A stretch of 64,000 nucleotides of DNA from Myxococcota bacterium (GCA_963674735.2 CAXXQS010000001.1:160001-224000), one strand, 5' to 3'. Positions 1 through 64,000 are shown, counted from the stretch's first letter. Notes: generated from the sequence alone by a model not told the origin. Made by a program: numbers and translations.

Positions 1-693
1 CTGAGCTGGCCGTTGGTGACGTCTATGCAGAGCGAAGCGGGCGATGCCATCGATCCTCAAATCTTCATGCGCATGGTGCACGCGGGGGAGCATCTTCTGT
101 TTAAACGGCCGATCACCCCCGCCGACAACCTGACCTTAAGCGGCGTGGTGGCCGATTTGCGCAACACCAAGGCCGGGGCGATCGTCACGGCGCGCATCGA
201 GGCCGTCGATTCCGACGGTGAAGCGGTTTTCGTCGAATACAGCTCGGCGCTGTTCCGCAAGATCGAGGCGGAAAGCGAGGCCCACGTGGGCGATCCGCTT
301 CCGGCCTTCCCCGCCATGGGAGCCGAAGCCCCCGATTGGGAACAGGACATCGAGATCTCCCGCTCGGCGCCCTATCATTACGATGCCGCCACCCAGATCG
401 TCTTCCCCATCCACACCAGCCATGTCTTCGCCCGCTCGGTGGGCTTGGGTGGCACCATTTACCAGGGCGGCGCGTTGCTGGCCCGCGCGGCGGCGACGAT
501 CGTCGATCGCGAGGGCGACGGCAAACCCTGGACTTTGCGCGAAATCGCCTGTCGTTTCGGGGATATGGTGATTCCCGGCACGCCGGTTGTCGTGCAGGGA
601 CAACGTATCGAAGGGATGCGCGGCGGATTCACCGTCCTCAACGACCGCAAACGCCCGGCCATTACCGGCGGCTTCGTGCTCAATCCGGCTTAG
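1..693 (+). CDS. MaoC-like (double hot-dog) dehydratase, 5' truncated by window edge
   Basis: Frame open from base 1; 'VHAGEHL.F.RP' N-terminal hot-dog half and 'PIHTSHVFARSVGLGGTIYQG...RFGDMVIPG' MaoC-type motif. Confidence 0.75.
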   Translation: MSWPLVTSMQSEAGDAIDPQIFMRMVHAGEHLLFKRPITPADNLTLSGVVADLRNTKAGAIVTARIEAVDSDGEAVFVEYSSALFRKIEAESEAHVGDPLPAFPAMGAEAPDWEQDIEISRSAPYHYDAATQIVFPIHTSHVFARSVGLGGTIYQGGALLARAAATIVDREGDGKPWTLREIACRFGDMVIPGTPVVVQGQRIEGMRGGFTVLNDRKRPAITGGFVLNPA

Positions 694-732
694 GCCGGAC
701 CGTTAAAAAAAAACGGGCGGAACCTGCGTTCT

Positions 733-1617
733 TTAGTGCGTGCGTTCGACGATGAAGCGCGCCAGCTCGCGCAGGGCTTCCGCGCGCAGACCGTAGCCGT
801 CGAGACCGGTTATCGCACGGGCGACGAGTTCTTCGGCCGTTTTGCGGCTTTTTTCCAGCCCGAGCAGGCTGACGAAAGTGGTTTTGCCCTGGGCGGCGTC
901 TTTTCCGGTGGTTTTGCCGAGTTGGCTTGAATCTCCCACCACATCCAGGATATCGTCGGCGATCTGGAAGGCCAGTCCGATGTTTTCGCCGTAGCGGGTG
1001 AGGGCATCCAGCTCCGCTACATTGGCCCCGCGCAGCATGGCTCCCGTGCGCACCGCCACCCGGATCAACGCGCCGGTTTTCATGGCGTGCATGCGCCGCA
1101 ATCCCGCCAGATCGTCGAGGTGAGCGGCATCTTCCAGAGTGTCGAGCACCTGTCCACCCACCATCCCGGCGGGACCGGCCGCCCGGGCGAGTTCGCCAAC
1201 CAGGCGCGCGCACAAAACCGGGTGGTCGTCGGCGTAGGCGGCCGCCAGCAATTGAAACGCGCCCGTCTGCAGTCCGTCGCCCGCCAAAACGGCCATGGCT
1301 TCGCCGAAGCGTTTATGCGAGGAGGGTTGTCCGCGCCGCAGGTCGTCGTCATCCATGCAGGGTAGATCGTCGTGAATGAGCGAATAGGTGTGGATCATCT
1401 CGACGGCCGCCGCCGCCGGGAGGGCATCCGGTCCGCCATCTCCCACCAAAGCCGCCGTGGCCAGTACCAAAACGGCGCGCAGCCGTTTGCCCCCGCCTTT
1501 GAGGGAATACAGCATGGCCTCCTGCAGGGAGTCGGGGCCACTCAACTCGGCGAGCAGGGCGGGCAGCGACTGTTCGATTTGTTGGCGATAGGATTCGAGG
1601 TCGGATGGAAACGACAT
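733..1617 (-). CDS. ispA: Polyprenyl (farnesyl/geranylgeranyl) diphosphate synthase
   Basis: GGKRLR, HTYSLIHDDLPCMDDDDLRRG (FARM), KTG, FQIADDILD (SARM), GK..GKD; ATG 1617 with GGGGAG RBS. Confidence 0.93.
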   Translation of the reverse strand: MSFPSDLESYRQQIEQSLPALLAELSGPDSLQEAMLYSLKGGGKRLRAVLVLATAALVGDGGPDALPAAAAVEMIHTYSLIHDDLPCMDDDDLRRGQPSSHKRFGEAMAVLAGDGLQTGAFQLLAAAYADDHPVLCARLVGELARAAGPAGMVGGQVLDTLEDAAHLDDLAGLRRMHAMKTGALIRVAVRTGAMLRGANVAELDALTRYGENIGLAFQIADDILDVVGDSSQLGKTTGKDAAQGKTTFVSLLGLEKSRKTAEELVARAITGLDGYGLRAEALRELARFIVERTH

Positions 1618-1772
1618 GATGGGACTCCCCTGCAAAACGGCCGTCACGAATTCGTCTTTTGTTCCTACCACGAACGCAACGGGTTTTCAATTCGATATGA
1701 AATGTGATAGGCTTCGGACCGCTTTGCCACCGGCTACGCGAAGTGCCGGATTTGCTTTTGGAGTGAGCGAAA

Positions 1773-2339
1773 ATGGATTTTCTTTCCGAATTGCCCATTT
1801 GGTTGATGGCGCTGATGATCTTCGGCCTTCGCATTGCGGACGTTTCCCTGGGGACTGTCCGCACGATTGCGGTGGTGGAAGGTCTGATCAAAGTGTCGGT
1901 AATTCTAGGTTTTGTAGAAGTGCTGATCTGGATCACGGCCGTCAGTCAGGTTATTGCACGCATTCACGAGAGCCTGTTTTTAGTGGTGGCCTATGCCGCC
2001 GGGTTCGCCTGCGGCAATGCGCTGGGAATCATGCTTGAAAAACGCTTGGCTCTGGGTGTTGTGACATTGCGTATCATTTCAGGCGATTCGGGCTGGCGTA
2101 TCGCCCAAGACCTGCGGGCGGAAGGCCAGGTGCTGACGACCTTCAGCGGCGAAGGTCGCGATGGGCCGGTGCTGATGATTTTCGCTTCCTGCCCACGGCG
2201 CAAAGTGCAGGAACGTATCGGAATTGCACGTCAAATAGACCCGGATTGTTTTTTCGAAGTCGGTCGCACCAACCTGTGGAGCGTGGGTGCGCGTGCCACG
2301 GCGCATAGCGGCTGGCGCGCGGTGATCAAGAAAAAATAG
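1773..2339 (+). CDS. UPF0316/DUF5698-DUF2179 family membrane protein
   Basis: 'LRIADVSLGTVRTI', 'GFVEVLIW', 'AYAAGFACGN.LG', 'GEGRDG' family motifs; 3 TM helices plus cytoplasmic domain. Confidence 0.85.
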   Translation: MDFLSELPIWLMALMIFGLRIADVSLGTVRTIAVVEGLIKVSVILGFVEVLIWITAVSQVIARIHESLFLVVAYAAGFACGNALGIMLEKRLALGVVTLRIISGDSGWRIAQDLRAEGQVLTTFSGEGRDGPVLMIFASCPRRKVQERIGIARQIDPDCFFEVGRTNLWSVGARATAHSGWRAVIKKK

Positions 2340-2342
2340 AGT
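2321..2342 (+). repeat. 22-bp direct repeat, copy 1 (GGTGATCAAGAAAAAATAGAGT)
   Basis: Identical to 5342-5363; contains the stop codon of the upstream gene. Confidence 0.95.
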
Positions 2343-2382
2343 TACCTGTACCCATCGAGTTCCCGATGGTCCACCAGCACGT

Positions 2383-4938
2383 TCAGTCGGCAAGATCCGG
2401 CAGGTTCAAGCAGTCCTCGGTCGAGGTATCCACTCGAAAGACACCCAGTTCTTTTACCTTTTGCGTTGGGGACGGGGAAAGGCCGCGCGTGGCACCGCCA
2501 TAGGGTCGCGACGGGAAGGCCAGCGAATCCAGCGGGGTAAGACAGGCGGCTTGCCAGGAGTGCAAGCGAGATGTTGGCGACGTCGGCATTTGGAGATATA
2601 GCAAGCAGTGGTCGCTTTTCGCCATTTGTGGTAGCTGGGATACGTCGAGCGGAACCGGACTTCGATTCCTCAGCCCCCAGAAACGCCAGCCTAACGTAAC
2701 GGCTGATGTCTTGATGTTTTCGCGTCGGACAGGCGAAACCCAGTAGCAAGTGTTGTTCTTTTCGCTCATATGTAGGAGTAATCGTGTCGTATATTGCAAG
2801 TCGGCGTTGAGGGTCAGGCAATCGTTGTGATAGGGAGTGAGGCTCGGTGCCACTGGAACGTCACTTTCGAGAGTCCGGTGCCGGTCGGGAAAACCGAGGA
2901 GTCCAGTCAGTATCATCAGGCACAGCAACGCTAGGCGCAGCCTGGCGGGTAAGAACCTCTTCAGTCGTTCGTTGAGAAAGGCCCAACCCGTCAGCCCGAA
3001 CAGTATCATCAGGGCCATCAGCATTGAGGCCAGTCGCATGGTGTGGTGATCATGCCGCCAACCCGCAATTGCATACAACCGTAGGAGGAACAAAAACGGC
3101 AGTGGGAGTAAGAGCCAGCGTTTGTACTGAAAGAGGGCGATTGCAGTGCCGAGGATGATGAAGAGTGCGAAGCCGATCGGGAATAAGCATGTCAGTATGT
3201 CGAACGCGGACAAGGACGGAACCGCTTTTGGGTCGAGGGTGCGCAGTAGCCAGAGATATACGCTGTTGTCGCGGTTCGTGACAAGGTCCACCAGCCCGGC
3301 GAGTTGCGTGTGGAAGAGGTTCCAGAGCACGTATAGTGCCGAGACAAGCAGCGCGATCGCGAGGAGGTGCAGCGCTTCATCTCCAAGGTGGGTCTTTTTG
3401 CCGAGCGATTGCCGGATGCGGGTGATGTGCTGCTGGATGGGATTTTGGTTCAATACCCACGCTCCGGCGATTACGCAGAGGGCGCATGTAGGGAAAAGAA
3501 CCAATTCCCGGCGGATCTGAAAAAGGAGGACGGCGGTCAATAGTAAACAGAGCGTTGCCCATAGATTTCGCGCCTTTTTCGGGTGGCCAACGGGTTGCCA
3601 GCGGTGGATCAGATGGGCCCATGAGAAGGTTATAAACCAAAGAAACTGGCTTGGGAAATCGGAAAACGCGGTGATTCTGAAAAAGGGTAGGGTGAGGATC
3701 AGTCCGGAGAACAAAGCGGCGGGAAGCCGGGATTTGAACGTTGACCGGGCGAGCGTGTAAAACATCCAAATATTGACGAGACCCAACAAGGCGTTGAGGG
3801 TAACCATCAAACGCAAGGGAACAGTTCCGAATGGAGCCAGAAAAGAAAGGGAAGTCCAACAGCTGCCGCAGTGGCAGCTATGGCCGAACAGAGTGTCGAT
3901 CCGTTCCCATTCGGGAACCAGTTGCAGTGGGGTGAACCAGGAAATCGGTATCCACTTAAACCAAAACGAAATCCAGGCAGTCGCGATTAGCAAGGCCAAA
4001 ACCAGCGCACCAAACCACCACCGGTTTGATGACTCGCTTTGCCGGCTGTAGCGATAGCTAGTGTAAAAGATTGCCACGAGGAAAGCGAGATGCAGAAAAA
4101 GGCAGAATCCCACCTCGCGCAGATTTGCCGGAACATTCGCCAGTGAAATCAATAACGTGAACAGCAAAACGGGAAACCCGGCGATTCGCAGGGCGGTGTA
4201 CCGATAATTTGTGAGAAAAACCGAGTCGTGTTGTCGTTGAAAGACGACCCCAACGAAACCGAGAAGATATGTAAGGGTCAAGTAGACCGCGAGGGCAACC
4301 GCCACTCCCATGGCGTCGGGATAGTCGAGATTGTTGCTGTGAGCCTCTGAAATCGATATGGTCGATACGGCTATGATGAAGTTGAATGCGCTTAGAACGA
4401 GCAGATGCCGGTATATGGGTGATCGGGTTCTGCTCTTGATCATCGGTATCCACACGCTTAACAGGATTAGCAGCGAGATCAGGCTTGTCCAGTCCAGCAT
4501 CGATTCCGTCCAGTTCTCGATGGGAGGAATTCCCGAAATGACAATAGGGGGCGGCAGTGGAATTTGTTCGGCGAATGAAGTCCAGTCGACGCTTTCGGCT
4601 TTGGGCAGGTTTGATTTGTCGAGGACGAGTTTGGTGGTGAGGGCAGTGTCGTGGTCGCCGTTGCCGTTGTAGTGGAGACGAATAAGGGCTTTGCCTTGAT
4701 TAGTTATGAGGTGCAGGGTGGCGTTGGTTTCATCAATGTTCAGCTGCCAGTCGATCAACTCCTGCTGCACGTGGTGGCGGGTCCAGGTTTTGAGAAAGGA
4801 CTGGAGTGCTTGAGAGGATGCGGCATCGATGGGGGCGAAGGCCAGTGATGGCGGTATGTTGCCCCAAGCGGGGCATCCCCCAACCGTTAAGAGAAGGAGG
4901 AGTAAAATAAGGAATTTGAAATACCGCAATATAAACAA
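2383..4938 (-). CDS. Large polytopic membrane protein, possibly GT-C glycosyltransferase-like
   Basis: 851-aa ORF with many TM segments and a lipobox-like N-terminus (LLTVGGC); TTG start with no clear RBS. Confidence 0.6.
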   Translation of the reverse strand: MFILRYFKFLILLLLLLTVGGCPAWGNIPPSLAFAPIDAASSQALQSFLKTWTRHHVQQELIDWQLNIDETNATLHLITNQGKALIRLHYNGNGDHDTALTTKLVLDKSNLPKAESVDWTSFAEQIPLPPPIVISGIPPIENWTESMLDWTSLISLLILLSVWIPMIKSRTRSPIYRHLLVLSAFNFIIAVSTISISEAHSNNLDYPDAMGVAVALAVYLTLTYLLGFVGVVFQRQHDSVFLTNYRYTALRIAGFPVLLFTLLISLANVPANLREVGFCLFLHLAFLVAIFYTSYRYSRQSESSNRWWFGALVLALLIATAWISFWFKWIPISWFTPLQLVPEWERIDTLFGHSCHCGSCWTSLSFLAPFGTVPLRLMVTLNALLGLVNIWMFYTLARSTFKSRLPAALFSGLILTLPFFRITAFSDFPSQFLWFITFSWAHLIHRWQPVGHPKKARNLWATLCLLLTAVLLFQIRRELVLFPTCALCVIAGAWVLNQNPIQQHITRIRQSLGKKTHLGDEALHLLAIALLVSALYVLWNLFHTQLAGLVDLVTNRDNSVYLWLLRTLDPKAVPSLSAFDILTCLFPIGFALFIILGTAIALFQYKRWLLLPLPFLFLLRLYAIAGWRHDHHTMRLASMLMALMILFGLTGWAFLNERLKRFLPARLRLALLCLMILTGLLGFPDRHRTLESDVPVAPSLTPYHNDCLTLNADLQYTTRLLLHMSEKNNTCYWVSPVRRENIKTSAVTLGWRFWGLRNRSPVPLDVSQLPQMAKSDHCLLYLQMPTSPTSRLHSWQAACLTPLDSLAFPSRPYGGATRGLSPSPTQKVKELGVFRVDTSTEDCLNLPDLAD

Positions 4939-5103
4939 AGGCTTATGTCTTTCAAATGGAAAAATATATTAGGATCAAGGCAGCCAAAATGCCTGTATCT
5001 GGAAGACGGCAGGAGTTGCATCTATAAGTTGCGCGGTCGCCATAGACCCGGTTCATCGACGCTTGCTTGGTTCCGTTTCCGACATGGATATTTGACCTCT
5101 GCG

Positions 5104-5133
5104 AGTATAGCCAGTGTCAACAACCGGTGTCAA
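5104..5133 (-). promoter_or_regulatory. Sigma70-like promoter pointing into the islet ORF
   Basis: Minus strand TTGACA-N18-TATACT. Confidence 0.55.
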
Positions 5134-5228
5134 TCAACTTTTCGGGACTGCGGGTTCCTCTTCCTCGTGTGGTGATTATTAACCCGGCAATTGTATCATG
5201 GCTGTTTTTTCGAAGATGAAACCACGAT

Positions 5229-5314
5229 CGCTCATCCCGAGTAGGCTACGTAAGTAGCTGTATCGAGGGATCTTTCGATACGATTTCGCTTCGCGAAATC
5301 ACTCAAGGTGAGCG
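5229..5314. repeat. REP-like multibranched palindromic element
   Basis: Outer stem CGCTCATCCCGAGT/ACTCAAGGTGAGCG enclosing three hairpins (GCTAC/GTAGC, GTATCGA/TCGATAC, GATTTCGC/GCGAAATC). Confidence 0.7.
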
Positions 5315-5341
5315 GAGAAAATAAGCAGGCTAACGTTGCCG

Positions 5342-5363
5342 GGTGATCAAGAAAAAATAGAGT
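5342..5363 (+). repeat. 22-bp direct repeat, copy 2
   Basis: Identical to 2321-2342. Confidence 0.95.
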
Positions 5364-5368
5364 GCCCC

Positions 5369-6469
5369 TCAAATCAAAGTACACACGGCACGAGCCTTTA
5401 GAAATAGTTCAGTCGCGTTGGCGCCGGGACGGTCGTCTTTGAGACCGTAACCGCTGGCGCCGGCCTGGGTGAAGGCCAGCACATCGCCGACTTGGGTCTC
5501 GGGCAGGTGCGCGGCCAAGGCGAACGGCCTTGTGGGTTCGGCGTCCATTTCGATCAGGGTCACGGACGTTTTCGATGGGTCTTCCAGACGCGAGAGATTG
5601 ACCACCTCGTGGTCCGATCCGTAAAGCGACGGAGGAATGAAGGGCTGAAAGCCCGACTCGATTTCGATGAGCGGACCCTCTTTGTCTCTCGATACCCGTC
5701 GGACCCGCCCGAGCCATACACCCGCATCCGAAACCAGCAGGCGTCCCGGGGCGAGCCAGACCGTCCCCCCCGTATCGTCGCATAAAGCCTCAATCGTTTC
5801 GCCCAAGGCTTCCAGACCCGACTCGCTGTTGTCACCGTTGGCCAGCAGACCTCCCTGCGCGTCGATCAACACCACCGGTTGCGGCCAATCGGCGAGCAGA
5901 GGGCGGGCGCTCTCCCAGGCGTCCCGTAGCGCCGCCGCGTTTAGATCCGGGAGCCCAAGCGCGATGCCCAATGGGGGTGTGGTTGAAGAACGGCGTTCGA
6001 GCAGTTGCCGGGCGACGGCCTGGCGTTTATCCTCGCTTAAACGGGTGGGCCAGCGTAACAGGGCAGGGGAGGCCGTTTCCTCCGTGACGCCGAGGCTCGC
6101 GACGGTTCCGGCACAACGAAACGAGGCATTCAGGCTGTCCAGCGCGGAGGGCGTGTGCAAAAAGCGATCGGCGGGCAGATCGGGTTGAGCGGCCGCGACC
6201 GCCTGCCGGTCGGCGTCGCCCTCAAGCGCCAGATACAGTCCCAATTCCAAGCACTTGCGCAAGATGTCGGGATGCGGGTTGGCGGCGACCGAATGAAAGA
6301 GACGATCGGCTCGGGCCAGATTGAGCCAGTTGAAAAGCGACTCGTTGAGCTGTTCTTCGTTATAGATGAAGCAAGGCGAGTGAGCGTTCGCCCGTTCGAT
6401 CAAGTCTTGACGGCGCTTGTTCCACCAGGGGGCGTTTTGGATGTATGCGGGAGGAACTTTCAGGGACAT
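5369..6469 (-). CDS. Diaminopimelate/ornithine decarboxylase (group IV) homologue, catalytic motifs degenerate
   Basis: Fold-level motifs 'SPCFIY', 'ANPHPDIL', 'PGRLLV', 'LYG..HEVVNLSRL', 'GDVLAF..AG'; PLP-binding Lys absent. Confidence 0.75.
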   Translation of the reverse strand: MSLKVPPAYIQNAPWWNKRRQDLIERANAHSPCFIYNEEQLNESLFNWLNLARADRLFHSVAANPHPDILRKCLELGLYLALEGDADRQAVAAAQPDLPADRFLHTPSALDSLNASFRCAGTVASLGVTEETASPALLRWPTRLSEDKRQAVARQLLERRSSTTPPLGIALGLPDLNAAALRDAWESARPLLADWPQPVVLIDAQGGLLANGDNSESGLEALGETIEALCDDTGGTVWLAPGRLLVSDAGVWLGRVRRVSRDKEGPLIEIESGFQPFIPPSLYGSDHEVVNLSRLEDPSKTSVTLIEMDAEPTRPFALAAHLPETQVGDVLAFTQAGASGYGLKDDRPGANATELFLKARAVCTLI

Positions 6470-6634
6470 CGGAACCTCACAGTCGAAATAGGTTGCATTC
6501 AAACCTTGCGCATTATGGTCCCGCAGGCGTATAAGGTCAAGATGCGGGCCGGATTATGCGGCAGGAATAATTCCTTGCCAAATGGACTCCTTCATGTAGA
6601 ATATAAGATGTTAAGAATCTTTTAGGATACTTTC

Positions 6635-6745
6635 GTGAGCGACACATCCTTCGAATCACAACCCGAACCCGAGCCTCCGGGGCGGGTTAGACCGCGAATT
6701 CAATCCCATCATATTGACCGTATAGGGGAGCGTACACCATCATGA
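6635..6745 (+). CDS. Possible 36-aa Pro-rich leader peptide (uORF)
   Basis: AGGA RBS then GTG; MSDTSFESQPEPEPPGRVRPRIQSHHIDRIGERTPS*; stop overlaps the downstream start (ATGA). Confidence 0.3.
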   Translation: MSDTSFESQPEPEPPGRVRPRIQSHHIDRIGERTPS

Positions 6746-8106
6746 CGGATGGAGACTATCCGAGTTTGCTCATTTTGGGCGGGCTCCTGCTTGTTTCGGC
6801 CTTCTTTTCCGGATCGGAAACCGCCATTATCGGCAGCAGCCGGGTGGCCTTGACCACATTGGCTGAGAAGGGCCATGGAGCTGCGCGTATCGCATTGAAA
6901 ATGCTGGATAATCCAAGCAGCTTGCTCGGCACGATTCTGGTCGGCAACAACCTGGTTAACGTGGCCGCGGCCGCCATCGGGGCCGCGATTCTGGGCCCGT
7001 TTTGGGCGACGATCATCATCACGTTGCTTCTGCTGTTGATCGGCGAGGTTCCCCCGAAGACCGTGGCCGCCCAATGGCCCGAACGGGTGACGCTGATCGT
7101 GTCTTATCCGATCTGGATCATTAAGATCATCCTGACTCCACTTGTTTGGATGGTCAGTACGCTGACCGATCTGATGTTGTTGCCGTTCTTGCGGCGCATG
7201 GGACCGGCCAAGGAATTTTACAGCCGCGACGAGATTCGCACGGCCTTGGATCAGAGTCATCTCGGGGGAGAGCTGGAGCCCGGCGAGGCGCAGATGGTGC
7301 AGGAAATTCTGGATCTACCGAAAATGAAGATCCACGAAATCATGATTCCGGCGCATGAAGCGGCCACCATCGAAACCGATTGGTCCATGGATCAACTTCT
7401 CGAACAAATCCGGCGCAGCCGCTTTTCACGCTATCCGGTCTACCGCCCTCATAGTCATCGGCTCGACGGTATGCTGCATATCAAAGATTTGCTATTGGGC
7501 GAACCCGACCGCCGCTGGCAGAGCTACATCCGTACCATGCCGCGACGCAGCCGAGATATGGATGCCGACGACCTGTTGCGCGACATGCAGATTGCCCGTT
7601 ACCACATGGCCGCCGTTACCGGCGATAACGAGCGGGTGGTCGGCTATGTGACCATGGAGCGGATTCTGGAGGAAATCGTGGGCGAAATCGCCGACGAGCA
7701 CGACCGCGAGATCGATCCGGTCCGCACGCTGGCCGCCGGGATTTATCTGATTCGGCGTGACCTCGAAGTGGCTGATGTTTCACGTATTCTTAATGTCGAT
7801 ATCCCCTGTGACGATCCCGATAATACGATATTCGAGCTGTATCGCAAACTGGGAGGCGGGCGACCCGCCTCGGCGGTGCGTCTGGAACAGATTCTTTTAC
7901 GTCCCGGTAAGCAGGGAATGGTGATTCAGCTTTTCGAGGAACCCGAACTCGACGAATCTCCCCCCAACCAAACCGCTGGAAACGAATCGTCTCCGAGCTC
8001 GGATGAAGGGTCGGTGAACGGCGGAGGATCGAACGGACGGCGAGAGAAGCTGATCCCGAAGCACGGGGAGCGCTTTGCCTTTTTCAGCCACGAACGCTAC
8101 CTATAA
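6742..8106 (+). CDS. CNNM/DUF21-CBS (CorB/TlyC hemolysin-family) Mg2+/Co2+ transport protein
   Basis: 'SAFFSGSETA', 'TILVGNNLVN', 'GEVPPK', 'FSRYPVY', 'VTME.ILEEIVGEI.DEHD'. Confidence 0.9.
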   Translation: MTDGDYPSLLILGGLLLVSAFFSGSETAIIGSSRVALTTLAEKGHGAARIALKMLDNPSSLLGTILVGNNLVNVAAAAIGAAILGPFWATIIITLLLLLIGEVPPKTVAAQWPERVTLIVSYPIWIIKIILTPLVWMVSTLTDLMLLPFLRRMGPAKEFYSRDEIRTALDQSHLGGELEPGEAQMVQEILDLPKMKIHEIMIPAHEAATIETDWSMDQLLEQIRRSRFSRYPVYRPHSHRLDGMLHIKDLLLGEPDRRWQSYIRTMPRRSRDMDADDLLRDMQIARYHMAAVTGDNERVVGYVTMERILEEIVGEIADEHDREIDPVRTLAAGIYLIRRDLEVADVSRILNVDIPCDDPDNTIFELYRKLGGGRPASAVRLEQILLRPGKQGMVIQLFEEPELDESPPNQTAGNESSPSSDEGSVNGGGSNGRREKLIPKHGERFAFFSHERYL

Positions 8107-8308
8107 ACCTCTTCGATCTGCCTTTTATTGTCGGCATTTCCGCATCGTCGTGTGGGCAAATCGCGTTTTACTCTCTCGTTTTTGTCGTTAACGGCCGCGA
8201 AAACGCGCCATAAATCTGAAAAAGACGAAAAAATAGGCACATTCTGTGGAATGTCACGGCTGGTTTGATCGCTCAAACCAATGAAAGCCGAATCTTGTCG
8301 CTTTTTTA

Positions 8309-8336
8309 TCAAGATGTTTTGCCGATTTGCCGAATA
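8309..8336 (+). promoter_or_regulatory. Putative sigma28 (FliA) promoter of the che cluster
   Basis: TCAAG-N15-GCCGAATA about 60 bp upstream of cheR. Confidence 0.45.
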
Positions 8337-8393
8337 GATGAGTAAGGTAATTGATGATAACGGATTACATGGCATGAGGGAGTTTCAGTTTCA

Positions 8394-9203
8394 ATGGATA
8401 TGAAGCTTTTTGACAAATTCCGTGCCATCGCTTACGAGAAGGCCGGGATCGACATCAAGGATGGGAAAGAAGCGCTGGTTTCAGCCCGTGTGGCCAAACG
8501 CCAGCGTGCGCTCGGCATTCCCTCGACGGCGGATTACCTCCATCTTCTGGAAACGGAAACGTCGGGAGAAGAACTCATTCATTTCCTGGATGCCATCAGC
8601 ACCAACTTCACCAGTTTTTTTCGTGAACCCGACCACTTCGAGATTTTGGGAAAGTTGTTGCGTAAGTGGTTCGATGAGGGAAAAAATCGGGTTCGTATCT
8701 GGTGTGCGGCTTCGTCCAGCGGTGAAGAGCCATATACGCTTGCCATCACGGCTTTAGAGGCGTTGGAAGGCCGTAAAGCGGATGTGCGTATTCTGGCGAC
8801 GGATATTTCAACGAAAATTCTCCAAATGGCCGTAGCCGGCGAATACGCTGAAGATCGCATTCGTCCCATCGATTCATCCAAACGAAATCGGTATTTTACG
8901 AAGTCGGGAACGGGAGCGAATGCGCTTTACACCGTCCGGCCTGAAGTCAAGGAATTACTGGTGTTCAAGCGGCTGAACCTGTCCACGCCGCCCTTTCCCA
9001 TGAAGGGTCCGCTGGACGTGGTTTTTTGCCGAAATGTGATGATTTATTTCGATAAACGTGTGCGTCAGAATTTGACAACCGAAGTGCAGCGCCTGCTCAA
9101 ACCCGGGGGACTGTTCATTATCGGGCATACCGAAACGCTGACAGGATTGAGCTCGACGTTCAAAACCACGAAGCCTTCGGTCTATTTCAAACCATCTGTC
9201 TGA
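8394..9203 (+). CDS. cheR: Chemotaxis methyltransferase
   Basis: 'TNFTSFFRE..HF', 'IWCAASSSGEEPY', 'ATDIS', 'FCRNVMIYF'. Confidence 0.95.
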   Translation: MDMKLFDKFRAIAYEKAGIDIKDGKEALVSARVAKRQRALGIPSTADYLHLLETETSGEELIHFLDAISTNFTSFFREPDHFEILGKLLRKWFDEGKNRVRIWCAASSSGEEPYTLAITALEALEGRKADVRILATDISTKILQMAVAGEYAEDRIRPIDSSKRNRYFTKSGTGANALYTVRPEVKELLVFKRLNLSTPPFPMKGPLDVVFCRNVMIYFDKRVRQNLTTEVQRLLKPGGLFIIGHTETLTGLSSTFKTTKPSVYFKPSV

Positions 9204-9284
9204 CGTGCATGAATGCAACACTGAGAGGCTGCGCCCGTGTATGAGCGACAACCGGAATACAAGCCTATCGCTAAGGACACCAAA

Positions 9285-9764
9285 ATGAACCAGCTCGTGG
9301 TGGACATTTCGGATATCAAAACAAGCAACGACCCGGAGAGTTTGATCGTAACGTATGCCCTTGGCTCGTGTATTGCCATTATTCTTTACGATCCAACGCT
9401 GAAAGTGGGGGGCATGATTCATTACATGCTTCCGCTCTCTTCCACGGCGCCGGACAAAGCCAAAGAGCGTCCGGCGATGTTTGCCGACACGGGTATCCCC
9501 ATCCTGTTCAAAGAAATGTACAAACTCGGCTGCAAGAAAGAGAACATCATCGTCAAGGTCGCTGGCGGAGGCAAGCTTTACGACGATCATGGCACCTTCG
9601 ACATCGGCCGCCGCAACTACACGATTTTGAGAAAGATACTTTGGAAAAACAACGTGATGATCAAAAATGAGGATGTTGGTGGAGCCAAGTCGCGAACGGC
9701 CCGTTTATATATCGATACCGGTCGTGTCACCATCAGTTCCAAAGGTGTAGAGGAAGAATTATGA
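9285..9764 (+). CDS. cheD: Chemoreceptor glutamine deamidase
   Basis: 'TYALGSC', 'GGMIHYMLP', 'FADT', 'K.AGG', 'IG.RN', 'DVGG..SRT'; ATG 9285 after AAGGA. Confidence 0.92.
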   Translation: MNQLVVDISDIKTSNDPESLIVTYALGSCIAIILYDPTLKVGGMIHYMLPLSSTAPDKAKERPAMFADTGIPILFKEMYKLGCKKENIIVKVAGGGKLYDDHGTFDIGRRNYTILRKILWKNNVMIKNEDVGGAKSRTARLYIDTGRVTISSKGVEEEL

Positions 9765-10624
9765 TCGATCAAGCACGTATCATCAGCAGCATTGATTCTT
9801 TGCCCTCGCTGTCTGCCACTGTGCTGCGTCTTTCGAAGCTTGTCAAAGACGAACACAGCGATGCAGGGGATGTGGAAGAGGCTGTCAGGCTTGATCCGGC
9901 CATCACGGCCAACCTGCTGCGAGTGGCCAATTCCTCGTTCTTCGGAGCGACCAAGCAGATTACGTCCGCTCGCCATGCCATCACCCTGATCGGTCTCAAA
10001 CGGGTTTTCGAAGCCTCGGTGGGGGCTTCCATGGTGCGGATCATCCCCGAGCGTATTCCCGGCTACGAAATGGATAGCGCCAGTTACTGGAAACACTGTG
10101 TGGCGGTGGCGGTTTTAGCCGAACGTATCGCCGAGATCGTCAATGTGGTTCCGCCTGATTTGCTTTTTACAGCTGGATTGCTGCATGATATCGGTAAGCT
10201 GGCCATTGGGCAGTTTCTTGATGAGGAGCACGTGAAGGTTACCGAGAGCCTGAAAGAAGGAAATTCCGATTTCATTTCGGTTGAATTCGATGCTTTGGGC
10301 GTGCAACATGCCGATATCGGAGCCGAAATCGCCAAGCGCTGGAATTTTCCCGATGCCATCATCTGGGCGATCCGGTGGCACCACAGCCCCAGTCAGTTGC
10401 CTGCTGATGTGGATCCGCTGCCGGTGTGTCTGGTACACGCCGCCGACGGTCTCGCCCATATGCTGGGCTTCGGTTTCGATAAGGGAGAATTGGCGCGCGC
10501 GATCGACCCCAAGGCGATCGAACAGTTGGGCTTGAAAACCGCCGACATCGAAAAAGCAGCCAGTGCTGCTCTTGACGAGATAACGGACATGGGAGACTTA
10601 TTCAATTCCGGAGAACAGGAATGA
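9761..10624 (+). CDS. HDOD domain protein
   Basis: 'LPSL', 'DPAITANLLRVANS', 'AGLLHDIGK', 'H..IG..IA..W.FP', 'HH'. Confidence 0.92.
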   Translation: MIDQARIISSIDSLPSLSATVLRLSKLVKDEHSDAGDVEEAVRLDPAITANLLRVANSSFFGATKQITSARHAITLIGLKRVFEASVGASMVRIIPERIPGYEMDSASYWKHCVAVAVLAERIAEIVNVVPPDLLFTAGLLHDIGKLAIGQFLDEEHVKVTESLKEGNSDFISVEFDALGVQHADIGAEIAKRWNFPDAIIWAIRWHHSPSQLPADVDPLPVCLVHAADGLAHMLGFGFDKGELARAIDPKAIEQLGLKTADIEKAASAALDEITDMGDLFNSGEQE

Positions 10625-11058
10625 GTTACAATATCCTGGTAGTCGATGATTCCGCCATCATCCGCTCGGTGCTCAAAAAAACCATTGCCATGTCGGGCCT
10701 CGATGTCGGTGATGTGTTTGAAGGCTCCAACGGTCTTGAGGCCTTGGAAGTGTTGAGCAAAGAATGGATCGACATTGTGTTTGCCGATCTTAACATGCCC
10801 GAGATGAGCGGCATGGAGTTGGTGGCGAAGATGAGTGAGGACAACCTGTTGGTTTCGATTCCGGTTGTCATTGTCTCGTCGGAGCGCAATGAATCGAAAA
10901 TCGAGGAACTCAAACGACGGGGTATTCGGGCTTTCATCAAGAAGCCTTTTCGCCCCGAAAATTTCCGCGATGTGGTGACGGATGTGATGAGTGCCATGGG
11001 CGAAGAACCCATCGAGCCCAAAGGAGAAGATCCCAATGATAGCGGACTTGACTTCTGA
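10621..11058 (+). CDS. CheY-like single-domain response regulator
   Basis: VVDD, DLNMP phosphoacceptor, KKPF. Confidence 0.9.
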   Translation: MSYNILVVDDSAIIRSVLKKTIAMSGLDVGDVFEGSNGLEALEVLSKEWIDIVFADLNMPEMSGMELVAKMSEDNLLVSIPVVIVSSERNESKIEELKRRGIRAFIKKPFRPENFRDVVTDVMSAMGEEPIEPKGEDPNDSGLDF

Positions 11059-11505
11059 AATTTTGGCCGAGGTCGCCGGACAAACGTTGGAAGAGGCGGC
11101 TTTTGTGTTCGCCGAGCCTGAAGATATGCCGCAGCCATGGGCGAGCGACATCGTGGTGACCGAACTGGAATTTTCTCGTCCGGACGAAAGCGGAAAGCTG
11201 ATTCTGGCCGTTTCGATCAACTTTGCCAGTGAAGTCTCGGCGAACCTGTTGGGAATCGATGCCGAAGATGAAGAAGCGGCGATTGGAGCGGTGGGCGCCA
11301 TCAAGGAAATTCTCAATATCGTCGGGGGCGTCGCCATGGAGCGTTTCTATGGCAAGGATGCCGCCCAGATCGGAATCCCCGAAGCGGAAACCATGGATGA
11401 CGCTCGCTATGCGGGTCTCCTTGAACAGGCGGTCTGCAAGATTCATCTTCTAGCCGACATGGAACACCGGCTTGATTTCCTGGTCATCATCAACGAAAAC
11501 GGCTG

Positions 11506-11506
<1 letters not shown>
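11036..11506 (+). CDS. CheX/CheC-like phosphatase-family protein
   Basis: 'NLLG', 'KEILNIVGG' (E-x-x-N motif); ATG 11036 after AAGGAG. Confidence 0.75.
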
Positions 11507-13102
<1,596 letters not shown>

Positions 13103-13268
13103 CACGGCTATTTTTCTCTTTTCCGACTATCCTCGATAAAATATCCGGCGGGGCTTGCATTCCTCCACGCCTGCGCTAAAATGCGTGTGGCGCCGCCGCC
13201 ACCCATCCCGTACTACTCATATTCCGGGGACGACGCCGGTCGAACCATCCTTGCACGCGGAGGTGATG

Positions 13269-14573
13269 ATGACCGAGAAACGACAATCTTGGGCGGATTT
13301 ATGGCGAAAAGAAGATTGGTGGGCGATCTGGTTTGCGGCGATTCTTACCATCGCGGTTGGAATCGGCGTGGTCGGCTTGGTGCCGAAGGTCGGCAAGTGG
13401 ACGGCCAACCCGCTCGACGGTATTCCGGGGGAGCTTGTCTTACCGCTTGTGCTGATGTTTGTTGGAATCGGCGGCCTGACCACCTTGGGCATGGCGGCTA
13501 TGAAGGAAGATTGGAAACGCTACATCGGCGGCTACACGGTGGTGTTTATCATCGCGATTCTAGCGAACCTGGCCGGGCGGCAGACCGCCATGCACTATTG
13601 GGGTGTCGGCTACGCCATCTGGGCGCTTTTCTTCGGACTGCTGATCAGTAACACCATCGGTACGCCTCAATGGCTGCTGAAAGGCGCGCGCTCCGAGATG
13701 TTCATCAAGACCGGCCTTGTGTTGCTGGGATCGGAGATCTTGTTTTCCAAGATTCTCAAACTCGGGGGCCCCGGCCTGATGGTGGCCTGGATCGTCACCC
13801 CGACGGTCATTATCTTCATGTGGTTTTTCGGCACCCGCGTGATGAAAATGTCGTCGAAGAAACTGACGATCATTATCGCGGCCGCGACCAGCGTCTGCGG
13901 TGTTTCGGCGGCCATCGCCACCGCCGCCGCCTGTCGCGCCAAGAAGGAAGAGTTGACCTTGGCGGTGGGCATGACGATGATCTTTACCGTGCTGATGATG
14001 ATCGGGATGCCTGCCTTGGCCAAATTCATCGGCCTGACTCCGGCCGTGGGTGGAGCCTGGTTGGGCGGGACCATCGATTCCACCGGTGCGGTGGTGGCTT
14101 CCGGGGCGCTTTTAGGCGAGAACGCCGAGAAGGTCGCCGCCGTGGTGAAGATGATTCAGAACGTCCTGATCGGCTTTGTGGCCTTTGTGGTGGCGGTTTT
14201 GTGGGTGACGCGCATCGACCAGGATGGCGACAAGGAACGCTCGGTGGGTCCGATGGAGATCTGGTACCGTTTCCCGAAATTCATCCTGGGCTTTCTGGCG
14301 GCTTCGTTGATCTTCAGCTTCATCCTGATGCCGACTCTCGGTTCGGACGGCGTCTCCGATATCCTCAACCTGACGAAATCCTTTCGCGGCTGGTTTTTCG
14401 CCCTGGCTTTCGTGAGCATCGGGCTTGAATCCAATTTCAAGGAACTGGCCGGGCAGATGGTGGGTGGCAAGCCGATCATTTTGTATGTCATCGGGCAGAG
14501 CTTCAACATCATCCTGACCTTGTTTGTGGCCTGGCTGGCCTTCGGCGGCGTACTGTTCGATAAGGTGTTTTAA
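13269..14573 (+). CDS. YeiH/UPF0324 putative sulfate exporter family transporter
   Basis: 'IKTGLVLLG', 'SVCGVSAAIA', 'GGTIDSTGAVVA', 'FPKFILGF'; GGAGG RBS. Confidence 0.88.
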   Translation: MTEKRQSWADLWRKEDWWAIWFAAILTIAVGIGVVGLVPKVGKWTANPLDGIPGELVLPLVLMFVGIGGLTTLGMAAMKEDWKRYIGGYTVVFIIAILANLAGRQTAMHYWGVGYAIWALFFGLLISNTIGTPQWLLKGARSEMFIKTGLVLLGSEILFSKILKLGGPGLMVAWIVTPTVIIFMWFFGTRVMKMSSKKLTIIIAAATSVCGVSAAIATAAACRAKKEELTLAVGMTMIFTVLMMIGMPALAKFIGLTPAVGGAWLGGTIDSTGAVVASGALLGENAEKVAAVVKMIQNVLIGFVAFVVAVLWVTRIDQDGDKERSVGPMEIWYRFPKFILGFLAASLIFSFILMPTLGSDGVSDILNLTKSFRGWFFALAFVSIGLESNFKELAGQMVGGKPIILYVIGQSFNIILTLFVAWLAFGGVLFDKVF

Positions 14574-14842
14574 TGGCGACGGCAGACAAACCAAGCATTT
14601 TGCAAAGATGGTTGAGCCTGTTGGCCATCCTGACCGTGACCGCTTTATTGGTGGCGGCGGCCAGCTGGGTCAGTCCGCGCTTGCCGGGAGCGGCGGGGGC
14701 GGTGTATCGTCATAATGTGGAACAGGATATCGAGGCGACGGCGCTTTTGTATTCGGAAGCCTGCGATATCCGCGAATACCTCGACCGCGAGCAAGGGCGT
14801 TACGGCTTGGACTTGTCCGAATCGGATAAAGCCGGTCGGTAA
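14573..14842 (+). CDS. Small membrane-anchored hypothetical protein
   Basis: TAATG-coupled to the upstream transporter; one TM helix. Confidence 0.6.
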   Translation: MATADKPSILQRWLSLLAILTVTALLVAAASWVSPRLPGAAGAVYRHNVEQDIEATALLYSEACDIREYLDREQGRYGLDLSESDKAGR

Positions 14843-14889
14843 ATAGACGGCGGTTGCATTCATAGGCTCAACATCGGTGGAGTGCCTCT

Positions 14890-16530
14890 ATGGCGTCTGC
14901 GGCGATCCGAATGACCGTTCTGGTGTGGTTTCTGTCTGCGCTGCTTATCGCGCCGCTTCGGGCCGACGAGGCGGTGCAACAAGATTCAAACCATTTCCGG
15001 GTGATCGGTCCGGGGCAGGAGGCGTTCGTCGAACGTTTGTTCGCCCCTTACTCGCTCGATGGCGACTTGCCCGGAGATTATCGCTTTGCCAAGCTATCCA
15101 TCGAGGCGCGGCGAGTGACGGTCGTCGTTGAACGCGCGGGCCGCCAAGCCGAACTCATTCTCGAACCCGCCTCGGATCAACCGGCGTGGAAGAAAAGCTC
15201 TCAATTCAATCTGAGCCGATCCGGTTCGTCGGATGCCCTGGATGCTCTGACGGCACTGGCGGAAGCCGCTATCCGCAACGGGGTGTCTCCCTGGGATGAG
15301 CGTGGCTTCGACGCCACCGTCCCGATGATCTTCGGTGAAACGGATTTTCATACTCTCGATCTACGGCGGACCCTGAAGTTTGGCGAGCGGACGGCAAACG
15401 GTATCGGTGCCATGTATCTGGGCCTTTTAGTGCTTGTTCTGATCGGGAGCCTGCTTTATTGCAAGCGTAACGGTCGGTCGGGATGGGTCAACGGGCTGCT
15501 GGTGGCCGTTAGTGTGCTGATTGTGCTGTGGATCGCGGAAACCGTGCTGGTGGTGTCGGGAGAAAGCTGGCGATTGCCTGTGCATGTGATGGATGACTGC
15601 TATCCGACCAACCCTCGCGGGTATTTCAAGGAAGCGTTTTTCGACCCCAGCCGCGAGATGGTGATGTATTGCGCCGGGGGGCAGAATGAAATCATGCGGA
15701 GCTGCGAGCGTGAAACGGCCAAGCAAGCCCCGCATGACTGGCGCATTCTGGCCCTGGGTGATTCCTTTACCGCCGGTATCGGGGTGAAGGCGCAGGATAC
15801 GTGGCCGAATCGTTTGACGGGTATGTTGAACCAAATGCCGGAACGGAAGCAAGCGGCCCGGGCTGTCAATTGCGGAATCCCGGCCGCCAATCTGGATACC
15901 GTCATTAAGCGTTATCGCAAGTATGGCGAACGGCATCGGTCTCATGTGGTCGTGTATGCAATTGTGCTCAATGACTTTCTAGCGGCCGCCGGTTCCCGTT
16001 TTTTCACCGCCTCGCAGATCTCTTTTCAGTGGCAATCCGGGTTTGGGTATGTCGAGCAAGTTCTTCAACACCCGTCCTTCGGCTTTCTGGTGCGAAACCT
16101 GGCTCTGGTGCATTTCGCGGTCGAACGTCTGCAACGCAAACGCCTGGCATCGGCCACCGAGCGTTTCTACCGCGATTTGTACGCCGATCCGCCGTCGAAG
16201 AAGCTAAGCGAGTTGTTGGACAGAACCGCCGGACTGGCCGCTACGGTGGAAGGCGACGGCGCACATTTCATGGCCGCGATCTTCCCGCTGTTCTACGAAT
16301 TGGATGACTATCCCCTGCGGGCTGCCCATGTTTTATTGAAACGCGAGTTGACGGCGCGTGGAATCGAGGTCTTGGACTTGCTGGATACCTATGAGGGGAT
16401 GGAGGCCGCCGAAATACAGGTGCATCCCACCGACTATCACCCCAACGATGTTGCCCAGCTTCTGGCGGCCCAAGCTATCGCCGAACGACTCACCAAGCTG
16501 GGATGGGCCGATGGCGAGGCGCACAAGTGA
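14890..16530 (+). CDS. Membrane-anchored SGNH/GDSL hydrolase family protein
   Basis: Signal peptide, 2 TM helices, 'LALGDSFTAG', 'VNCG', 'LND', 'DYHPN'. Confidence 0.8.
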   Translation: MASAAIRMTVLVWFLSALLIAPLRADEAVQQDSNHFRVIGPGQEAFVERLFAPYSLDGDLPGDYRFAKLSIEARRVTVVVERAGRQAELILEPASDQPAWKKSSQFNLSRSGSSDALDALTALAEAAIRNGVSPWDERGFDATVPMIFGETDFHTLDLRRTLKFGERTANGIGAMYLGLLVLVLIGSLLYCKRNGRSGWVNGLLVAVSVLIVLWIAETVLVVSGESWRLPVHVMDDCYPTNPRGYFKEAFFDPSREMVMYCAGGQNEIMRSCERETAKQAPHDWRILALGDSFTAGIGVKAQDTWPNRLTGMLNQMPERKQAARAVNCGIPAANLDTVIKRYRKYGERHRSHVVVYAIVLNDFLAAAGSRFFTASQISFQWQSGFGYVEQVLQHPSFGFLVRNLALVHFAVERLQRKRLASATERFYRDLYADPPSKKLSELLDRTAGLAATVEGDGAHFMAAIFPLFYELDDYPLRAAHVLLKRELTARGIEVLDLLDTYEGMEAAEIQVHPTDYHPNDVAQLLAAQAIAERLTKLGWADGEAHK

Positions 16531-16534
16531 CGCC

Positions 16535-16596
16535 GTTTCATGGCGATGCGTTTCAATTATGAAACCATGTTTCATTTCTCCTTGCAATATTGAAAC
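16535..16596. promoter_or_regulatory. Clustered palindromic operator/UAS sites (GTTTCA/TGAAAC)
   Basis: GTTTCA at 16535, 16550, 16569; TGAAAC at 16560, 16591; perfect GTTTCA-N4-TGAAAC at 16550-16565. Confidence 0.65.
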
Positions 16597-16617
16597 ATTC
16601 GGCCTAGACTTCTCTCC

Positions 16618-17952
16618 ATGGAAGCAACGCTCGACACACGCACCCTGCACCTGATTTTCAACTCCCTTCCCATGGGTGTTTTCACCATCGATGGCATGGG
16701 GGTTATTACCGCTTTCAACCAGGCCGCCGAGCGGATCACCGGCTATCGCTGTGAAGAAGCGGTCGGTCGGCGCTGCGATGAAATCTTCCAAGCCAATATC
16801 TGCCAACAGGATTGTCCGCTCAAACAGTCGGTTAGCGGACGTCCGCCGGGGACGGCGCGCGAGGTGCGTATTCTCGCCAAGGATGGGCGGGAGCGCCTGA
16901 TCGAGGTCACCACCGCCGCGCTGGTGGACGACCGGGGCGATATCGTGGGCGGCGTGGAAATGTTTCGCGATCTGGCGCAACTGATCTCCTTGCGCAAACA
17001 GATTGAAAATACGTATGTATTTGAGGATATCGTCAGTAAAAACGCCGGGATGCGGCTTATTCTGGAACGCTTGACGCTTTTCGCGCAAAGCGCCAGTACG
17101 GTGCTGATCGAGGGGGCCAGCGGCACCGGCAAGGAACTGGTGGCGCGTGCCCTGCACAATCTTGGTCCGCGGGTTAAAAAGCCTTTTATTGCGGTGAATT
17201 GCGCGGCATTACCCGAAAACCTGCTTGAGTCGGAATTGTTCGGTTATGCAAAAGGGGCTTTCACCGATGCCAAGGCCAGCAAGCCCGGACGCTTTGCGCT
17301 GGCCGATGGCGGAAGCATCTTCCTGGATGAAATCGGAGACTTATCCCCGGCTATGCAGGTCAAGCTGCTGCGTGTGTTGCAGGAACGCGAGTTCGAGCCG
17401 TTGGGCGCCGTGGAGAGCGTGCATGTGGATGTGCGCGTGATCGCCGCGACGAACTGCAATTTGGCGGAAGCCGTGAAGAATCGTCAGTTTCGCGAAGATC
17501 TGTACTATCGCCTGAACGTCGTTCGCATTGCGTTGCCGCCGCTGGCCGAACGCCGCGACGATATCCCGTTGCTGGTTCAACATTTCATCGACCGCTTTAA
17601 TGCACGGTTTGGACGACGTATCAAGCGCGCCACCGAAGAGGCATTGGCGGTTCTGCTGAATGCGCCATTTCCGGGTAATATCCGCGAGTTGGAAAACGCC
17701 ATCGAGCATGCTTTCGTCGTTTGTGACGGCGACGAAATCGGGTTGCGCCACCTGCCTCCGAACCTCCAAGGCCGCCCCTCCGCCTTGAGCAAGCTGCTTG
17801 CCGAGAGAGAAGCATCCCCGCTGGCCGAAGCCGAGGCCGACGCCATACGACGAGCCGTTGCACAAGGCGCGACGCGCGCCGAAGTGGCCCAAAGGCTCGG
17901 GTTGTCCCGCGCCACACTTTGGCGAAAAATGAAAAAATACAAATTGTTTTAG
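16618..17952 (+). CDS. Sigma54-dependent activator PAS-AAA+-HTH, OrpR-like
   Basis: PAS with C-x8-C-x3-C; GASGTGKE, ESELFG, GAFTDA, FLDEIG, FREDLYYRL, PGNIREL, Fis-type HTH. Confidence 0.93.
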   Translation: MEATLDTRTLHLIFNSLPMGVFTIDGMGVITAFNQAAERITGYRCEEAVGRRCDEIFQANICQQDCPLKQSVSGRPPGTAREVRILAKDGRERLIEVTTAALVDDRGDIVGGVEMFRDLAQLISLRKQIENTYVFEDIVSKNAGMRLILERLTLFAQSASTVLIEGASGTGKELVARALHNLGPRVKKPFIAVNCAALPENLLESELFGYAKGAFTDAKASKPGRFALADGGSIFLDEIGDLSPAMQVKLLRVLQEREFEPLGAVESVHVDVRVIAATNCNLAEAVKNRQFREDLYYRLNVVRIALPPLAERRDDIPLLVQHFIDRFNARFGRRIKRATEEALAVLLNAPFPGNIRELENAIEHAFVVCDGDEIGLRHLPPNLQGRPSALSKLLAEREASPLAEAEADAIRRAVAQGATRAEVAQRLGLSRATLWRKMKKYKLF

Positions 17953-18045
17953 TCCGGTTGTGGGGGTGGGGGAACCGTGGTCGGTTTTGCTTCGGACGGG
18001 GGTTTCGAATGATGTTTTTTTGGAAAAGAAAGCCATCATTCCGGA

Positions 18046-18062
18046 TTGGCAAGCAATATGCA
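18046..18062 (+). promoter_or_regulatory. Sigma54 (-24/-12) promoter
   Basis: TTGGCAAGCAATATGCA: GG-N10-GC, 80 bp upstream of the operon. Confidence 0.75.
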
Positions 18063-18141
18063 ATCCCTAACCCGCTGCGGAGCGCAAGGTGCGCCACCGT
18101 ATGAACAATTTCTTGCTAGATAATGATTGAAGGAGCTCAGT

Positions 18142-18507
18142 ATGAAAATCGCCATTACCGCCGCGGGCGACGGATGGGAAGCCCCGGTGGACGAGCGTTT
18201 CGGACGCGCGGCCGCCTTTGCCGTGATCGATCTCGATGTCGATCCCCCCAGTTTGACCACGGTTTCCAACGAGCAAAACCGCCAGGCGGCCCAGGGTGCG
18301 GGCATTCAGGCGGCGGACAATGTCGCCAAAAGCGGAGTGGGCATTGTTGTGACCGGTCACGTGGGTCCCAAAGCCTTCCGTGCGTTGGCAGCCGGGAAAA
18401 TAGAAGTGTATACCGGCGTGCGCGGCACCGTGCGTCAGGCCTTTGAAGACTTTCAGGCCGGGAGCTTGAATAAAGCGGCCGGGTCCGATGTGGAGGGACA
18501 CTGGTGA
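18142..18507 (+). CDS. NifB/NifX (MTH1175-like, Orange protein) family protein
   Basis: 'MKIAI', 'D.RFGRA..F', 'GAGIQAA', 'TGHVGPKAF..L'. Confidence 0.9.
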   Translation: MKIAITAAGDGWEAPVDERFGRAAAFAVIDLDVDPPSLTTVSNEQNRQAAQGAGIQAADNVAKSGVGIVVTGHVGPKAFRALAAGKIEVYTGVRGTVRQAFEDFQAGSLNKAAGSDVEGHW

Positions 18508-19361
18508 GCCGCCTCACGATTGCGGTGGCGTCCGGCAAGGGCGGCACCGGAAAAACCACCGTTGCGGTCTCTTTGGCGCGGGCCCTGGCCGAGGCGGGCG
18601 AGCAGGTGTCGCTGCTCGACGCCGATGTGGAAGAACCCAACGACCACCTGTTTCTCGAAGCGGATAATCTCGATAATCGCGAAGTCAATCGTCCGGTGCC
18701 TGTGGCCGACGAAGACGTCTGCACCGGTTGCGGGGTCTGCCGCGAAGTCTGCGCGTTCAACGCTATCGTGTTGATGGACAGCAAACCGCTGGTTTTCCCC
18801 GAATTATGCCATGGCTGCGGGGCCTGTGTTCTCGAATGTCCCGAGCAATGCATAAGCGAAACCGACCACTTGACCGGTTGGCTGGAGGCGCAGCGAATCG
18901 ACCGACTCGACTTCATGCGCGGGCGCTTGAAAATCGGGGAAGCCATGGCGGTTCCGGTGATCCATGCCCTTCGTAAATACGAACGGGAAGAGGGAATCAC
19001 CGTGATCGATGCTCCGCCGGGAACGAGCTGCCCGGTCATTGCCGCCTCTCGTGGAACGGACTACTTGCTGCTCGTTACCGAACCGACGCCGTTCGGCTTG
19101 AATGATCTGCGGCTGGCGGTCGATCTGTCGCGCGCTCTCAAACTGCCCGCCGGAGTGGTTATCAATCGCTCCGATATGGGCGACAACAAGGTCAAATCCT
19201 TTTGCCAGCGCGAAGGATTGCCCATTCTGATGGAAATTCCCTTCAGTCGCACCATTGCCAGCGCCTACGCGCGCGGACGGACCTTGCTCGATGTGGACGA
19301 GGCCTGGCATGCGCGTATGGTGGAACTGGCCGAAACGGTGCGGAAGGAGGCGGCGCAATGA
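18504..19361 (+). CDS. MinD-superfamily P-loop ATPase with inserted 2x[4Fe-4S] ferredoxin
   Basis: SGKGGTGKT, DADVEEPN, two CxxCxxCxxxC motifs, DAPPGTSCP, TEPTPFG. Confidence 0.92.
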   Translation: MSRLTIAVASGKGGTGKTTVAVSLARALAEAGEQVSLLDADVEEPNDHLFLEADNLDNREVNRPVPVADEDVCTGCGVCREVCAFNAIVLMDSKPLVFPELCHGCGACVLECPEQCISETDHLTGWLEAQRIDRLDFMRGRLKIGEAMAVPVIHALRKYEREEGITVIDAPPGTSCPVIAASRGTDYLLLVTEPTPFGLNDLRLAVDLSRALKLPAGVVINRSDMGDNKVKSFCQREGLPILMEIPFSRTIASAYARGRTLLDVDEAWHARMVELAETVRKEAAQ

Positions 19362-20236
19362 AACAGATGGTCATTATCAGCGGTAAAGGGGGCACCGGGA
19401 AAACCACGGTGGCAGCCTCCTTCGCCTCCCTCGCCGTGGGCGCGGTTCTGGCGGATGCCGATGTGGATGCCGCCAACCTGCACCTGATTCTCGATCCGGC
19501 GATCAAGGTGAACGAAACCTTCAGTTCGGGGCAGGAAGCCATTATCGATGAAGAAATCTGTACCCGTTGCGGCGAATGCCGTAGTTTGTGCCGTTTCGAC
19601 GCTATTTCCGAAGATTTCAGGATTGATTCGCAGGCTTGTGAAGGCTGCGGACTTTGCGCTCGGCGCTGTCCGGTCGAAGCCATTCACATGAAGCCCTGCA
19701 TTTCGGGGCGTTGGTTTATCTCTGATACCCGCTTCGGACCTTTCGTGCACGCCCGGCTCGGTATCGCCGCCGACAACTCGGGCAAGTTGGTGGCCTTGGT
19801 ACGTGAAAAGGCGCGCGAACTGGGCGAGCAACGCCAGTCCGATTTTCTGATCATCGATGGCGCACCCGGTGTGGGTTGTCCGGTGATCGCTTCCGTGACC
19901 GGTTGCGACCTGGCCCTGGCTGTCACCGAACCCACCCGCAGCGGTTTGCACGACCTGAAACGGGTGATCGAACTGACCCAGCATTTCCGCGTGCCCACTC
20001 TGGTGGCGATCAACAAGGCCGATCTGGACGAAGAGATGAGCGACCAAATCGAAGAATTCTGCCGCGAGAAGCATCTCATGCTGGCGGGCCGCATTCCCTT
20101 CGATCCCAGTGTGGTCAAGGCCATGGTGGCGGGTGAAACCCTGGTGGACTACTCCGCCGGGGCGGCGGCCCAGGCTCTGCGGCGTTTGTGGGAAGTGGTG
20201 AGCGGTGAATTGGCCGGATTGGAGGCGGCTTCGTGA
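19358..20236 (+). CDS. Second MinD-like P-loop ATPase with ferredoxin insert
   Basis: SGKGGTGKT, DADVDA, two CxxCxxCxxxC motifs, SGKLV, DGAPGVGCP; ATGA overlap. Confidence 0.92.
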   Translation: MKQMVIISGKGGTGKTTVAASFASLAVGAVLADADVDAANLHLILDPAIKVNETFSSGQEAIIDEEICTRCGECRSLCRFDAISEDFRIDSQACEGCGLCARRCPVEAIHMKPCISGRWFISDTRFGPFVHARLGIAADNSGKLVALVREKARELGEQRQSDFLIIDGAPGVGCPVIASVTGCDLALAVTEPTRSGLHDLKRVIELTQHFRVPTLVAINKADLDEEMSDQIEEFCREKHLMLAGRIPFDPSVVKAMVAGETLVDYSAGAAAQALRRLWEVVSGELAGLEAAS

Positions 20237-20532
20237 GTGTCGGGACGCGCGACAAACTCGGGCTTTCCCTGGATGGCTTCTGCATCGAAACGACAGCCAA
20301 GCAACGGCTGCGCGTCCTCACCGAGCGTTTGCTAAATGGAGAGGAACGTGCCGAAACGATGGCGGAGGCCGAGTTTTTGCGTCAATTTCTGGAAACGGGA
20401 GAATTTTCCGCGCTACGTGCGGATAATCCCGGACTTGACGGCAGCCACCGCTCTGAGGTAACCATTACGCGGGAGGCTTCCGGAGAATTTGCGGTCAGGG
20501 TCGAACGCGACTATGGACCGGCAGGAGGCTAA
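20233..20532 (+). CDS. Hypothetical protein in the ORP operon
   Basis: GTGA overlap with the upstream gene; GGAGG RBS. Confidence 0.65.
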   Translation: MSVGTRDKLGLSLDGFCIETTAKQRLRVLTERLLNGEERAETMAEAEFLRQFLETGEFSALRADNPGLDGSHRSEVTITREASGEFAVRVERDYGPAGG

Positions 20533-20632
20533 CGGCTTAAAACCCCGGATGAGTGAAAATGATTGGACAAACGGGGTTAAACGGAACCCTGGAACAATAG
20601 ACGGTTAACTTGTAGAGAGAGGATCAGAAATC

Positions 20633-21949
20633 ATGAGCGATCAGCATAACCATAATTGTGGAGGTGGAAGCGGTTGCGGCGGCGGAAGCGGCTGTGGCGG
20701 TGGAAACGGCAGTGGTCAGGGAGATGATGCCCAGCGACCCGATGCCCAGGAAGTGGTAAAAGAACTCATGCTCAAAGAGCGCATGGGCAAAGTGCGCAAC
20801 AAAGTCCTGGTGTTGTCGGGTAAAGGCGGTGTCGGGAAAAGCACCGTGGCCGTCAACCTGGCGCGTTCGCTGGTGCGCAAGGGATTCAAAGTCGGCCTGC
20901 TCGACATCGACGTGCACGGTCCGAGCGTGCCGGTGATGCTGGGGTTGGAGGGCCGCCGCCTGGGCGAAAGCCCCAACGGTATCGCCCCGGTGGAAACGGC
21001 CGGACTCAAGGTCGTGTCGGTGGGCTTCATGCTGCCCGACGATGACAGCCCCGTCATCTGGCGCGGCCCCCTCAAAATGGGACTCATCGAGCAGTTTCTG
21101 CGCGATGTCGAATGGGGCGATCTGGACTTCCTGATCGTCGATGCTCCTCCGGGAACCGGCGACGAGCCGCTGTCGATCGCGCAGTTCCTCCCGGAAGCCT
21201 ATGCGTTGATCGTCACGACTCCGCAACGCGTTTCCACCATGGACGTGCGCAAGTCCATCACCTTCTGCGGCAAGCTCAATCTGGAGGTTTTCGGCCTGGT
21301 GCAGAACATGAACGGCATGGTGTGTCCGCATTGCGGCGAGCACATTCCGGTGTTCCCCATGGGCGAAGCCGAGAAAATGGCGAAGGACATGGGGGTATCG
21401 ATTTTGGCCAGCCTGCCGATCGATCCGGCCGTCTCGGCGGCCGCCGACCACGGTCAACCGTTTGCCGAAAGCGAAACATCGCCGACGTCGGTGGCCATGG
21501 CTCCCCTGGTGGAATCGCTGGTGTCGTTTGCCGAAATGAAGCGGAAAGCGGCCGACGCAAAGGAACTGACGCAGATCGCGGCTGCCGCACCGAAGAAAGC
21601 GGAGGGCAAACTGGTGGCGGCCGTTCCTCTGGCGGACGGCAAGCTGACGGCGCACTTCGGTCACTGCGAAACCTTCGCCTTCGTCACCCTCGACGAAAGC
21701 AGCAAGACGGTTGTCGCCCGGCGCGACCTGGCGCCGCCGCCGCACGAGCCGGGTGTGATTCCGCGTTGGGTGGCCGAACACGGCGCCAACCTAATTTTAG
21801 CCGGTGGCATGGGTAGCAAGGCCCGTGATATTTTCGAGGCCGCCGGGGTGAACGTGGTAACGGGCTGTCCCGAGGACGAACCCGAAGCGCTGATCCTTGC
21901 TTATGTCAACGGAACGCTGGCCACGGGCGAGAATGTGTGCGATCATTAG
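20633..21949 (+). CDS. Mrp/NBP35 (ApbC) Fe-S carrier ATPase fused to a NifB/NifX domain (MrpORP-like)
   Basis: SGKGGVGKS, DIDVHGPS, VIWRGP, DAPPGTGD, CPHC; C-terminal 'HFGHC..F', 'PPPHEPG', 'GGMG', 'NVCDH'. Confidence 0.93.
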   Translation: MSDQHNHNCGGGSGCGGGSGCGGGNGSGQGDDAQRPDAQEVVKELMLKERMGKVRNKVLVLSGKGGVGKSTVAVNLARSLVRKGFKVGLLDIDVHGPSVPVMLGLEGRRLGESPNGIAPVETAGLKVVSVGFMLPDDDSPVIWRGPLKMGLIEQFLRDVEWGDLDFLIVDAPPGTGDEPLSIAQFLPEAYALIVTTPQRVSTMDVRKSITFCGKLNLEVFGLVQNMNGMVCPHCGEHIPVFPMGEAEKMAKDMGVSILASLPIDPAVSAAADHGQPFAESETSPTSVAMAPLVESLVSFAEMKRKAADAKELTQIAAAAPKKAEGKLVAAVPLADGKLTAHFGHCETFAFVTLDESSKTVVARRDLAPPPHEPGVIPRWVAEHGANLILAGGMGSKARDIFEAAGVNVVTGCPEDEPEALILAYVNGTLATGENVCDH

Positions 21950-21958
21950 CCGATATGT

Positions 21959-21992
21959 CGGCGGACCGGACTGCCGACGGTCCGCCGGTTTT
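21959..21992 (+). terminator. Rho-independent terminator
   Basis: CGGCGGACCG/CGGTCCGCCG stem followed by GTTTT. Confidence 0.6.
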
Positions 21993-22056
21993 AGCATGAC
22001 CGACTCCCAACGTTTCGTGTCATGATGGCTCCGGGTTGCGAAAAATCAAGGTGCGT

Positions 22057-23124
22057 ATGTTTATGAAATGGCACATCGGGGTATGGATCGCGGTCGTTGC
22101 TATCGCACTGCTGGCCGCGGCGTGTGTCGTGAAAGGCCGTTGCCAGAACCAGTCGGATTGCAGCGGGGCGGAAGTGTGCGTGGACGGTCAGTGCCGCCTC
22201 GAATGCACGACCGACGACGACTGTTCCCTCGATCAACAGTGCCTCGATCAACGTTGCATACCCGCCGAAGGCTGTCAGGGCTGCCCGTATCCCGATGCGC
22301 CGCAGGGCCAGGCCGAGTGCGTTCACGGCGAGTGCCGCTTGACGGGTTGCGACGACGGCTGGCTTGATGCGGACGATGACCCGCGTACGGGCTGTGAATG
22401 CGAAATCACGCTCGATGGCGTGGAAGCCTGCGACGGTAAAGATAATGATTGCAACGGCCTGGTGGATGAAGGCTGTTCCTGCTCCCCGACAAACGGCGGG
22501 GTGGAAATCTGTGACGGGGTGGACAACGACTGCGACAACAAAATCGATGAAGATCTGCTCTGCTGCCCGAACGACATGGCGGCGGTTGAGGATCAGTTCT
22601 GTATCGACATCTACGAAGCGTCGCGTCCCGATGCCGGGGCGGCCGACGCGGGAACGGATTCGAGTCGGGCGGTCTCGAAAGAAGGTGTTGCGCCCTGGAC
22701 GATGATCAGCCAGGCCGACGCACAGGATGCCTGCGTGGCTGTCGGAAAACGCTTGTGCAATGCCGCCGAATGGTTTGCCGCCTGCCGGGGACCGTCTGAA
22801 ACGGATTATTGCTATGGCGATGAATATGAGGCGGCCACCTGCAACGGCATCGACGCCTTCTGTGAAAATCCGCAATATGGTTGCGGGCTGGAGGAATATC
22901 CCTTCCGCATGTCTGTCACGGGGGCGTTTTCGGGTTGTACCAACGCTTACGGCGTGTTCGATATCAATGGCAATGTGTGGGAGTGGGACAGCGACCCGGA
23001 AGGTCACGGGCGTGGTGGAGCCTACAATTGTTCCGACTCGCGGGCGTTGCATCTATGTGATTTTCTCAAACGCGACGGCGGAAACCGGGCGACTTCGAAT
23101 GTCGGTTTTCGCTGCTGTCGATAA
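22057..23124 (+). CDS. Cys-rich lipoprotein with putative metal-binding (MopE-like) repeats and FGE-sulfatase/C-type lectin domain
   Basis: Lipobox LAAAC; two 'E.CDG.DNDC...DE' repeats; 'KRLC...EW..AC', 'GVFDINGNVWEW', 'RGG', 'VGFRCC'. Confidence 0.85.
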   Translation: MFMKWHIGVWIAVVAIALLAAACVVKGRCQNQSDCSGAEVCVDGQCRLECTTDDDCSLDQQCLDQRCIPAEGCQGCPYPDAPQGQAECVHGECRLTGCDDGWLDADDDPRTGCECEITLDGVEACDGKDNDCNGLVDEGCSCSPTNGGVEICDGVDNDCDNKIDEDLLCCPNDMAAVEDQFCIDIYEASRPDAGAADAGTDSSRAVSKEGVAPWTMISQADAQDACVAVGKRLCNAAEWFAACRGPSETDYCYGDEYEAATCNGIDAFCENPQYGCGLEEYPFRMSVTGAFSGCTNAYGVFDINGNVWEWDSDPEGHGRGGAYNCSDSRALHLCDFLKRDGGNRATSNVGFRCCR

Positions 23125-23136
23125 ACGGGATAGCCG

Positions 23137-23649
23137 ATGCGGGATGGGAAACAATCGGTCGCTCGATGGCGCGGAAGATGGCGGGTAAGCCTGCTTCGCC
23201 TTGCCGTTTTGCTTTTTCTGCCGAGCGCGATCGGGCTGAGCGTCAATGCCGCCCGTCCCGACTCGTTGGCTTGGGTGGCGGTCGTTCCCTATGAAATATA
23301 CGCCGATTGCCCCGAAACCTATGCCAAGGCCGAACCGATAACCGTTGAAGCGGCGCGTGCCGCACGGAAACGTCTGGTGGTGGATGCGCGGCCCAAGAGC
23401 GAATTCGACGCAGGCCATCTGCCTGATGCGTGGTCGTTGCCTTACGATTCGCTCTTTCCCGTCGCTGCCGAGGACTTGGCACGCATTCGCGATGGGGCGA
23501 CCGGACGGTTGGTGGTGGTGATCGGCAAAGGTATGAATGCCCGCCTGTTGGCGGATGAGTTGGCCGAGGGCGGACTCAAAGGCATTCGCTACCTGGCCGA
23601 TGATCACGATTGGCGCAGTCTGATGAACGGTGGAGGGGGGCAGCCATGA
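23137..23649 (+). CDS. Membrane-anchored rhodanese-like domain protein
   Basis: 'VVDARPKSEFDAGHLPDAWSLP'; no active-site Cys. Confidence 0.8.
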   Translation: MRDGKQSVARWRGRWRVSLLRLAVLLFLPSAIGLSVNAARPDSLAWVAVVPYEIYADCPETYAKAEPITVEAARAARKRLVVDARPKSEFDAGHLPDAWSLPYDSLFPVAAEDLARIRDGATGRLVVVIGKGMNARLLADELAEGGLKGIRYLADDHDWRSLMNGGGGQP

Positions 23650-24128
23650 CGAGCAAGACTTCGGTTCGTTCCTGGCTGGCGGCTTTGAGCGTTCCGGCGC
23701 GCCTCTATCTGGGGGGCGTGTTTGTGGGCGCAAGCCTGTACAAAATCGCGCTGCCCTATGAATTCGCGTTGTCCATCGCCACGTATCAAATTCTGCCGCT
23801 GGAGGTGATCAATCCCTTCGCCCTCACGCTGCCCTGGATCGAATTGGTCGTGGGAGCGGCGTTGATTCTCGGCTTCTGGACCCGTGAAAGCGCGGTTTTG
23901 ATCAGCGGCATGATGATGATGTTTATCGTGGCGCTTATTCTCGCACTTTCGAAAGATTTGCAGATGTCCTGCGGCTGCTTTGCCTCGCAGGACACCATCG
24001 ATGAAATCGGGCTACATACGGTGTTTCGCGATTTAGGCTGGCTTTTTTTGGGGCTATACGTCTGGATTGCGGACGATGGGCGTTTCGGTTTGGACCGCTG
24101 GCTGACACGAAGGAGACAGCATGTTTAG
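23646..24128 (+). CDS. MauE/DoxX family redox-associated membrane protein
   Basis: 'ARLYLGGVF..AS..KI..P..F', 'LPWIEL..G', 'SCGCF', 'RD'. Confidence 0.88.
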   Translation: MTSKTSVRSWLAALSVPARLYLGGVFVGASLYKIALPYEFALSIATYQILPLEVINPFALTLPWIELVVGAALILGFWTRESAVLISGMMMMFIVALILALSKDLQMSCGCFASQDTIDEIGLHTVFRDLGWLFLGLYVWIADDGRFGLDRWLTRRRQHV

Positions 24129-24984
24129 ACGACTGGCGATACTCGGTTGCATGATTTGGTTTGTCGCGGCGTTCTCGGTGGCGCAAGCGGCGCAGCCGGA
24201 TGTCCCCTGGGAACGTCTCACCGGAAGCGATCGGCTCAACGACACTCAAAAGGCGGTGGTGAAACGCGTACTCGAACAAGCCGATAGTTACGCGGGATGC
24301 TCCGACAAACTGATCGTCTGTTTGAGCGATAAACCGGTGGAAAAAGCGGTTATGCGTCAGGCCAATTTCGTGCTGCGGCGCGCGCTGTTGGGTCGTGGGG
24401 CAGCGGATGTTTTGAAAGACCTGGAAGCACGCGCCTTGTCGGCCTATCCGCCCCTACGCTACAAACCCGATCTGGAGGGGCTGACGCCGTCGGGCGATCC
24501 CAATTCCTTGATCAAGGTCGTGGTGTACGCGGATTTTCAGTGCCCCTACTGCAATATCGCGGGCCCGGCGCTACGGCGCATCAGCTTGGAGAACCCCGGT
24601 TTGATCGCGTATTACTATAAAAATTTCCCCGTCAAATCGCATCCGCGCGGTCTTGAAGCCGCCATGGCGCTGTTGGCCGCCGACCGGCAGGGTAAGTTCT
24701 GGGAAGCCCACGATAAGCTGTTCAAGGAAGACGAATTCCTCGGGAAAGACCTCGAACGTTATGCGGCTGAGTTGGGTCTCGATATGGCGCGCTTCAACAA
24801 AGATCGCCTGGACGACACCCTCATGACGCGCATTCGCAAGGAAAAGGAAGAAGGCCTGCTGTACGGCATGATCGGGACACCCGGGATTTTCATCAATGGC
24901 AAATTTTACAAGGGTAGTAAAAGCTACGAGGAATTGCTGGACTTCCTTATGGAAGAGAAGGATATCATTCGTGGTGAGCCGTAA
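24121..24984 (+). CDS. Exported DsbA/thioredoxin-fold protein
   Basis: Signal peptide; 'DFQCPYC', 'QGKFWE.HD.LF', cis-Pro 'GTPG.FING'. Confidence 0.9.
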   Translation: MFRRLAILGCMIWFVAAFSVAQAAQPDVPWERLTGSDRLNDTQKAVVKRVLEQADSYAGCSDKLIVCLSDKPVEKAVMRQANFVLRRALLGRGAADVLKDLEARALSAYPPLRYKPDLEGLTPSGDPNSLIKVVVYADFQCPYCNIAGPALRRISLENPGLIAYYYKNFPVKSHPRGLEAAMALLAADRQGKFWEAHDKLFKEDEFLGKDLERYAAELGLDMARFNKDRLDDTLMTRIRKEKEEGLLYGMIGTPGIFINGKFYKGSKSYEELLDFLMEEKDIIRGEP

Positions 24985-26527
24985 CTCCCTTATCGCTATC
25001 GGGATTGTATGGCTGGGCTTGCTTTGTCCGGGTGTCGTTTGTGCGGCGGGTTGCCTGGTGGGTGTGACCGACGGCCTGGAACTGGAGCGTGGCGGACAAA
25101 ACGAGGCGGCGCGAGCGGCTTATACCCGAGCCGTCGAAAACGATTCGACCTGTGCGGCGGCTTTTGTGGCTTTGGGACGTTTGGCGGTGGCGGCGAACGA
25201 CTGGCGCGCGGCCGAGCGCGCGTTGGCGAAAGCGCGGCGGCTTCTTCCTGAGGATGGGGCGCTGGGTTTGCGGCTGGCGGAAGCCTATCTGGCCCAGGAT
25301 AAATATACGTGGGCGGTGCGCACGTTGTCGGGGCTGAAGGGCCGCTTGTCCGATGACTTGGAAGCCCACCGTCGTTATCTTCTAGGTGTCGCGGCGATCA
25401 AGATGGGGGATGCCACGGCCGCCGACGAGCACTTCGCGGCCATTCCCGAAACGCGGCGCGAGACCTATCCGCAATTGGCTTACTATGAAGGCTTGTCGCT
25501 GGTCGAGCGTCAGCAGCCTGTTGTGGCGCGCGACCGGTTGGAATCCTTTTTAAGCGAAGAAGGGCGGGACCGCGCCTTCGATCCGGCGGCGCGTTTGTTT
25601 CTCGAACGTACCTACGCCGTTCAGGAACGCGACCCGCTGATTGCCGCCTCGTTGACGGCCTCGCCGATGTACGACAGCAATGTGTTGCAGCAACCCGACG
25701 ACCAGGCCGAGGCGGGCGAAAGTCCGGCATCTTTCGGGCTGTTGTTGCACGGGGCTCTGAGCGTCAATGCGTTGCGCTTGAGCCGTCACCGTCTCGGGGT
25801 CGATCTGTCGCTCACGCGCAGCTTCTACTTCGAGCAGCCTGCCGCCGATTATGCCTATACCGGGGCCAAGTTAATGCCTCGTTACCGTTTGCGTTTTCGC
25901 GGATTCGGTACGGACCAGGAACTGCACGTCGGCTATATCGGGATGGTGAGCTTTCTGGATGGCGGGGGCTTGAGCCGTGACGAAGAAAACAGCATTTATG
26001 TCTATTCCGAGTCTCACCGCGGGTTTGCCCGTTGGGTGGTGGCGGAACGCGGTTTCGGTGAAACGGCTTTGCACGTCAGTTCGGGACGGACTTTGTTTCA
26101 TCAACAGGGGCGCGACAATTGGGGGGTAAACGGTGCGTTGGGGCAGACATTTCTGCTCTCGGGTGATGAAATCAAATTATTTGTCGAAGCGTTGGGCCGC
26201 TATGAAAAAGCGCGTCGCAGCGATTACAGCCGTTGGGGTGCGGGAGCTTTTTTGGGCGTGTCGGCCATGTTGCCTTGGGATGTGAATGTGTCCGCTGCCG
26301 TTCGCTACGAGCATCTGCGCCACTTCGATTCCGCCGAAAGCCTGACCTGGACCGATTCGCGCCGCGATAATCTGTCGAGTGTCACTTTGGCGGCGATGCG
26401 GAGTTTCCTCGATCACTTGGATGTCGGGGTCAGCTATACCGCCACTCGCAATTTATCGAGCCTGGATATCTTCGACTACACACGCCATACGGTGGCGCTG
26501 ACGTTACGCGGGAGGGGCACATGGTGA
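24971..26527 (+). CDS. TPR-repeat plus outer-membrane beta-barrel protein (Slam/DUF560-like architecture)
   Basis: Signal peptide, TPR helices, 'YDSNV' barrel start, alternating beta strands, terminal aromatic residue (..GTW). Confidence 0.7.
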   Translation: MVSRNSLIAIGIVWLGLLCPGVVCAAGCLVGVTDGLELERGGQNEAARAAYTRAVENDSTCAAAFVALGRLAVAANDWRAAERALAKARRLLPEDGALGLRLAEAYLAQDKYTWAVRTLSGLKGRLSDDLEAHRRYLLGVAAIKMGDATAADEHFAAIPETRRETYPQLAYYEGLSLVERQQPVVARDRLESFLSEEGRDRAFDPAARLFLERTYAVQERDPLIAASLTASPMYDSNVLQQPDDQAEAGESPASFGLLLHGALSVNALRLSRHRLGVDLSLTRSFYFEQPAADYAYTGAKLMPRYRLRFRGFGTDQELHVGYIGMVSFLDGGGLSRDEENSIYVYSESHRGFARWVVAERGFGETALHVSSGRTLFHQQGRDNWGVNGALGQTFLLSGDEIKLFVEALGRYEKARRSDYSRWGAGAFLGVSAMLPWDVNVSAAVRYEHLRHFDSAESLTWTDSRRDNLSSVTLAAMRSFLDHLDVGVSYTATRNLSSLDIFDYTRHTVALTLRGRGTW

Positions 26528-27237
26528 AAGCCTGGATCGTGATTGTCGCCTTGTGCGTGTTGGCCGGTGGGCGAGGGTATGCCGCCGATGATACGGTGTG
26601 CCAAACGGACGACGCCGGTGGGCGGGTAAGTTGCGGAGAAGGACAGGCAGCGCTGATTCGTCTGAACGACGACGCGGCGGCAGCCGTCGGACCGCAGTCC
26701 GAAGTCCTCCGGGGCGAAACGCTCACCTTGATCAAAGGTCGCGTTCATCTCGAATCCGTCGCTCCGCTGGATCTGGCCGTTGGTCTGGATGCGGTACCTC
26801 TTCAGTTGACCGGTTGCGCCGTTGCAGAAATCACGTCCGATCGTGCTCGTTTGTGTCTTAAAGTCGATTCGCGGGCGACGGCCGGGGAAACTGTTTTCGA
26901 CGCGGACGCCCCGCTGGCTTTGCGTTGGCAAAACGGATCGTGGGAGATCGATAGCCAAACGGATTTGTGTGGCTGGTCTCCCGCTGCGGCTTTATTGGTT
27001 GGACCGCTTGCGCCTTTGGCCTTCGACAAACCGGCGGAGAATGTCGCGACGGGCGAGAAAACCGGCGGATTGAGCGGCGGGTCGGATACGGAAGAACGTG
27101 GGGGCGGTGGCGAAGCGATTTGTCTGGATTCCGCCGGGGGCTCCGGCGGAGCGGTCGACGCGATTGACAATCCTCCCGATGTGGCGGGCGAGCACGGTCA
27201 GGCGCGTGTCACCGTGCGGGTCAAACTGAGAGATTGA
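26521..27237 (+). CDS. Exported FecR-like domain protein
   Basis: Signal peptide; 'ALIRLNDD....VGPQSEV....LTLIKGRV' resembles the FecR beta domain. Confidence 0.5.
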   Translation: MVKAWIVIVALCVLAGGRGYAADDTVCQTDDAGGRVSCGEGQAALIRLNDDAAAAVGPQSEVLRGETLTLIKGRVHLESVAPLDLAVGLDAVPLQLTGCAVAEITSDRARLCLKVDSRATAGETVFDADAPLALRWQNGSWEIDSQTDLCGWSPAAALLVGPLAPLAFDKPAENVATGEKTGGLSGGSDTEERGGGGEAICLDSAGGSGGAVDAIDNPPDVAGEHGQARVTVRVKLRD

Positions 27238-27238
27238 C

Positions 27239-27949
27239 ATGCAGTATTTCGATTGGATCGTTCGGTTGGCGTTATCGAGCCTTTTGTGCCTGCTTCTGGC
27301 GGGTTGCTTTGTCGCGTCCGGACCCGATCAAAGCGCCGTAACCCTCACACTCGATCTGCCCCGTGACCAGACTCCCACCGCCCGTCTTTCCAGTGGCCAA
27401 ATCGCCGGAGGGGAGTGGGTAGATGGCAGCCGAGCCAAGTTCGAGTTGCGTGTCAGTGCCGACGATATGGACTCCATCGTGCATCAGGAAAGCCTATCCA
27501 GCGAAAACCCCGCCGACAGCCTGGTTGTGACCCTGGAAGTCGACTCCGGTGAAGCTCGTCTCTTCGATGCCGTTTTATTTGTGCAAGACGAACCGCCTCT
27601 TCGGACCTATCGGCCCGTTGAGCCGCTTTCCGTGAACCTGGATGCGGATGAAGTTCGCGATCTGACCCTAACTTTACAGCGCCAGCCGACCGGCGTGTTG
27701 ACGGTTTCAGCGACCAACGCCTCCGGTGACCGCCTGACTTTGCAAGATGTCGAGACCGGTTTCGATCTGCCGGCTTGGGACTTTATGGAAGAAGATGGCG
27801 GTACTTGGATGGTCGAGATGGATGATCTCCCACTTGAACGCGACCTGCTGCCGGTGGTTCTTTCGGCTGATGGGCAACAGCAAGAACTGCCGGATTACAT
27901 CTTCCGGCTCACGGCCGAAAATCCCTCGTTTTCCTTCGAAATTTTGTAA
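27239..27949 (+). CDS. Hypothetical beta-rich lipoprotein
   Basis: Lipobox LLAGC; acidic, beta-strand-rich. Confidence 0.7.
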   Translation: MQYFDWIVRLALSSLLCLLLAGCFVASGPDQSAVTLTLDLPRDQTPTARLSSGQIAGGEWVDGSRAKFELRVSADDMDSIVHQESLSSENPADSLVVTLEVDSGEARLFDAVLFVQDEPPLRTYRPVEPLSVNLDADEVRDLTLTLQRQPTGVLTVSATNASGDRLTLQDVETGFDLPAWDFMEEDGGTWMVEMDDLPLERDLLPVVLSADGQQQELPDYIFRLTAENPSFSFEIL

Positions 27950-28100
27950 TAAATGAGGTCTGCTTGGGTCGATCTCAAGCACGCGCGTCCAGTTTTAAAA
28001 AACATCGAAAATGCCTAAACAACGAAAAAGGTGCAATCATGCCTTGCAGGCCATGACGCTCAGCGTTATACTCGTTCAGCCTTGAGGGGAAGGAGTTGTC

Positions 28101-29402
28101 GTGGTTGTACATGGCCAAGTGAATGTTCTGCTGGTGATGATCGGGAACGCCTGGGATGGGGTTGCGCGTCTGAAAGCTCGCACGATCTTGCGAGATGTCG
28201 AGCACGTGTTGGGCGATCGTCTCGGCCGGGTTCGTCTGGTGGCCCGCCTCAATGGTTTATCCTCCGGTTTATATGTAAATGGACAAGAATTGGAAGTCAG
28301 TTCTCCGCTGCAATTGGCCGATCCACGTTCGTGGCTGCGCGATAGCGATTTGATGTTGGTGGCCAAGAACGATACCTGGGACGAGCGGGACTCGGCTCTG
28401 GAAGAAATGGGTTGGACGGCGTGGCTTGAATTGGCTCACCTGATGGGTAAACGCATCGTCGCTTACGGTCATGAGGTGGCTGAACTGGGTAGTTCGCGGC
28501 GTCGCCTGTTACGCCGTCTGATTAGTCAAGCCGGACTTGTTACCGTAAATTGTCCCAATGATATACAGTACCTGAAGTCATACGGCGTCACGAATGAATT
28601 GTTTTGCACCGCCGATAGCAGTTACTTGGTTGCACCACCCGATCCGGCATTTCGCGACCAGGTTTTAGCGCGTTTCCGCCTCGATCCCCAGGCGCGTCCG
28701 TTGATCGCCATTTTGCCCAAGTCGGTTTTCGGTGGCCGTGACCGCCGTGAAAAAAACGGAAAGCTGGGTTTGCGACCCCTTTGGAGCGCGGTTGGAGCTA
28801 CGCCCGAGCGACTGTTGCACCGGCTTCGCTACGTGCGTCAGATGGCGGCCTATGCCGATGGTTTGGTCGAGCGCTACGACGCCAACGTGGTGCTCATGAC
28901 GTTGCGTTTCACCGATGACGTGGCGGCCAGGAAAATCCATGAGTCCATGCGCGCGCGCCATCGCGCACGGTTGGTGACCATCAGCGATAACGGGCTTGAC
29001 GACATCCTGGCGCTTGTGTCGGCGGCAGGTTTGGTTGTGGCGGGGCGGGTGCATGCCGCCGTTCTGGCTTGTGTGAACGGGGTTCCCATGATCGGTGTCA
29101 GCAATGATCCGCGTTTGGAAAATTGCTTTCGCGAGGCCCGCATGAGTCCGTATTTCCTCGACTATCTTTCCCCAGACGGGCGCACGCCCAATACCTACAA
29201 GCTGGATGAATGGCTGACGGAACGCACGGAAACGGCTTTGGCCGACAGAGACGAATTGCGAGAGCGGGTGCGTCGCGCTCACGCCTCATACCGGCGGCGC
29301 GCCTTGGAGAATCGTCACTATCTCGGTGATTTCATTGAACGTTATCTAGGCGAACCCACCTCGGCTGACGAAACGGACGATCCTCGTCCGGCACATGCCT
29401 GA
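28101..29402 (+). CDS. Polysaccharide pyruvyl transferase (WcaK/CsaB-like) homologue, divergent
   Basis: 'ADSSYL', 'VVAGRVHAAVLA...GVP.IG'; N-terminal motifs eroded. Confidence 0.65.
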   Translation: MVVHGQVNVLLVMIGNAWDGVARLKARTILRDVEHVLGDRLGRVRLVARLNGLSSGLYVNGQELEVSSPLQLADPRSWLRDSDLMLVAKNDTWDERDSALEEMGWTAWLELAHLMGKRIVAYGHEVAELGSSRRRLLRRLISQAGLVTVNCPNDIQYLKSYGVTNELFCTADSSYLVAPPDPAFRDQVLARFRLDPQARPLIAILPKSVFGGRDRREKNGKLGLRPLWSAVGATPERLLHRLRYVRQMAAYADGLVERYDANVVLMTLRFTDDVAARKIHESMRARHRARLVTISDNGLDDILALVSAAGLVVAGRVHAAVLACVNGVPMIGVSNDPRLENCFREARMSPYFLDYLSPDGRTPNTYKLDEWLTERTETALADRDELRERVRRAHASYRRRALENRHYLGDFIERYLGEPTSADETDDPRPAHA

Positions 29403-29419
29403 CTAAATCTGCTTTCGCT

Positions 29420-30124
29420 TCAGGGCTTTTCGGCCAGCATATAGCAGGCGGGAATGTCGCGTTCGTCGAATTTTCTCTCGAAAATCGTGCGGATGTTGTG
29501 CTCGACGTAGGAACTGTGGGCGAGATCGCGTGTTTCGGCGAGAAGCTGCAGCGGACTGTTGCGCAGATCGTCGAGATATTCTCCGAAGCGTTCCTGGTGG
29601 TCGGTTTTCAGTTCGAAGCGTCCGCCGGATACCAGCAGATCGGTCAAGGCTTCCAGAAAGGGACCATCCACCATGCGCCGGTAGCGTTGCCGTTCTTTGG
29701 CCGCCCACGGATCTGGGAAGAAAACCATGACCTTACTCAATTCGCCCGCTGCGAAGATGAAAGGTAGGAAATTCGCGTCGAAGCGCAGCATGAAGGCGTT
29801 GGTCGCGCCGGCCTGAGTCAGCCGTTTGGCCACTTTGTAAACCCGGCGAAACTTGATCTCGATTCCGAGAACGCATACCTCCGGATTGGCCAGTGCGTAT
29901 TCCGTGATGAAGCGTCCCTTACCCGGTCCGATTTCCACGTGCAGCGGACGACCTTGACACCAATCATCCCAATGCCCCCGGCGTTCCATGGCTTCGCAGG
30001 GATGGACGAGTCGTTCGGGAAACTGCTCTTTGACTCGGAGCAGATACGGATTACAGCGGGTGTAGCCCGGTTCGTCGTAAAAGGGACGGCGGGGTTGAGT
30101 GGGTTTCTGTCGTTCTTTGGCCAT
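29420..30124 (-). CDS. trmB: tRNA (guanine-N7)-methyltransferase
   Basis: 'VEIGPGKG', 'LGIE', 'FPDPW', 'KTD', 'T.FERKF'. Confidence 0.92.
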   Translation of the reverse strand: MAKERQKPTQPRRPFYDEPGYTRCNPYLLRVKEQFPERLVHPCEAMERRGHWDDWCQGRPLHVEIGPGKGRFITEYALANPEVCVLGIEIKFRRVYKVAKRLTQAGATNAFMLRFDANFLPFIFAAGELSKVMVFFPDPWAAKERQRYRRMVDGPFLEALTDLLVSGGRFELKTDHQERFGEYLDDLRNSPLQLLAETRDLAHSSYVEHNIRTIFERKFDERDIPACYMLAEKP

Positions 30125-30163
30125 TGAAACTTCCTGAAAAAATGCGTTGCGTCGGCGGATGTA

Positions 30164-32155
30164 TCAGGGTTTGGGCGACTGTGGGCGACGGCTCGGTCTC
30201 GCGTTTTTGTCGCGGGCGTCGGGTATCTTATTGTGATTGCGAAAGACTTCCGTCAGCGGCATGCCGTCGATATCCGTCCAGTGTTCGGCGTATCGGGCAC
30301 CGAAAGCCTGGCGTAGCAGGTAAATGCCGTCGGTGTAGAATTTCCAATGATTCATGACCGCGAAATCGGCGTTTTCGATCCGATTCGCCCGGCGGATATC
30401 GGCACGCAGGAAGCCGTCTTTTTTATAGGCGTTGAAAGAATCGTGGGGGGTGTTGTTCCACCAGATGCGCCCGTTGTGTGGAACTTCTTCGTTGAGATAG
30501 GGCAAAACGGCGCGGCTGGAGGCGGCCCAGAAGGTGCGTTGCATCCCGACTTCCGGTGCGGCGATGGACCCACCCATCAACTCGTTGTAATAACTCAGAG
30601 TGTGGGGATGGGTGTGGGCGATGCCCGCCAAGCCGGGGACCACGGCGGCCAGGCCCAGAACAAGCCCCACGGCGACACCCGCCCATTTTTGTCGTAGACC
30701 CGGCAGCAAGGGGCTGAGGCGCGCCACCATTCCACGCAGAGCGATTGCGGCCGCGATACACAGGTATGGCATGGCGGTCATCCAATGTTTGGTGCCGCCG
30801 TAGATCGGCGTTTTGGGATTCATGATGATCAGGATGGGTAAGGCGATGTTGACCACGATCAGCCATTGGTCGAAACGGCTGTCTACCACCGGGTGGGCGT
30901 TACGGCTGGGATGCCGCGTTAACAGCGCTTCAGGCTGGGTCCATTCAAGGCCGCGTATACGAGTCCACAGGCAACGCAGCGGCGCGGCGAAATAGCCGTG
31001 GAAAAGCAGAACCGCCAGACCGGCCAGCATAAGGAACAAAGCCCCGGCGGGGATCGTGAATCCACTCATCACCAGCGGGTAATGCCAGGCGAAGGGAGGC
31101 GGGTTGACCACGATGTCGTGCAGGTAGTAGGTTTCCCAAGCCGGAGGATTCAAATGCCGGTTGAAGTAATTGGCGAGACGCGGGGCGGTGTCGTACCAGA
31201 TCCAGGGCCACAACATGAAGAACACCAGGGGAGCGGTGAACAGCGGCGGCAGAATCGGTGCGATATGTCTCGGGAGGGTCGGATGCGGGCGCAGGCAATG
31301 GAAGGCCAACAGCAGGTTGATGAGCAACAGGTCGAGGAGTACGACGGTTTTAAAAACTCCGAGACCGCCCAATAAAGCCAATGGCGGAGCCGCGATCAGT
31401 CCAAACCCAAGTAGTAACTTCCACTTGCGAGCGCTTTTGAGTGACAGCGGAATGGACGCGAGCGAACGGAAAAAGTCTTTCCGATAGGTCGACACCAGAT
31501 AGAGGATTGCAAAGACAACAGGCAGGAAATAGGCATTGTTCTTTGTGGCAAGCCCGACGCCCAGCAAAACGCCGGTCAGCCAGGCCCAGCGATGCGATTC
31601 CATGCCGCGGCGGAAGGCATAAATGGTGATGAACCAGACGGCCACCACCGGCATATCGAAAGTGTTGAGGTGCGTATGGAAAAAGACGCGCGGCAGGGTG
31701 AACAGCAGCAGTACGGCGAACAGGGCATAGGGCAGCCCCAGCCATTCGGTGACGAGCAGCACCATGAACAGCACCATCACCGCTGTGAAGACCCAGGTGC
31801 TCATCCGGTGGCTGTTGCCGTAGTTGAACCAGCCCAGCCAGTCATACCAGATCTGGTGATTCAAACCCTGCATGGTTTTGCAAAAGGGCGGGTGTTCGTG
31901 ATTATTACGCCAGTGACGATCGACGACGGGCTGCCTGAAAGCGGTCAGTGGATTGCCCTTCAGCGTGCTGCTTACCCAGGTTTTGACCCAGCCGTAGTTG
32001 TCGCGCGAGGCGGCGAAATAATAGCCTTCGTCCTTGGTATAGCCCATTCCGTCCCAGGTAGCGGCGATCCAGACGAAGTGAGCCGCCAATACCGTCAGCA
32101 GGATCGGTACGATCCGGGTTTTCTTCATTTTCGGGCGAATGCGAAAGAGTATCAT
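30164..32155 (-). CDS. Glycosyltransferase family 39 (ArnT/PMT-like, GT-C)
   Basis: 'DEGYY', 'EHPPF.K', 'P..FFH', 'FDMP', 'GLATK', 'LSYYN'; ATG 32155 after GAGGA. Confidence 0.85.
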   Translation of the reverse strand: MILFRIRPKMKKTRIVPILLTVLAAHFVWIAATWDGMGYTKDEGYYFAASRDNYGWVKTWVSSTLKGNPLTAFRQPVVDRHWRNNHEHPPFCKTMQGLNHQIWYDWLGWFNYGNSHRMSTWVFTAVMVLFMVLLVTEWLGLPYALFAVLLLFTLPRVFFHTHLNTFDMPVVAVWFITIYAFRRGMESHRWAWLTGVLLGVGLATKNNAYFLPVVFAILYLVSTYRKDFFRSLASIPLSLKSARKWKLLLGFGLIAAPPLALLGGLGVFKTVVLLDLLLINLLLAFHCLRPHPTLPRHIAPILPPLFTAPLVFFMLWPWIWYDTAPRLANYFNRHLNPPAWETYYLHDIVVNPPPFAWHYPLVMSGFTIPAGALFLMLAGLAVLLFHGYFAAPLRCLWTRIRGLEWTQPEALLTRHPSRNAHPVVDSRFDQWLIVVNIALPILIIMNPKTPIYGGTKHWMTAMPYLCIAAAIALRGMVARLSPLLPGLRQKWAGVAVGLVLGLAAVVPGLAGIAHTHPHTLSYYNELMGGSIAAPEVGMQRTFWAASSRAVLPYLNEEVPHNGRIWWNNTPHDSFNAYKKDGFLRADIRRANRIENADFAVMNHWKFYTDGIYLLRQAFGARYAEHWTDIDGMPLTEVFRNHNKIPDARDKNARPSRRPQSPKP

Positions 32156-32165
32156 GCGTTCGTCC

Positions 32166-33080
32166 TCACTTCGCAAAGCCGGTAAAGGTGAAATGCCGTC
32201 GTCCGTCGTGCGGGGAATGGACGACCAACTCAATGCGGTGCACATCTCCTGAGATTTCGCTCAGATCAAATTCGCTACGTAGCCAACCGCTCGTGTTGGG
32301 TTGCAGGACTTGGCCAAGTTTCCGGCCATCCACGAGTACATCGATGTAAACCGGTTTCCCTTTCGGTTCCGCAACGGCATAGAGGGTCAACCCGTGGCGC
32401 AAGACCAGCTGTTGGGAGGCGGGTACCCGTTCGAAAACGATATGGATTTTGGTTCCCGTTACCGGGTGGGCCCAGATGGTTTCACGCCGGGCATCGCCGA
32501 TTTCCATCGGAAGAACGCCGACGTAATGCCAGTTGAGACGCGGCGAACAGCGGAAACGCTTTTCTTCGGGGACAAAGGGCAAGCAGGTGGTCGTCTTTCC
32601 GTTACGAGTGGTGTAGACATCCGCCTCGGCCAGATGTTGAACGAAGTCGAAAGCCGGACTGGGCTTGGGCAACGCCAACAACTCGATTTCGATCGGTCCG
32701 GCAAAATATCGTTTAACGGGGATGGCGCCTTGCTCGATGAAGTCGGCACGGTCGGTGAAACGGTCATGGCTTGACACGACCCACAGGCGCGAGACGTTGG
32801 GCCAGTCTTCCTGGCTGACCCGGCGAACATAATGCGGAACAAGCCCGGCTTCGACAAAGGCTTGTTCGCCGGTTGTCGCCCAGAAGGGAACGACCGCCAC
32901 GGCGTCCTGCGGCTTCGCTTGCTCTTGTATCAGACCCGCTGCTGCCTGCCAATCCCCTACGCTTGGGGTTTGCGCCGTAAGGCTGTGGTGGAAGTAAATC
33001 GACCAAAGCGCCAGCGTAACCAATAACGCGGCAGCCCCGAGTGTCAATAGCGGTTTTTTGGATGCGTGTTGGCTGTGCAT
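32166..33080 (-). CDS. Membrane-anchored hypothetical protein co-transcribed with the GT39 gene
   Basis: N-terminal TM helix, beta-rich periplasmic part; 10-bp gap to the GT39 gene. Confidence 0.7.
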   Translation of the reverse strand: MHSQHASKKPLLTLGAAALLVTLALWSIYFHHSLTAQTPSVGDWQAAAGLIQEQAKPQDAVAVVPFWATTGEQAFVEAGLVPHYVRRVSQEDWPNVSRLWVVSSHDRFTDRADFIEQGAIPVKRYFAGPIEIELLALPKPSPAFDFVQHLAEADVYTTRNGKTTTCLPFVPEEKRFRCSPRLNWHYVGVLPMEIGDARRETIWAHPVTGTKIHIVFERVPASQQLVLRHGLTLYAVAEPKGKPVYIDVLVDGRKLGQVLQPNTSGWLRSEFDLSEISGDVHRIELVVHSPHDGRRHFTFTGFAK

Positions 33081-33208
33081 TCCCAGTTGGCCGTTTATTT
33101 CTAATATAAGAGCCTACAACAACAACGAAAAGCTCCAGCTATATAGCATGTTTACACTTGGAATCAAAGGGAAAATCGGTTTTCGGGAGAGGTGCTCAAC
33201 GAAGGGAT

Positions 33209-33631
33209 TCAGCTCCAGTCGTCGGCTGGGGCGCTCATGACCAAGCGTTCGCGAATGACCCGTGGGCAGTCGGCTGTATCGCGCCAGGAACAGCCTAAGC
33301 AAACGGAGGCCAGGTCGGCCCCCGGCGAGCGCGTCAGCCAGCGGCGCAGGAGATCGACCGTGACGGAATCGCCCGCTCGCCAGCCAAGTAGTGTGAGGAC
33401 GCGCTGGTCGAGTTCGTCAGCGGTAACTTGTATGTTGGGCGATAGGCAGCAGCCGTGTTCGTCCATGTGCGGACAAGCCTTGCACAAATCATCCGCTTTC
33501 AATGTCAGTGTGGCTGTTTCACCGGCCAAAAACCGGGTTTGCAGACGCTCGCACGCCTGAATAAAGGCGGGTGAATAGCCTTTGCCTGAATAGGCCAGCA
33601 AACAAAACAAATGATGTGGCCGGAGTTTCAT
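33209..33631 (-). CDS. DUF1284 family Cys/His-rich protein
   Basis: 'LRPHHLFC', 'GKGYS..F', 'DDLCKACP', 'C.GCSW...C'. Confidence 0.85.
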   Translation of the reverse strand: MKLRPHHLFCLLAYSGKGYSPAFIQACERLQTRFLAGETATLTLKADDLCKACPHMDEHGCCLSPNIQVTADELDQRVLTLLGWRAGDSVTVDLLRRWLTRSPGADLASVCLGCSWRDTADCPRVIRERLVMSAPADDWS

Positions 33632-33803
33632 GGTGGCGGTTCCTTTGAATCGTCCGTAATGGAAACACTTTTTACCATAGCATTCTCACCCTATCGAATT
33701 CAAGCATATTCATCAACCGGGATGTCGATGCCGATCGCGCAAGGATACTGGTGTAGTTAAGTGATAACAGCAGCTTACAGGTTTGTCGATAAGCCTTTTT
33801 AAC

Positions 33804-33833
33804 TTGACAATTTGTCGGTGGTCATGTAACAAT
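33804..33833 (+). promoter_or_regulatory. Sigma70-like promoter
   Basis: TTGACA-N17-TAACAAT. Confidence 0.45.
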
Positions 33834-34048
33834 CAAAATTGGGTTTGAGGATCGATTATTTTCGAGCACATTAAACCTAAATATTGCGAAGTAAACGTAA
33901 ACTCTCTATGACTTTGTCAGGGAGTTGGGTCGTCGGGTATTCGGTGCGGTTGACAAATCGTGTGGGGGAAGGCGCAAGGGGCTGCGCTGAGGTTTCCGCT
34001 TATTTGTAAGGGGTTGAAGTGGGAGCCGAAAAGGTAAGGGGAGAAGAA

Positions 34049-34300
34049 ATGATGAAGCAGACCATCGATGGAAACCATTACGATACGGAAAGGGCGATCA
34101 AGCTGGCCGGGGCTGAGTGGTCGAATTTTCCCACCGAGGGTGACGCGGTGCGCTATACGCTTTTTAAAGACCTTGAGGGCCGGTTTTTTGTGGTCGAGGA
34201 ATCAACCTGGATGCCGGAAGGCGTGATCGTTCCAAAAACGCGTAAAGACGCAGAGTTATTTTATCTGATTTACGCTCATCAAATTTTTGAGGCTTTTTAA
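34049..34300 (+). CDS. Small hypothetical protein
   Basis: GGGGAG RBS; 'MKQTIDGNHYDTERA...TLFK...GRFF'. Confidence 0.65.
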   Translation: MMKQTIDGNHYDTERAIKLAGAEWSNFPTEGDAVRYTLFKDLEGRFFVVEESTWMPEGVIVPKTRKDAELFYLIYAHQIFEAF

Positions 34301-34549
34301 CTTCTTTCAATTCCAACGCGTTTGACGGATCGAGCAGGACGCCGCCTTATCCCAGTATGCTTCGTTTCAATTCTCCCACCATTCGATTTCCCCCATTTTT
34401 CCAGGATAGGCAAAAATCGAAAATCTCTCCAACCATTTGAAATCAATGTAAATCGCACGATCCGGACCGAAAATAGTTGCAGGTCGGCCTCAAGAATGCT
34501 ATGAGACTGGTAAATAGCTCCGGCTGATATTCACGAACGAGGGAATACG

Positions 34550-35014
34550 ATGAGCAAGACCATTGAAGGAGCGCTGGACGCCAAGGGCCTGCGGATTGGG
34601 ATTATCGTTGGCCGTTTCAATAGCTTTATCACGGAAAAACTGTTGGAAGGCGCAACGGACGCACTTGTGCGTCACGGTGCGCAAGCCACCGACATCGTCG
34701 TGATCAAAACGCCGGGAGCCTTTGAGATTCCTGCTGTTTTGAAGAAAGCCGCCGCTAGCGGCAACTACGATGCGCTGATTTGCCTGGGAGCCGTTATTCG
34801 GGGTGGAACGCCGCATTTCGACTATGTGGCGGCCGAAGTTTCCAAGGGTGTCGCGCAGGTGATGATGGAATCCATGCTGCCGATTTCCTTTGGCGTGCTT
34901 ACCTGCGATACGGTTGAGCAAGCCATCGAGCGTGCCGGAACCAAATCGGGCAACAAAGGCTTTGATTCGGCCATGGCCGTAATCGAAATGGCGAATCTTT
35001 ATAAAGAGTTGTAA
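34550..35014 (+). CDS. ribH: 6,7-dimethyl-8-ribityllumazine synthase
   Basis: 'GRFN..IT..L..GA', 'PGAFEIP', '[15 protein letters not shown]', 'GNKG'. Confidence 0.97.
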
Positions 35015-35071
35015 GAGTTGTACGAAGACCAGGCAAGGTCGAAATCGGATTTTTGACATCAGGTGAAGCCC

Positions 35072-35503
35072 ATGGGCAGTCGACGCACGTCCAGGATTTG
35101 CGCACTCCAGATTTTGTATCAGATGGAGTCCAACCCCGTGACGGTTGAGCAGGCGGTCAGTCTGTATTGGATGAATTTCGAGCCGATCTCGGAAAATCCG
35201 GATCGTTTGGAAGAAATCCGTTTGTTCACCGATATGCTGATTCAAGGCGTGTCGGCGAACAAAGACCGGATTGACCAGGAAATCCAGGCCAGTTCAAAAA
35301 ACTGGAAACTCAACCGGATGGCTTTGGTGGATCGGAATATCCTTCGCCTGGCCGTGTATGAATTGTTGCTTCTTGACGATATCCCCAAACGTGTCTCCAT
35401 CAACGAGGCGATCGAACTCGGGAAGAAGTTCGGCTCCGAGGACTCGGGCTCGTTCATCAACGGCGTTCTCGACAAGATCTCTCAAGGAATCGAAAAAGGC
35501 TGA
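35072..35503 (+). CDS. nusB: Transcription antitermination factor
   Basis: 'RR.SR..ALQ.LY', 'W.L.RM..VDRNILR', 'INEAIEL.K.F', 'FINGVLD'. Confidence 0.96.
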   Translation: MGSRRTSRICALQILYQMESNPVTVEQAVSLYWMNFEPISENPDRLEEIRLFTDMLIQGVSANKDRIDQEIQASSKNWKLNRMALVDRNILRLAVYELLLLDDIPKRVSINEAIELGKKFGSEDSGSFINGVLDKISQGIEKG

Positions 35504-35507
35504 TCGT

Positions 35508-36062
35508 ATGCCACGCATGATCCTGGCAGTCGAAAGCCTGGAGGAGCTGGACCGGCTTGAGGAAGACGTGCTGGTCTTGAGCCTGTTTGCCGATGAGCGG
35601 CCATTGCGAGGGCTGAACGGCCTGGCGGATTGGCGCCTGAACGGGCGTTTGTCGGCGATGATCGTCAAGCGCGAGTTGGATGGCACCGGCGGCGAGCGTG
35701 TTCTGACGACCGTCAACCAACGTTTCGGCGCGGCTCGGTTGCTGCTGTTTGGTCTGGGACCGTTCGAGCAATTCAACAACATGACTTACGCTCGCCTGGT
35801 TGAGCGCATTTTCACCACTTTGGAAGATATGAAAGCGGCTTCTTGCGCCTTGGCGATCCCCGGCGCGAATCTTACCGATGAATTTATCTTGGAACGCTTG
35901 GCGATCCTTATCAAGGAATCGCATGCATTTTACAGGGGTGATGTTAAACTGTTTGTTGGGCGTCGGCAGAATTTCAAGGAAATGCGCGCCAAGTTCGATT
36001 TGATACACAGCGAAGTGGAAAAGCTTATGGAAAACACCAAAACGAAAGGAAAAAAAGCATGA
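35508..36062 (+). CDS. Stand-alone peptidase M17 (leucyl aminopeptidase) N-terminal-like domain protein
   Basis: 'DERPL.GL.GL.DWRLNG.LS', 'GE.VL', 'LLLFGLG'; no catalytic domain. Confidence 0.7.
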   Translation: MPRMILAVESLEELDRLEEDVLVLSLFADERPLRGLNGLADWRLNGRLSAMIVKRELDGTGGERVLTTVNQRFGAARLLLFGLGPFEQFNNMTYARLVERIFTTLEDMKAASCALAIPGANLTDEFILERLAILIKESHAFYRGDVKLFVGRRQNFKEMRAKFDLIHSEVEKLMENTKTKGKKA

Positions 36063-36184
36063 CAGTGCAGGAGTGGGTCATGGTTTTGGTGGTAACCGTG
36101 GCGGTTTTACTGTTCCCTAAAATGCCCGCTTTAGGCGATGCGTTGGGACGTACTCTCGAACGTCTGTTCCGTTCTCGTTCTTGA
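36059..36184 (+). CDS. TatA/TatE-like small membrane protein (41 aa), not in the ORF track
   Basis: MTVQEWVMVLVVTVAVLLFPKMPALGDALGRTLERLFRSRS*; AAAGGA RBS; ATGA overlap. Confidence 0.6.
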   Translation: MTVQEWVMVLVVTVAVLLFPKMPALGDALGRTLERLFRSRS

Positions 36185-36233
36185 TCAAAGGATCGATCCG
36201 CCTTCCATTCAGAAAAACTCGCCACGACCGATT

Positions 36234-37493
36234 CTAAATTTTCATTGATTCCACATAGTGTGCACACCAACCTTCATAGGCTGCGTAAAACATCTTCGGC
36301 GCCGAACAACTAACCGAGACGAGTCCATCGGAGGTGGGGGCCATCCAGAGTTCCAATTCGTACTCTAGTGGATGATCGACCAGCTCGAAGGTGATGCGGG
36401 CGTAGACGGCTTCTTTGCCGCCAAGGTGGCCGGTAACCTGCTCCAGGATGTGGAAACTCCGCTGGTTGATCTCGTTCCCTTGGACAACCTCTCGTTTCAG
36501 GTCGTCGATCAGGGCGCTCAACGGTAGGTTTTTCTCGCTTTCCAGCTCCGCCGCTATCCAGAAACCCGAGGATCGATCGACAAATTGAACGCCCTGCTGG
36601 ATTTCTTCGTTGGGAATGGCTTGCAGATTATCGGGGGTCATTCCATTGATGGGGGTATTGGCCACATGAAAGCTGGACCAGGAAGCGGGCAGTGGTAGGT
36701 GCTGGCTGATGAAAATATTGTTGAGCATAAGGGCGATCGTGACCAAGGCCAATCCGGCAAATGCGACCGCAAGCACGCTTTGTCCGATTTTATTGAGTAT
36801 TTTTTCTTTTGGGCTGCCGGGCAAGCGTGCTTGCAGCATCAAAGCCGTCAGCCCGCCCGCGATGAGGCCGCCGACGTGGGCGTAGTTGTCGATCCCTTCG
36901 ATGACCAAACCGAGACCCAGGTTGAGCAGAATCCAGGGGAGTAGGCCACGACCGAAGAATCGGCGGAAGGCGGGTGGAATAGCCTCGCGATATTTGAATC
37001 CCACCACCGCACCGGCTCCCAGTAAGCCGAAAATCGCTCCAGAAGCGCCGACCGACATGATGGGCGACCCGACATAGCTGGCGGCGATACTGGCGATACC
37101 GGAAACGAAAAACAAGACGATAAAACGTCGTTTGCCGTACAGGTTTTCGATGATACGTCCGAGCAGGTAAAGCGCATAGCCGTTGAACAGGATGTGCAAA
37201 ATTCCGAAGTGCAGGAAGATCGGTGAAACCAATCGCCAGGGTTGACCGTTGTCGATGAAGGTATTGATCTTGGCGCCCATGCGCACCAGAGTTTCCGGGT
37301 CGTTGTCGGCTCCGCAAATCAGGCTTAGTCCCCAGAATGCGATCAACAGGCCCAGAAGTGTGTAGGTGACGACAGCGGGTCGCTTGAGGGCCTGATAGAA
37401 CAGACGGGTGTCTTCGATTTCTTTGACCTGTTCGGGCGTCAGGACCACGCGACGAGGATCGACACGGCGAACGGGGCGATGGAAGAGTTTCAT
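36234..37493 (-). CDS. Rhomboid intramembrane serine protease with C-terminal soluble domain
   Basis: 'WRL', 'FLHFG..H..FN', 'GASGAIFG', 'AH.GG'. Confidence 0.92.
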   Translation of the reverse strand: MKLFHRPVRRVDPRRVVLTPEQVKEIEDTRLFYQALKRPAVVTYTLLGLLIAFWGLSLICGADNDPETLVRMGAKINTFIDNGQPWRLVSPIFLHFGILHILFNGYALYLLGRIIENLYGKRRFIVLFFVSGIASIAASYVGSPIMSVGASGAIFGLLGAGAVVGFKYREAIPPAFRRFFGRGLLPWILLNLGLGLVIEGIDNYAHVGGLIAGGLTALMLQARLPGSPKEKILNKIGQSVLAVAFAGLALVTIALMLNNIFISQHLPLPASWSSFHVANTPINGMTPDNLQAIPNEEIQQGVQFVDRSSGFWIAAELESEKNLPLSALIDDLKREVVQGNEINQRSFHILEQVTGHLGGKEAVYARITFELVDHPLEYELELWMAPTSDGLVSVSCSAPKMFYAAYEGWCAHYVESMKI

Positions 37494-37503
37494 CGGACTC
37501 CTC

Positions 37504-37543
37504 AAAAAACGCGCGTCTCCCGGATGGACGGCGAGACGCGCGT
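37504..37543 (-). terminator. Rho-independent terminator after the giant lipoprotein gene
   Basis: ACGCGCGTCTC/GAGACGCGCGT stem followed by T6 on the minus strand. Confidence 0.7.
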
Positions 37544-37577
37544 GTGACGATTGAACGGCGGATTCAGATCGAATCCC

Positions 37578-40500
37578 TTATTCGCGGCAGCGACATTCTC
37601 CTGTATCGCAAATGAAGTCCGCGCCGAATGTTTCGATACATTCGATATTGGTGACACAGCTTTGCGTACAGTAGCGTTCGAACAGCGGCCACCACTCCCC
37701 GGTGCAGTAGGATTGCGACCCATAAATGCTCCAGCAGTTTTCATCGGTGAAACAACTGCCATAGTTGCACTCGGGTGGGGGTAATTCTTCGCACAGACAA
37801 TATCCCTCAAAACAAGACGACATGTCGGGACAGTCCTGGTCGTTGCCGCAGGATTGCGTGCACCATTGCATGCCCAGCGGTTCGACGAACAGGCATTCAT
37901 TCCAGCCTTGTTCGGTGCATTCGGCGTCGGTGCTACATTCCGACTGCACGCAGCGATCGTTAGACAAATAATCGCAGACGCAGTTGCCGTAGTGGCAGCG
38001 GTAGCCGGAGGGGCATTGGCTGTCGGTATCGCAAGCTTTCGAACATTCCTTGACCTCATCGAAACCGTAAACGTCGGCACAGAAGGGCAGGTCGTTCGAA
38101 CATTGGGTGTCGGTGCTGCAGATTACCGGACAGTCGGGCGGATCGTCGGGACAGGCGCAGTAGCCGTCGGACCCGCAGGTCCACGGCTTGGGGCAGTCGC
38201 TGCCGCCGCCGCAATCCCGCGAGCAGATCCCCATATTTTCCAAACACAGCAAACCGTAATTAGTACAGGAACTGTCGTCGGAACAACCGACCTCCGCACA
38301 GGCGTTGGGGTCGAAAGCGGTCGGATCGCAGGCGTTGCCGAGACCGTCGTTGTCGGAATCGAGTTGATTCTGGTTGGCTGCATATATGCAGTTGTCGCAG
38401 GCATCGCCTAAAAGATCGCGGTCGGAATTTTCCTGTTGCGGGTTGTAGTGCGACGGGCAGTTGTCATCCACATCCGGTACGTCGTCGCCGTCACGGTCGA
38501 GCGGTTCATCCGTATCGCCGTCGATGTCCCCATCCACGACTTCAAGGCAGTTCCAGAGCGTGTTGCAATCTTCCAGACTCAGGCAAGCCAGAACGGCGCT
38601 GTCCAAGGCGGCATCTTCACAAAAATCGATGCACTCTTCGATCGTATCGCCGAAGGGCAATCCGGCTCCCAGGTAACCGCAAAGCTCGATGCGGCTACAG
38701 GCGCTGTGGCAATCGTAAACCGGCAGGTCGCCGTCGGTATCTCCATCCACTTCCTGATAAACCAAATAATCCAGGACGACTTCATCGTCGTAGCCGGTGG
38801 GGTCGACCGATTCGGCATGTAAAACGCGGGCTCTCAGATTGTATTGTCCTGCGGCTTCCGGGGTCCATACGATATTGCTGGCTCCAGGGTAGTCCATCAG
38901 GTTTTGCCAAGGCCCTCCGTCGAGACGATAATCGACTCGGTAATGAATGGGGCTGGCTGGATCGGTTGAAATGGACAACGCCACGGGATCGTCGATCTGC
39001 GCTTGATCGGGGGGGGCGGCGCTGAAACTGACGATGTCGGCGGTGGGCCAGTCGGCGGAAATGCGGTATTCGATGGTCATTTCATCGTCGTAGCCGCGTG
39101 GGTCTTCCGAGTCCGGGTGGAAGACTCGTGCTCGCAATCGGTAGTTCCCCGCCTGGGTGGGCGCCCAGCTATAGAGATAGTAGCCCGGATAATCCATAAG
39201 GGTTACCCAGTCGCCGTCTTCGAACTGCATATCGATGCGATAGTACATGTAGGGGGGTGGAGATTCGGAGCGGATGCGCAGACTGACGGCTTCGCCGAAG
39301 TCGGCATTGCCGTCCGGGGTTCCATAGAAATCGGTGATGCGAGCGGCAGGCCACGATCCGACGACTTGGTAGGGAATGATCATTTCGTCGTCGTATCCGC
39401 GCGGATCTTCGGAATCGGGATGTACCACGCGTGCCCGCAACTCATAGCTGCCAGCTTCACCCGGAGTCCAGTCGTGCTGGAAATAGCCTGGGTAGGCCAT
39501 GATCGTAGTCCAGGAACCGCCCTCCAGGCGTGCCTCGATCTGGTAGTACATGTAAGGGGGCGGGGATTCGGAACGGATGCGCAGGCTGACCATTTCACCG
39601 AGATCGGCTGTTTCGTCCGGTGTTCCGTAGAAGTCGTTGATAACGGCTTTGGGCCAGTCGGCACTAACGGTGTAGCTTAGGAAGGCTTCGTCGTCATAGC
39701 CGCGCGGATCTTCCGAATCGGGGTGTACCACACGTGCCCGCAACTGGTAGTTGCCCGGAGATTCCGGGCTCCAGTCCTTCTGGAAATATCCCGGATAATC
39801 CATCACGGTCATCCATTCTCCGCCCTCAATCCGTGCATCGATGCGATAGTACATGTAGGGCGGCGGGGATTCGGAGCGGATGCGCAGGCTGACCGTTTCG
39901 CCTACCGCAGCCTCGTCGGCCGGGTCTGCGTAAAAATCCGTGATTTTGGCCTTGGGCCAATCGGTGCTGATTTCGTAGGTGATGATACGTTCGTCGTCGT
40001 AGCCGCGCGGGTCCAGCGAATCGGGATGGAACACCCGCGCCCGCAATTCATAGCTTCCGGTTTCCGAGGGGTTCCATTCGGCCGTGTAATAACCGGGGAA
40101 GTCCATCAGCGTGACCCAGCCTTCACCGGCCCGACGAACATCGATACGATAGTACATGTAAGGGGGCGGAGATTCGGAACGGATACGCAGGTTGATCGTT
40201 TCGCCCAGGAAGGCCTCGTCGGCCGGATCTCCGTAGAAGTCGTTGATCACGGCTCGGGGCCAAGCGCTGCAGATTCCACTTGCACAGATGCCTTCCGGAA
40301 TGTCGGGATCGTTGGTTTCGCAGGGGGTGCCGTCCGGCAGGACTGTCGAGGAGCAGCCGGTGGGTTCGGTGCAGAAATCGTCGGTACAAGAATTGTCGTC
40401 GTCGCAATCCAGTTCCAAACTGACGCAATGACCGAAGTAACACAGATCTCCCTCCGTGCAAACCAATCCATCGCTACAGGAGGAGCCGTTGGGCAACGGA

Positions 40501-42062
40501 TCGAAGCTACAGTCGCCTTGGGAGTTCAGATAATCGCGCGTGCAGGGGTTGGCATCGTCGCAAACAATGTCGGTGTCTCCATCGATGTCGCCGTCGACGG
40601 TCAGGCAATCGATGAGTTCGTTGCAGGGGGCGGTGGAGAAGCATTCAATCTGATCGGGTGCCAAGTTGTAATCTTCGCAGAGGTCGATGCAGTCTTCAAC
40701 GTTATCGCCCAAGAACGAGCCGGAATAAAGAAATCCGCAATCCTCTGCGTGTAGGCAGGCCGTTTTGCAGGTATAGGGATCGTCGGGATCGATATCGCCA
40801 TCGATGATGTCGCCGTCGATCACGTCGTCATCCTCATCGCCGTCTACCACGTTGACGCAGTTGTAAAGGTCGCTGCAATCTTCGGTGGACAAACATTCCA
40901 GTTGGTTGGGACCGAGTCCGTATGACTCGCAGAGATCCGTGCATTCGTAGACATTGGCGCCGAAAAGCGAACCGGAGTAGAGATAGCCGCATTCATCCGC
41001 ATGCACGCATGCCGTCTGGCAGCTGTAGGGTTCATCGGGATCGATGTCGCCGTCGATGAAGGCTTCCACTTCATAGAGTACGGTGCGGCGGTCGTCGTAG
41101 CCGTATGGATCGAGGGACTCGCTGTCGCGAACTTCGATACGCAAACGGTAAGTGCCTTCAGATTCGGGGGTATAGTCGATCGCCGGGCTCCCCGGATAAT
41201 CCTGGACAACCTGCCAGGTTTGGCCCGGAGCACGAACCGAATAGCGATACTCGACGGAGTTGGGGCTTACCGCGTAGACATTCAGGAAAATGTTTTGACC
41301 GACATAGCCCTGGGGCGGTTCGACATTGAACCAGACAATTTCCGCTTTGGGCCAGGGGATGTCGTCGTCGGGCTCGATATCGCCATCGATGTCCCCATCC
41401 GTGCCCTCCGGTATCACCTGGTGTTGGACCGTAGCATCGTCATCGAAGCCGTTCGGGTTTACAGACTGCGGATGTCGAATCTGGCAGCGGAAGGTGTAGA
41501 GACCGGGGATGTCGGGACGGAAAGAGATGCTGAAAGACGGAGAGAAATCGACTATATCCATCCACGCGGAGGGGCCTCGCCGGTAGCTGAATTTGTAGAG
41601 CGCGGCTTGGCCATCGCTGGTAGTCGCTTCGGTACGCAGAAGCAGGCGCACGCCTTCTTCGGTGGGGGAGGCCGGCAAAATGAAGAATGAAATCAATTCG
41701 GCGGTTTGATCGATATCACCATCTGTATCCGGGCCATCGACCTGGTCCCCGTCGGTGTCGCCATCCACATCCGGACCATCCACGAGATCGCCATCGGTGT
41801 CGCCATCCGAGAAATCACCGTCGGTATCGCCATCCGGGATGTCATTCTCGTTCTGGTCGCCATCGGGATTGGGGGCGAAATCGAAGTCGCCCTGCATGCC
41901 GGGTCCAGGGACACAGGCGTAATCATCGTTACAGACGTAGCCTTCCGGGCACTGGGCGTCGGTCAGACATTCACCGTCGACAGTGATAGTGGGAGGACCG
42001 TTACAGGCAGCCAGAAAAAGGAACAAAGCGGCAATCCAATAGCCGAACAGTCTGGATGGCAT
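37578..42062 (-). CDS. Giant modular Cys/Asp-rich surface lipoprotein (Ig-like repeats, thrombospondin type-3 repeats)
   Basis: Lipobox LAAC; 7 ~100-aa beta repeats ending G(Y/F)DD; TSP3 'D.D.D.VPD..DNCP..YNP.Q..SD.D..GDACD'; DGDxD linkers. Confidence 0.85.
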   Translation of the reverse strand: MPSRLFGYWIAALFLFLAACNGPPTITVDGECLTDAQCPEGYVCNDDYACVPGPGMQGDFDFAPNPDGDQNENDIPDGDTDGDFSDGDTDGDLVDGPDVDGDTDGDQVDGPDTDGDIDQTAELISFFILPASPTEEGVRLLLRTEATTSDGQAALYKFSYRRGPSAWMDIVDFSPSFSISFRPDIPGLYTFRCQIRHPQSVNPNGFDDDATVQHQVIPEGTDGDIDGDIEPDDDIPWPKAEIVWFNVEPPQGYVGQNIFLNVYAVSPNSVEYRYSVRAPGQTWQVVQDYPGSPAIDYTPESEGTYRLRIEVRDSESLDPYGYDDRRTVLYEVEAFIDGDIDPDEPYSCQTACVHADECGYLYSGSLFGANVYECTDLCESYGLGPNQLECLSTEDCSDLYNCVNVVDGDEDDDVIDGDIIDGDIDPDDPYTCKTACLHAEDCGFLYSGSFLGDNVEDCIDLCEDYNLAPDQIECFSTAPCNELIDCLTVDGDIDGDTDIVCDDANPCTRDYLNSQGDCSFDPLPNGSSCSDGLVCTEGDLCYFGHCVSLELDCDDDNSCTDDFCTEPTGCSSTVLPDGTPCETNDPDIPEGICASGICSAWPRAVINDFYGDPADEAFLGETINLRIRSESPPPYMYYRIDVRRAGEGWVTLMDFPGYYTAEWNPSETGSYELRARVFHPDSLDPRGYDDERIITYEISTDWPKAKITDFYADPADEAAVGETVSLRIRSESPPPYMYYRIDARIEGGEWMTVMDYPGYFQKDWSPESPGNYQLRARVVHPDSEDPRGYDDEAFLSYTVSADWPKAVINDFYGTPDETADLGEMVSLRIRSESPPPYMYYQIEARLEGGSWTTIMAYPGYFQHDWTPGEAGSYELRARVVHPDSEDPRGYDDEMIIPYQVVGSWPAARITDFYGTPDGNADFGEAVSLRIRSESPPPYMYYRIDMQFEDGDWVTLMDYPGYYLYSWAPTQAGNYRLRARVFHPDSEDPRGYDDEMTIEYRISADWPTADIVSFSAAPPDQAQIDDPVALSISTDPASPIHYRVDYRLDGGPWQNLMDYPGASNIVWTPEAAGQYNLRARVLHAESVDPTGYDDEVVLDYLVYQEVDGDTDGDLPVYDCHSACSRIELCGYLGAGLPFGDTIEECIDFCEDAALDSAVLACLSLEDCNTLWNCLEVVDGDIDGDTDEPLDRDGDDVPDVDDNCPSHYNPQQENSDRDLLGDACDNCIYAANQNQLDSDNDGLGNACDPTAFDPNACAEVGCSDDSSCTNYGLLCLENMGICSRDCGGGSDCPKPWTCGSDGYCACPDDPPDCPVICSTDTQCSNDLPFCADVYGFDEVKECSKACDTDSQCPSGYRCHYGNCVCDYLSNDRCVQSECSTDAECTEQGWNECLFVEPLGMQWCTQSCGNDQDCPDMSSCFEGYCLCEELPPPECNYGSCFTDENCWSIYGSQSYCTGEWWPLFERYCTQSCVTNIECIETFGADFICDTGECRCRE
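39051..40262 (-). repeat. Four tandem 303-bp (101-aa) intragenic repeats
   Basis: TAGTACATGTA recurs at 39241, 39544, 39847, 40150; protein motif 'LRIRSESPPPYMYY' x4. Confidence 0.9.
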
Positions 42063-42570
42063 GGTGTGTACTCCTTCAAACGTCCGCAAACATCAATCCA
42101 TTATCGATCATGACACTCCATATTAAGTAAAAGGAGCCTTCATGTAAAGAATTATAGTGTAATTATGCAGTGCTGGCTTCAGATTGTCGAAGTTTGTCAA
42201 GCCGGATCGAGAACGATCGTTTGGTTTAGTCGACGGGGTTGCGCCAAGGTTTGCGATTTTCGATAATCGGAAACGAATACGGCTTTCAATTGCGAATAAT
42301 AACAAATAATAACAGTTAGTTAAAGCAGTCGTCAAAAACCGGACGAAATTGGGTTCCGGCGGAGAGAATCTCAACTTTAAGGTCTCATATCGTCACAATC
42401 TTGACGAACGAATTGTTTTGCATATGTATGAGTTGTACTGATATAGGGACGAAATTTTCATTATTCTGAAAAATTAATGTTGAATTTTGCAAAATTTCAG
42501 ATATAATCGATGTACATTCAATAGAGGATACTTAAGTCAGAATTTTGGCAGACCAGGGGAGAATGTGACG

Positions 42571-42786
42571 ATGAAGAATTTCACATTGGTGATCGGACGG
42601 GATCACGAATCGGGAATGCTGACGGCGGTCGTGCCGGAATTACCGGGTTGCATGACCAGCGGTGATTCGTTGAGCGAGCTTGAGTTGAATGCCAAACAGG
42701 CGATTCAGGTCTATTTAGACAGTAATTTCCGCCTCGCTCCGACTACCCAATTCTTGGGGGTCCAGTCCATTCACCTCGATTCTTGA
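42571..42786 (+). CDS. HicB-family antitoxin (short form)
   Basis: 'A.VPELPGC.T.GDS..E...NAK.AI..YL'. Confidence 0.85.
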   Translation: MKNFTLVIGRDHESGMLTAVVPELPGCMTSGDSLSELELNAKQAIQVYLDSNFRLAPTTQFLGVQSIHLDS

Positions 42787-42888
42787 GTATATCGCCTGCG
42801 GGCGTTTGGGCTTTGGCCGCTCTTGCCGAGCGGTCTTTGTTGCGCGTAACCTGCTTTGGGAACGCGCAATTTCTTTATGTGGTTCAGG

Positions 42889-43545
42889 CTAGTTAGCCCA
42901 AGTCAGGATCTGCTTTACCAGCTTCTCGATTCCCAGACTAACCGGATGAATGGACGGTCCGAGCATGTATGCCGGGCAACTGGCGATTTTGTGCTCGTTG
43001 TCGAATACCGCTTGATCTACGGTGGCCATGACATGCTTTGCCCCAGTGCTTTCGATGGCCGCTGCCGTGTTGGCGTCGGTGCCGATCGTTAGTTGAATCC
43101 CGTATGATCCCAGCACTTTGGCGGCCAGAACGGGCGCGATGCAGATGAAGCCGATCGCTTTGTGTTGACGGTGCATGTCGGTAATCAGGCGTTCGACATC
43201 GGCATTGACCGTGCAATCGGGTCCTTTCGTCGCCCAGTTACACAGGTTTTTGGCCGCTCCGAAACCGCCCGGAAAGATCAGGGCATCCAGTTCGTCAGCG
43301 GAAATCTGAGCGATATCAATAATCTGGCCGCGTGCGATGCGCGCCGATTCCACCAGGACATTGCGCTTTTCGTTGGTCGGCTCTTTACGAGCGTGGTCGA
43401 TAACTTCGATGGTGTCGGCATTGGGGGCCATGCAGATGATTTCGGTTCCTTCGCGGTCGAGGTGAAGCAAGGTCAAAGTCGCTTCGTGAATCTCGGCCCC
43501 ATCCATAAATCCCGCGCCCGACAGAACCACTCCAATTTTCGGCAT
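42889..43545 (-). CDS. elbB: ElbB/ES1 DJ-1/PfpI-family glyoxalase
   Basis: 'LSG.G..DG.EIHE', 'RNVLVESARIARG', 'PGGFGAAKNL', 'ICIAP', 'PAYM'. Confidence 0.93.
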   Translation of the reverse strand: MPKIGVVLSGAGFMDGAEIHEATLTLLHLDREGTEIICMAPNADTIEVIDHARKEPTNEKRNVLVESARIARGQIIDIAQISADELDALIFPGGFGAAKNLCNWATKGPDCTVNADVERLITDMHRQHKAIGFICIAPVLAAKVLGSYGIQLTIGTDANTAAAIESTGAKHVMATVDQAVFDNEHKIASCPAYMLGPSIHPVSLGIEKLVKQILTWAN

Positions 43546-43737
43546 GGGTTTCTCCTTTCCGTAAAAACGGCAACAGCCGTCCGTTCATGTTTCCCTTTAG
43601 GAGCGAAAACGCCTCTCCCAATCATCCCCGTTTTTTCGCTTGAGCGCGATTCCACTTAAAAAGAGAGCATCCCGAAAGTATGGTAGCAGGCCCATCAGAA
43701 TGTGTAAAGGCCGCGGATGTGGCTTTAATTCGGTGGA

Positions 43738-45132
43738 TCAGGTGGGACCGAGGCGGTGACCCTTGGGAAGGCGCTTGCGTATTTTGCCGACCACGTCGTA
43801 GTCGTGGGTATGCGTGATCGTGATCGGAACGATGCGGCCTGCTTGCGCTTCGCCATCGCTGATATAGGTGACGCCGTCGATATCGGCCGCCTGCCCCCAG
43901 AATCGACCGACGGTCAGCAGCTCGTGTTCAGCGCTTTCACCCATGATCAGGGTGTCCACCACTTTGCCTTTCAAGCGGCTTAGCCGTTGGCGCGATACCT
44001 TACGTTGCGCTTCCATGAGACTCTCCAGGCGTTCCGCCTTAACCTCTTCGTCGATCTGTCCCGCCATGCGCGCTGCCGTTGTGCCTTCTTCCGGGGAATA
44101 GGCGAAGGCTCCCAAACGGTCGAAATAGCCATCTTCCACCAGCGCGAGCAGTTTCTCGAATTGTGCATCGCTTTCGCCGGGAAAACCGACGATGACCGTG
44201 CTGCGCAAAACGGCATTGGGTAGATGGTGCCGCACGCGCTCCAGGGCCAAGCGGGTGGTCTGTTCGTCATCGCGTCGGCGCATGGCTTTCAAGATGGTGT
44301 CGTCGATATGCTGGATCGGCATGTCGATGTAAGGCAGGACGGCCTCGCTGTCGGCCATGGCCTGCAGGAGGTCATCGTTTACCCAGTGTGGATAAAGGTA
44401 ATGCAGACGCGTCCAGTGAGAGCCTTCGGCTAGGGAGGGATGCTCGATCAGTTTGGCCAGCGAGGCCCCGTCGCGGCGGTCTTCGCCGTAGGCGCTGAGA
44501 TTCTGGGCGATCAGGTTGAATTCCATCACGCCTTGGGCCTTGAGTTGTTCGACTTCCTGCCAGATGTCGGCCATGGAACGGCTTTTCTGCGGACCGCGCA
44601 GCTTGGGAATGATGCAGAAGGCACAGCCGCAGGAACAACCTTCAGCCAGCTTGATGTTGGCGGTATAGGGCGGAGTGGCCAGCCGCCGAGGCGTGTCGGC
44701 GTCCAGAAGAAAACCCGGACGGCCGATGTGCAGTCGCGTCCCTTCACCCATGAGAATCTGTTCGAGCGTCAACAGGTCACCGGTTCCGATGAAGTGATCC
44801 ACCTCGGGCAAGTCGTCGGTCAGATCGGTTGCATAGCGTTGCGCCAGACATCCGGCCATGATCAGGATGCGGCAACGACCGCTCTGTTTGAACTCGGCCA
44901 TTTCCAGAATCGTGTCAACCGACTCTTCTTTGGCGTCGCCGACGAAGGCGCAGGTGTTGACCACGATGGCTTCGGCTGCGGCCGGGTCGGGGACGATCGT
45001 CCAGCCGGCTCGTTCGCTCAAACCCAGCAACACTTCCGTATCGACGAGGTTTTTGGCGCATCCCAACGAAACGAAGTGAATGGTTCGGGAAGAGGAACTG
45101 TTTGGCGATTGTGTTCGACGAATAGAGCTCAC
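43738..45132 (-). CDS. rimO: Ribosomal protein S12 methylthiotransferase
   Basis: 'SLGC.KN.VD.E', 'NTCAF...AKEES', radical SAM CxxxCxxC, 'RLHYLYP', C-terminal TRAM 'A.DIDG'. Confidence 0.93.
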   Translation of the reverse strand: MSSIRRTQSPNSSSSRTIHFVSLGCAKNLVDTEVLLGLSERAGWTIVPDPAAAEAIVVNTCAFVGDAKEESVDTILEMAEFKQSGRCRILIMAGCLAQRYATDLTDDLPEVDHFIGTGDLLTLEQILMGEGTRLHIGRPGFLLDADTPRRLATPPYTANIKLAEGCSCGCAFCIIPKLRGPQKSRSMADIWQEVEQLKAQGVMEFNLIAQNLSAYGEDRRDGASLAKLIEHPSLAEGSHWTRLHYLYPHWVNDDLLQAMADSEAVLPYIDMPIQHIDDTILKAMRRRDDEQTTRLALERVRHHLPNAVLRSTVIVGFPGESDAQFEKLLALVEDGYFDRLGAFAYSPEEGTTAARMAGQIDEEVKAERLESLMEAQRKVSRQRLSRLKGKVVDTLIMGESAEHELLTVGRFWGQAADIDGVTYISDGEAQAGRIVPITITHTHDYDVVGKIRKRLPKGHRLGPT

Positions 45133-45213
45133 GGCAGTCTCCGTTGGCGACAGTCAAGGCGCGCAGCATAACGGGTTTCGGGGGAGGGTGCAAGGGCTTT
45201 GCGGCAGAAGAAG

Positions 45214-45390
45214 GGCGTTTCAATTCTGATTGAGTCTCGAATAATCTTCGATTGATGATGGGTGGCACGGGCTAAACCGTTAAGTTTGCCCGTGAAAACA
45301 ACATGGGCAAGCCAAAGGCTTGGCCCATGGCACCCCGTAAGCCGAATTATAGTGGGTGGAAAACGGTGAAAAGCTTAGAATTGAAATGCC
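45214..45390. mobile_element. MITE/REPIN-like element with terminal inverted repeats and an internal REP doublet
   Basis: 14/16 inverted repeat 45214-45229 vs 45375-45390; hairpins CACGGGC/GCCCGTG and CATGGGC/GCCCATG closed by GGGTG/CACCC (45260-45335). Confidence 0.5.
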
Positions 45391-45410
45391 TTGCCGCAGA
45401 AGAGGGCGCT

Positions 45411-47051
45411 TCAGCGGGGGAGGTCGGCCAGGTTGTCGGGAATGCGCCGAGCGCGGGCGAAGGTGAGTAAGTCGGCCATAACGGGCATTTGGGGGTTGCG
45501 CGCCAACGTTTGTTCATAGAGCTCGATGGCTTGTTCGAATTCCCCCAGCCCATGATAGCAAATGGCGCGTTCCCGATCGAGGAATGCCTTGTCGCGTTCG
45601 GCGGATATCGTTCGGGCTTTTTCATACGCCAGCAAAGCTTGATTAAAATCGCCCTCGACGCGCCTGAACCAGCCGAGATTGGCCTGCACCCGCCAACTTT
45701 GTGGAGTGGTTTCGGCGGCGGACTCGAACAGGGATAGATTGTCGTGCCAATCCAGATTACGTGTCATGATGCGCCAAGACATGCTCGCGATCAGCAGAAT
45801 CAGTAAAACAGCCAAAACTTGAACTTGCCGATGATGCAGGCGGCGGCGTAACTCGACCAGAATCAACCCTAATAGTAGGCAGAGCCCGAAAGACGGCAGG
45901 AGCAGTAAGCGTTCGGCTACCAAGGTGGGTAGCGGGGTGAGTAGGTTGCTTGCCGGAGCGAATGTGATCAAGCTGAACAACAAGGCCAGGGTCAGAATCG
46001 GGGTGCGTCGAAAGGAGGCGACAGCGAGTGCAAAGGCACCCAGTAGCAGAATCAGCATCCCGATCGGTTTCGGATGAAACAGCGAGGTTACAAGCGGAAT
46101 CTGATTGAACGAGTAATCGATGGACAACCGCCACGGCCAGAGCAACAAACGCAGGTATTCCGCTATGGCGGTGAGAGCCGTCGAAAAATAGACGGACGCC
46201 GGTTGTCCGGCGAGTGGTGTGTCGGCACGGTGAATGGCCGGAGTCAAGGCCTCGAAAAAGTGATAGCGAAGAGCAAAATAGGCGGCCAGGACCAAGAGGA
46301 GAATCAACCATTGGGTCCACATATGGGTAACGGCGGAACCTTTGGAGGGTTGGGCGAACAGATTGCTCTTGGGTTGATTCATGATCAGATTCAGATCGAA
46401 AACCAGAAAAATGCCCAGTAAGGTCATGCCGGTTTCTTTGGAAAGAAGAGCCAGAATGAACAAGCCGATCGCCCATCCTCGCTGCCAGATGTCGGCCGGA
46501 GTTTTACGCAGTCCGGCATATATGACAGTAGCCCAAAGAACAAAAAAAGCCGATAGCAGGTCCGAGGTCGCGGAGATGGAGTTGACCGCTTCGCTGTGAA
46601 CCGGGTGAGCGGCGAATAGCAGGCCGGTCATGAGGGTGACTGCCGGATTGTGGGTCAGGCGGTAGGCCAGCAAACCGGCCATGAAAGTGACCAGGGCATA
46701 CAACAGCAGACTGATCAGGTGGAAAGCGAAAGGATTGAGCCCCATCGATTGATGGACGATCCGCATAAGCAACCCCGTTACCGGTCGCCAGGAACCGGTG
46801 GCGTCGCTTCCCGATAGGCACCACACATCCCGGCTCAACAATTCGCCAAGAGGTAACTCCCCTTTCACACAAGGGTTCTCGACGATGGTACGGAAGTCGT
46901 CGTAGGTGAATCCGTTAGGTAGGCTGTTGGCATACAAAACAAGTGACAACAATGCCGGAAGCAGCAAAGTCGCTGCGATTGCTCGCCGGGTTGCGATTCC
47001 CTCTACGAGGACCGTCACCCGGCGTCCTGGTTCGACGAGTAGCGCCGACAT
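45411..47051 (-). CDS. TMTC-like (DUF1736) GT-C membrane protein with C-terminal TPRs
   Basis: 'F.YDD...I..N', 'WRPVT', 'LFA.HPVHSEAV', 'LSKE', 'LS.DYS', 'AER.L.LPS', 'RN.DW', TPRs. Confidence 0.85.
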   Translation of the reverse strand: MSALLVEPGRRVTVLVEGIATRRAIAATLLLPALLSLVLYANSLPNGFTYDDFRTIVENPCVKGELPLGELLSRDVWCLSGSDATGSWRPVTGLLMRIVHQSMGLNPFAFHLISLLLYALVTFMAGLLAYRLTHNPAVTLMTGLLFAAHPVHSEAVNSISATSDLLSAFFVLWATVIYAGLRKTPADIWQRGWAIGLFILALLSKETGMTLLGIFLVFDLNLIMNQPKSNLFAQPSKGSAVTHMWTQWLILLLVLAAYFALRYHFFEALTPAIHRADTPLAGQPASVYFSTALTAIAEYLRLLLWPWRLSIDYSFNQIPLVTSLFHPKPIGMLILLLGAFALAVASFRRTPILTLALLFSLITFAPASNLLTPLPTLVAERLLLLPSFGLCLLLGLILVELRRRLHHRQVQVLAVLLILLIASMSWRIMTRNLDWHDNLSLFESAAETTPQSWRVQANLGWFRRVEGDFNQALLAYEKARTISAERDKAFLDRERAICYHGLGEFEQAIELYEQTLARNPQMPVMADLLTFARARRIPDNLADLPR

Positions 47052-47188
47052 GAAGGCTCCATTCTGTAAAAACACTTTATTATAGCATAGTTACATGTCG
47101 GGCGCAACGATTGCGCGTCTTTCGCGCAAATCTTTCTCCCCTATGCGTCGGGCGAGGTGTCGATACCGGGAAGCCGGGTGGTCAACGC

Positions 47189-47404
47189 TTAGAGATCGCG
47201 GGTTATTTCACCATCTTGCGGGAAACGTCCAACCTTGTGTTTCGAGAAAACAAGAACGCCGTCACGGCTGACATCGAGGACTCCGCCGCTGCCGGGGTGT
47301 AAGGCGATTTCCGCTTGCGGATCGTGGGCTTTGATTTCCGCCGACAACCTGTCGGCGCGGGGTTTGTAGTTTCAAGACGTGCAGTAGGTGATGGACCATT
47401 TCAT
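47189..47404 (-). CDS. SelW/SelT/SelH (Rdx) family selenoprotein, UGA at codon 11 read as Sec
   Basis: MKWSITYCTS-U-NYKPRADRLSAEI...PGSGGVLDV..DG.LVFSK...GRFP..GEI; AAAGGA RBS; SECIS-like hairpin downstream of the UGA. Confidence 0.9.
47339..47357 (-). promoter_or_regulatory. Bacterial SECIS-like hairpin
   Basis: mRNA CGCCGACA-GGU-UGUCGGCG, stem starting 14 nt after the in-frame UGA (47372-47374). Confidence 0.75.
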
Positions 47405-47491
47405 AACGATTCCTTTCATGGCTCTCGGCGGGCATGCGTTTGTCCGCCCGACCGGAATTTATCTCGTCACTATAACACATCGGGAAAGCGC

Positions 47492-47520
47492 TTGACCACA
47501 CTTCCGACTCGCTCTAGGAT
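47492..47520 (+). promoter_or_regulatory. Sigma70-like promoter of polA
   Basis: TTGACC-N17-TAGGAT. Confidence 0.5.
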
Positions 47521-47556
47521 GAGCCACCTTTTAACGGTTGATTCGAGGCAGGGACC

Positions 47557-50289
47557 ATGAATGACAAGAGTGACCAAAGCGGCCGGACGGTATACCTGAT
47601 CGATTCCTCAGGCTATATCTTCAGAGCCTATCATGCAATTCGCGGTAATCTCAGTATGGCCGACGGAACGCCCACCCAGGCTGTCTACGGCTTTACCACC
47701 ATGCTGTTGAAGCTGATAAGGGAAGAGCAACCTTATTGGCTGGTGCCGGTGTTCGATGTTTCCCGACGTTCGTTTCGCCAGGATTTACTGCCGAGTTACA
47801 AAGCCAATCGCCCCCCGGCGCCGGAAGATCTGATCGCCCAGATTCCCTTGATCCACGATGTCGTGGAGGCTTTTGGCTTCCCGGCTGTCGAGTTGGAGGG
47901 CTTCGAGGCGGATGATGTGATTGGAACGCTGGCTGAAAAGCTGGCCGGGGAGGGGTATGAGGTCCGAATCGTCACCAGTGACAAGGATTTCATGCAATTG
48001 GTGAGCGAGCGAATTCGCCTGGTGGACACCTGGAAAAACAAGGTTGTCCGCGAGCCGGAGGTTCTGGAGCGTTTCGGTGTGGAACCGGGCCGGGTGATCG
48101 ATGTAATGGGATTGGCGGGTGACACCAGCGATAATGTTCCGGGTGTGCCGGGTATCGGGGAGAAAACCGCTTCCCAGTTGATACAGGAGTTCGGCAGCCT
48201 GGAAGCCGTACTGGAAAACATCGATCGGGTGAAGGGGACCAAGCGCAAGCAGAACCTGCATGAAAACGCCGAGATGGCCAAATTGTCGAAGGATCTGGTT
48301 ACCATTCGGCGGGATGCCCCGGTATCGATCGATCTGGATAATTACGTTGTGCGTCCCCCCGACTCGGAACGCCTGGTTCCGCTTTTCACCCGCTTGGAGT
48401 TTCGCACTCTACTCAAAACGTTGAATGATTCCATGTCATCCGAGGATGAGACGGTTTCTGAGCCAGCCCCGGAATCGGCTCTCGATCGTTCTCAATATGT
48501 TTTGGTTTCGGATGTCGCGGGATTGGATAAACTGATCGAAACGCTGGATAAAAGCTCTCTGATCGCTTTCGATACGGAAACACGCGGTAAAAACCCGCTG
48601 ATGTCCGACCCCTTGGTGGGGATGTCGTTTTCTCCCAGTGAGGGTGAAGCCTACTATGTACCGGTGGCTCATAGCTTTCCTGGAACGGTGCAAGTTCCCA
48701 AAGCCGAGGTTTTGCAGCGCCTGAGACTGGTCTTCGAGAATCCCGATAAGACCTGGATCATGCAAAACGCCAAGTTCGACTTGCAGGTGATGCATCAGGA
48801 GGGTGTGACCTTTGCCGGGACGGTCGAGGACACCATGCTGATGTCCTATGCGGAAAATCCGGCTCAGCGGCAGCATGGTCTGGATTATCTGGCCATGGAC
48901 TGCCTGGGGCATGCCATGATCCCCTTTTCGGAAGTCTGCGGGAAGGGCAAGAATCAGATTACCTTCGATCAAGTCGATATCCAAACGGCGCTCGGCTATG
49001 CCGCCGAGGATGCCGATGCTACTTACCGCTTATATCACGTGTTGGCTCCCCGCTTGGAGGAAGCCGGCCTGATGGAGCTTTACACTGCCCTGGAACGTCC
49101 GCTGGCAGCCGTTTTGGAAAGAATGGAACGCGCCGGTTTTCTAGTGGATCGTGCGGGGCTTGAAGCGCTGACTCGCCGTTTCGACGAACTGCTGGTCGGA
49201 ATGGAAACCGAGATTTACGAATTGGCCGAGGGCCCGTTCAACATCAACAGTACGCAGCAATTGGCCGAAATCCTGTTTGATAAACTGGGATTGCCGCATG
49301 GACGCAAAACCAAAACCGGTTACAGTACCGATTCGTCGGTGCTTGAAAACCTGGCGGGACGTCATCCGCTACCGGCCAAAATCCTGGAATATCGACAGGC
49401 TGCCAAGCTGAAAAGCACTTATACCGATGCCTTGATTCGTCTGATCAATCCCGACACCGGTCGCGTGCATACCAGTTTCAACCAAACGGTGACGCTGACC
49501 GGACGCTTGTCGTCCTCCGACCCGAATCTGCAGAACATTCCCGTGCGCACCGAAGCGGGTCGTCTGATTCGACGCGCCTTCATCGCGCCTCCGGGATCGG
49601 TGTTGCTGGCCGCCGACTACTCGCAGGTGGAACTGCGCATCCTGGCTCACCTGAGCGGGGATCCGATCATGACCGATGCCTTCGAAAAAGGCGAAGACGT
49701 GCATACGCGCACGGCGGCGGAAGTCTTCGATACCATGGCTGTTTTGGTCGATCGTGAAATGCGGCGACGCGCCAAGGCGGTAAATTTCGGTATCGTATAC
49801 GGCCAAACGGCCTTCGGGCTGGCGGGGTCGCTGGGTATCCCGCAACGTGAAGCCAAGACGATTATCGACAATTATTTTGCCCGCTACAGCGGGGTTAAAA
49901 CCTACATCGATGAACAGCAGGAGCGGGCGCTACGCGAAAAAGAAGTTCGCACTCTGTTTGGTCGTCGTATTCCGTTGCCCGATATCGATGCCCGCAATCA
50001 GCAACTGCGCGGTTACAACGCCCGGGTGGCCATCAATGCCCCGATTCAGGGCACGGCGGCCGATATCATCAAAAAGGCCATGATCGTCATCGACAACGCC
50101 ATCCGGCTACGCAAACTGAAATCTCGCATGCTGCTGCAAGTACACGATGAATTGGTGTTCGAAGTGCCGGAAGCCGAACTCGACGAACTGCGGGCGCTGG
50201 TGGTGGAGAGCATGGAAGGAGCGGCCGAATTGTCGGTGTCGTTGAAAGTGGACGTGGGAGTCGGTGAAAATTGGGAGGTGGCTCACTGA
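47557..50289 (+). CDS. polA: DNA polymerase I
   Basis: 5'-3' exo (EADD, GD.SDN.PG), 3'-5' exo (FDTET, YAAEDAD), polymerase (DYSQVELR, KAVNFG..YG, QVHDE). Confidence 0.98.
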   Translation: MNDKSDQSGRTVYLIDSSGYIFRAYHAIRGNLSMADGTPTQAVYGFTTMLLKLIREEQPYWLVPVFDVSRRSFRQDLLPSYKANRPPAPEDLIAQIPLIHDVVEAFGFPAVELEGFEADDVIGTLAEKLAGEGYEVRIVTSDKDFMQLVSERIRLVDTWKNKVVREPEVLERFGVEPGRVIDVMGLAGDTSDNVPGVPGIGEKTASQLIQEFGSLEAVLENIDRVKGTKRKQNLHENAEMAKLSKDLVTIRRDAPVSIDLDNYVVRPPDSERLVPLFTRLEFRTLLKTLNDSMSSEDETVSEPAPESALDRSQYVLVSDVAGLDKLIETLDKSSLIAFDTETRGKNPLMSDPLVGMSFSPSEGEAYYVPVAHSFPGTVQVPKAEVLQRLRLVFENPDKTWIMQNAKFDLQVMHQEGVTFAGTVEDTMLMSYAENPAQRQHGLDYLAMDCLGHAMIPFSEVCGKGKNQITFDQVDIQTALGYAAEDADATYRLYHVLAPRLEEAGLMELYTALERPLAAVLERMERAGFLVDRAGLEALTRRFDELLVGMETEIYELAEGPFNINSTQQLAEILFDKLGLPHGRKTKTGYSTDSSVLENLAGRHPLPAKILEYRQAAKLKSTYTDALIRLINPDTGRVHTSFNQTVTLTGRLSSSDPNLQNIPVRTEAGRLIRRAFIAPPGSVLLAADYSQVELRILAHLSGDPIMTDAFEKGEDVHTRTAAEVFDTMAVLVDREMRRRAKAVNFGIVYGQTAFGLAGSLGIPQREAKTIIDNYFARYSGVKTYIDEQQERALREKEVRTLFGRRIPLPDIDARNQQLRGYNARVAINAPIQGTAADIIKKAMIVIDNAIRLRKLKSRMLLQVHDELVFEVPEAELDELRALVVESMEGAAELSVSLKVDVGVGENWEVAH

Positions 50290-50449
50290 GGGTTAGACGA
50301 AAAAGCTTTCGTTTTCACCTCCGATTACGGTAAAAATAACGATCCGGCTCCAGTCGGGACGATCGCCTCTTAATAAACAGGCGAACTCGGCAGCCCGAAA
50401 ATGAAAACAGGCCGTCCGGAATGGTCGGGACGGTGAAAGGATAGGTGGT

Positions 50450-51469
50450 ATGCAGGACAACATCCGTAACGCGAAAGACGAGGCGCTGGAGTTGGTGGCC
50501 GCTTGTGCCGATGAGGCCGAGTTGGAAAACTGCCGTGTTAAAACACTCGGGAAAAAAGGAAGCATTTCCCTTTTGATGAAACTACTGGGAAAGGCGGACC
50601 CGAGTGAGCGCAAGGCTATCGGACAGATGGTCAATGAAGCCAAGGCTGCGGTGCAAGACGCCATCGATGAACGGCGGGCTGTGCTGATCGAATCGCGCTA
50701 TGAAGGTTTGGCCGAGCGAGAATGGATCGACTTGACCTTGCCGGGAGACAAACCGGTCACGGGACATATTCACCCCATTTTCGCCGTTCAACGGGAGTTG
50801 GAAGGGATCTTTACTTCCATGGGATTCGAAGTTCTCGATGGACCGGAAGTAGAGACGGATTACAACAACTTCGAAGCGTTGAATATCCCGCCGGATCATC
50901 CGGCGCGGGATATGCAGGATACCTTCTGGACCGAAGACCGCAATCTGCTACGCACGCATACGTCGTGTATCCAGGTGCGTGGTATGGCTGAACGGCGTCC
51001 GCCGCTGCGATTGATCGCGCCGGGACGGGTTTTCCGCTACGAGGATATCGACGCCAGCCACGAAAACACGTTTTGGCAGATGGAAGGCCTGATGGTCGAC
51101 CGGGGTATTTCGGTGGCGCACCTGATCCATTTCATGAAATCGCTTTTACGCGAAATTTTCCACACCGATATGAAGATTCGTTTGCGTCCCGGCTACTTTC
51201 CGTTTGTGGAGCCGGGATTTGAACTGGATATCGAGTGTCAGGTTTGCCACGGCTCGGGTTGTTCGGTATGCAAGCAGACCGGCTGGGTGGAGCTGCTACC
51301 CTGTGGACTGGTGCATCCCAACGTGTTGTCGATGGCCAATATCGATCCGGATACCTATTCCGGTTTCGCATTCGGACTGGGGCTCAGTCGTCTGGTGATG
51401 ATGCGTTACGGGATCGATGACATCCGGCACTTTTTGTCGGGAGATCTGCGCTTCGTGCGGCAATTTTAA
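50450..51469 (+). CDS. pheS: Phenylalanine-tRNA ligase alpha subunit
   Basis: 'HPARDMQDTF', 'LRTHTS', 'YFPFVEP', Zn knuckle CxxC..CxxC, 'GFAFG.G..R'. Confidence 0.97.
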   Translation: MQDNIRNAKDEALELVAACADEAELENCRVKTLGKKGSISLLMKLLGKADPSERKAIGQMVNEAKAAVQDAIDERRAVLIESRYEGLAEREWIDLTLPGDKPVTGHIHPIFAVQRELEGIFTSMGFEVLDGPEVETDYNNFEALNIPPDHPARDMQDTFWTEDRNLLRTHTSCIQVRGMAERRPPLRLIAPGRVFRYEDIDASHENTFWQMEGLMVDRGISVAHLIHFMKSLLREIFHTDMKIRLRPGYFPFVEPGFELDIECQVCHGSGCSVCKQTGWVELLPCGLVHPNVLSMANIDPDTYSGFAFGLGLSRLVMMRYGIDDIRHFLSGDLRFVRQF

Positions 51470-51513
51470 AACAGTCGCCCGCCGTCTAGGCAGGCGGGCA
51501 AGGAGCAAATACG

Positions 51514-53904
51514 TTGAATATCTCGCTTAATTGGATCAAGGACTTTGTCGACCTGGGCTTGCTCAGTGCGGAAGACGTCCGCGATCGTATCACGATCAGT
51601 ACGGCGGAGGTGGAAGGTGTTGAGTCGGTCGGCGCGCACTTTACGCAGATCGTGACGGCGCGGGTCGTGGAAGTGAACCCGCATCCCAACGCGGATAAAC
51701 TCAAACTGGTTCGCGTAGCGGATGGTCTGGGCGAGATGGAAGTTGTCTGCGGCGCGCCTAATGTGGCTGTTGGACAAGTGATCGCTTTGGCCAAAGCCGG
51801 TGCCGATCTTCCCTCAGGACGCTTGCAGGCCTCCACGATTCGCGGCGTGCGTTCGGAAGGCATGATCTGTGCCGAGGATGAACTGGGGCTCTCCGACAAT
51901 CATGATGGCGTGCTGGTGCTTCCTGAAGGAACCCAGGTCGGTCTAACACTCGACAAGATTCTGGGTGCTCCCGATATCGTGCTGGAAGTCGATAACAAGT
52001 CTTTGACCCATCGTCCCGACTTGTGGGGGCATGTGGGTTTTGCACGGGAGTTTTCGGCGGTTTACAAACGACCGTTCAACTGGTCGGTAGATCAGAGTAT
52101 GTTGAAGGCCGCTTCGAATCCCGATCCGTTGCGCATCGATAACCGTGTGCCCGAGTTGTGCCCCCGGTACTCGGCGTTGGTGGTTCGAAACGTGTTTGTG
52201 GCACCTTCTCCAGAATGGCTGCAGCAGCGCCTGCGAGCGGTGGGACTGCGCCCCATCAACAATCTGGTGGATGTGACCAATTACGTTATGCTGGAATTGG
52301 GTCAGCCCATGCATGCCTTCGACCGGCGTCAGATCGCGGGTGATTGCATCGTGATCCGTCAAGCGGAAGCGGGCGAGCGTTTCACCACCCTGGATGAACA
52401 AGAGCATGAACTGATCGCCGATGACATCATAATTGCCGACTCGGAGCGTGCCGTGGCTCTGGGGGGTGTTATGGGTGGCTTGAATAGTGAAATCGTGCCT
52501 GACACCACGTGTGTGGTGCTCGAATCGGCCAACTTCCAGCCGACTCATATTCGTCGCACGGCCAATCGGCTCGGTTTGCGGACGGATTCGGCCATGCGCT
52601 TCGAGAAAGGCCAGGATCCGGCCATCACCCGTGCTTCGATCGCTCGGGCGGTGGAACTGATTCGCCTGACCTGTCCGGAAGCCGAGGTCGGCTCGGAGTT
52701 CCTCGACTCCTGGTCTGCTCCGCCCGAACCGGTGCTGATCGAGATCGATTTCGAGCATATTCACGAGCGTTTGGGTGAGCGTCTGCCAGAAGAAAAGATC
52801 ATCGACATTCTGGAACGATTGCATTTCACTGTCGAGCGTGTCGGCGTGTCCGGCTTGCGGATGCGGGTGCCCAGTTATCGCGCCACCCGCGATGTGAGTA
52901 TCAAGGCCGATATCGTGGAGGAAATCGGGCGGATTTTCGGTTACGACAACATTACGCCGATTCCGCCCAAAGTCTTGTCCGATCCGCCGCGCCACAACGA
53001 ACTGCGGCGTTTCGAATGGGACGTTCGCGACATCATGGCTGCCCGTCTGGGTTTCGACGAAGTCAGCAACTATTCGTTTGTCGCGAAAAAATCCGTGGAA
53101 AATTGCGGTTTGGACCCGGAGCCGTTGCTGCGATTGCAAAATCCGCTTTCGCACGATCTCGACCGCTTGCGCGGAAGTCTTGTCCCACATATGGTCGAAA
53201 ATGTGGTTACCAACCAGAAGCGGCTGGAAGTTTTCCGGTTTTTTGAATTAGGCAAAGTTACCCACAAATCCGATCGCGCCTCGCGGGATCTGGCCGAGCA
53301 GAATCTGCGCTTGGCGGGCGTGGTTGTCGAAGCGAGCGAAACTCCGTATTATACGGTCAAAGGTGCGGTGGAATCGCTGGCCAGCCAATTGGATCTGGAT
53401 GGGTTAGCCTGGATTCCCGATACCGACGCCCCTCCCTGGCTGCATCCGGGTCGGGCAGTCCGGCTCGAAAGCCCCGACGGTCTTCTCGGTTGGTTTGGTG
53501 AATTGCATCCACGTGTCGCCGATGCCTTTGAGGTACGCGGGCGTGTGGGTATTTTCGACTTCGACGCAGATCGCTTGTTTGGCGCATCGAAAAAAGAGAT
53601 GCATTTTAAACATCTGCGCCGTTTTCCGGTGAACCCGATCGAGATTACGGCCGTTTGCGATACACGGACGCCGGTCGGCGAGGTAGCTCGCCTGATTGAA
53701 GAAGTCGGCGGCGAATTTTTGGTGGAGTCGCGTTTTCTCTATTTGTATGAAGGCGAGCATCTGGATGCGGGTAAGAAGGCTGTCACTTATCACGTTGTGT
53801 TCGGTGCAGACGATCGGACATTGGGGCGTGAAGAAGTTGCCGGATTGCACGAACGTCTGGCGGTCCGCCTGCGCGAGGCCGGAATGCCGTTACGTGGCGA
53901 GTAA
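51514..53904 (+). CDS. pheT: Phenylalanine-tRNA ligase beta subunit
   Basis: 'HPNADKL', 'VCGAPN', 'RPINNLVDVTNYV', 'RFEKG', 'EEIGRIFGYD'; TTG start after AAGGAG. Confidence 0.96.
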   Translation: MNISLNWIKDFVDLGLLSAEDVRDRITISTAEVEGVESVGAHFTQIVTARVVEVNPHPNADKLKLVRVADGLGEMEVVCGAPNVAVGQVIALAKAGADLPSGRLQASTIRGVRSEGMICAEDELGLSDNHDGVLVLPEGTQVGLTLDKILGAPDIVLEVDNKSLTHRPDLWGHVGFAREFSAVYKRPFNWSVDQSMLKAASNPDPLRIDNRVPELCPRYSALVVRNVFVAPSPEWLQQRLRAVGLRPINNLVDVTNYVMLELGQPMHAFDRRQIAGDCIVIRQAEAGERFTTLDEQEHELIADDIIIADSERAVALGGVMGGLNSEIVPDTTCVVLESANFQPTHIRRTANRLGLRTDSAMRFEKGQDPAITRASIARAVELIRLTCPEAEVGSEFLDSWSAPPEPVLIEIDFEHIHERLGERLPEEKIIDILERLHFTVERVGVSGLRMRVPSYRATRDVSIKADIVEEIGRIFGYDNITPIPPKVLSDPPRHNELRRFEWDVRDIMAARLGFDEVSNYSFVAKKSVENCGLDPEPLLRLQNPLSHDLDRLRGSLVPHMVENVVTNQKRLEVFRFFELGKVTHKSDRASRDLAEQNLRLAGVVVEASETPYYTVKGAVESLASQLDLDGLAWIPDTDAPPWLHPGRAVRLESPDGLLGWFGELHPRVADAFEVRGRVGIFDFDADRLFGASKKEMHFKHLRRFPVNPIEITAVCDTRTPVGEVARLIEEVGGEFLVESRFLYLYEGEHLDAGKKAVTYHVVFGADDRTLGREEVAGLHERLAVRLREAGMPLRGE

Positions 53905-53963
53905 ATATAACCTGTTCACGCGACGATGCTACGGTATCATTGGGTCGCCGGTGGCGAATTGAG

Positions 53964-54884
53964 ATGGAGAAGCATGTGCCGATCAGTATGACGAAAATGA
54001 GCCGGTTTGCGTTGATGGTTTTGGTCTTAGCGCTGGCGTTGTGGGGGATGGTGGCGACAGCCGGATGCGATGCAAAGGCCGTCACGGAAACCGTGGTACG
54101 GGTGCTGGTTGGACAGGAAGGTGGTACCGTGCTGGGGCCCAAAGGGACCAAGATCATCTTTCCGGTTGGAGCAGTGGAGGATGATTGGATTATTTCGGTT
54201 CAGGAACTGCCGTGCGAACAGGTGCCGGGAAACGGTGATCTGCGGATGCTTTCGGTCGCGTTGCTTATTCAGCCCGAAGGCTTGATATTCAAACGACCGG
54301 TGACCGTGGAAATGCCCTATACCCGTGGGACATTGACGCTGGCCCAGCAGAAAAACCAGATCACCCCTTACATCGCTCCGGTTTTCAGTCCTTACTGGAT
54401 GGCGGCTGATGGCGCCGTACAGATCAACTCGCATACCATTCGTGTCGATACCACCCATTTCGGTGTGTTCGGACTCTTTTTCGACCCCACACCGGAGCCG
54501 GATGGCGATTCGGATGTGGAGGAAGAGGTCAACATCGACGATTGTTCGTGTACGGATTGGCTTGGCGAATGGTGCCCGGAATCATCGGGTTGCGATGGTC
54601 TCACCGCAATTACGCTCGATGCGCCCGAAGGCTCCGGATGCGCGTTTCCCATGCGTTTGATCGACGAAAACGGGGATATCCGACTTGAATGGCTGATCGA
54701 AAATTGCACCGATCCCGATTCTATCTCCTTGGTCGTTGACGAGGGGGTAGAATGCATTCTACAATACTCGGAAGAACGGAATACCCTGGATCTGGACTGC
54801 CCGTCCTGCGCCGAGTCGTATGGACAGGCTTATTGCGGCAGCGCCGCTGACGGGGATTATGACGCGGAATCCGAAACCCCATAA
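53964..54884 (+). CDS. Lipoprotein with ZU5-like domain and Cys-rich C-terminus
   Basis: Lipobox-like TAGC; 'GQEGG.V...G..I.FP.GA', 'P.GL.F.RPV', 'TTHFG.FG'; exact start uncertain. Confidence 0.7.
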   Translation: MEKHVPISMTKMSRFALMVLVLALALWGMVATAGCDAKAVTETVVRVLVGQEGGTVLGPKGTKIIFPVGAVEDDWIISVQELPCEQVPGNGDLRMLSVALLIQPEGLIFKRPVTVEMPYTRGTLTLAQQKNQITPYIAPVFSPYWMAADGAVQINSHTIRVDTTHFGVFGLFFDPTPEPDGDSDVEEEVNIDDCSCTDWLGEWCPESSGCDGLTAITLDAPEGSGCAFPMRLIDENGDIRLEWLIENCTDPDSISLVVDEGVECILQYSEERNTLDLDCPSCAESYGQAYCGSAADGDYDAESETP

Positions 54885-56196
54885 GTTTCTGGCTACTTTC
54901 CTCCTATTGACAGGGCTAGTGTCGGCCCTTGTCTGCGGGTGTTCCGGTTCGTCCGATGCGCCTCCCGCCGATGCCGACGACGGTGCGGGCGACGCGGATG
55001 TGACCGATCCCGATACCGCTCCCCCCGATGGAGATCTCGACTCCGAAACGTCTGGCGATACCGATCCGGAGAGTGACGGCGATGCCGACTGCGAGGCCAA
55101 CGCCTGCGGTCTCTGCGAAGGGATTCCTGTTGAAGGGGTGGGGGATGACTGCGGAACTTGCGGTGTAGTCCGTTGCAACGACGACGGGATCAGTACGTAT
55201 TGCGATGATCCCGGTCTGAATGCCTGTGAGGTCTGTGGTCCGGCGATTGAGAATCTCGGAGATGACTGCGGAGCATGCGGCACACGTGTGTGCGCCCCGA
55301 ACGGCCAGGCCTCCATCTGCAACGATCCGGGCACCAATGAATGCGGGTCTTGCGGCGAGGCTTTACCCGAGCTGGGGCAAAGTTGCGAAACGCAGGCCGG
55401 TTGTCTGGGGACTTACATCTGTGCACAAAACGGTTTGGAATTGGTTTGCGATGCACCGCTGCCGAATCAATGTGGCCTGTGCGGAGGGCCTGATTTGGCG
55501 GAAGTGGGTCAAAGCTGTGTGAATCCTGCGGGTTGTGAAACGATTTGGGTTTGTGATGAAAGCCGCATCGATGTCCGTTGCAGCGAGCAGCCGGTGCCCA
55601 ATGAGTGCGGTTTGTGCGGCGGGCCTCCCCTGGCGCAGATCGGACAGTCCTGCCAAAGCATCGATGGGTGTGCGGGCCTGTTTACCTGTAACGAAACGGG
55701 TAACGCCGCGTTGTGCAATGCTTATCTTATCAATCAGTGTTTTGTCTGTGGCCCCGATCTTCCCGAAATCGGTCAATCTTGTACCAACAGTGTGGGTTGT
55801 CCTGGAACCTATGGCTGCAATGTCGGGGGCCAGAGCTCAAAGTGTAATGCGCCGCAACGCAATCAATGCGGGGCCTGCGGCGGTCCCAACCTCACTCAAT
55901 TGGGCTTCCCTTGTACGAACACCGATGGTTGTACGGGAGTTTGGATCTGTAGTGCGACGGGCTTGTCGTTGGTTTGCGGGGCTCCGGGGATCAATGAATG
56001 CGAGGTTTGCGGGCCGGATTTGCCGGATTGGGAGGAGCCTTGTTTTGATGATGAGAGTGGTTGTCCCGGAACATGGATGTGCGCGGATGATGGGCAGTCG
56101 CTGATTTGCGATATTTCACTCTGTGCTGATGGGGATATGGAGCTCGATCAGGATGGAGAAAACGATAGCTTGGATGTGGAAAGCACAATCGAATAG
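54859..56196 (+). CDS. Cys-rich repeat lipoprotein
   Basis: Lipobox-like VCGC; Asp-rich linker; eight ~40-aa N-x-C-x-x-C repeats. Confidence 0.8.
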   Translation: MTRNPKPHKFLATFLLLTGLVSALVCGCSGSSDAPPADADDGAGDADVTDPDTAPPDGDLDSETSGDTDPESDGDADCEANACGLCEGIPVEGVGDDCGTCGVVRCNDDGISTYCDDPGLNACEVCGPAIENLGDDCGACGTRVCAPNGQASICNDPGTNECGSCGEALPELGQSCETQAGCLGTYICAQNGLELVCDAPLPNQCGLCGGPDLAEVGQSCVNPAGCETIWVCDESRIDVRCSEQPVPNECGLCGGPPLAQIGQSCQSIDGCAGLFTCNETGNAALCNAYLINQCFVCGPDLPEIGQSCTNSVGCPGTYGCNVGGQSSKCNAPQRNQCGACGGPNLTQLGFPCTNTDGCTGVWICSATGLSLVCGAPGINECEVCGPDLPDWEEPCFDDESGCPGTWMCADDGQSLICDISLCADGDMELDQDGENDSLDVESTIE

Positions 56197-56389
56197 TTAA
56201 ATTAATTCAGTATTTTACATATTTGTGGATGATTTCGGTCGTTTTCTTTGTTTATATTGTAAGGAAAATCACCGAAAAGCCTTTCATTTTCGTCTGCTTC
56301 TCTTGATTTTTCGCCGTTTTGGAAATAGGATAGAGAACAGGTTGCAAAATTGATGCAGTCGTGACGTGTTTTGGGGTCACAGGGGAGGT

Positions 56390-58054
56390 ATGATGAAGAC
56401 TCGAGGGTGGATCGCAGTACTTCTCAGTCTTACGATAATGCTGGCGGCCGGGGTTGCTTCCGCGCAGACCAAATGGCGTCCGGATGATGCGGGACCGACT
56501 TTCGCGGATATGATGAGCCAATCGGCCAATGTGGTGTTTGCGCAAATCACCTCGGTCAGCGTCGGTTCGATCAATGTTTCGGTGGCGAAGGCGTTGAAAG
56601 GCAACGCTCACGATGAAATCCGTATTACGGGTTTCAAATCGCGTGCTTATGCCCCGGTCGACAACCTGAAAGAAACGTTCAAGGTGGGAGAAGATTATTT
56701 CTTCTTCCTCGGTGCGGCCATGGTTGGATCGGTGCCGTTCGAGCCGATTCACAAGTCGGTGGATCTCAAAGTCGAACGTGGTGTCGTGACGACTTCCGTG
56801 ATTTCTCCCATTTTTGCGAAGTATCAACACGAGATCGATTTCCAGACGATGTCGAGTTACCTGGAAGGCCTGGCTGCCGTTGAACGCCGTATGCCGGTCA
56901 ACCCGGTTTTGTTGGGGCAACTCTACGAAAAGCTCGAACAGGCGGTGGCGGATCCGCAAAGCACTATGGCGCCTACCTATCTGACGATGGTGCGCCAGCT
57001 CAATCCTCTCTATGACAACGCCAAAGTTTTTCTGTCGATGTTGGAGCATGCCGATGTCAACTGTCGGGTGCTGGCCATCCAGGAATTGACCCATTTGGCC
57101 TTGACCAAGCCGAATATGACCTTGGAGCCCAAAGAACCCGAGAACCCTAAAAAGGGAAAGAAAAAGCAATCCAAGCGTAGCAAGAAAAGGCGGAAAGCGA
57201 AAAAACAGGTGGAGCCGACCATGTCGGAGATCGCCTTCCAGCGCATCCTTTCTACTTTGAAGTCCGATCAATCGAATCTGGTGAAGTCGACGGCTGCCAT
57301 CGCCCTGGGTCGCTTGCAAAATCCCGCCGGTATCAACGAGTTGGGCGACCTGATCGATGCGTCCAACATGGACGAAGTCGAATTGTGCGAGGTTGTGCCG
57401 GTTGTGGGCGTTGAGCCGACGATGAAAGCCATCATTCGTGCCGTGGTCGAGTTTGACGACGACCGTGCGCTGGATGTTTTGGAACGCGAACTGCTGAAAA
57501 ATCGAGTGGACTCTTTCCGGGTGATCCTGGAGGTTTTCAAGGATTATTCCGATACCTCGCTGCAATTGTTGTTGCTCGATCTTCTACAAGATCGCAATTT
57601 CCTGCCGCGTCAGGTCGCGATTCTCGAATATTTTCACACCGTCAAAGACAAAGAAACCATCGATGGTTTGAAAAAGCTGTTTTTGTCGCCGGATGCCGGA
57701 TCGGAATTTATCCGCAAGAGTATCATCGAGGTGTTCGAAGACTTCCGTGAACCTAAATCAACGGGTGCCTTCGTAATCCAATACGGTCTGCACGACCCGA
57801 ATCCGGTTGTGCGCCAAGCCGCCGCCCGCTCTCTCGGAAAATTGAACGTAACCGAAGCGGTCGAAGAGTTCAAAGCCATTTACTTCAAGGAAAGCAACCG
57901 CCTGGCCCGTGAGTTTTACGTCGAAGCAATGGCGGAAATCAAGTCCCGTCTGGCTTTCGAGACGCTGAAATGGCTGCAAACCAAGGAGACCGATCCGCGC
58001 ATGCTCAAGCAGATCGCGTTTGCCCTTAAAAAGAGCCGTTATCTCTCGCAATAG
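56390..58054 (+). CDS. Exported HEAT-repeat protein
   Basis: Signal peptide (ASA-Q); 'V...AAIALG.L', 'DPNPVVRQAAARSLG'; GGAGG RBS. Confidence 0.8.
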   Translation: MMKTRGWIAVLLSLTIMLAAGVASAQTKWRPDDAGPTFADMMSQSANVVFAQITSVSVGSINVSVAKALKGNAHDEIRITGFKSRAYAPVDNLKETFKVGEDYFFFLGAAMVGSVPFEPIHKSVDLKVERGVVTTSVISPIFAKYQHEIDFQTMSSYLEGLAAVERRMPVNPVLLGQLYEKLEQAVADPQSTMAPTYLTMVRQLNPLYDNAKVFLSMLEHADVNCRVLAIQELTHLALTKPNMTLEPKEPENPKKGKKKQSKRSKKRRKAKKQVEPTMSEIAFQRILSTLKSDQSNLVKSTAAIALGRLQNPAGINELGDLIDASNMDEVELCEVVPVVGVEPTMKAIIRAVVEFDDDRALDVLERELLKNRVDSFRVILEVFKDYSDTSLQLLLLDLLQDRNFLPRQVAILEYFHTVKDKETIDGLKKLFLSPDAGSEFIRKSIIEVFEDFREPKSTGAFVIQYGLHDPNPVVRQAAARSLGKLNVTEAVEEFKAIYFKESNRLAREFYVEAMAEIKSRLAFETLKWLQTKETDPRMLKQIAFALKKSRYLSQ

Positions 58055-58075
58055 GCGGTCCGCTAGTGGATCGAC

Positions 58076-59386
58076 ATGCCGTTCCGAGTTGCCTTCTCAA
58101 CGCTTGGTTGTAAGCTAAACCACTATGATACCGCCGCCTTGCGTGGACGGTTGGATGAGTCTGTCTTTGATGTTGTCCGCTTCAAGGACGAGGCGGATGC
58201 TTATGTGGTCAATTCCTGCAGTGTGACCGCCTTGGCCGATCGGCAATCGCGTCAACTGGTTTATCGAGCCCGACGGCTTAATCCGGATGCACTGATCATC
58301 CTGACCGGCTGTTACGCCACGCGTGCCGAAGCCGAGCTTCGAGAACTCACCGAGATCGATCATGTTATTCCTGGACGTCGCTTGGAGGATGTCCTCCCGC
58401 TTCTTCATGCCGAAGCTCTCCGAAAGGGGTTTGCTCCCCAGGAAACCAGTCACGGGCCGCAGTTCGGTTCTCAAAGCCGTCCCTATCTGAAAGTGCAGGA
58501 TGGTTGTAACGCGGTGTGCACCTACTGCGTCATTCCCAAGACCCGTGGGCCTTTGCATAGTCGTCCGCTCGACGAGATTCTGGCTGAATTGGACCTTTAC
58601 GGTCGGCGCGGGGTCAAGGAGGTGATTCTGACCGGTATCCATGTCGGAATGTGGGGGCGGGATCTGCCCGGTCGTCCTACGTTCGATCGGTTGCTGGCGG
58701 AATTGGATGCCAAAACCGCCGTGCCGCGTATTCGTCTGAGTTCGCTCGAACCTTTGGAGCTAAGCGATGCCGTGATCGAGGTGGTGGCGGGTTCCGAAGC
58801 GATCTGTCCGCACTTGCACATTCCTTTGCAGAGCGGAAGTGATGGGGTGCTCGCCCGCATGCGTCGGCCTTACGATACCGCCCGTTATCGTGAACGTATC
58901 GAAGCGGCCTGTGCTGCCTTGCCGCGTTTGGGTCTCGGGATCGATGTCATTGTCGGTTTTCCCGGAGAAACGGAAGCCGAATTCGCCGAGACTGTCTCGT
59001 TTCTTGAAAGTTTACCGTTTCTGTATCTGCATGTGTTTCCCTATTCGGAACGGCCGGATACCCCGGCTGCGGCCATGCCCGACCAAGTTCCGGTGCATGT
59101 TCGCCGAGAGCGGGCGCGTCGCTTGATTGAATTGGCCGAGACACGTCGTCGTCAATCGGCGGAACAACAGATTGGGGTTTCCATGCCGGTGCTGGTGGAA
59201 TGCGATCGGCATACGAAAAGTGGTTTTCAACAGGGATTTGCCGACACCTATCATCACGTGTTGATCCGCTCCGAAACGGATCTGGCCGACAAAATCGTTT
59301 TCGTCAAGCCCTGTGCCCTGTATAATGCCAACCATCATTTGGTGGCCGATTGGGATGAACCGGCTACAACCGACGGGGAACGTTAG
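58076..59386 (+). CDS. mtaB: tRNA threonylcarbamoyladenosine methylthiotransferase
   Basis: 'TLGCKLN', 'NSCSVT..AD', 'KVQDGC...CTYC', 'LTGIH.G', 'RIRLSSLEP', 'HVFPYS.R..T.A'. Confidence 0.92.
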   Translation: MPFRVAFSTLGCKLNHYDTAALRGRLDESVFDVVRFKDEADAYVVNSCSVTALADRQSRQLVYRARRLNPDALIILTGCYATRAEAELRELTEIDHVIPGRRLEDVLPLLHAEALRKGFAPQETSHGPQFGSQSRPYLKVQDGCNAVCTYCVIPKTRGPLHSRPLDEILAELDLYGRRGVKEVILTGIHVGMWGRDLPGRPTFDRLLAELDAKTAVPRIRLSSLEPLELSDAVIEVVAGSEAICPHLHIPLQSGSDGVLARMRRPYDTARYRERIEAACAALPRLGLGIDVIVGFPGETEAEFAETVSFLESLPFLYLHVFPYSERPDTPAAAMPDQVPVHVRRERARRLIELAETRRRQSAEQQIGVSMPVLVECDRHTKSGFQQGFADTYHHVLIRSETDLADKIVFVKPCALYNANHHLVADWDEPATTDGER

Positions 59387-59387
59387 T

Positions 59388-60098
59388 ATGCGTGCTGAGG
59401 TGATCGAGCAAAAATTGAAATTGGGCGAGCAGGCGGCTGGCCATGCGTTCAAGCGGCCTGAACTTTTAAGTGAAGCACTGGCCCATCGATCTTATGCCAA
59501 TGAAAAGCGCCATCAACGGTCGGATAACGATCGTTTGGAATTCCTGGGCGATGCCGTATTGGATTTGCTGACGGCGGAACTTATTTTCACCCGGTATGAA
59601 GAGTTCGACTCGGGTGAAATGACCAAAATCCGGGCCAGTTTGGTTAGCGAGAAAGCCTTGGCGACCTTGGCGCGCCAAATCAATCTGGGCGAAGCGCTGT
59701 TTCTCGGTGTTGGAGAACAGAAATCGGGTGGGGCGGAGAAACCCTCGCTTTTAGCCGATGCCTATGAAGCATTGGTGGCGGCCGTGTATCTCGACGGTGG
59801 CTTGGAAGCGGCTTGGCGGATGGTTTTGCGGGATCTCGAACCTCGTTTGGAGGAGGCCGCCCGTCGACCGGGACGACGCGATTACAAGTCGAAATTGCAG
59901 GAATTTTCGGCCAAAAAGCATATGGGATTGCCCCAATACACGGTGCTGAAAAAGACGGGTCCCGACCACGATCAGCGTTTTTTAGTCGAGTGTTGCCTGG
60001 CGGGCTGTGAATCGACGCGCGCGGAAGGTCCGAATGTCAAATCCGCCGAACAAGCGGCCGCCCGTGTCCTGTATGACCAACTGCGTAAAAACGCCTAG
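59388..60098 (+). CDS. rnc: Ribonuclease III
   Basis: 'AL.H.S', 'N.RLEFLGDAVL', 'AD.YEAL..A.YLD', dsRBD. Confidence 0.96.
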   Translation: MRAEVIEQKLKLGEQAAGHAFKRPELLSEALAHRSYANEKRHQRSDNDRLEFLGDAVLDLLTAELIFTRYEEFDSGEMTKIRASLVSEKALATLARQINLGEALFLGVGEQKSGGAEKPSLLADAYEALVAAVYLDGGLEAAWRMVLRDLEPRLEEAARRPGRRDYKSKLQEFSAKKHMGLPQYTVLKKTGPDHDQRFLVECCLAGCESTRAEGPNVKSAEQAAARVLYDQLRKNA

Positions 60099-60106
60099 GA
60101 GTTTCA

Positions 60107-60505
60107 ATGGTTAAGGACGTGATCGTAACGAGCCGCTCCCGTGATGAATTCATTGATGTGACGCATGAGTTGGCCGACGCAGTCCGGGAAGCGGGGATTG
60201 AAGAAGGGGTTGTTACGGCCTTTGTGCGTCATACAACCGCTGCGTTGACCATCAACGAAAACGCTGATCCCGCCGTGCAGCGCGACCTGTTGACCAGCTT
60301 GCGGCGTTTGATCCCCGAGCAGGGAGATTATCGTCACGCGGAAGGAAATTCGGATGCTCATCTCAAAAGCTCCTGTTTCGGTGCGTCGGAGCAGGTGATC
60401 GTCAGCGGGGGACGGTTACTGCTGGGTACTTGGCAGGGAGTGTATTTTTGTGAGTTTGATGGGCCACGCACTCGCCACCTATTGATTCACGTTCAAGGGA
60501 GTTGA
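60107..60505 (+). CDS. yjbQ: YjbQ/UPF0047 family protein
   Basis: 'HTTAAL.INENADP.V', 'H.EGNSDAH', 'LGTWQG.YF.EFDGPR.R'. Confidence 0.92.
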   Translation: MVKDVIVTSRSRDEFIDVTHELADAVREAGIEEGVVTAFVRHTTAALTINENADPAVQRDLLTSLRRLIPEQGDYRHAEGNSDAHLKSSCFGASEQVIVSGGRLLLGTWQGVYFCEFDGPRTRHLLIHVQGS

Positions 60506-61146
60506 TGATGCTGCGTTTGTTTTTAACGCTTCTATGTTTGGTGTTGGGAAGCGCAACGGCTTTCGCCGATGTGCCTTGCGCCGGGAGTACGTGTTCCGCC
60601 AATTACTTGTGCCTCGATCGGGGAAACGGAGAGGGCTGCTATCAGATCTGTCGTTGGGATTTCCAATGTGAATCTCAATGTTGTATCCAGATCTGGTCGC
60701 CGCAAACAGCTTGGATTTGCGGAGCTTCCTCGGAATGCGGCGTTGATCCGGGAACGGACGGCGATACGGATGATGGCAGCCTGACGGATGGAGATGCGTC
60801 CTCGGACGACCGCGATCCGGTCGAGCCTACCCGTTGCGGCGATGTTATGTGCACCTCGTTCGAAGCCTGCATCACGCTGGATGATGATCGTGAGGAATGC
60901 GCTCCGATTTGCAGCGCCGCTACCGATTGCGCCTCCGGCTGTTGTGCGGCCACCGAGAGCGGCCGCCGGGTGTGCATGCCGGCCGATATAGAATGTCCCC
61001 AGGATCAAGAAGGCGGTGATAGCGATTCGATTGCGCTGAATACCGATGATTCGGGAGGCTGCGATCAAACCGGGATCAGCACGATCTTGAGTTGGTTGTT
61101 TTTGGCGCTGGGGGGCGTTTTGCTGGCCCGCCGCCGCCGCGCCTAG
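60505..61146 (+). CDS. Cys-rich secreted protein with MYXO-CTERM-like sorting tail
   Basis: Signal peptide; two Cys-rich modules; C-terminal 'SGGC'-TM-'RRRRA'. Confidence 0.8.
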   Translation: MMLRLFLTLLCLVLGSATAFADVPCAGSTCSANYLCLDRGNGEGCYQICRWDFQCESQCCIQIWSPQTAWICGASSECGVDPGTDGDTDDGSLTDGDASSDDRDPVEPTRCGDVMCTSFEACITLDDDREECAPICSAATDCASGCCAATESGRRVCMPADIECPQDQEGGDSDSIALNTDDSGGCDQTGISTILSWLFLALGGVLLARRRRA

Positions 61147-61159
61147 AAACGGATCGAAC

Positions 61160-61819
61160 GTGGCACGGTCTTCCGACACCCCTTCATCGCGACCTGCACC
61201 GCTTCCCTTTGGGGTGATCCTGCTGGCGCTGTTCGGCGTTGTGTTGGGGGGGCTGGGCGTCTACTCCCATGTTTCCGGGTTTCTGACAGACGAGCAAGAA
61301 TCGGATTCGGCGACGGCTCTGCTTGACGAAATCGAGCGTGATCTTCCGCCAGAATACAGTGACCTTCTGCAAGCCTTTCGCAGTGATCCGCAAAATCTCT
61401 CCCTACTGGATCGGGCTTTGGATGCCGCGCATCGGATTCTTCCTTTCAAAGCGCTGTTCAACGTCGTGTCCTTCGTTTTGTCGGTTTTCAGCCTTGTCAT
61501 CGGGGTGGGGTTGTTCCGGCGGTTGGAGTGGGCACGGCGGGCGGAGTGTCTGTTCCTCATTGTCGCGACAGGCGTCGGGATCGCCTTGGGTTATGCGGCC
61601 ATTCCGGGGGTGTTATATTTTATCGGTGAAATAAGCCAGGAACTTGGATTGGAAGGCGGAACAGGGATCACGGCGAGTAAGTTGTATCTCTATTGGACTC
61701 TCGGGAGTGTCTGTTTCATCGTCATGCATGGTATGATCGTTTTATATCTCACCCGCCCACGTGTTCGTTCCGCTTTTGAGAAACAGGCAGAACACGGTCG
61801 TGATAGCGCGTCTCGTTGA
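61160..61819 (+). CDS. Hypothetical membrane protein (4 TM)
   Basis: Hydrophobic segments; 'GL.R..EWAR', 'YLTRP.VR.AF'. Confidence 0.7.
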   Translation: MARSSDTPSSRPAPLPFGVILLALFGVVLGGLGVYSHVSGFLTDEQESDSATALLDEIERDLPPEYSDLLQAFRSDPQNLSLLDRALDAAHRILPFKALFNVVSFVLSVFSLVIGVGLFRRLEWARRAECLFLIVATGVGIALGYAAIPGVLYFIGEISQELGLEGGTGITASKLYLYWTLGSVCFIVMHGMIVLYLTRPRVRSAFEKQAEHGRDSASR

Positions 61820-61832
61820 AACGACACTCTGT

Positions 61833-63098
61833 TTATCGCTCGGATTTGACCCGCCTGACTTCCGCTCCCAGATTCTGAAGATGTTGTTCCAGGTTCTCGT
61901 AACCGCGATCGAGGTGATAAACCCGGGAAATGGACGTTTCGCCTTCTGCAACCAGACCCGCCAGCACCAAACAGGCCGAAGCGCGTAAATCGGTGGCCAT
62001 GACATCCGCACCTTGTAACGATTTAACCCCGCGCACAACGGCGGTGTTGCCTTCGAGCTGGATGTCCGCCCCCATGCGTTGCAACTCGCCGACGTGCATG
62101 AAGCGGTTTTCGAAGATGGTTTCCTTGACGACGCTCTGGCCCTTGGCAAGGGTCATCAGCGCCATCAATTGCGCTTGCATGTCGGTTGGAAAGCCGGGGT
62201 AGGGGCCGGTTGTGATGCTCGTCGGTTCGGGACGTCCCTGGCAACGGATGCGCAGGCCCCCCTCGACTTCGTCGATGATCACGCCCATTTCTGCGAGTTT
62301 GTTGGTAAGGCTGCGCAAAGGTGCGAGTTCCACTCCTTCGAGCACCACGTCGCCGCCGGTGATGGCGGCCGCTACCATGTAAGTCCCCGCTACGATGCGG
62401 TCGGGCATGACCGAATATTCCACGCCGGACAGGTGTTCTACGCCTTCGACGATTAACTCGGAGTTTCCGATCCCGCTGATGTTCGCACCCATGGCGTTGA
62501 GGCAGTTGGCCAGGTCGGTCACCTCGGGTTCGCAAGCGCAATTTTGCAACACCGTGATTCCATCGGCCAATACCGCTGCCATCAGCACGTTTTCCGTGCC
62601 ACCGACGGTGGGAACATCGAAGACGATGCGGGCGCCTTTCAAACGACGCGGCGCGCGGGCCTTGACGTAACCGTGGGCCAGGCGAATATCGGCACCGAGT
62701 GCCTTCATTCCTTTGAGATGCTGGTCCACCGGTCGCGCTCCGATCGCGCAGCCTCCCGGTAGCGATACTTTTGCCTGATTGAAGCGCGCCAGCAACGGTC
62801 CTAAAACCAGCACCGAGGCGCGCATGGTTTTGACCAGATCGTAGGGCGCTTCGAGGTGATTGATCTCTTCCGTGTCGATCAAGACCGCGCCATCCTCTCG
62901 TCGTTCGGCCGTGGCCCCGATCTGACGAAGCAGCCGCAGGCTTGTGTCTACGTCCCAGACGTCGGGGACATTTTTGAAGATACAGGGGGCGCCGGTCAGG
63001 ATCGAGGACAGCAAAATCGGCAGCGCGGCGTTTTTTGCACCTGAAATCGGCACTTTTCCCTTAAGTTTTGTGCCGCCAGTGACGATTAACTTGTCCAT
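61833..63098 (-). CDS. murA: UDP-N-acetylglucosamine 1-carboxyvinyltransferase
   Basis: 'SGAKNAALP', 'MRAS', '[10 protein letters not shown]' (catalytic Cys), 'PGFPTDMQ', 'TDLRA', 'DRGYE'. Confidence 0.97.
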
Positions 63099-63223
63099 AA
63101 GGGGTTGGTCTCCGTTATCTTTTTCCGTTCGTTTGCACAAATGATTGCAAATTTTCGATAAACCGGATATGACACGTTTCCAGCGAAAACGCAAGCCTAA
63201 CGGAAGAAAGGCCCCCGCTTATC

Positions 63224-63583
63224 ATGTCGTCAAAGAAAATACCGTCCATTAGTGATATCCAGCGCTATCTGCAAAGCCGTGTCTCCCATTGCGGGCTATG
63301 TGGAAGCCAAGATTGGGAACTGGAACCCGATCTACATACCTTACGCTTCGGAAATCCTTGGAAAAGTGGAAAAGGTAAGCAAATACGCTGTGTTTTGTTG
63401 ACCTGCTCATCTTGTGGAAACCTGCATGTCATCCATGTGGACCGCTTGGTGGATCAAGGCAAGCTCAAGATCGAAGCGTTGTCATCGGAAGATGAAGGCA
63501 ACGGCAATCGAAAAGAGGTGCAGATTCGCAAAACGGATAAGGATGGTCCTTCCGTTGGTCAGGCTGTTTCCGTAAACGATTGA
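63224..63583 (+). CDS. Hypothetical Zn-ribbon protein
   Basis: CxxC (CGLC) and CxxC (CSSC) pairs; lower GC than flanks. Confidence 0.6.
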   Translation: MSSKKIPSISDIQRYLQSRVSHCGLCGSQDWELEPDLHTLRFGNPWKSGKGKQIRCVLLTCSSCGNLHVIHVDRLVDQGKLKIEALSSEDEGNGNRKEVQIRKTDKDGPSVGQAVSVND

Positions 63584-63609
63584 GATTCCAGGGTGTCGAT
63601 GTCGATCTA

Positions 63610-64000
63610 TCACGCTTTTCGCTGCGCCGCAGCGATTCGTTCCTTATCTGATAAGTCATTGTAAATATTAATGTTATCATAGTTTCCCGACGCATCGAGC
63701 ATCTTCCGCAGCGTGTTTCCCTGGCCGTGTCCGATTTCCAGAAACAACCATGCACCGGGACGTAAATAGCGGGGGGCCTGGGTAATCAGCGGACGTATGA
63801 CCGAAAGGCCATCCAACCCGCCGTCCAAAGCCAAATGCGGTTCATGGTCTCGTACTTCGGGGGCCAATTCGGCGATTTCCGGGGTTGGAATGTAAGGGGG
63901 ATTCGATACCACCAGATCCAGGCCATCTCTAAGATTATCCAGTGATTCGAACAAGTTGCCATGTACAAGCTGAATTCGGGAGTCCAGCCCGTGAAAGGCG
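63610..64000 (-). CDS. prmC: Release factor glutamine methyltransferase, 5' part outside window
   Basis: 'VSNPPYI', 'HEP.LALDGG.DGL', 'LEIG..QG', 'DL...ER'. Confidence 0.93.
   Translation of the reverse strand, partial: AFHGLDSRIQLVHGNLFESLDNLRDGLDLVVSNPPYIPTPEIAELAPEVRDHEPHLALDGGLDGLSVIRPLITQAPRYLRPGAWLFLEIGHGQGNTLRKMLDASGNYDNINIYNDLSDKERIAAAQRKA

Follow-up and report, generated by a model that had tools for sequence, protein, structure and literature searches.

Relation to known systems

Two accessory DsbA/DsbB-like pairs, MauD/MauE and DsbL/DsbI, are to our knowledge without any outer-membrane barrel part. Each provides for a particular disulfide-dependent client, methylamine dehydrogenase in the first case and AssT in the second (available part of PMC6067686). 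In the accessible text of a preprint (Gonzalez et al., bioRxiv 10.64898/2026.03.05.709764), MauE is a generalist substitute for DsbB: two homologues allow an E. coli dsbB mutant to form disulfides again, with both cysteines needed, and MauA occurs in only 10.2% of the species that have MauE. Slam proteins (T11SS; DUF560, PF04575) are outer-membrane proteins with an N-terminal TPR region and a 14-stranded barrel of about 290 aa (PMC5449769, PMC8406197, PMC9090332 and PMC12282271, each in its available part). About 52% of Slam homologues adjoin a lipoprotein gene, and the known lipoprotein cargo has a C-terminal 8-stranded barrel in common (accessible portion of PMC5449769). M. xanthus has been reported to lack a T11SS, and a T11SS has been excluded for its disulfide-rich lipoprotein CglB (PMC9946355).

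Here, we analyze a seven-gene operon in a 64,000-nucleotide stretch of DNA from a Myxococcota bacterium (GCA_963674735.2 CAXXQS010000001.1:160001-224000; hereafter the window). We tentatively propose that in this operon a relay for oxidative folding is coupled to a divergent translocon of the Slam/T11SS type and a lipoprotein client, and the gene cluster itself suggests that folding may be linked with surface display. Its MauE resembles the DsbB substitute of the preprint in belonging to PF07291, in its CGC-F motif, in the invariant Lys and Glu of the first two helices, in having a thioredoxin-fold partner, and in its independence of mauA. It differs in its fixed pseudo-rhodanese neighbour, in a DsbA with a Cys-bearing N-domain, and in the barrel; the terms rhodanese, barrel, lipoprotein, operon and Myxococc- are all absent from the searchable text of that preprint. 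Unlike the clients of MauD/MauE and DsbL/DsbI, the client here would be a repeat-rich lipoprotein. The features shared with Slam/T11SS are the TPR region and 14-stranded barrel, adjoining lipoprotein genes (genes 1 and 7 are on the same operon as the barrel), and a remote profile match in orthologues. Setting it apart are barrels that mostly fall below the family cut-off, a gene 1 product without the cargo barrel, a fixed link to a Dsb relay, a periplasmic tail ending in Cys in one barrel type (type B), and hosts in Myxococcota and Acidobacteriota. The MauE-DsbA relay is thus already known; its coupling to a Slam-like barrel and a lipoprotein was not found in the literature searched, which covered few subscription journals, in line with a first-pass annotation of this DNA that knew of no description of the combination. 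The supplements available from the T11SS survey (PMC12282271) contain no MauE row.

Operon organization

ORF calling on the window identifies seven tightly packed + strand ORFs between 22057 and 27949, with intergenic gaps of +12, -4, -8, -14, -7 and +1 bp from gene 1 to gene 7. These coordinates bear out the first-pass description of genes that overlap or abut with gaps of at most 12 bp. The operon had also been placed after a terminator, and a stem-loop with an 11-bp stem and four T is indeed present on the + strand at 21958..21992, after an upstream MrpORP cluster. The hairpin (21958-21988) has a folding energy of -22.8 kcal/mol (z -2.65), equalled by 3 of 200 shuffles, and is followed by the four T. 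With its loop of 9 and short T run it is absent from the list of a simple consensus terminator scan, and we therefore regard it as no more than a plausible intrinsic terminator of that cluster. No sigma-70-like site was detected upstream of gene 1, and no Rfam family matched across 20000-30000.

The window contains 145 ORFs of at least 120 aa, many of them shadows, and 44 were scanned against Pfam. None of the 44 matched the methylamine dehydrogenase families, and the window has no small Cys-rich MauA-like ORF, in agreement with the earlier statement that mauA and mauB are not present. It does encode three further Cys-rich exported proteins, with 88, 52 and 22 Cys, and it is plausible that the relay would serve these as well. 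A polysaccharide pyruvyl transferase is encoded downstream of the operon.

A probable MauE-DsbA relay with a pseudo-rhodanese

Gene 3 (23646..24128, +) encodes a MauE protein (PF07291, 77 bits against a cut-off of 27), expected to be a DsbB-like membrane disulfide generator, a function demonstrated for the two preprint homologues only. K33, E66 and the C109-G110-C111-F112 motif are invariant (80/80), and K33 and E66 would correspond to the conserved Lys and Glu of helices 1 and 2 in the preprint. The product of gene 4 (24121..24984, +) matches both PF01323 (DSBA) and PF13462 (Thioredoxin_4) above cut-off and has a CPYC motif and a T253-P254 loop. Its N-terminal helical domain carries an invariant C60/C67 pair; this domain is weakly CcmH-like in 6 of 55 members (best E 4e-4) and has no solved relative in a PDB search. 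Gene 2 (23137..23649, +) combines a rhodanese domain (PF00581) with one TM segment at about residues 17-36 and a near-invariant juxtamembrane Cys58. When the active-site column is placed by alignment to the Y-C-G-G-G of 6mxv, 81 of 82 sequences have Gly in place of the catalytic Cys (Gly130 in gene 2) and one has Ala, a replacement that speaks against an active rhodanese sulfurtransferase. The membrane rhodanese-like protein, the MauE with CGC, and the DsbA with CPYC and an extra N-terminal Cys pair were thus all correctly recognized in the first pass.

The CGC loop of MauE would very probably hand disulfides to DsbA and electrons to quinone, as the two homologues do. This oxidative relay was part of the original proposal, and the homologues and the invariant motif both speak for it. 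At locus L054 a same-strand gene upstream encodes a VKOR-DsbA fusion, and at L062 and L078 a DsbA domain occupies the corresponding place, which points to the oxidising direction. On balance, the catalytically dead rhodanese may act as an accessory subunit of MauE that adds a further Cys. Calling the relay "dedicated" or "repurposed" from mau went too far, because MauE is a generalist, MauA accompanies it in so few species, and neither barrel nor lipoprotein is present at 15 of 54 fully flanked MauE copies.

The cysteine-rich lipoprotein

Gene 1 (22057..23124, +) is the probable client of the relay and a candidate cargo of the barrel. Short Cys-rich repeats and MopE-type repeats precede an FGE-fold domain at the C-terminus; Pfam identifies PF11617 repeats and PF03781 at residues 207-353 (63 bits), confirming the FGE/C-lectin assignment. 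The FGE-fold domain has 11 family-invariant Cys (52/52 sequences). Human formylglycine-generating enzyme uses two catalytic Cys, 336 and 341. In gene 1, C325 aligns with Cys336 and the position of Cys341 has no Cys, which rules out a canonical FGE. The 37 Cys comprise the lipobox Cys23 and 36 others. The even number noted at the outset is correct for this protein, whose extra Cys is C252, but it is not a family trait: the number after the lipid Cys is odd in 26 of 34 full-length relatives, a count that left out the truncated L031 fragment, L061 and any protein whose N-terminus was not matched (with L031, 26 odd and 9 even of 35). The protein ends in PF03781 and has no C-terminal 8-stranded cargo barrel; such cargo is mostly missing for cluster 3 T11SS too, as far as the accessible literature on that cluster goes. 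DsbA would probably oxidise this lipoprotein and further exported Cys-rich proteins.

The TPR-barrel and genes 6 and 7

Gene 5 (24971..26527, +) is modelled as a TPR region followed by a 14-stranded outer-membrane barrel (pLDDT 94.6), and 14 strands are predicted in type A and type B barrels alike. The window barrel is of type A, with neither a C-terminal tail nor a tail Cys. We scanned 30 barrel domains against SlipAM (PF04575), namely 29 from a list of 51 plus that of the window, excluding any shorter than 700 bp or containing N. Seven match at E<=0.14, aligning in register with the final third of the 288-position profile; five are below the cut-off of 22 bits and two above it (L002 at 24.0 and L006 at 25.8), both type A orthologues of the window barrel. 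The remaining 23 of 30, the window barrel among them, give no match at E<=1. Gene 5 thus appears to be a remote relative of DUF560/Slam, with the window's own copy below Pfam detection. The idea of a Slam-type translocon holds as to architecture and distant kinship, as seen in the two domains above cut-off, and does not extend to a family match for the window copy itself. No Slam is among the matches listed from PDB sequence and fold searches with the barrel; the PDB fold ranking therefore cannot favour Slam, nor does it exclude it. The barrel has no match in plasmid records.

The product of gene 6 (26521..27237, +) is exported, rich in beta structure and unassigned to any known family; it has a Gly/acidic linker, a terminal strand, and a C-L-[DE] motif whose Cys is invariant. 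Its initial label as FecR-like lacks Pfam support, PF04773 matching neither the window protein nor any of 6 orthologues; a FecR lead from the Atlas is sub-threshold (0.88, 135/256 features, cluster 58% FecR). Its C-terminus shares a short Cys motif with the type B tail, but we rejected homology between the two: hhalign gives P 0.32, and 41 of 100 column shuffles score at least as well. Gene 7 (27239..27949, +) is, as first described, a second lipoprotein; it belongs to no known family, has no Cys beyond its lipobox Cys in the window copy, and gives no Pfam match to an 8-stranded cargo barrel. It is an alternative cargo candidate. Both genes occur in type A only, gene 6 in 6 loci and gene 7 in 5, and because of this clade restriction "seven-gene system" overstates the unit. 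They may be clade-specific accessories or additional cargo.

Conservation of the gene neighbourhood

Our survey was anchored on MauE, so that barrels without MauE are invisible to it, and covers 84 MauE copies at 78 genome loci, mostly in Myxococcota and also in Acidobacteriota. Among the 150 library matches listed for the barrel, 96 domains are complete at the C-terminus, and just 5 of these have the type B tail. The rhodanese-like gene lies directly upstream of MauE in 83 of the 84 copies, DsbA is near 66, the barrel near 54 and the FGE lipoprotein near 38; the operon proposed from one sequence is conserved. Every one of the 54 barrel ORFs and 47 FGE-family ORFs is found no more than 3.5 kb from a MauE (542 kb), with none in the remaining 633 kb. 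The median gap is -4 bp for FGE-barrel (18 pairs), RHO-MauE (72) and MauE-DsbA (53). The gene set is retained, in two gene orders, on either side of the deep split among MauE sequences (26 and 59 rows, support 95). The MrpORP Fe-S cluster is found nearby at 11 of the 78 loci.

In fully flanked copies, the FGE lipoprotein is accompanied by the barrel in 29 of 30 cases; conversely, of 38 barrel cassettes with full flanks, 29 have the lipoprotein and 9, Acidobacteriota ones included, lack it. A Fisher test of this co-occurrence gives p 2e-6, a value we do not rely on because the loci are related, and joint loss is seen in 3 independent pairs on well-supported branches, which is not significant.

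Proposed export and its alternatives

The barrel would likely work with the FGE-fold lipoprotein. The role we favour, though with somewhat less than even confidence, is that it moves the lipoprotein surfaceward in a partly folded state with short-range disulfides set. In the available part of PMC9090332, Slam1 translocates TbpB only if it is unfolded. For this reason, and given that gene 1 lacks the cargo barrel described in the accessible part of PMC5449769, passage of a protein with all 18 disulfides already formed is unsupported. Coupling of the relay to an outer-membrane translocon, as first suggested, accordingly keeps its support from barrel-lipoprotein linkage and loses the fully oxidised cargo.

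It is rather unlikely that RHO-MauE-DsbA is simply a general Dsb pathway, with the barrel and lipoprotein co-transcribed as disulfide clients and the barrel moving gene 7 or another substrate. The generalist nature of MauE in the accessible preprint text (10.64898/2026.03.05.709764) would fit such a housekeeping oxidase, as would the 15 copies without barrel and lipoprotein, the two RHO-MauE copies found within the fetched stretch at 6 loci, the paired Cys in barrel TPR parts, and the three other Cys-rich proteins of the window. Against it, the FGE lipoprotein is without a barrel in just 1 of 30 copies, the two genes usually abut in type B (gaps of 30 bp or less in 16 of 18), and they decay jointly at L053 and L068, where only remnants of them accompany the retained MauE and DsbA.

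An unlikely reading on which nothing is exported is a covalent outer-membrane complex, in which the FGE lipoprotein faces the periplasm and the relay makes a disulfide linking it to the barrel, via the tail Cys in type B and perhaps via gene 6 in type A. An invariant Cys lies within the last 5 residues, on the C-terminal tail, in 47 of 47 type B barrels, and the tail is modelled on the TPR (periplasmic) side; the 11 invariant Cys of the FGE domain and the odd Cys number of most relatives would suit such a bond. The analogy is to the type 9 system, where GldK/PorK, a non-catalytic FGE-fold lipoprotein whose fold serves as a docking hub, is joined by a disulfide to SprF/PorG, an outer-membrane protein with a conserved Cys in its periplasmic C-tail (available parts of PMC12635249 and PMC12421860). 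It goes no further than analogy, since the barrel family differs, and no recurrent ring or motor genes are found among the neighbours, as judged by clusters and N-terminal sequence. The window barrel is tailless and its lipoprotein has an even Cys count through C252, tailed barrels of Acidobacteriota have no FGE neighbour, and gene 6 shows no detectable homology to the tail.

It is improbable that gene 5 encodes a solute porin or polysaccharide exporter. The closest solved folds to its barrel are the 14-stranded porins CymA (Z 21.3, rmsd 3.4, 277 aligned) and OmpG (Z 21.1, rmsd 3.0, 244 aligned), Foldseek ranks BcsC first (TMq 0.30), and the inward face is Arg-rich. The matches to EpsL/BBP2_2, however, are weak, far below cut-off and mostly confined to the last 55-75 residues of 378-385-position profiles. 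The exopolysaccharide porins BcsC and EpsL/BBP2 have 16 or more strands. PgaA-type exporters are likewise 16-stranded (available part of PMC8406197), against 14 here. No polysaccharide gene family recurs among the neighbours, and the pyruvyl transferase of the window, which might have hinted at such a role, has no counterpart among the matches listed.

A sulfur-transfer or reductive module, handling thiosulfate or persulfide through rhodanese and a DoxX-like protein or reducing periplasmic targets through MauE-DsbA, would draw on the PF00581 and PF07681 matches, a weak TQO DoxD match (E 0.02), the ScsC-type isomerases found beside oxidases among the PDB relatives of gene 4, the MrpORP neighbours, and a proposal of MauE as reductase cited in the accessible text of 10.64898/2026.03.05.709764, but is very improbable given the lost rhodanese Cys and the dsbB rescue reported there.

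Returning to export through a Slam-like barrel, the operon brings a MauE pathway and its native DsbA partner together with a remote Slam relative and a candidate cargo of non-canonical type, poses questions testable in E. coli, and bears on the way in which Myxococcota oxidise their disulfide-rich lipoproteins and expose them on the surface. Do T11SS-type barrels reach beyond the Pfam family, carrying cargo without an 8-stranded barrel? How would a translocon for unfolded chains handle disulfide-rich cargo, and does MauE, with two Cys only, work with an accessory Cys-bearing subunit? One speculative answer, which we consider unlikely, is a disulfide-coupled type 11-like export. MauE and the pseudo-rhodanese, with its third Cys, would charge DsbA at the mouth of the Slam-like barrel, and the type B tail Cys would form a mixed disulfide with the extra DsbA Cys or an unpaired Cys of the cargo, physically coupling oxidation to the passage of eukaryote-like, disulfide-knotted surface proteins. 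All 44 tailed cassettes have the extra DsbA Cys and none of the 8 tailless ones does, a difference that represents one evolutionary split only; L044 was left out of the paired alignments A3/A4. When the type B tail was modelled jointly with the DsbA, FGE and rhodanese domains, the complex scored 0.05 against a mark of 0.32, with controls not folded, and this counts neither way.

Among 7,996 scored longer candidates no RHO-MauE fusion was found, which is weak evidence. The sole match is a single metagenomic record (P0273), perhaps an assembly artefact, in which the barrel tail helix is fused in frame to a rhodanese domain.

Conservation of the gene cluster

Seven plus-strand ORFs occupy 22057–27949, separated by gaps of +12, −4, −8, −14, −7, and +1 bp. 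A hairpin with an 11-bp stem followed by four T residues lies between the MrpORP gene and the operon (21958–21988; z −2.65, 3/200 shuffles); it is absent from the list of the consensus terminator scan. The Pfam matches of gene 1, whose product contains 37 cysteines, are FGE-sulfatase and MopE-type repeats; those of genes 2, 3, 4, and 5 are rhodanese, MauE, DsbA, and TPR, respectively, and genes 6 and 7 have none.

Scanning a MauE alignment against 185,579 species genomes gave 199 confirmed relatives, the best 80 of which yielded 78 loci (L001–L078) with 84 MauE copies. The closest relatives (55–66% identity) belong to Myxococcota genome bins, and by record label the loci comprise 50 Myxococcota, 13 Acidobacteriota, 5 Pseudomonadota, 4 unplaced Deltaproteobacteria, 3 Eisenbacteria, 1 Gemmatimonadota, and 2 unlabelled records. 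Across this survey, the gene for the rhodanese-like protein (RHO) is directly upstream of MauE in 83/84 copies, a DsbA with the same N-terminal domain follows in 66/84, and a gene 5-family barrel is adjacent in 54/84, on the upstream side in 47 and on the downstream side in 7; in 38/84, a gene for an FGE-fold lipoprotein lies within 3.5 kb. Serving as an internal control, the 633 kb away from MauE contain none of the 54 barrel or 47 FGE ORFs, all of which fall inside the 542 kb near it.

Two arrangements occur. Type A, the order in the window (lipoprotein-RHO-MauE-DsbA-barrel-gene 6-gene 7), is complete in L002, L003, L004, and L006; L001 lacks RHO and gene 7 is doubtful in L055. Type B runs lipoprotein-barrel-RHO-MauE-DsbA. 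The MauE tree has two deep clades, one for each type, and barrel identity between the types is roughly 20–25%, so the gene link has outlived both rearrangement and barrel divergence. The first-pass annotation described a seven-gene operon, and while seven packed ORFs are present in the window, genes 6 and 7 recur in just 6 and 5 of the 78 loci, which makes the conserved unit one of five genes.

Upstream in the window lie genes for a sigma-54 regulator, a NifX-type protein, two 4Fe-4S P-loop ATPases, and MrpORP (16618–21949); the ATPase pair recurs in the fetched flanks of 11/78 loci from both clades, sometimes to one side of MauE and sometimes to the other. Six loci (L007, L013, L016, L020, L026, and L052) carry two RHO-MauE copies that are spaced 4–8 kb and belong to different deep clades.

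The MauE-DsbA relay and RHO

The available text of a March 2026 preprint (10.64898/2026.03.05.709764) reports that MauE homologues generate disulfides, with two of them replacing DsbB of E. coli and both CXC cysteines required. The window MauE retains the CXC motif together with a conserved Lys and Glu, all invariant in 80/80 aligned copies, and the oxidative direction first assigned to the relay was thus right. Its supposed repurposing from the mau system does not hold, since the same text finds MauA in only 10.2% of MauE species and MauE able to replace DsbB; nor is the relay by itself new.

The DsbA has a CPYC motif and a T-P loop, its solved relatives include both oxidases and ScsC isomerases, and its N-domain pair C60/C67 is invariant (67/67). 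In L054, a VKOR-DsbA fusion (912–2174) encoded upstream on the same strand fits a second oxidative pathway beside that of MauE, and with it an oxidising role. DsbA domains are also encoded at the corresponding place in two other loci (L062:6760–7260 and L078:6390–6884).

RHO, which goes unmentioned in the available preprint text, has Gly at the catalytic Cys position in 81/82 sequences and is therefore not a sulfurtransferase. It carries instead a Cys about 20 residues past its single TM helix, also in 81/82, and we infer that it is an accessory subunit of MauE.

The lipoprotein and an alternative client

The FGE-fold domain has 11 invariant cysteines in 52/52 domains, one of them aligned to the first of the two catalytic cysteines of human FGE. 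The second has no counterpart, so the domain probably serves in binding or docking. The even 36 cysteines counted besides the lipid Cys are correct for the window, where the even number results from an extra C252 found in 4/8 even relatives and none of the odd ones, but 26/34 relatives have an odd number, making an unpaired Cys the family norm.

In the Acidobacteriota, the FGE gene is not adjacent; in ten of their loci (L029, L032, L036, L041, L044, L048, L049, L069, L072, and L074), a gene overlapping the DsbA stop codon encodes a secreted protein with a weak BACON match, a basic C-terminal tail, and one invariant Cys inside what looks like a thioredoxin-type domain. This protein, specific to the Acidobacteriota, is a possible alternative client.

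The barrel and competing explanations

The AlphaFold2 model of gene 5 (73-sequence alignment, pLDDT 94.6) contains TPR helices and 14 strands; the prediction for a type B member likewise has 14. With the TPR removed beforehand, SlipAM/DUF560 matches 7/30 barrel domains, above cut-off and in register in two type A orthologues. The barrel thus resembles Slam and is probably a remote relative rather than a demonstrated member, the window's own domain having no such match.

The motifs, gene linkage, and predicted folds are established here; on them we build a working scheme in which RHO would help MauE, DsbA would oxidise gene 1, and the barrel would act on gene 1. DsbA would probably also oxidise three other Cys-rich exported proteins of the window: a lipoprotein-like protein with 88 Cys and Y_Y_Y domains (37578–42089, minus strand), one with 52 Cys and no Pfam match (54820–56196, plus), and one with 22 Cys and a weak MYXO-CTERM match below cut-off (60502–61146, plus). 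Weak matches to Cys-rich myxobacterial repeats occur in the window outside the operon. Export of part-folded gene 1 by the barrel is the most likely reading, though a tentative one; a physically coupled oxidise-and-export machine seems unlikely. According to the available text of the Slam studies, Slam1 moves TbpB only in the unfolded state (PMC9090332) and characterised lipoprotein cargo shares a C-terminal 8-stranded barrel (PMC5449769, PMC8406197); both points speak against gene 1 simply being exported. Such cargo is also missing from most marine cluster 3 T11SS, so other cargo types are to be expected.

The best-placed competitor, though improbable, is a housekeeping oxidase with attached clients. 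Among the 54 fully flanked copies (≥3.6 kb to each side of MauE), 15 have neither barrel nor lipoprotein, in line with this reading, 29 have both, 9 have the barrel only, and 1 the lipoprotein only. Against this reading, deletions at L053:8858–9417 and L068:8479–9449 have cut both the barrel and lipoprotein genes to remnants, with MauE and DsbA kept; barrel-lipoprotein co-loss is not significant, with only 3 independent pairs. The L068 rhodanese match is in split pieces.

A disulfide-linked outer-membrane complex is slightly less probable still. Outer-membrane barrels normally end in their last strand. All 47 type B barrels continue for about 50 residues (for example L034:4565–4721, and likewise the 46 others) to a conserved helix and have a Cys among their final five residues (47/47), which is unusual for an outer-membrane barrel; type A barrels lack this tail. 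The tail is modelled on the periplasmic side, its first half confidently and the helix not. Bearing rather on the coupled oxidise-and-export reading, the DsbA of type B carries an additional Cys, placed three residues ahead of the active site, in 44/44 tailed cassettes versus 0/8 tailless ones, an association that amounts to one evolutionary split. In P0273, a single metagenomic record, the tail helix runs in frame into a rhodanese domain without a TM helix; this fusion may be an assembly artefact.

That the barrel is a porin or polysaccharide exporter is improbable to a much greater degree. Its nearest solved barrels are CymA (Z 21.3) and OmpG (Z 21.1), with Slam not among the listed solved-structure matches, and the EpsL and BBP2 matches of the barrel domains are short and sub-threshold. 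A polysaccharide pyruvyl transferase family gene lies 151 bp downstream on the operon's strand (28101–29402), with none beside relatives among the matches listed. A sulfur-transfer or reductive module is very improbable, given the Gly at the catalytic Cys position of RHO and the DsbB-replacing homologues of MauE.

Relation to described systems

Each part is of a kind already known. What appears undescribed is the fixed coupling of the parts, together with the pseudo-rhodanese and the Cys-ended tail. In the full-text literature, largely open-access, and the T11SS supplements searched, MauE is nowhere described in combination with a Slam-like barrel. What comes closest is a supplementary table that lists a DoxX/DoxD-type gene in the vicinity of 28/145 marine cluster 3 T11SS loci, a finding left undiscussed in that paper's text. 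Directly 3' of RHO-MauE copies without DsbA or barrel lie genes for very Cys-rich proteins (L045:9962–14125, 152 Cys; L013:10604–12871, 71 Cys), consistent with other clients.
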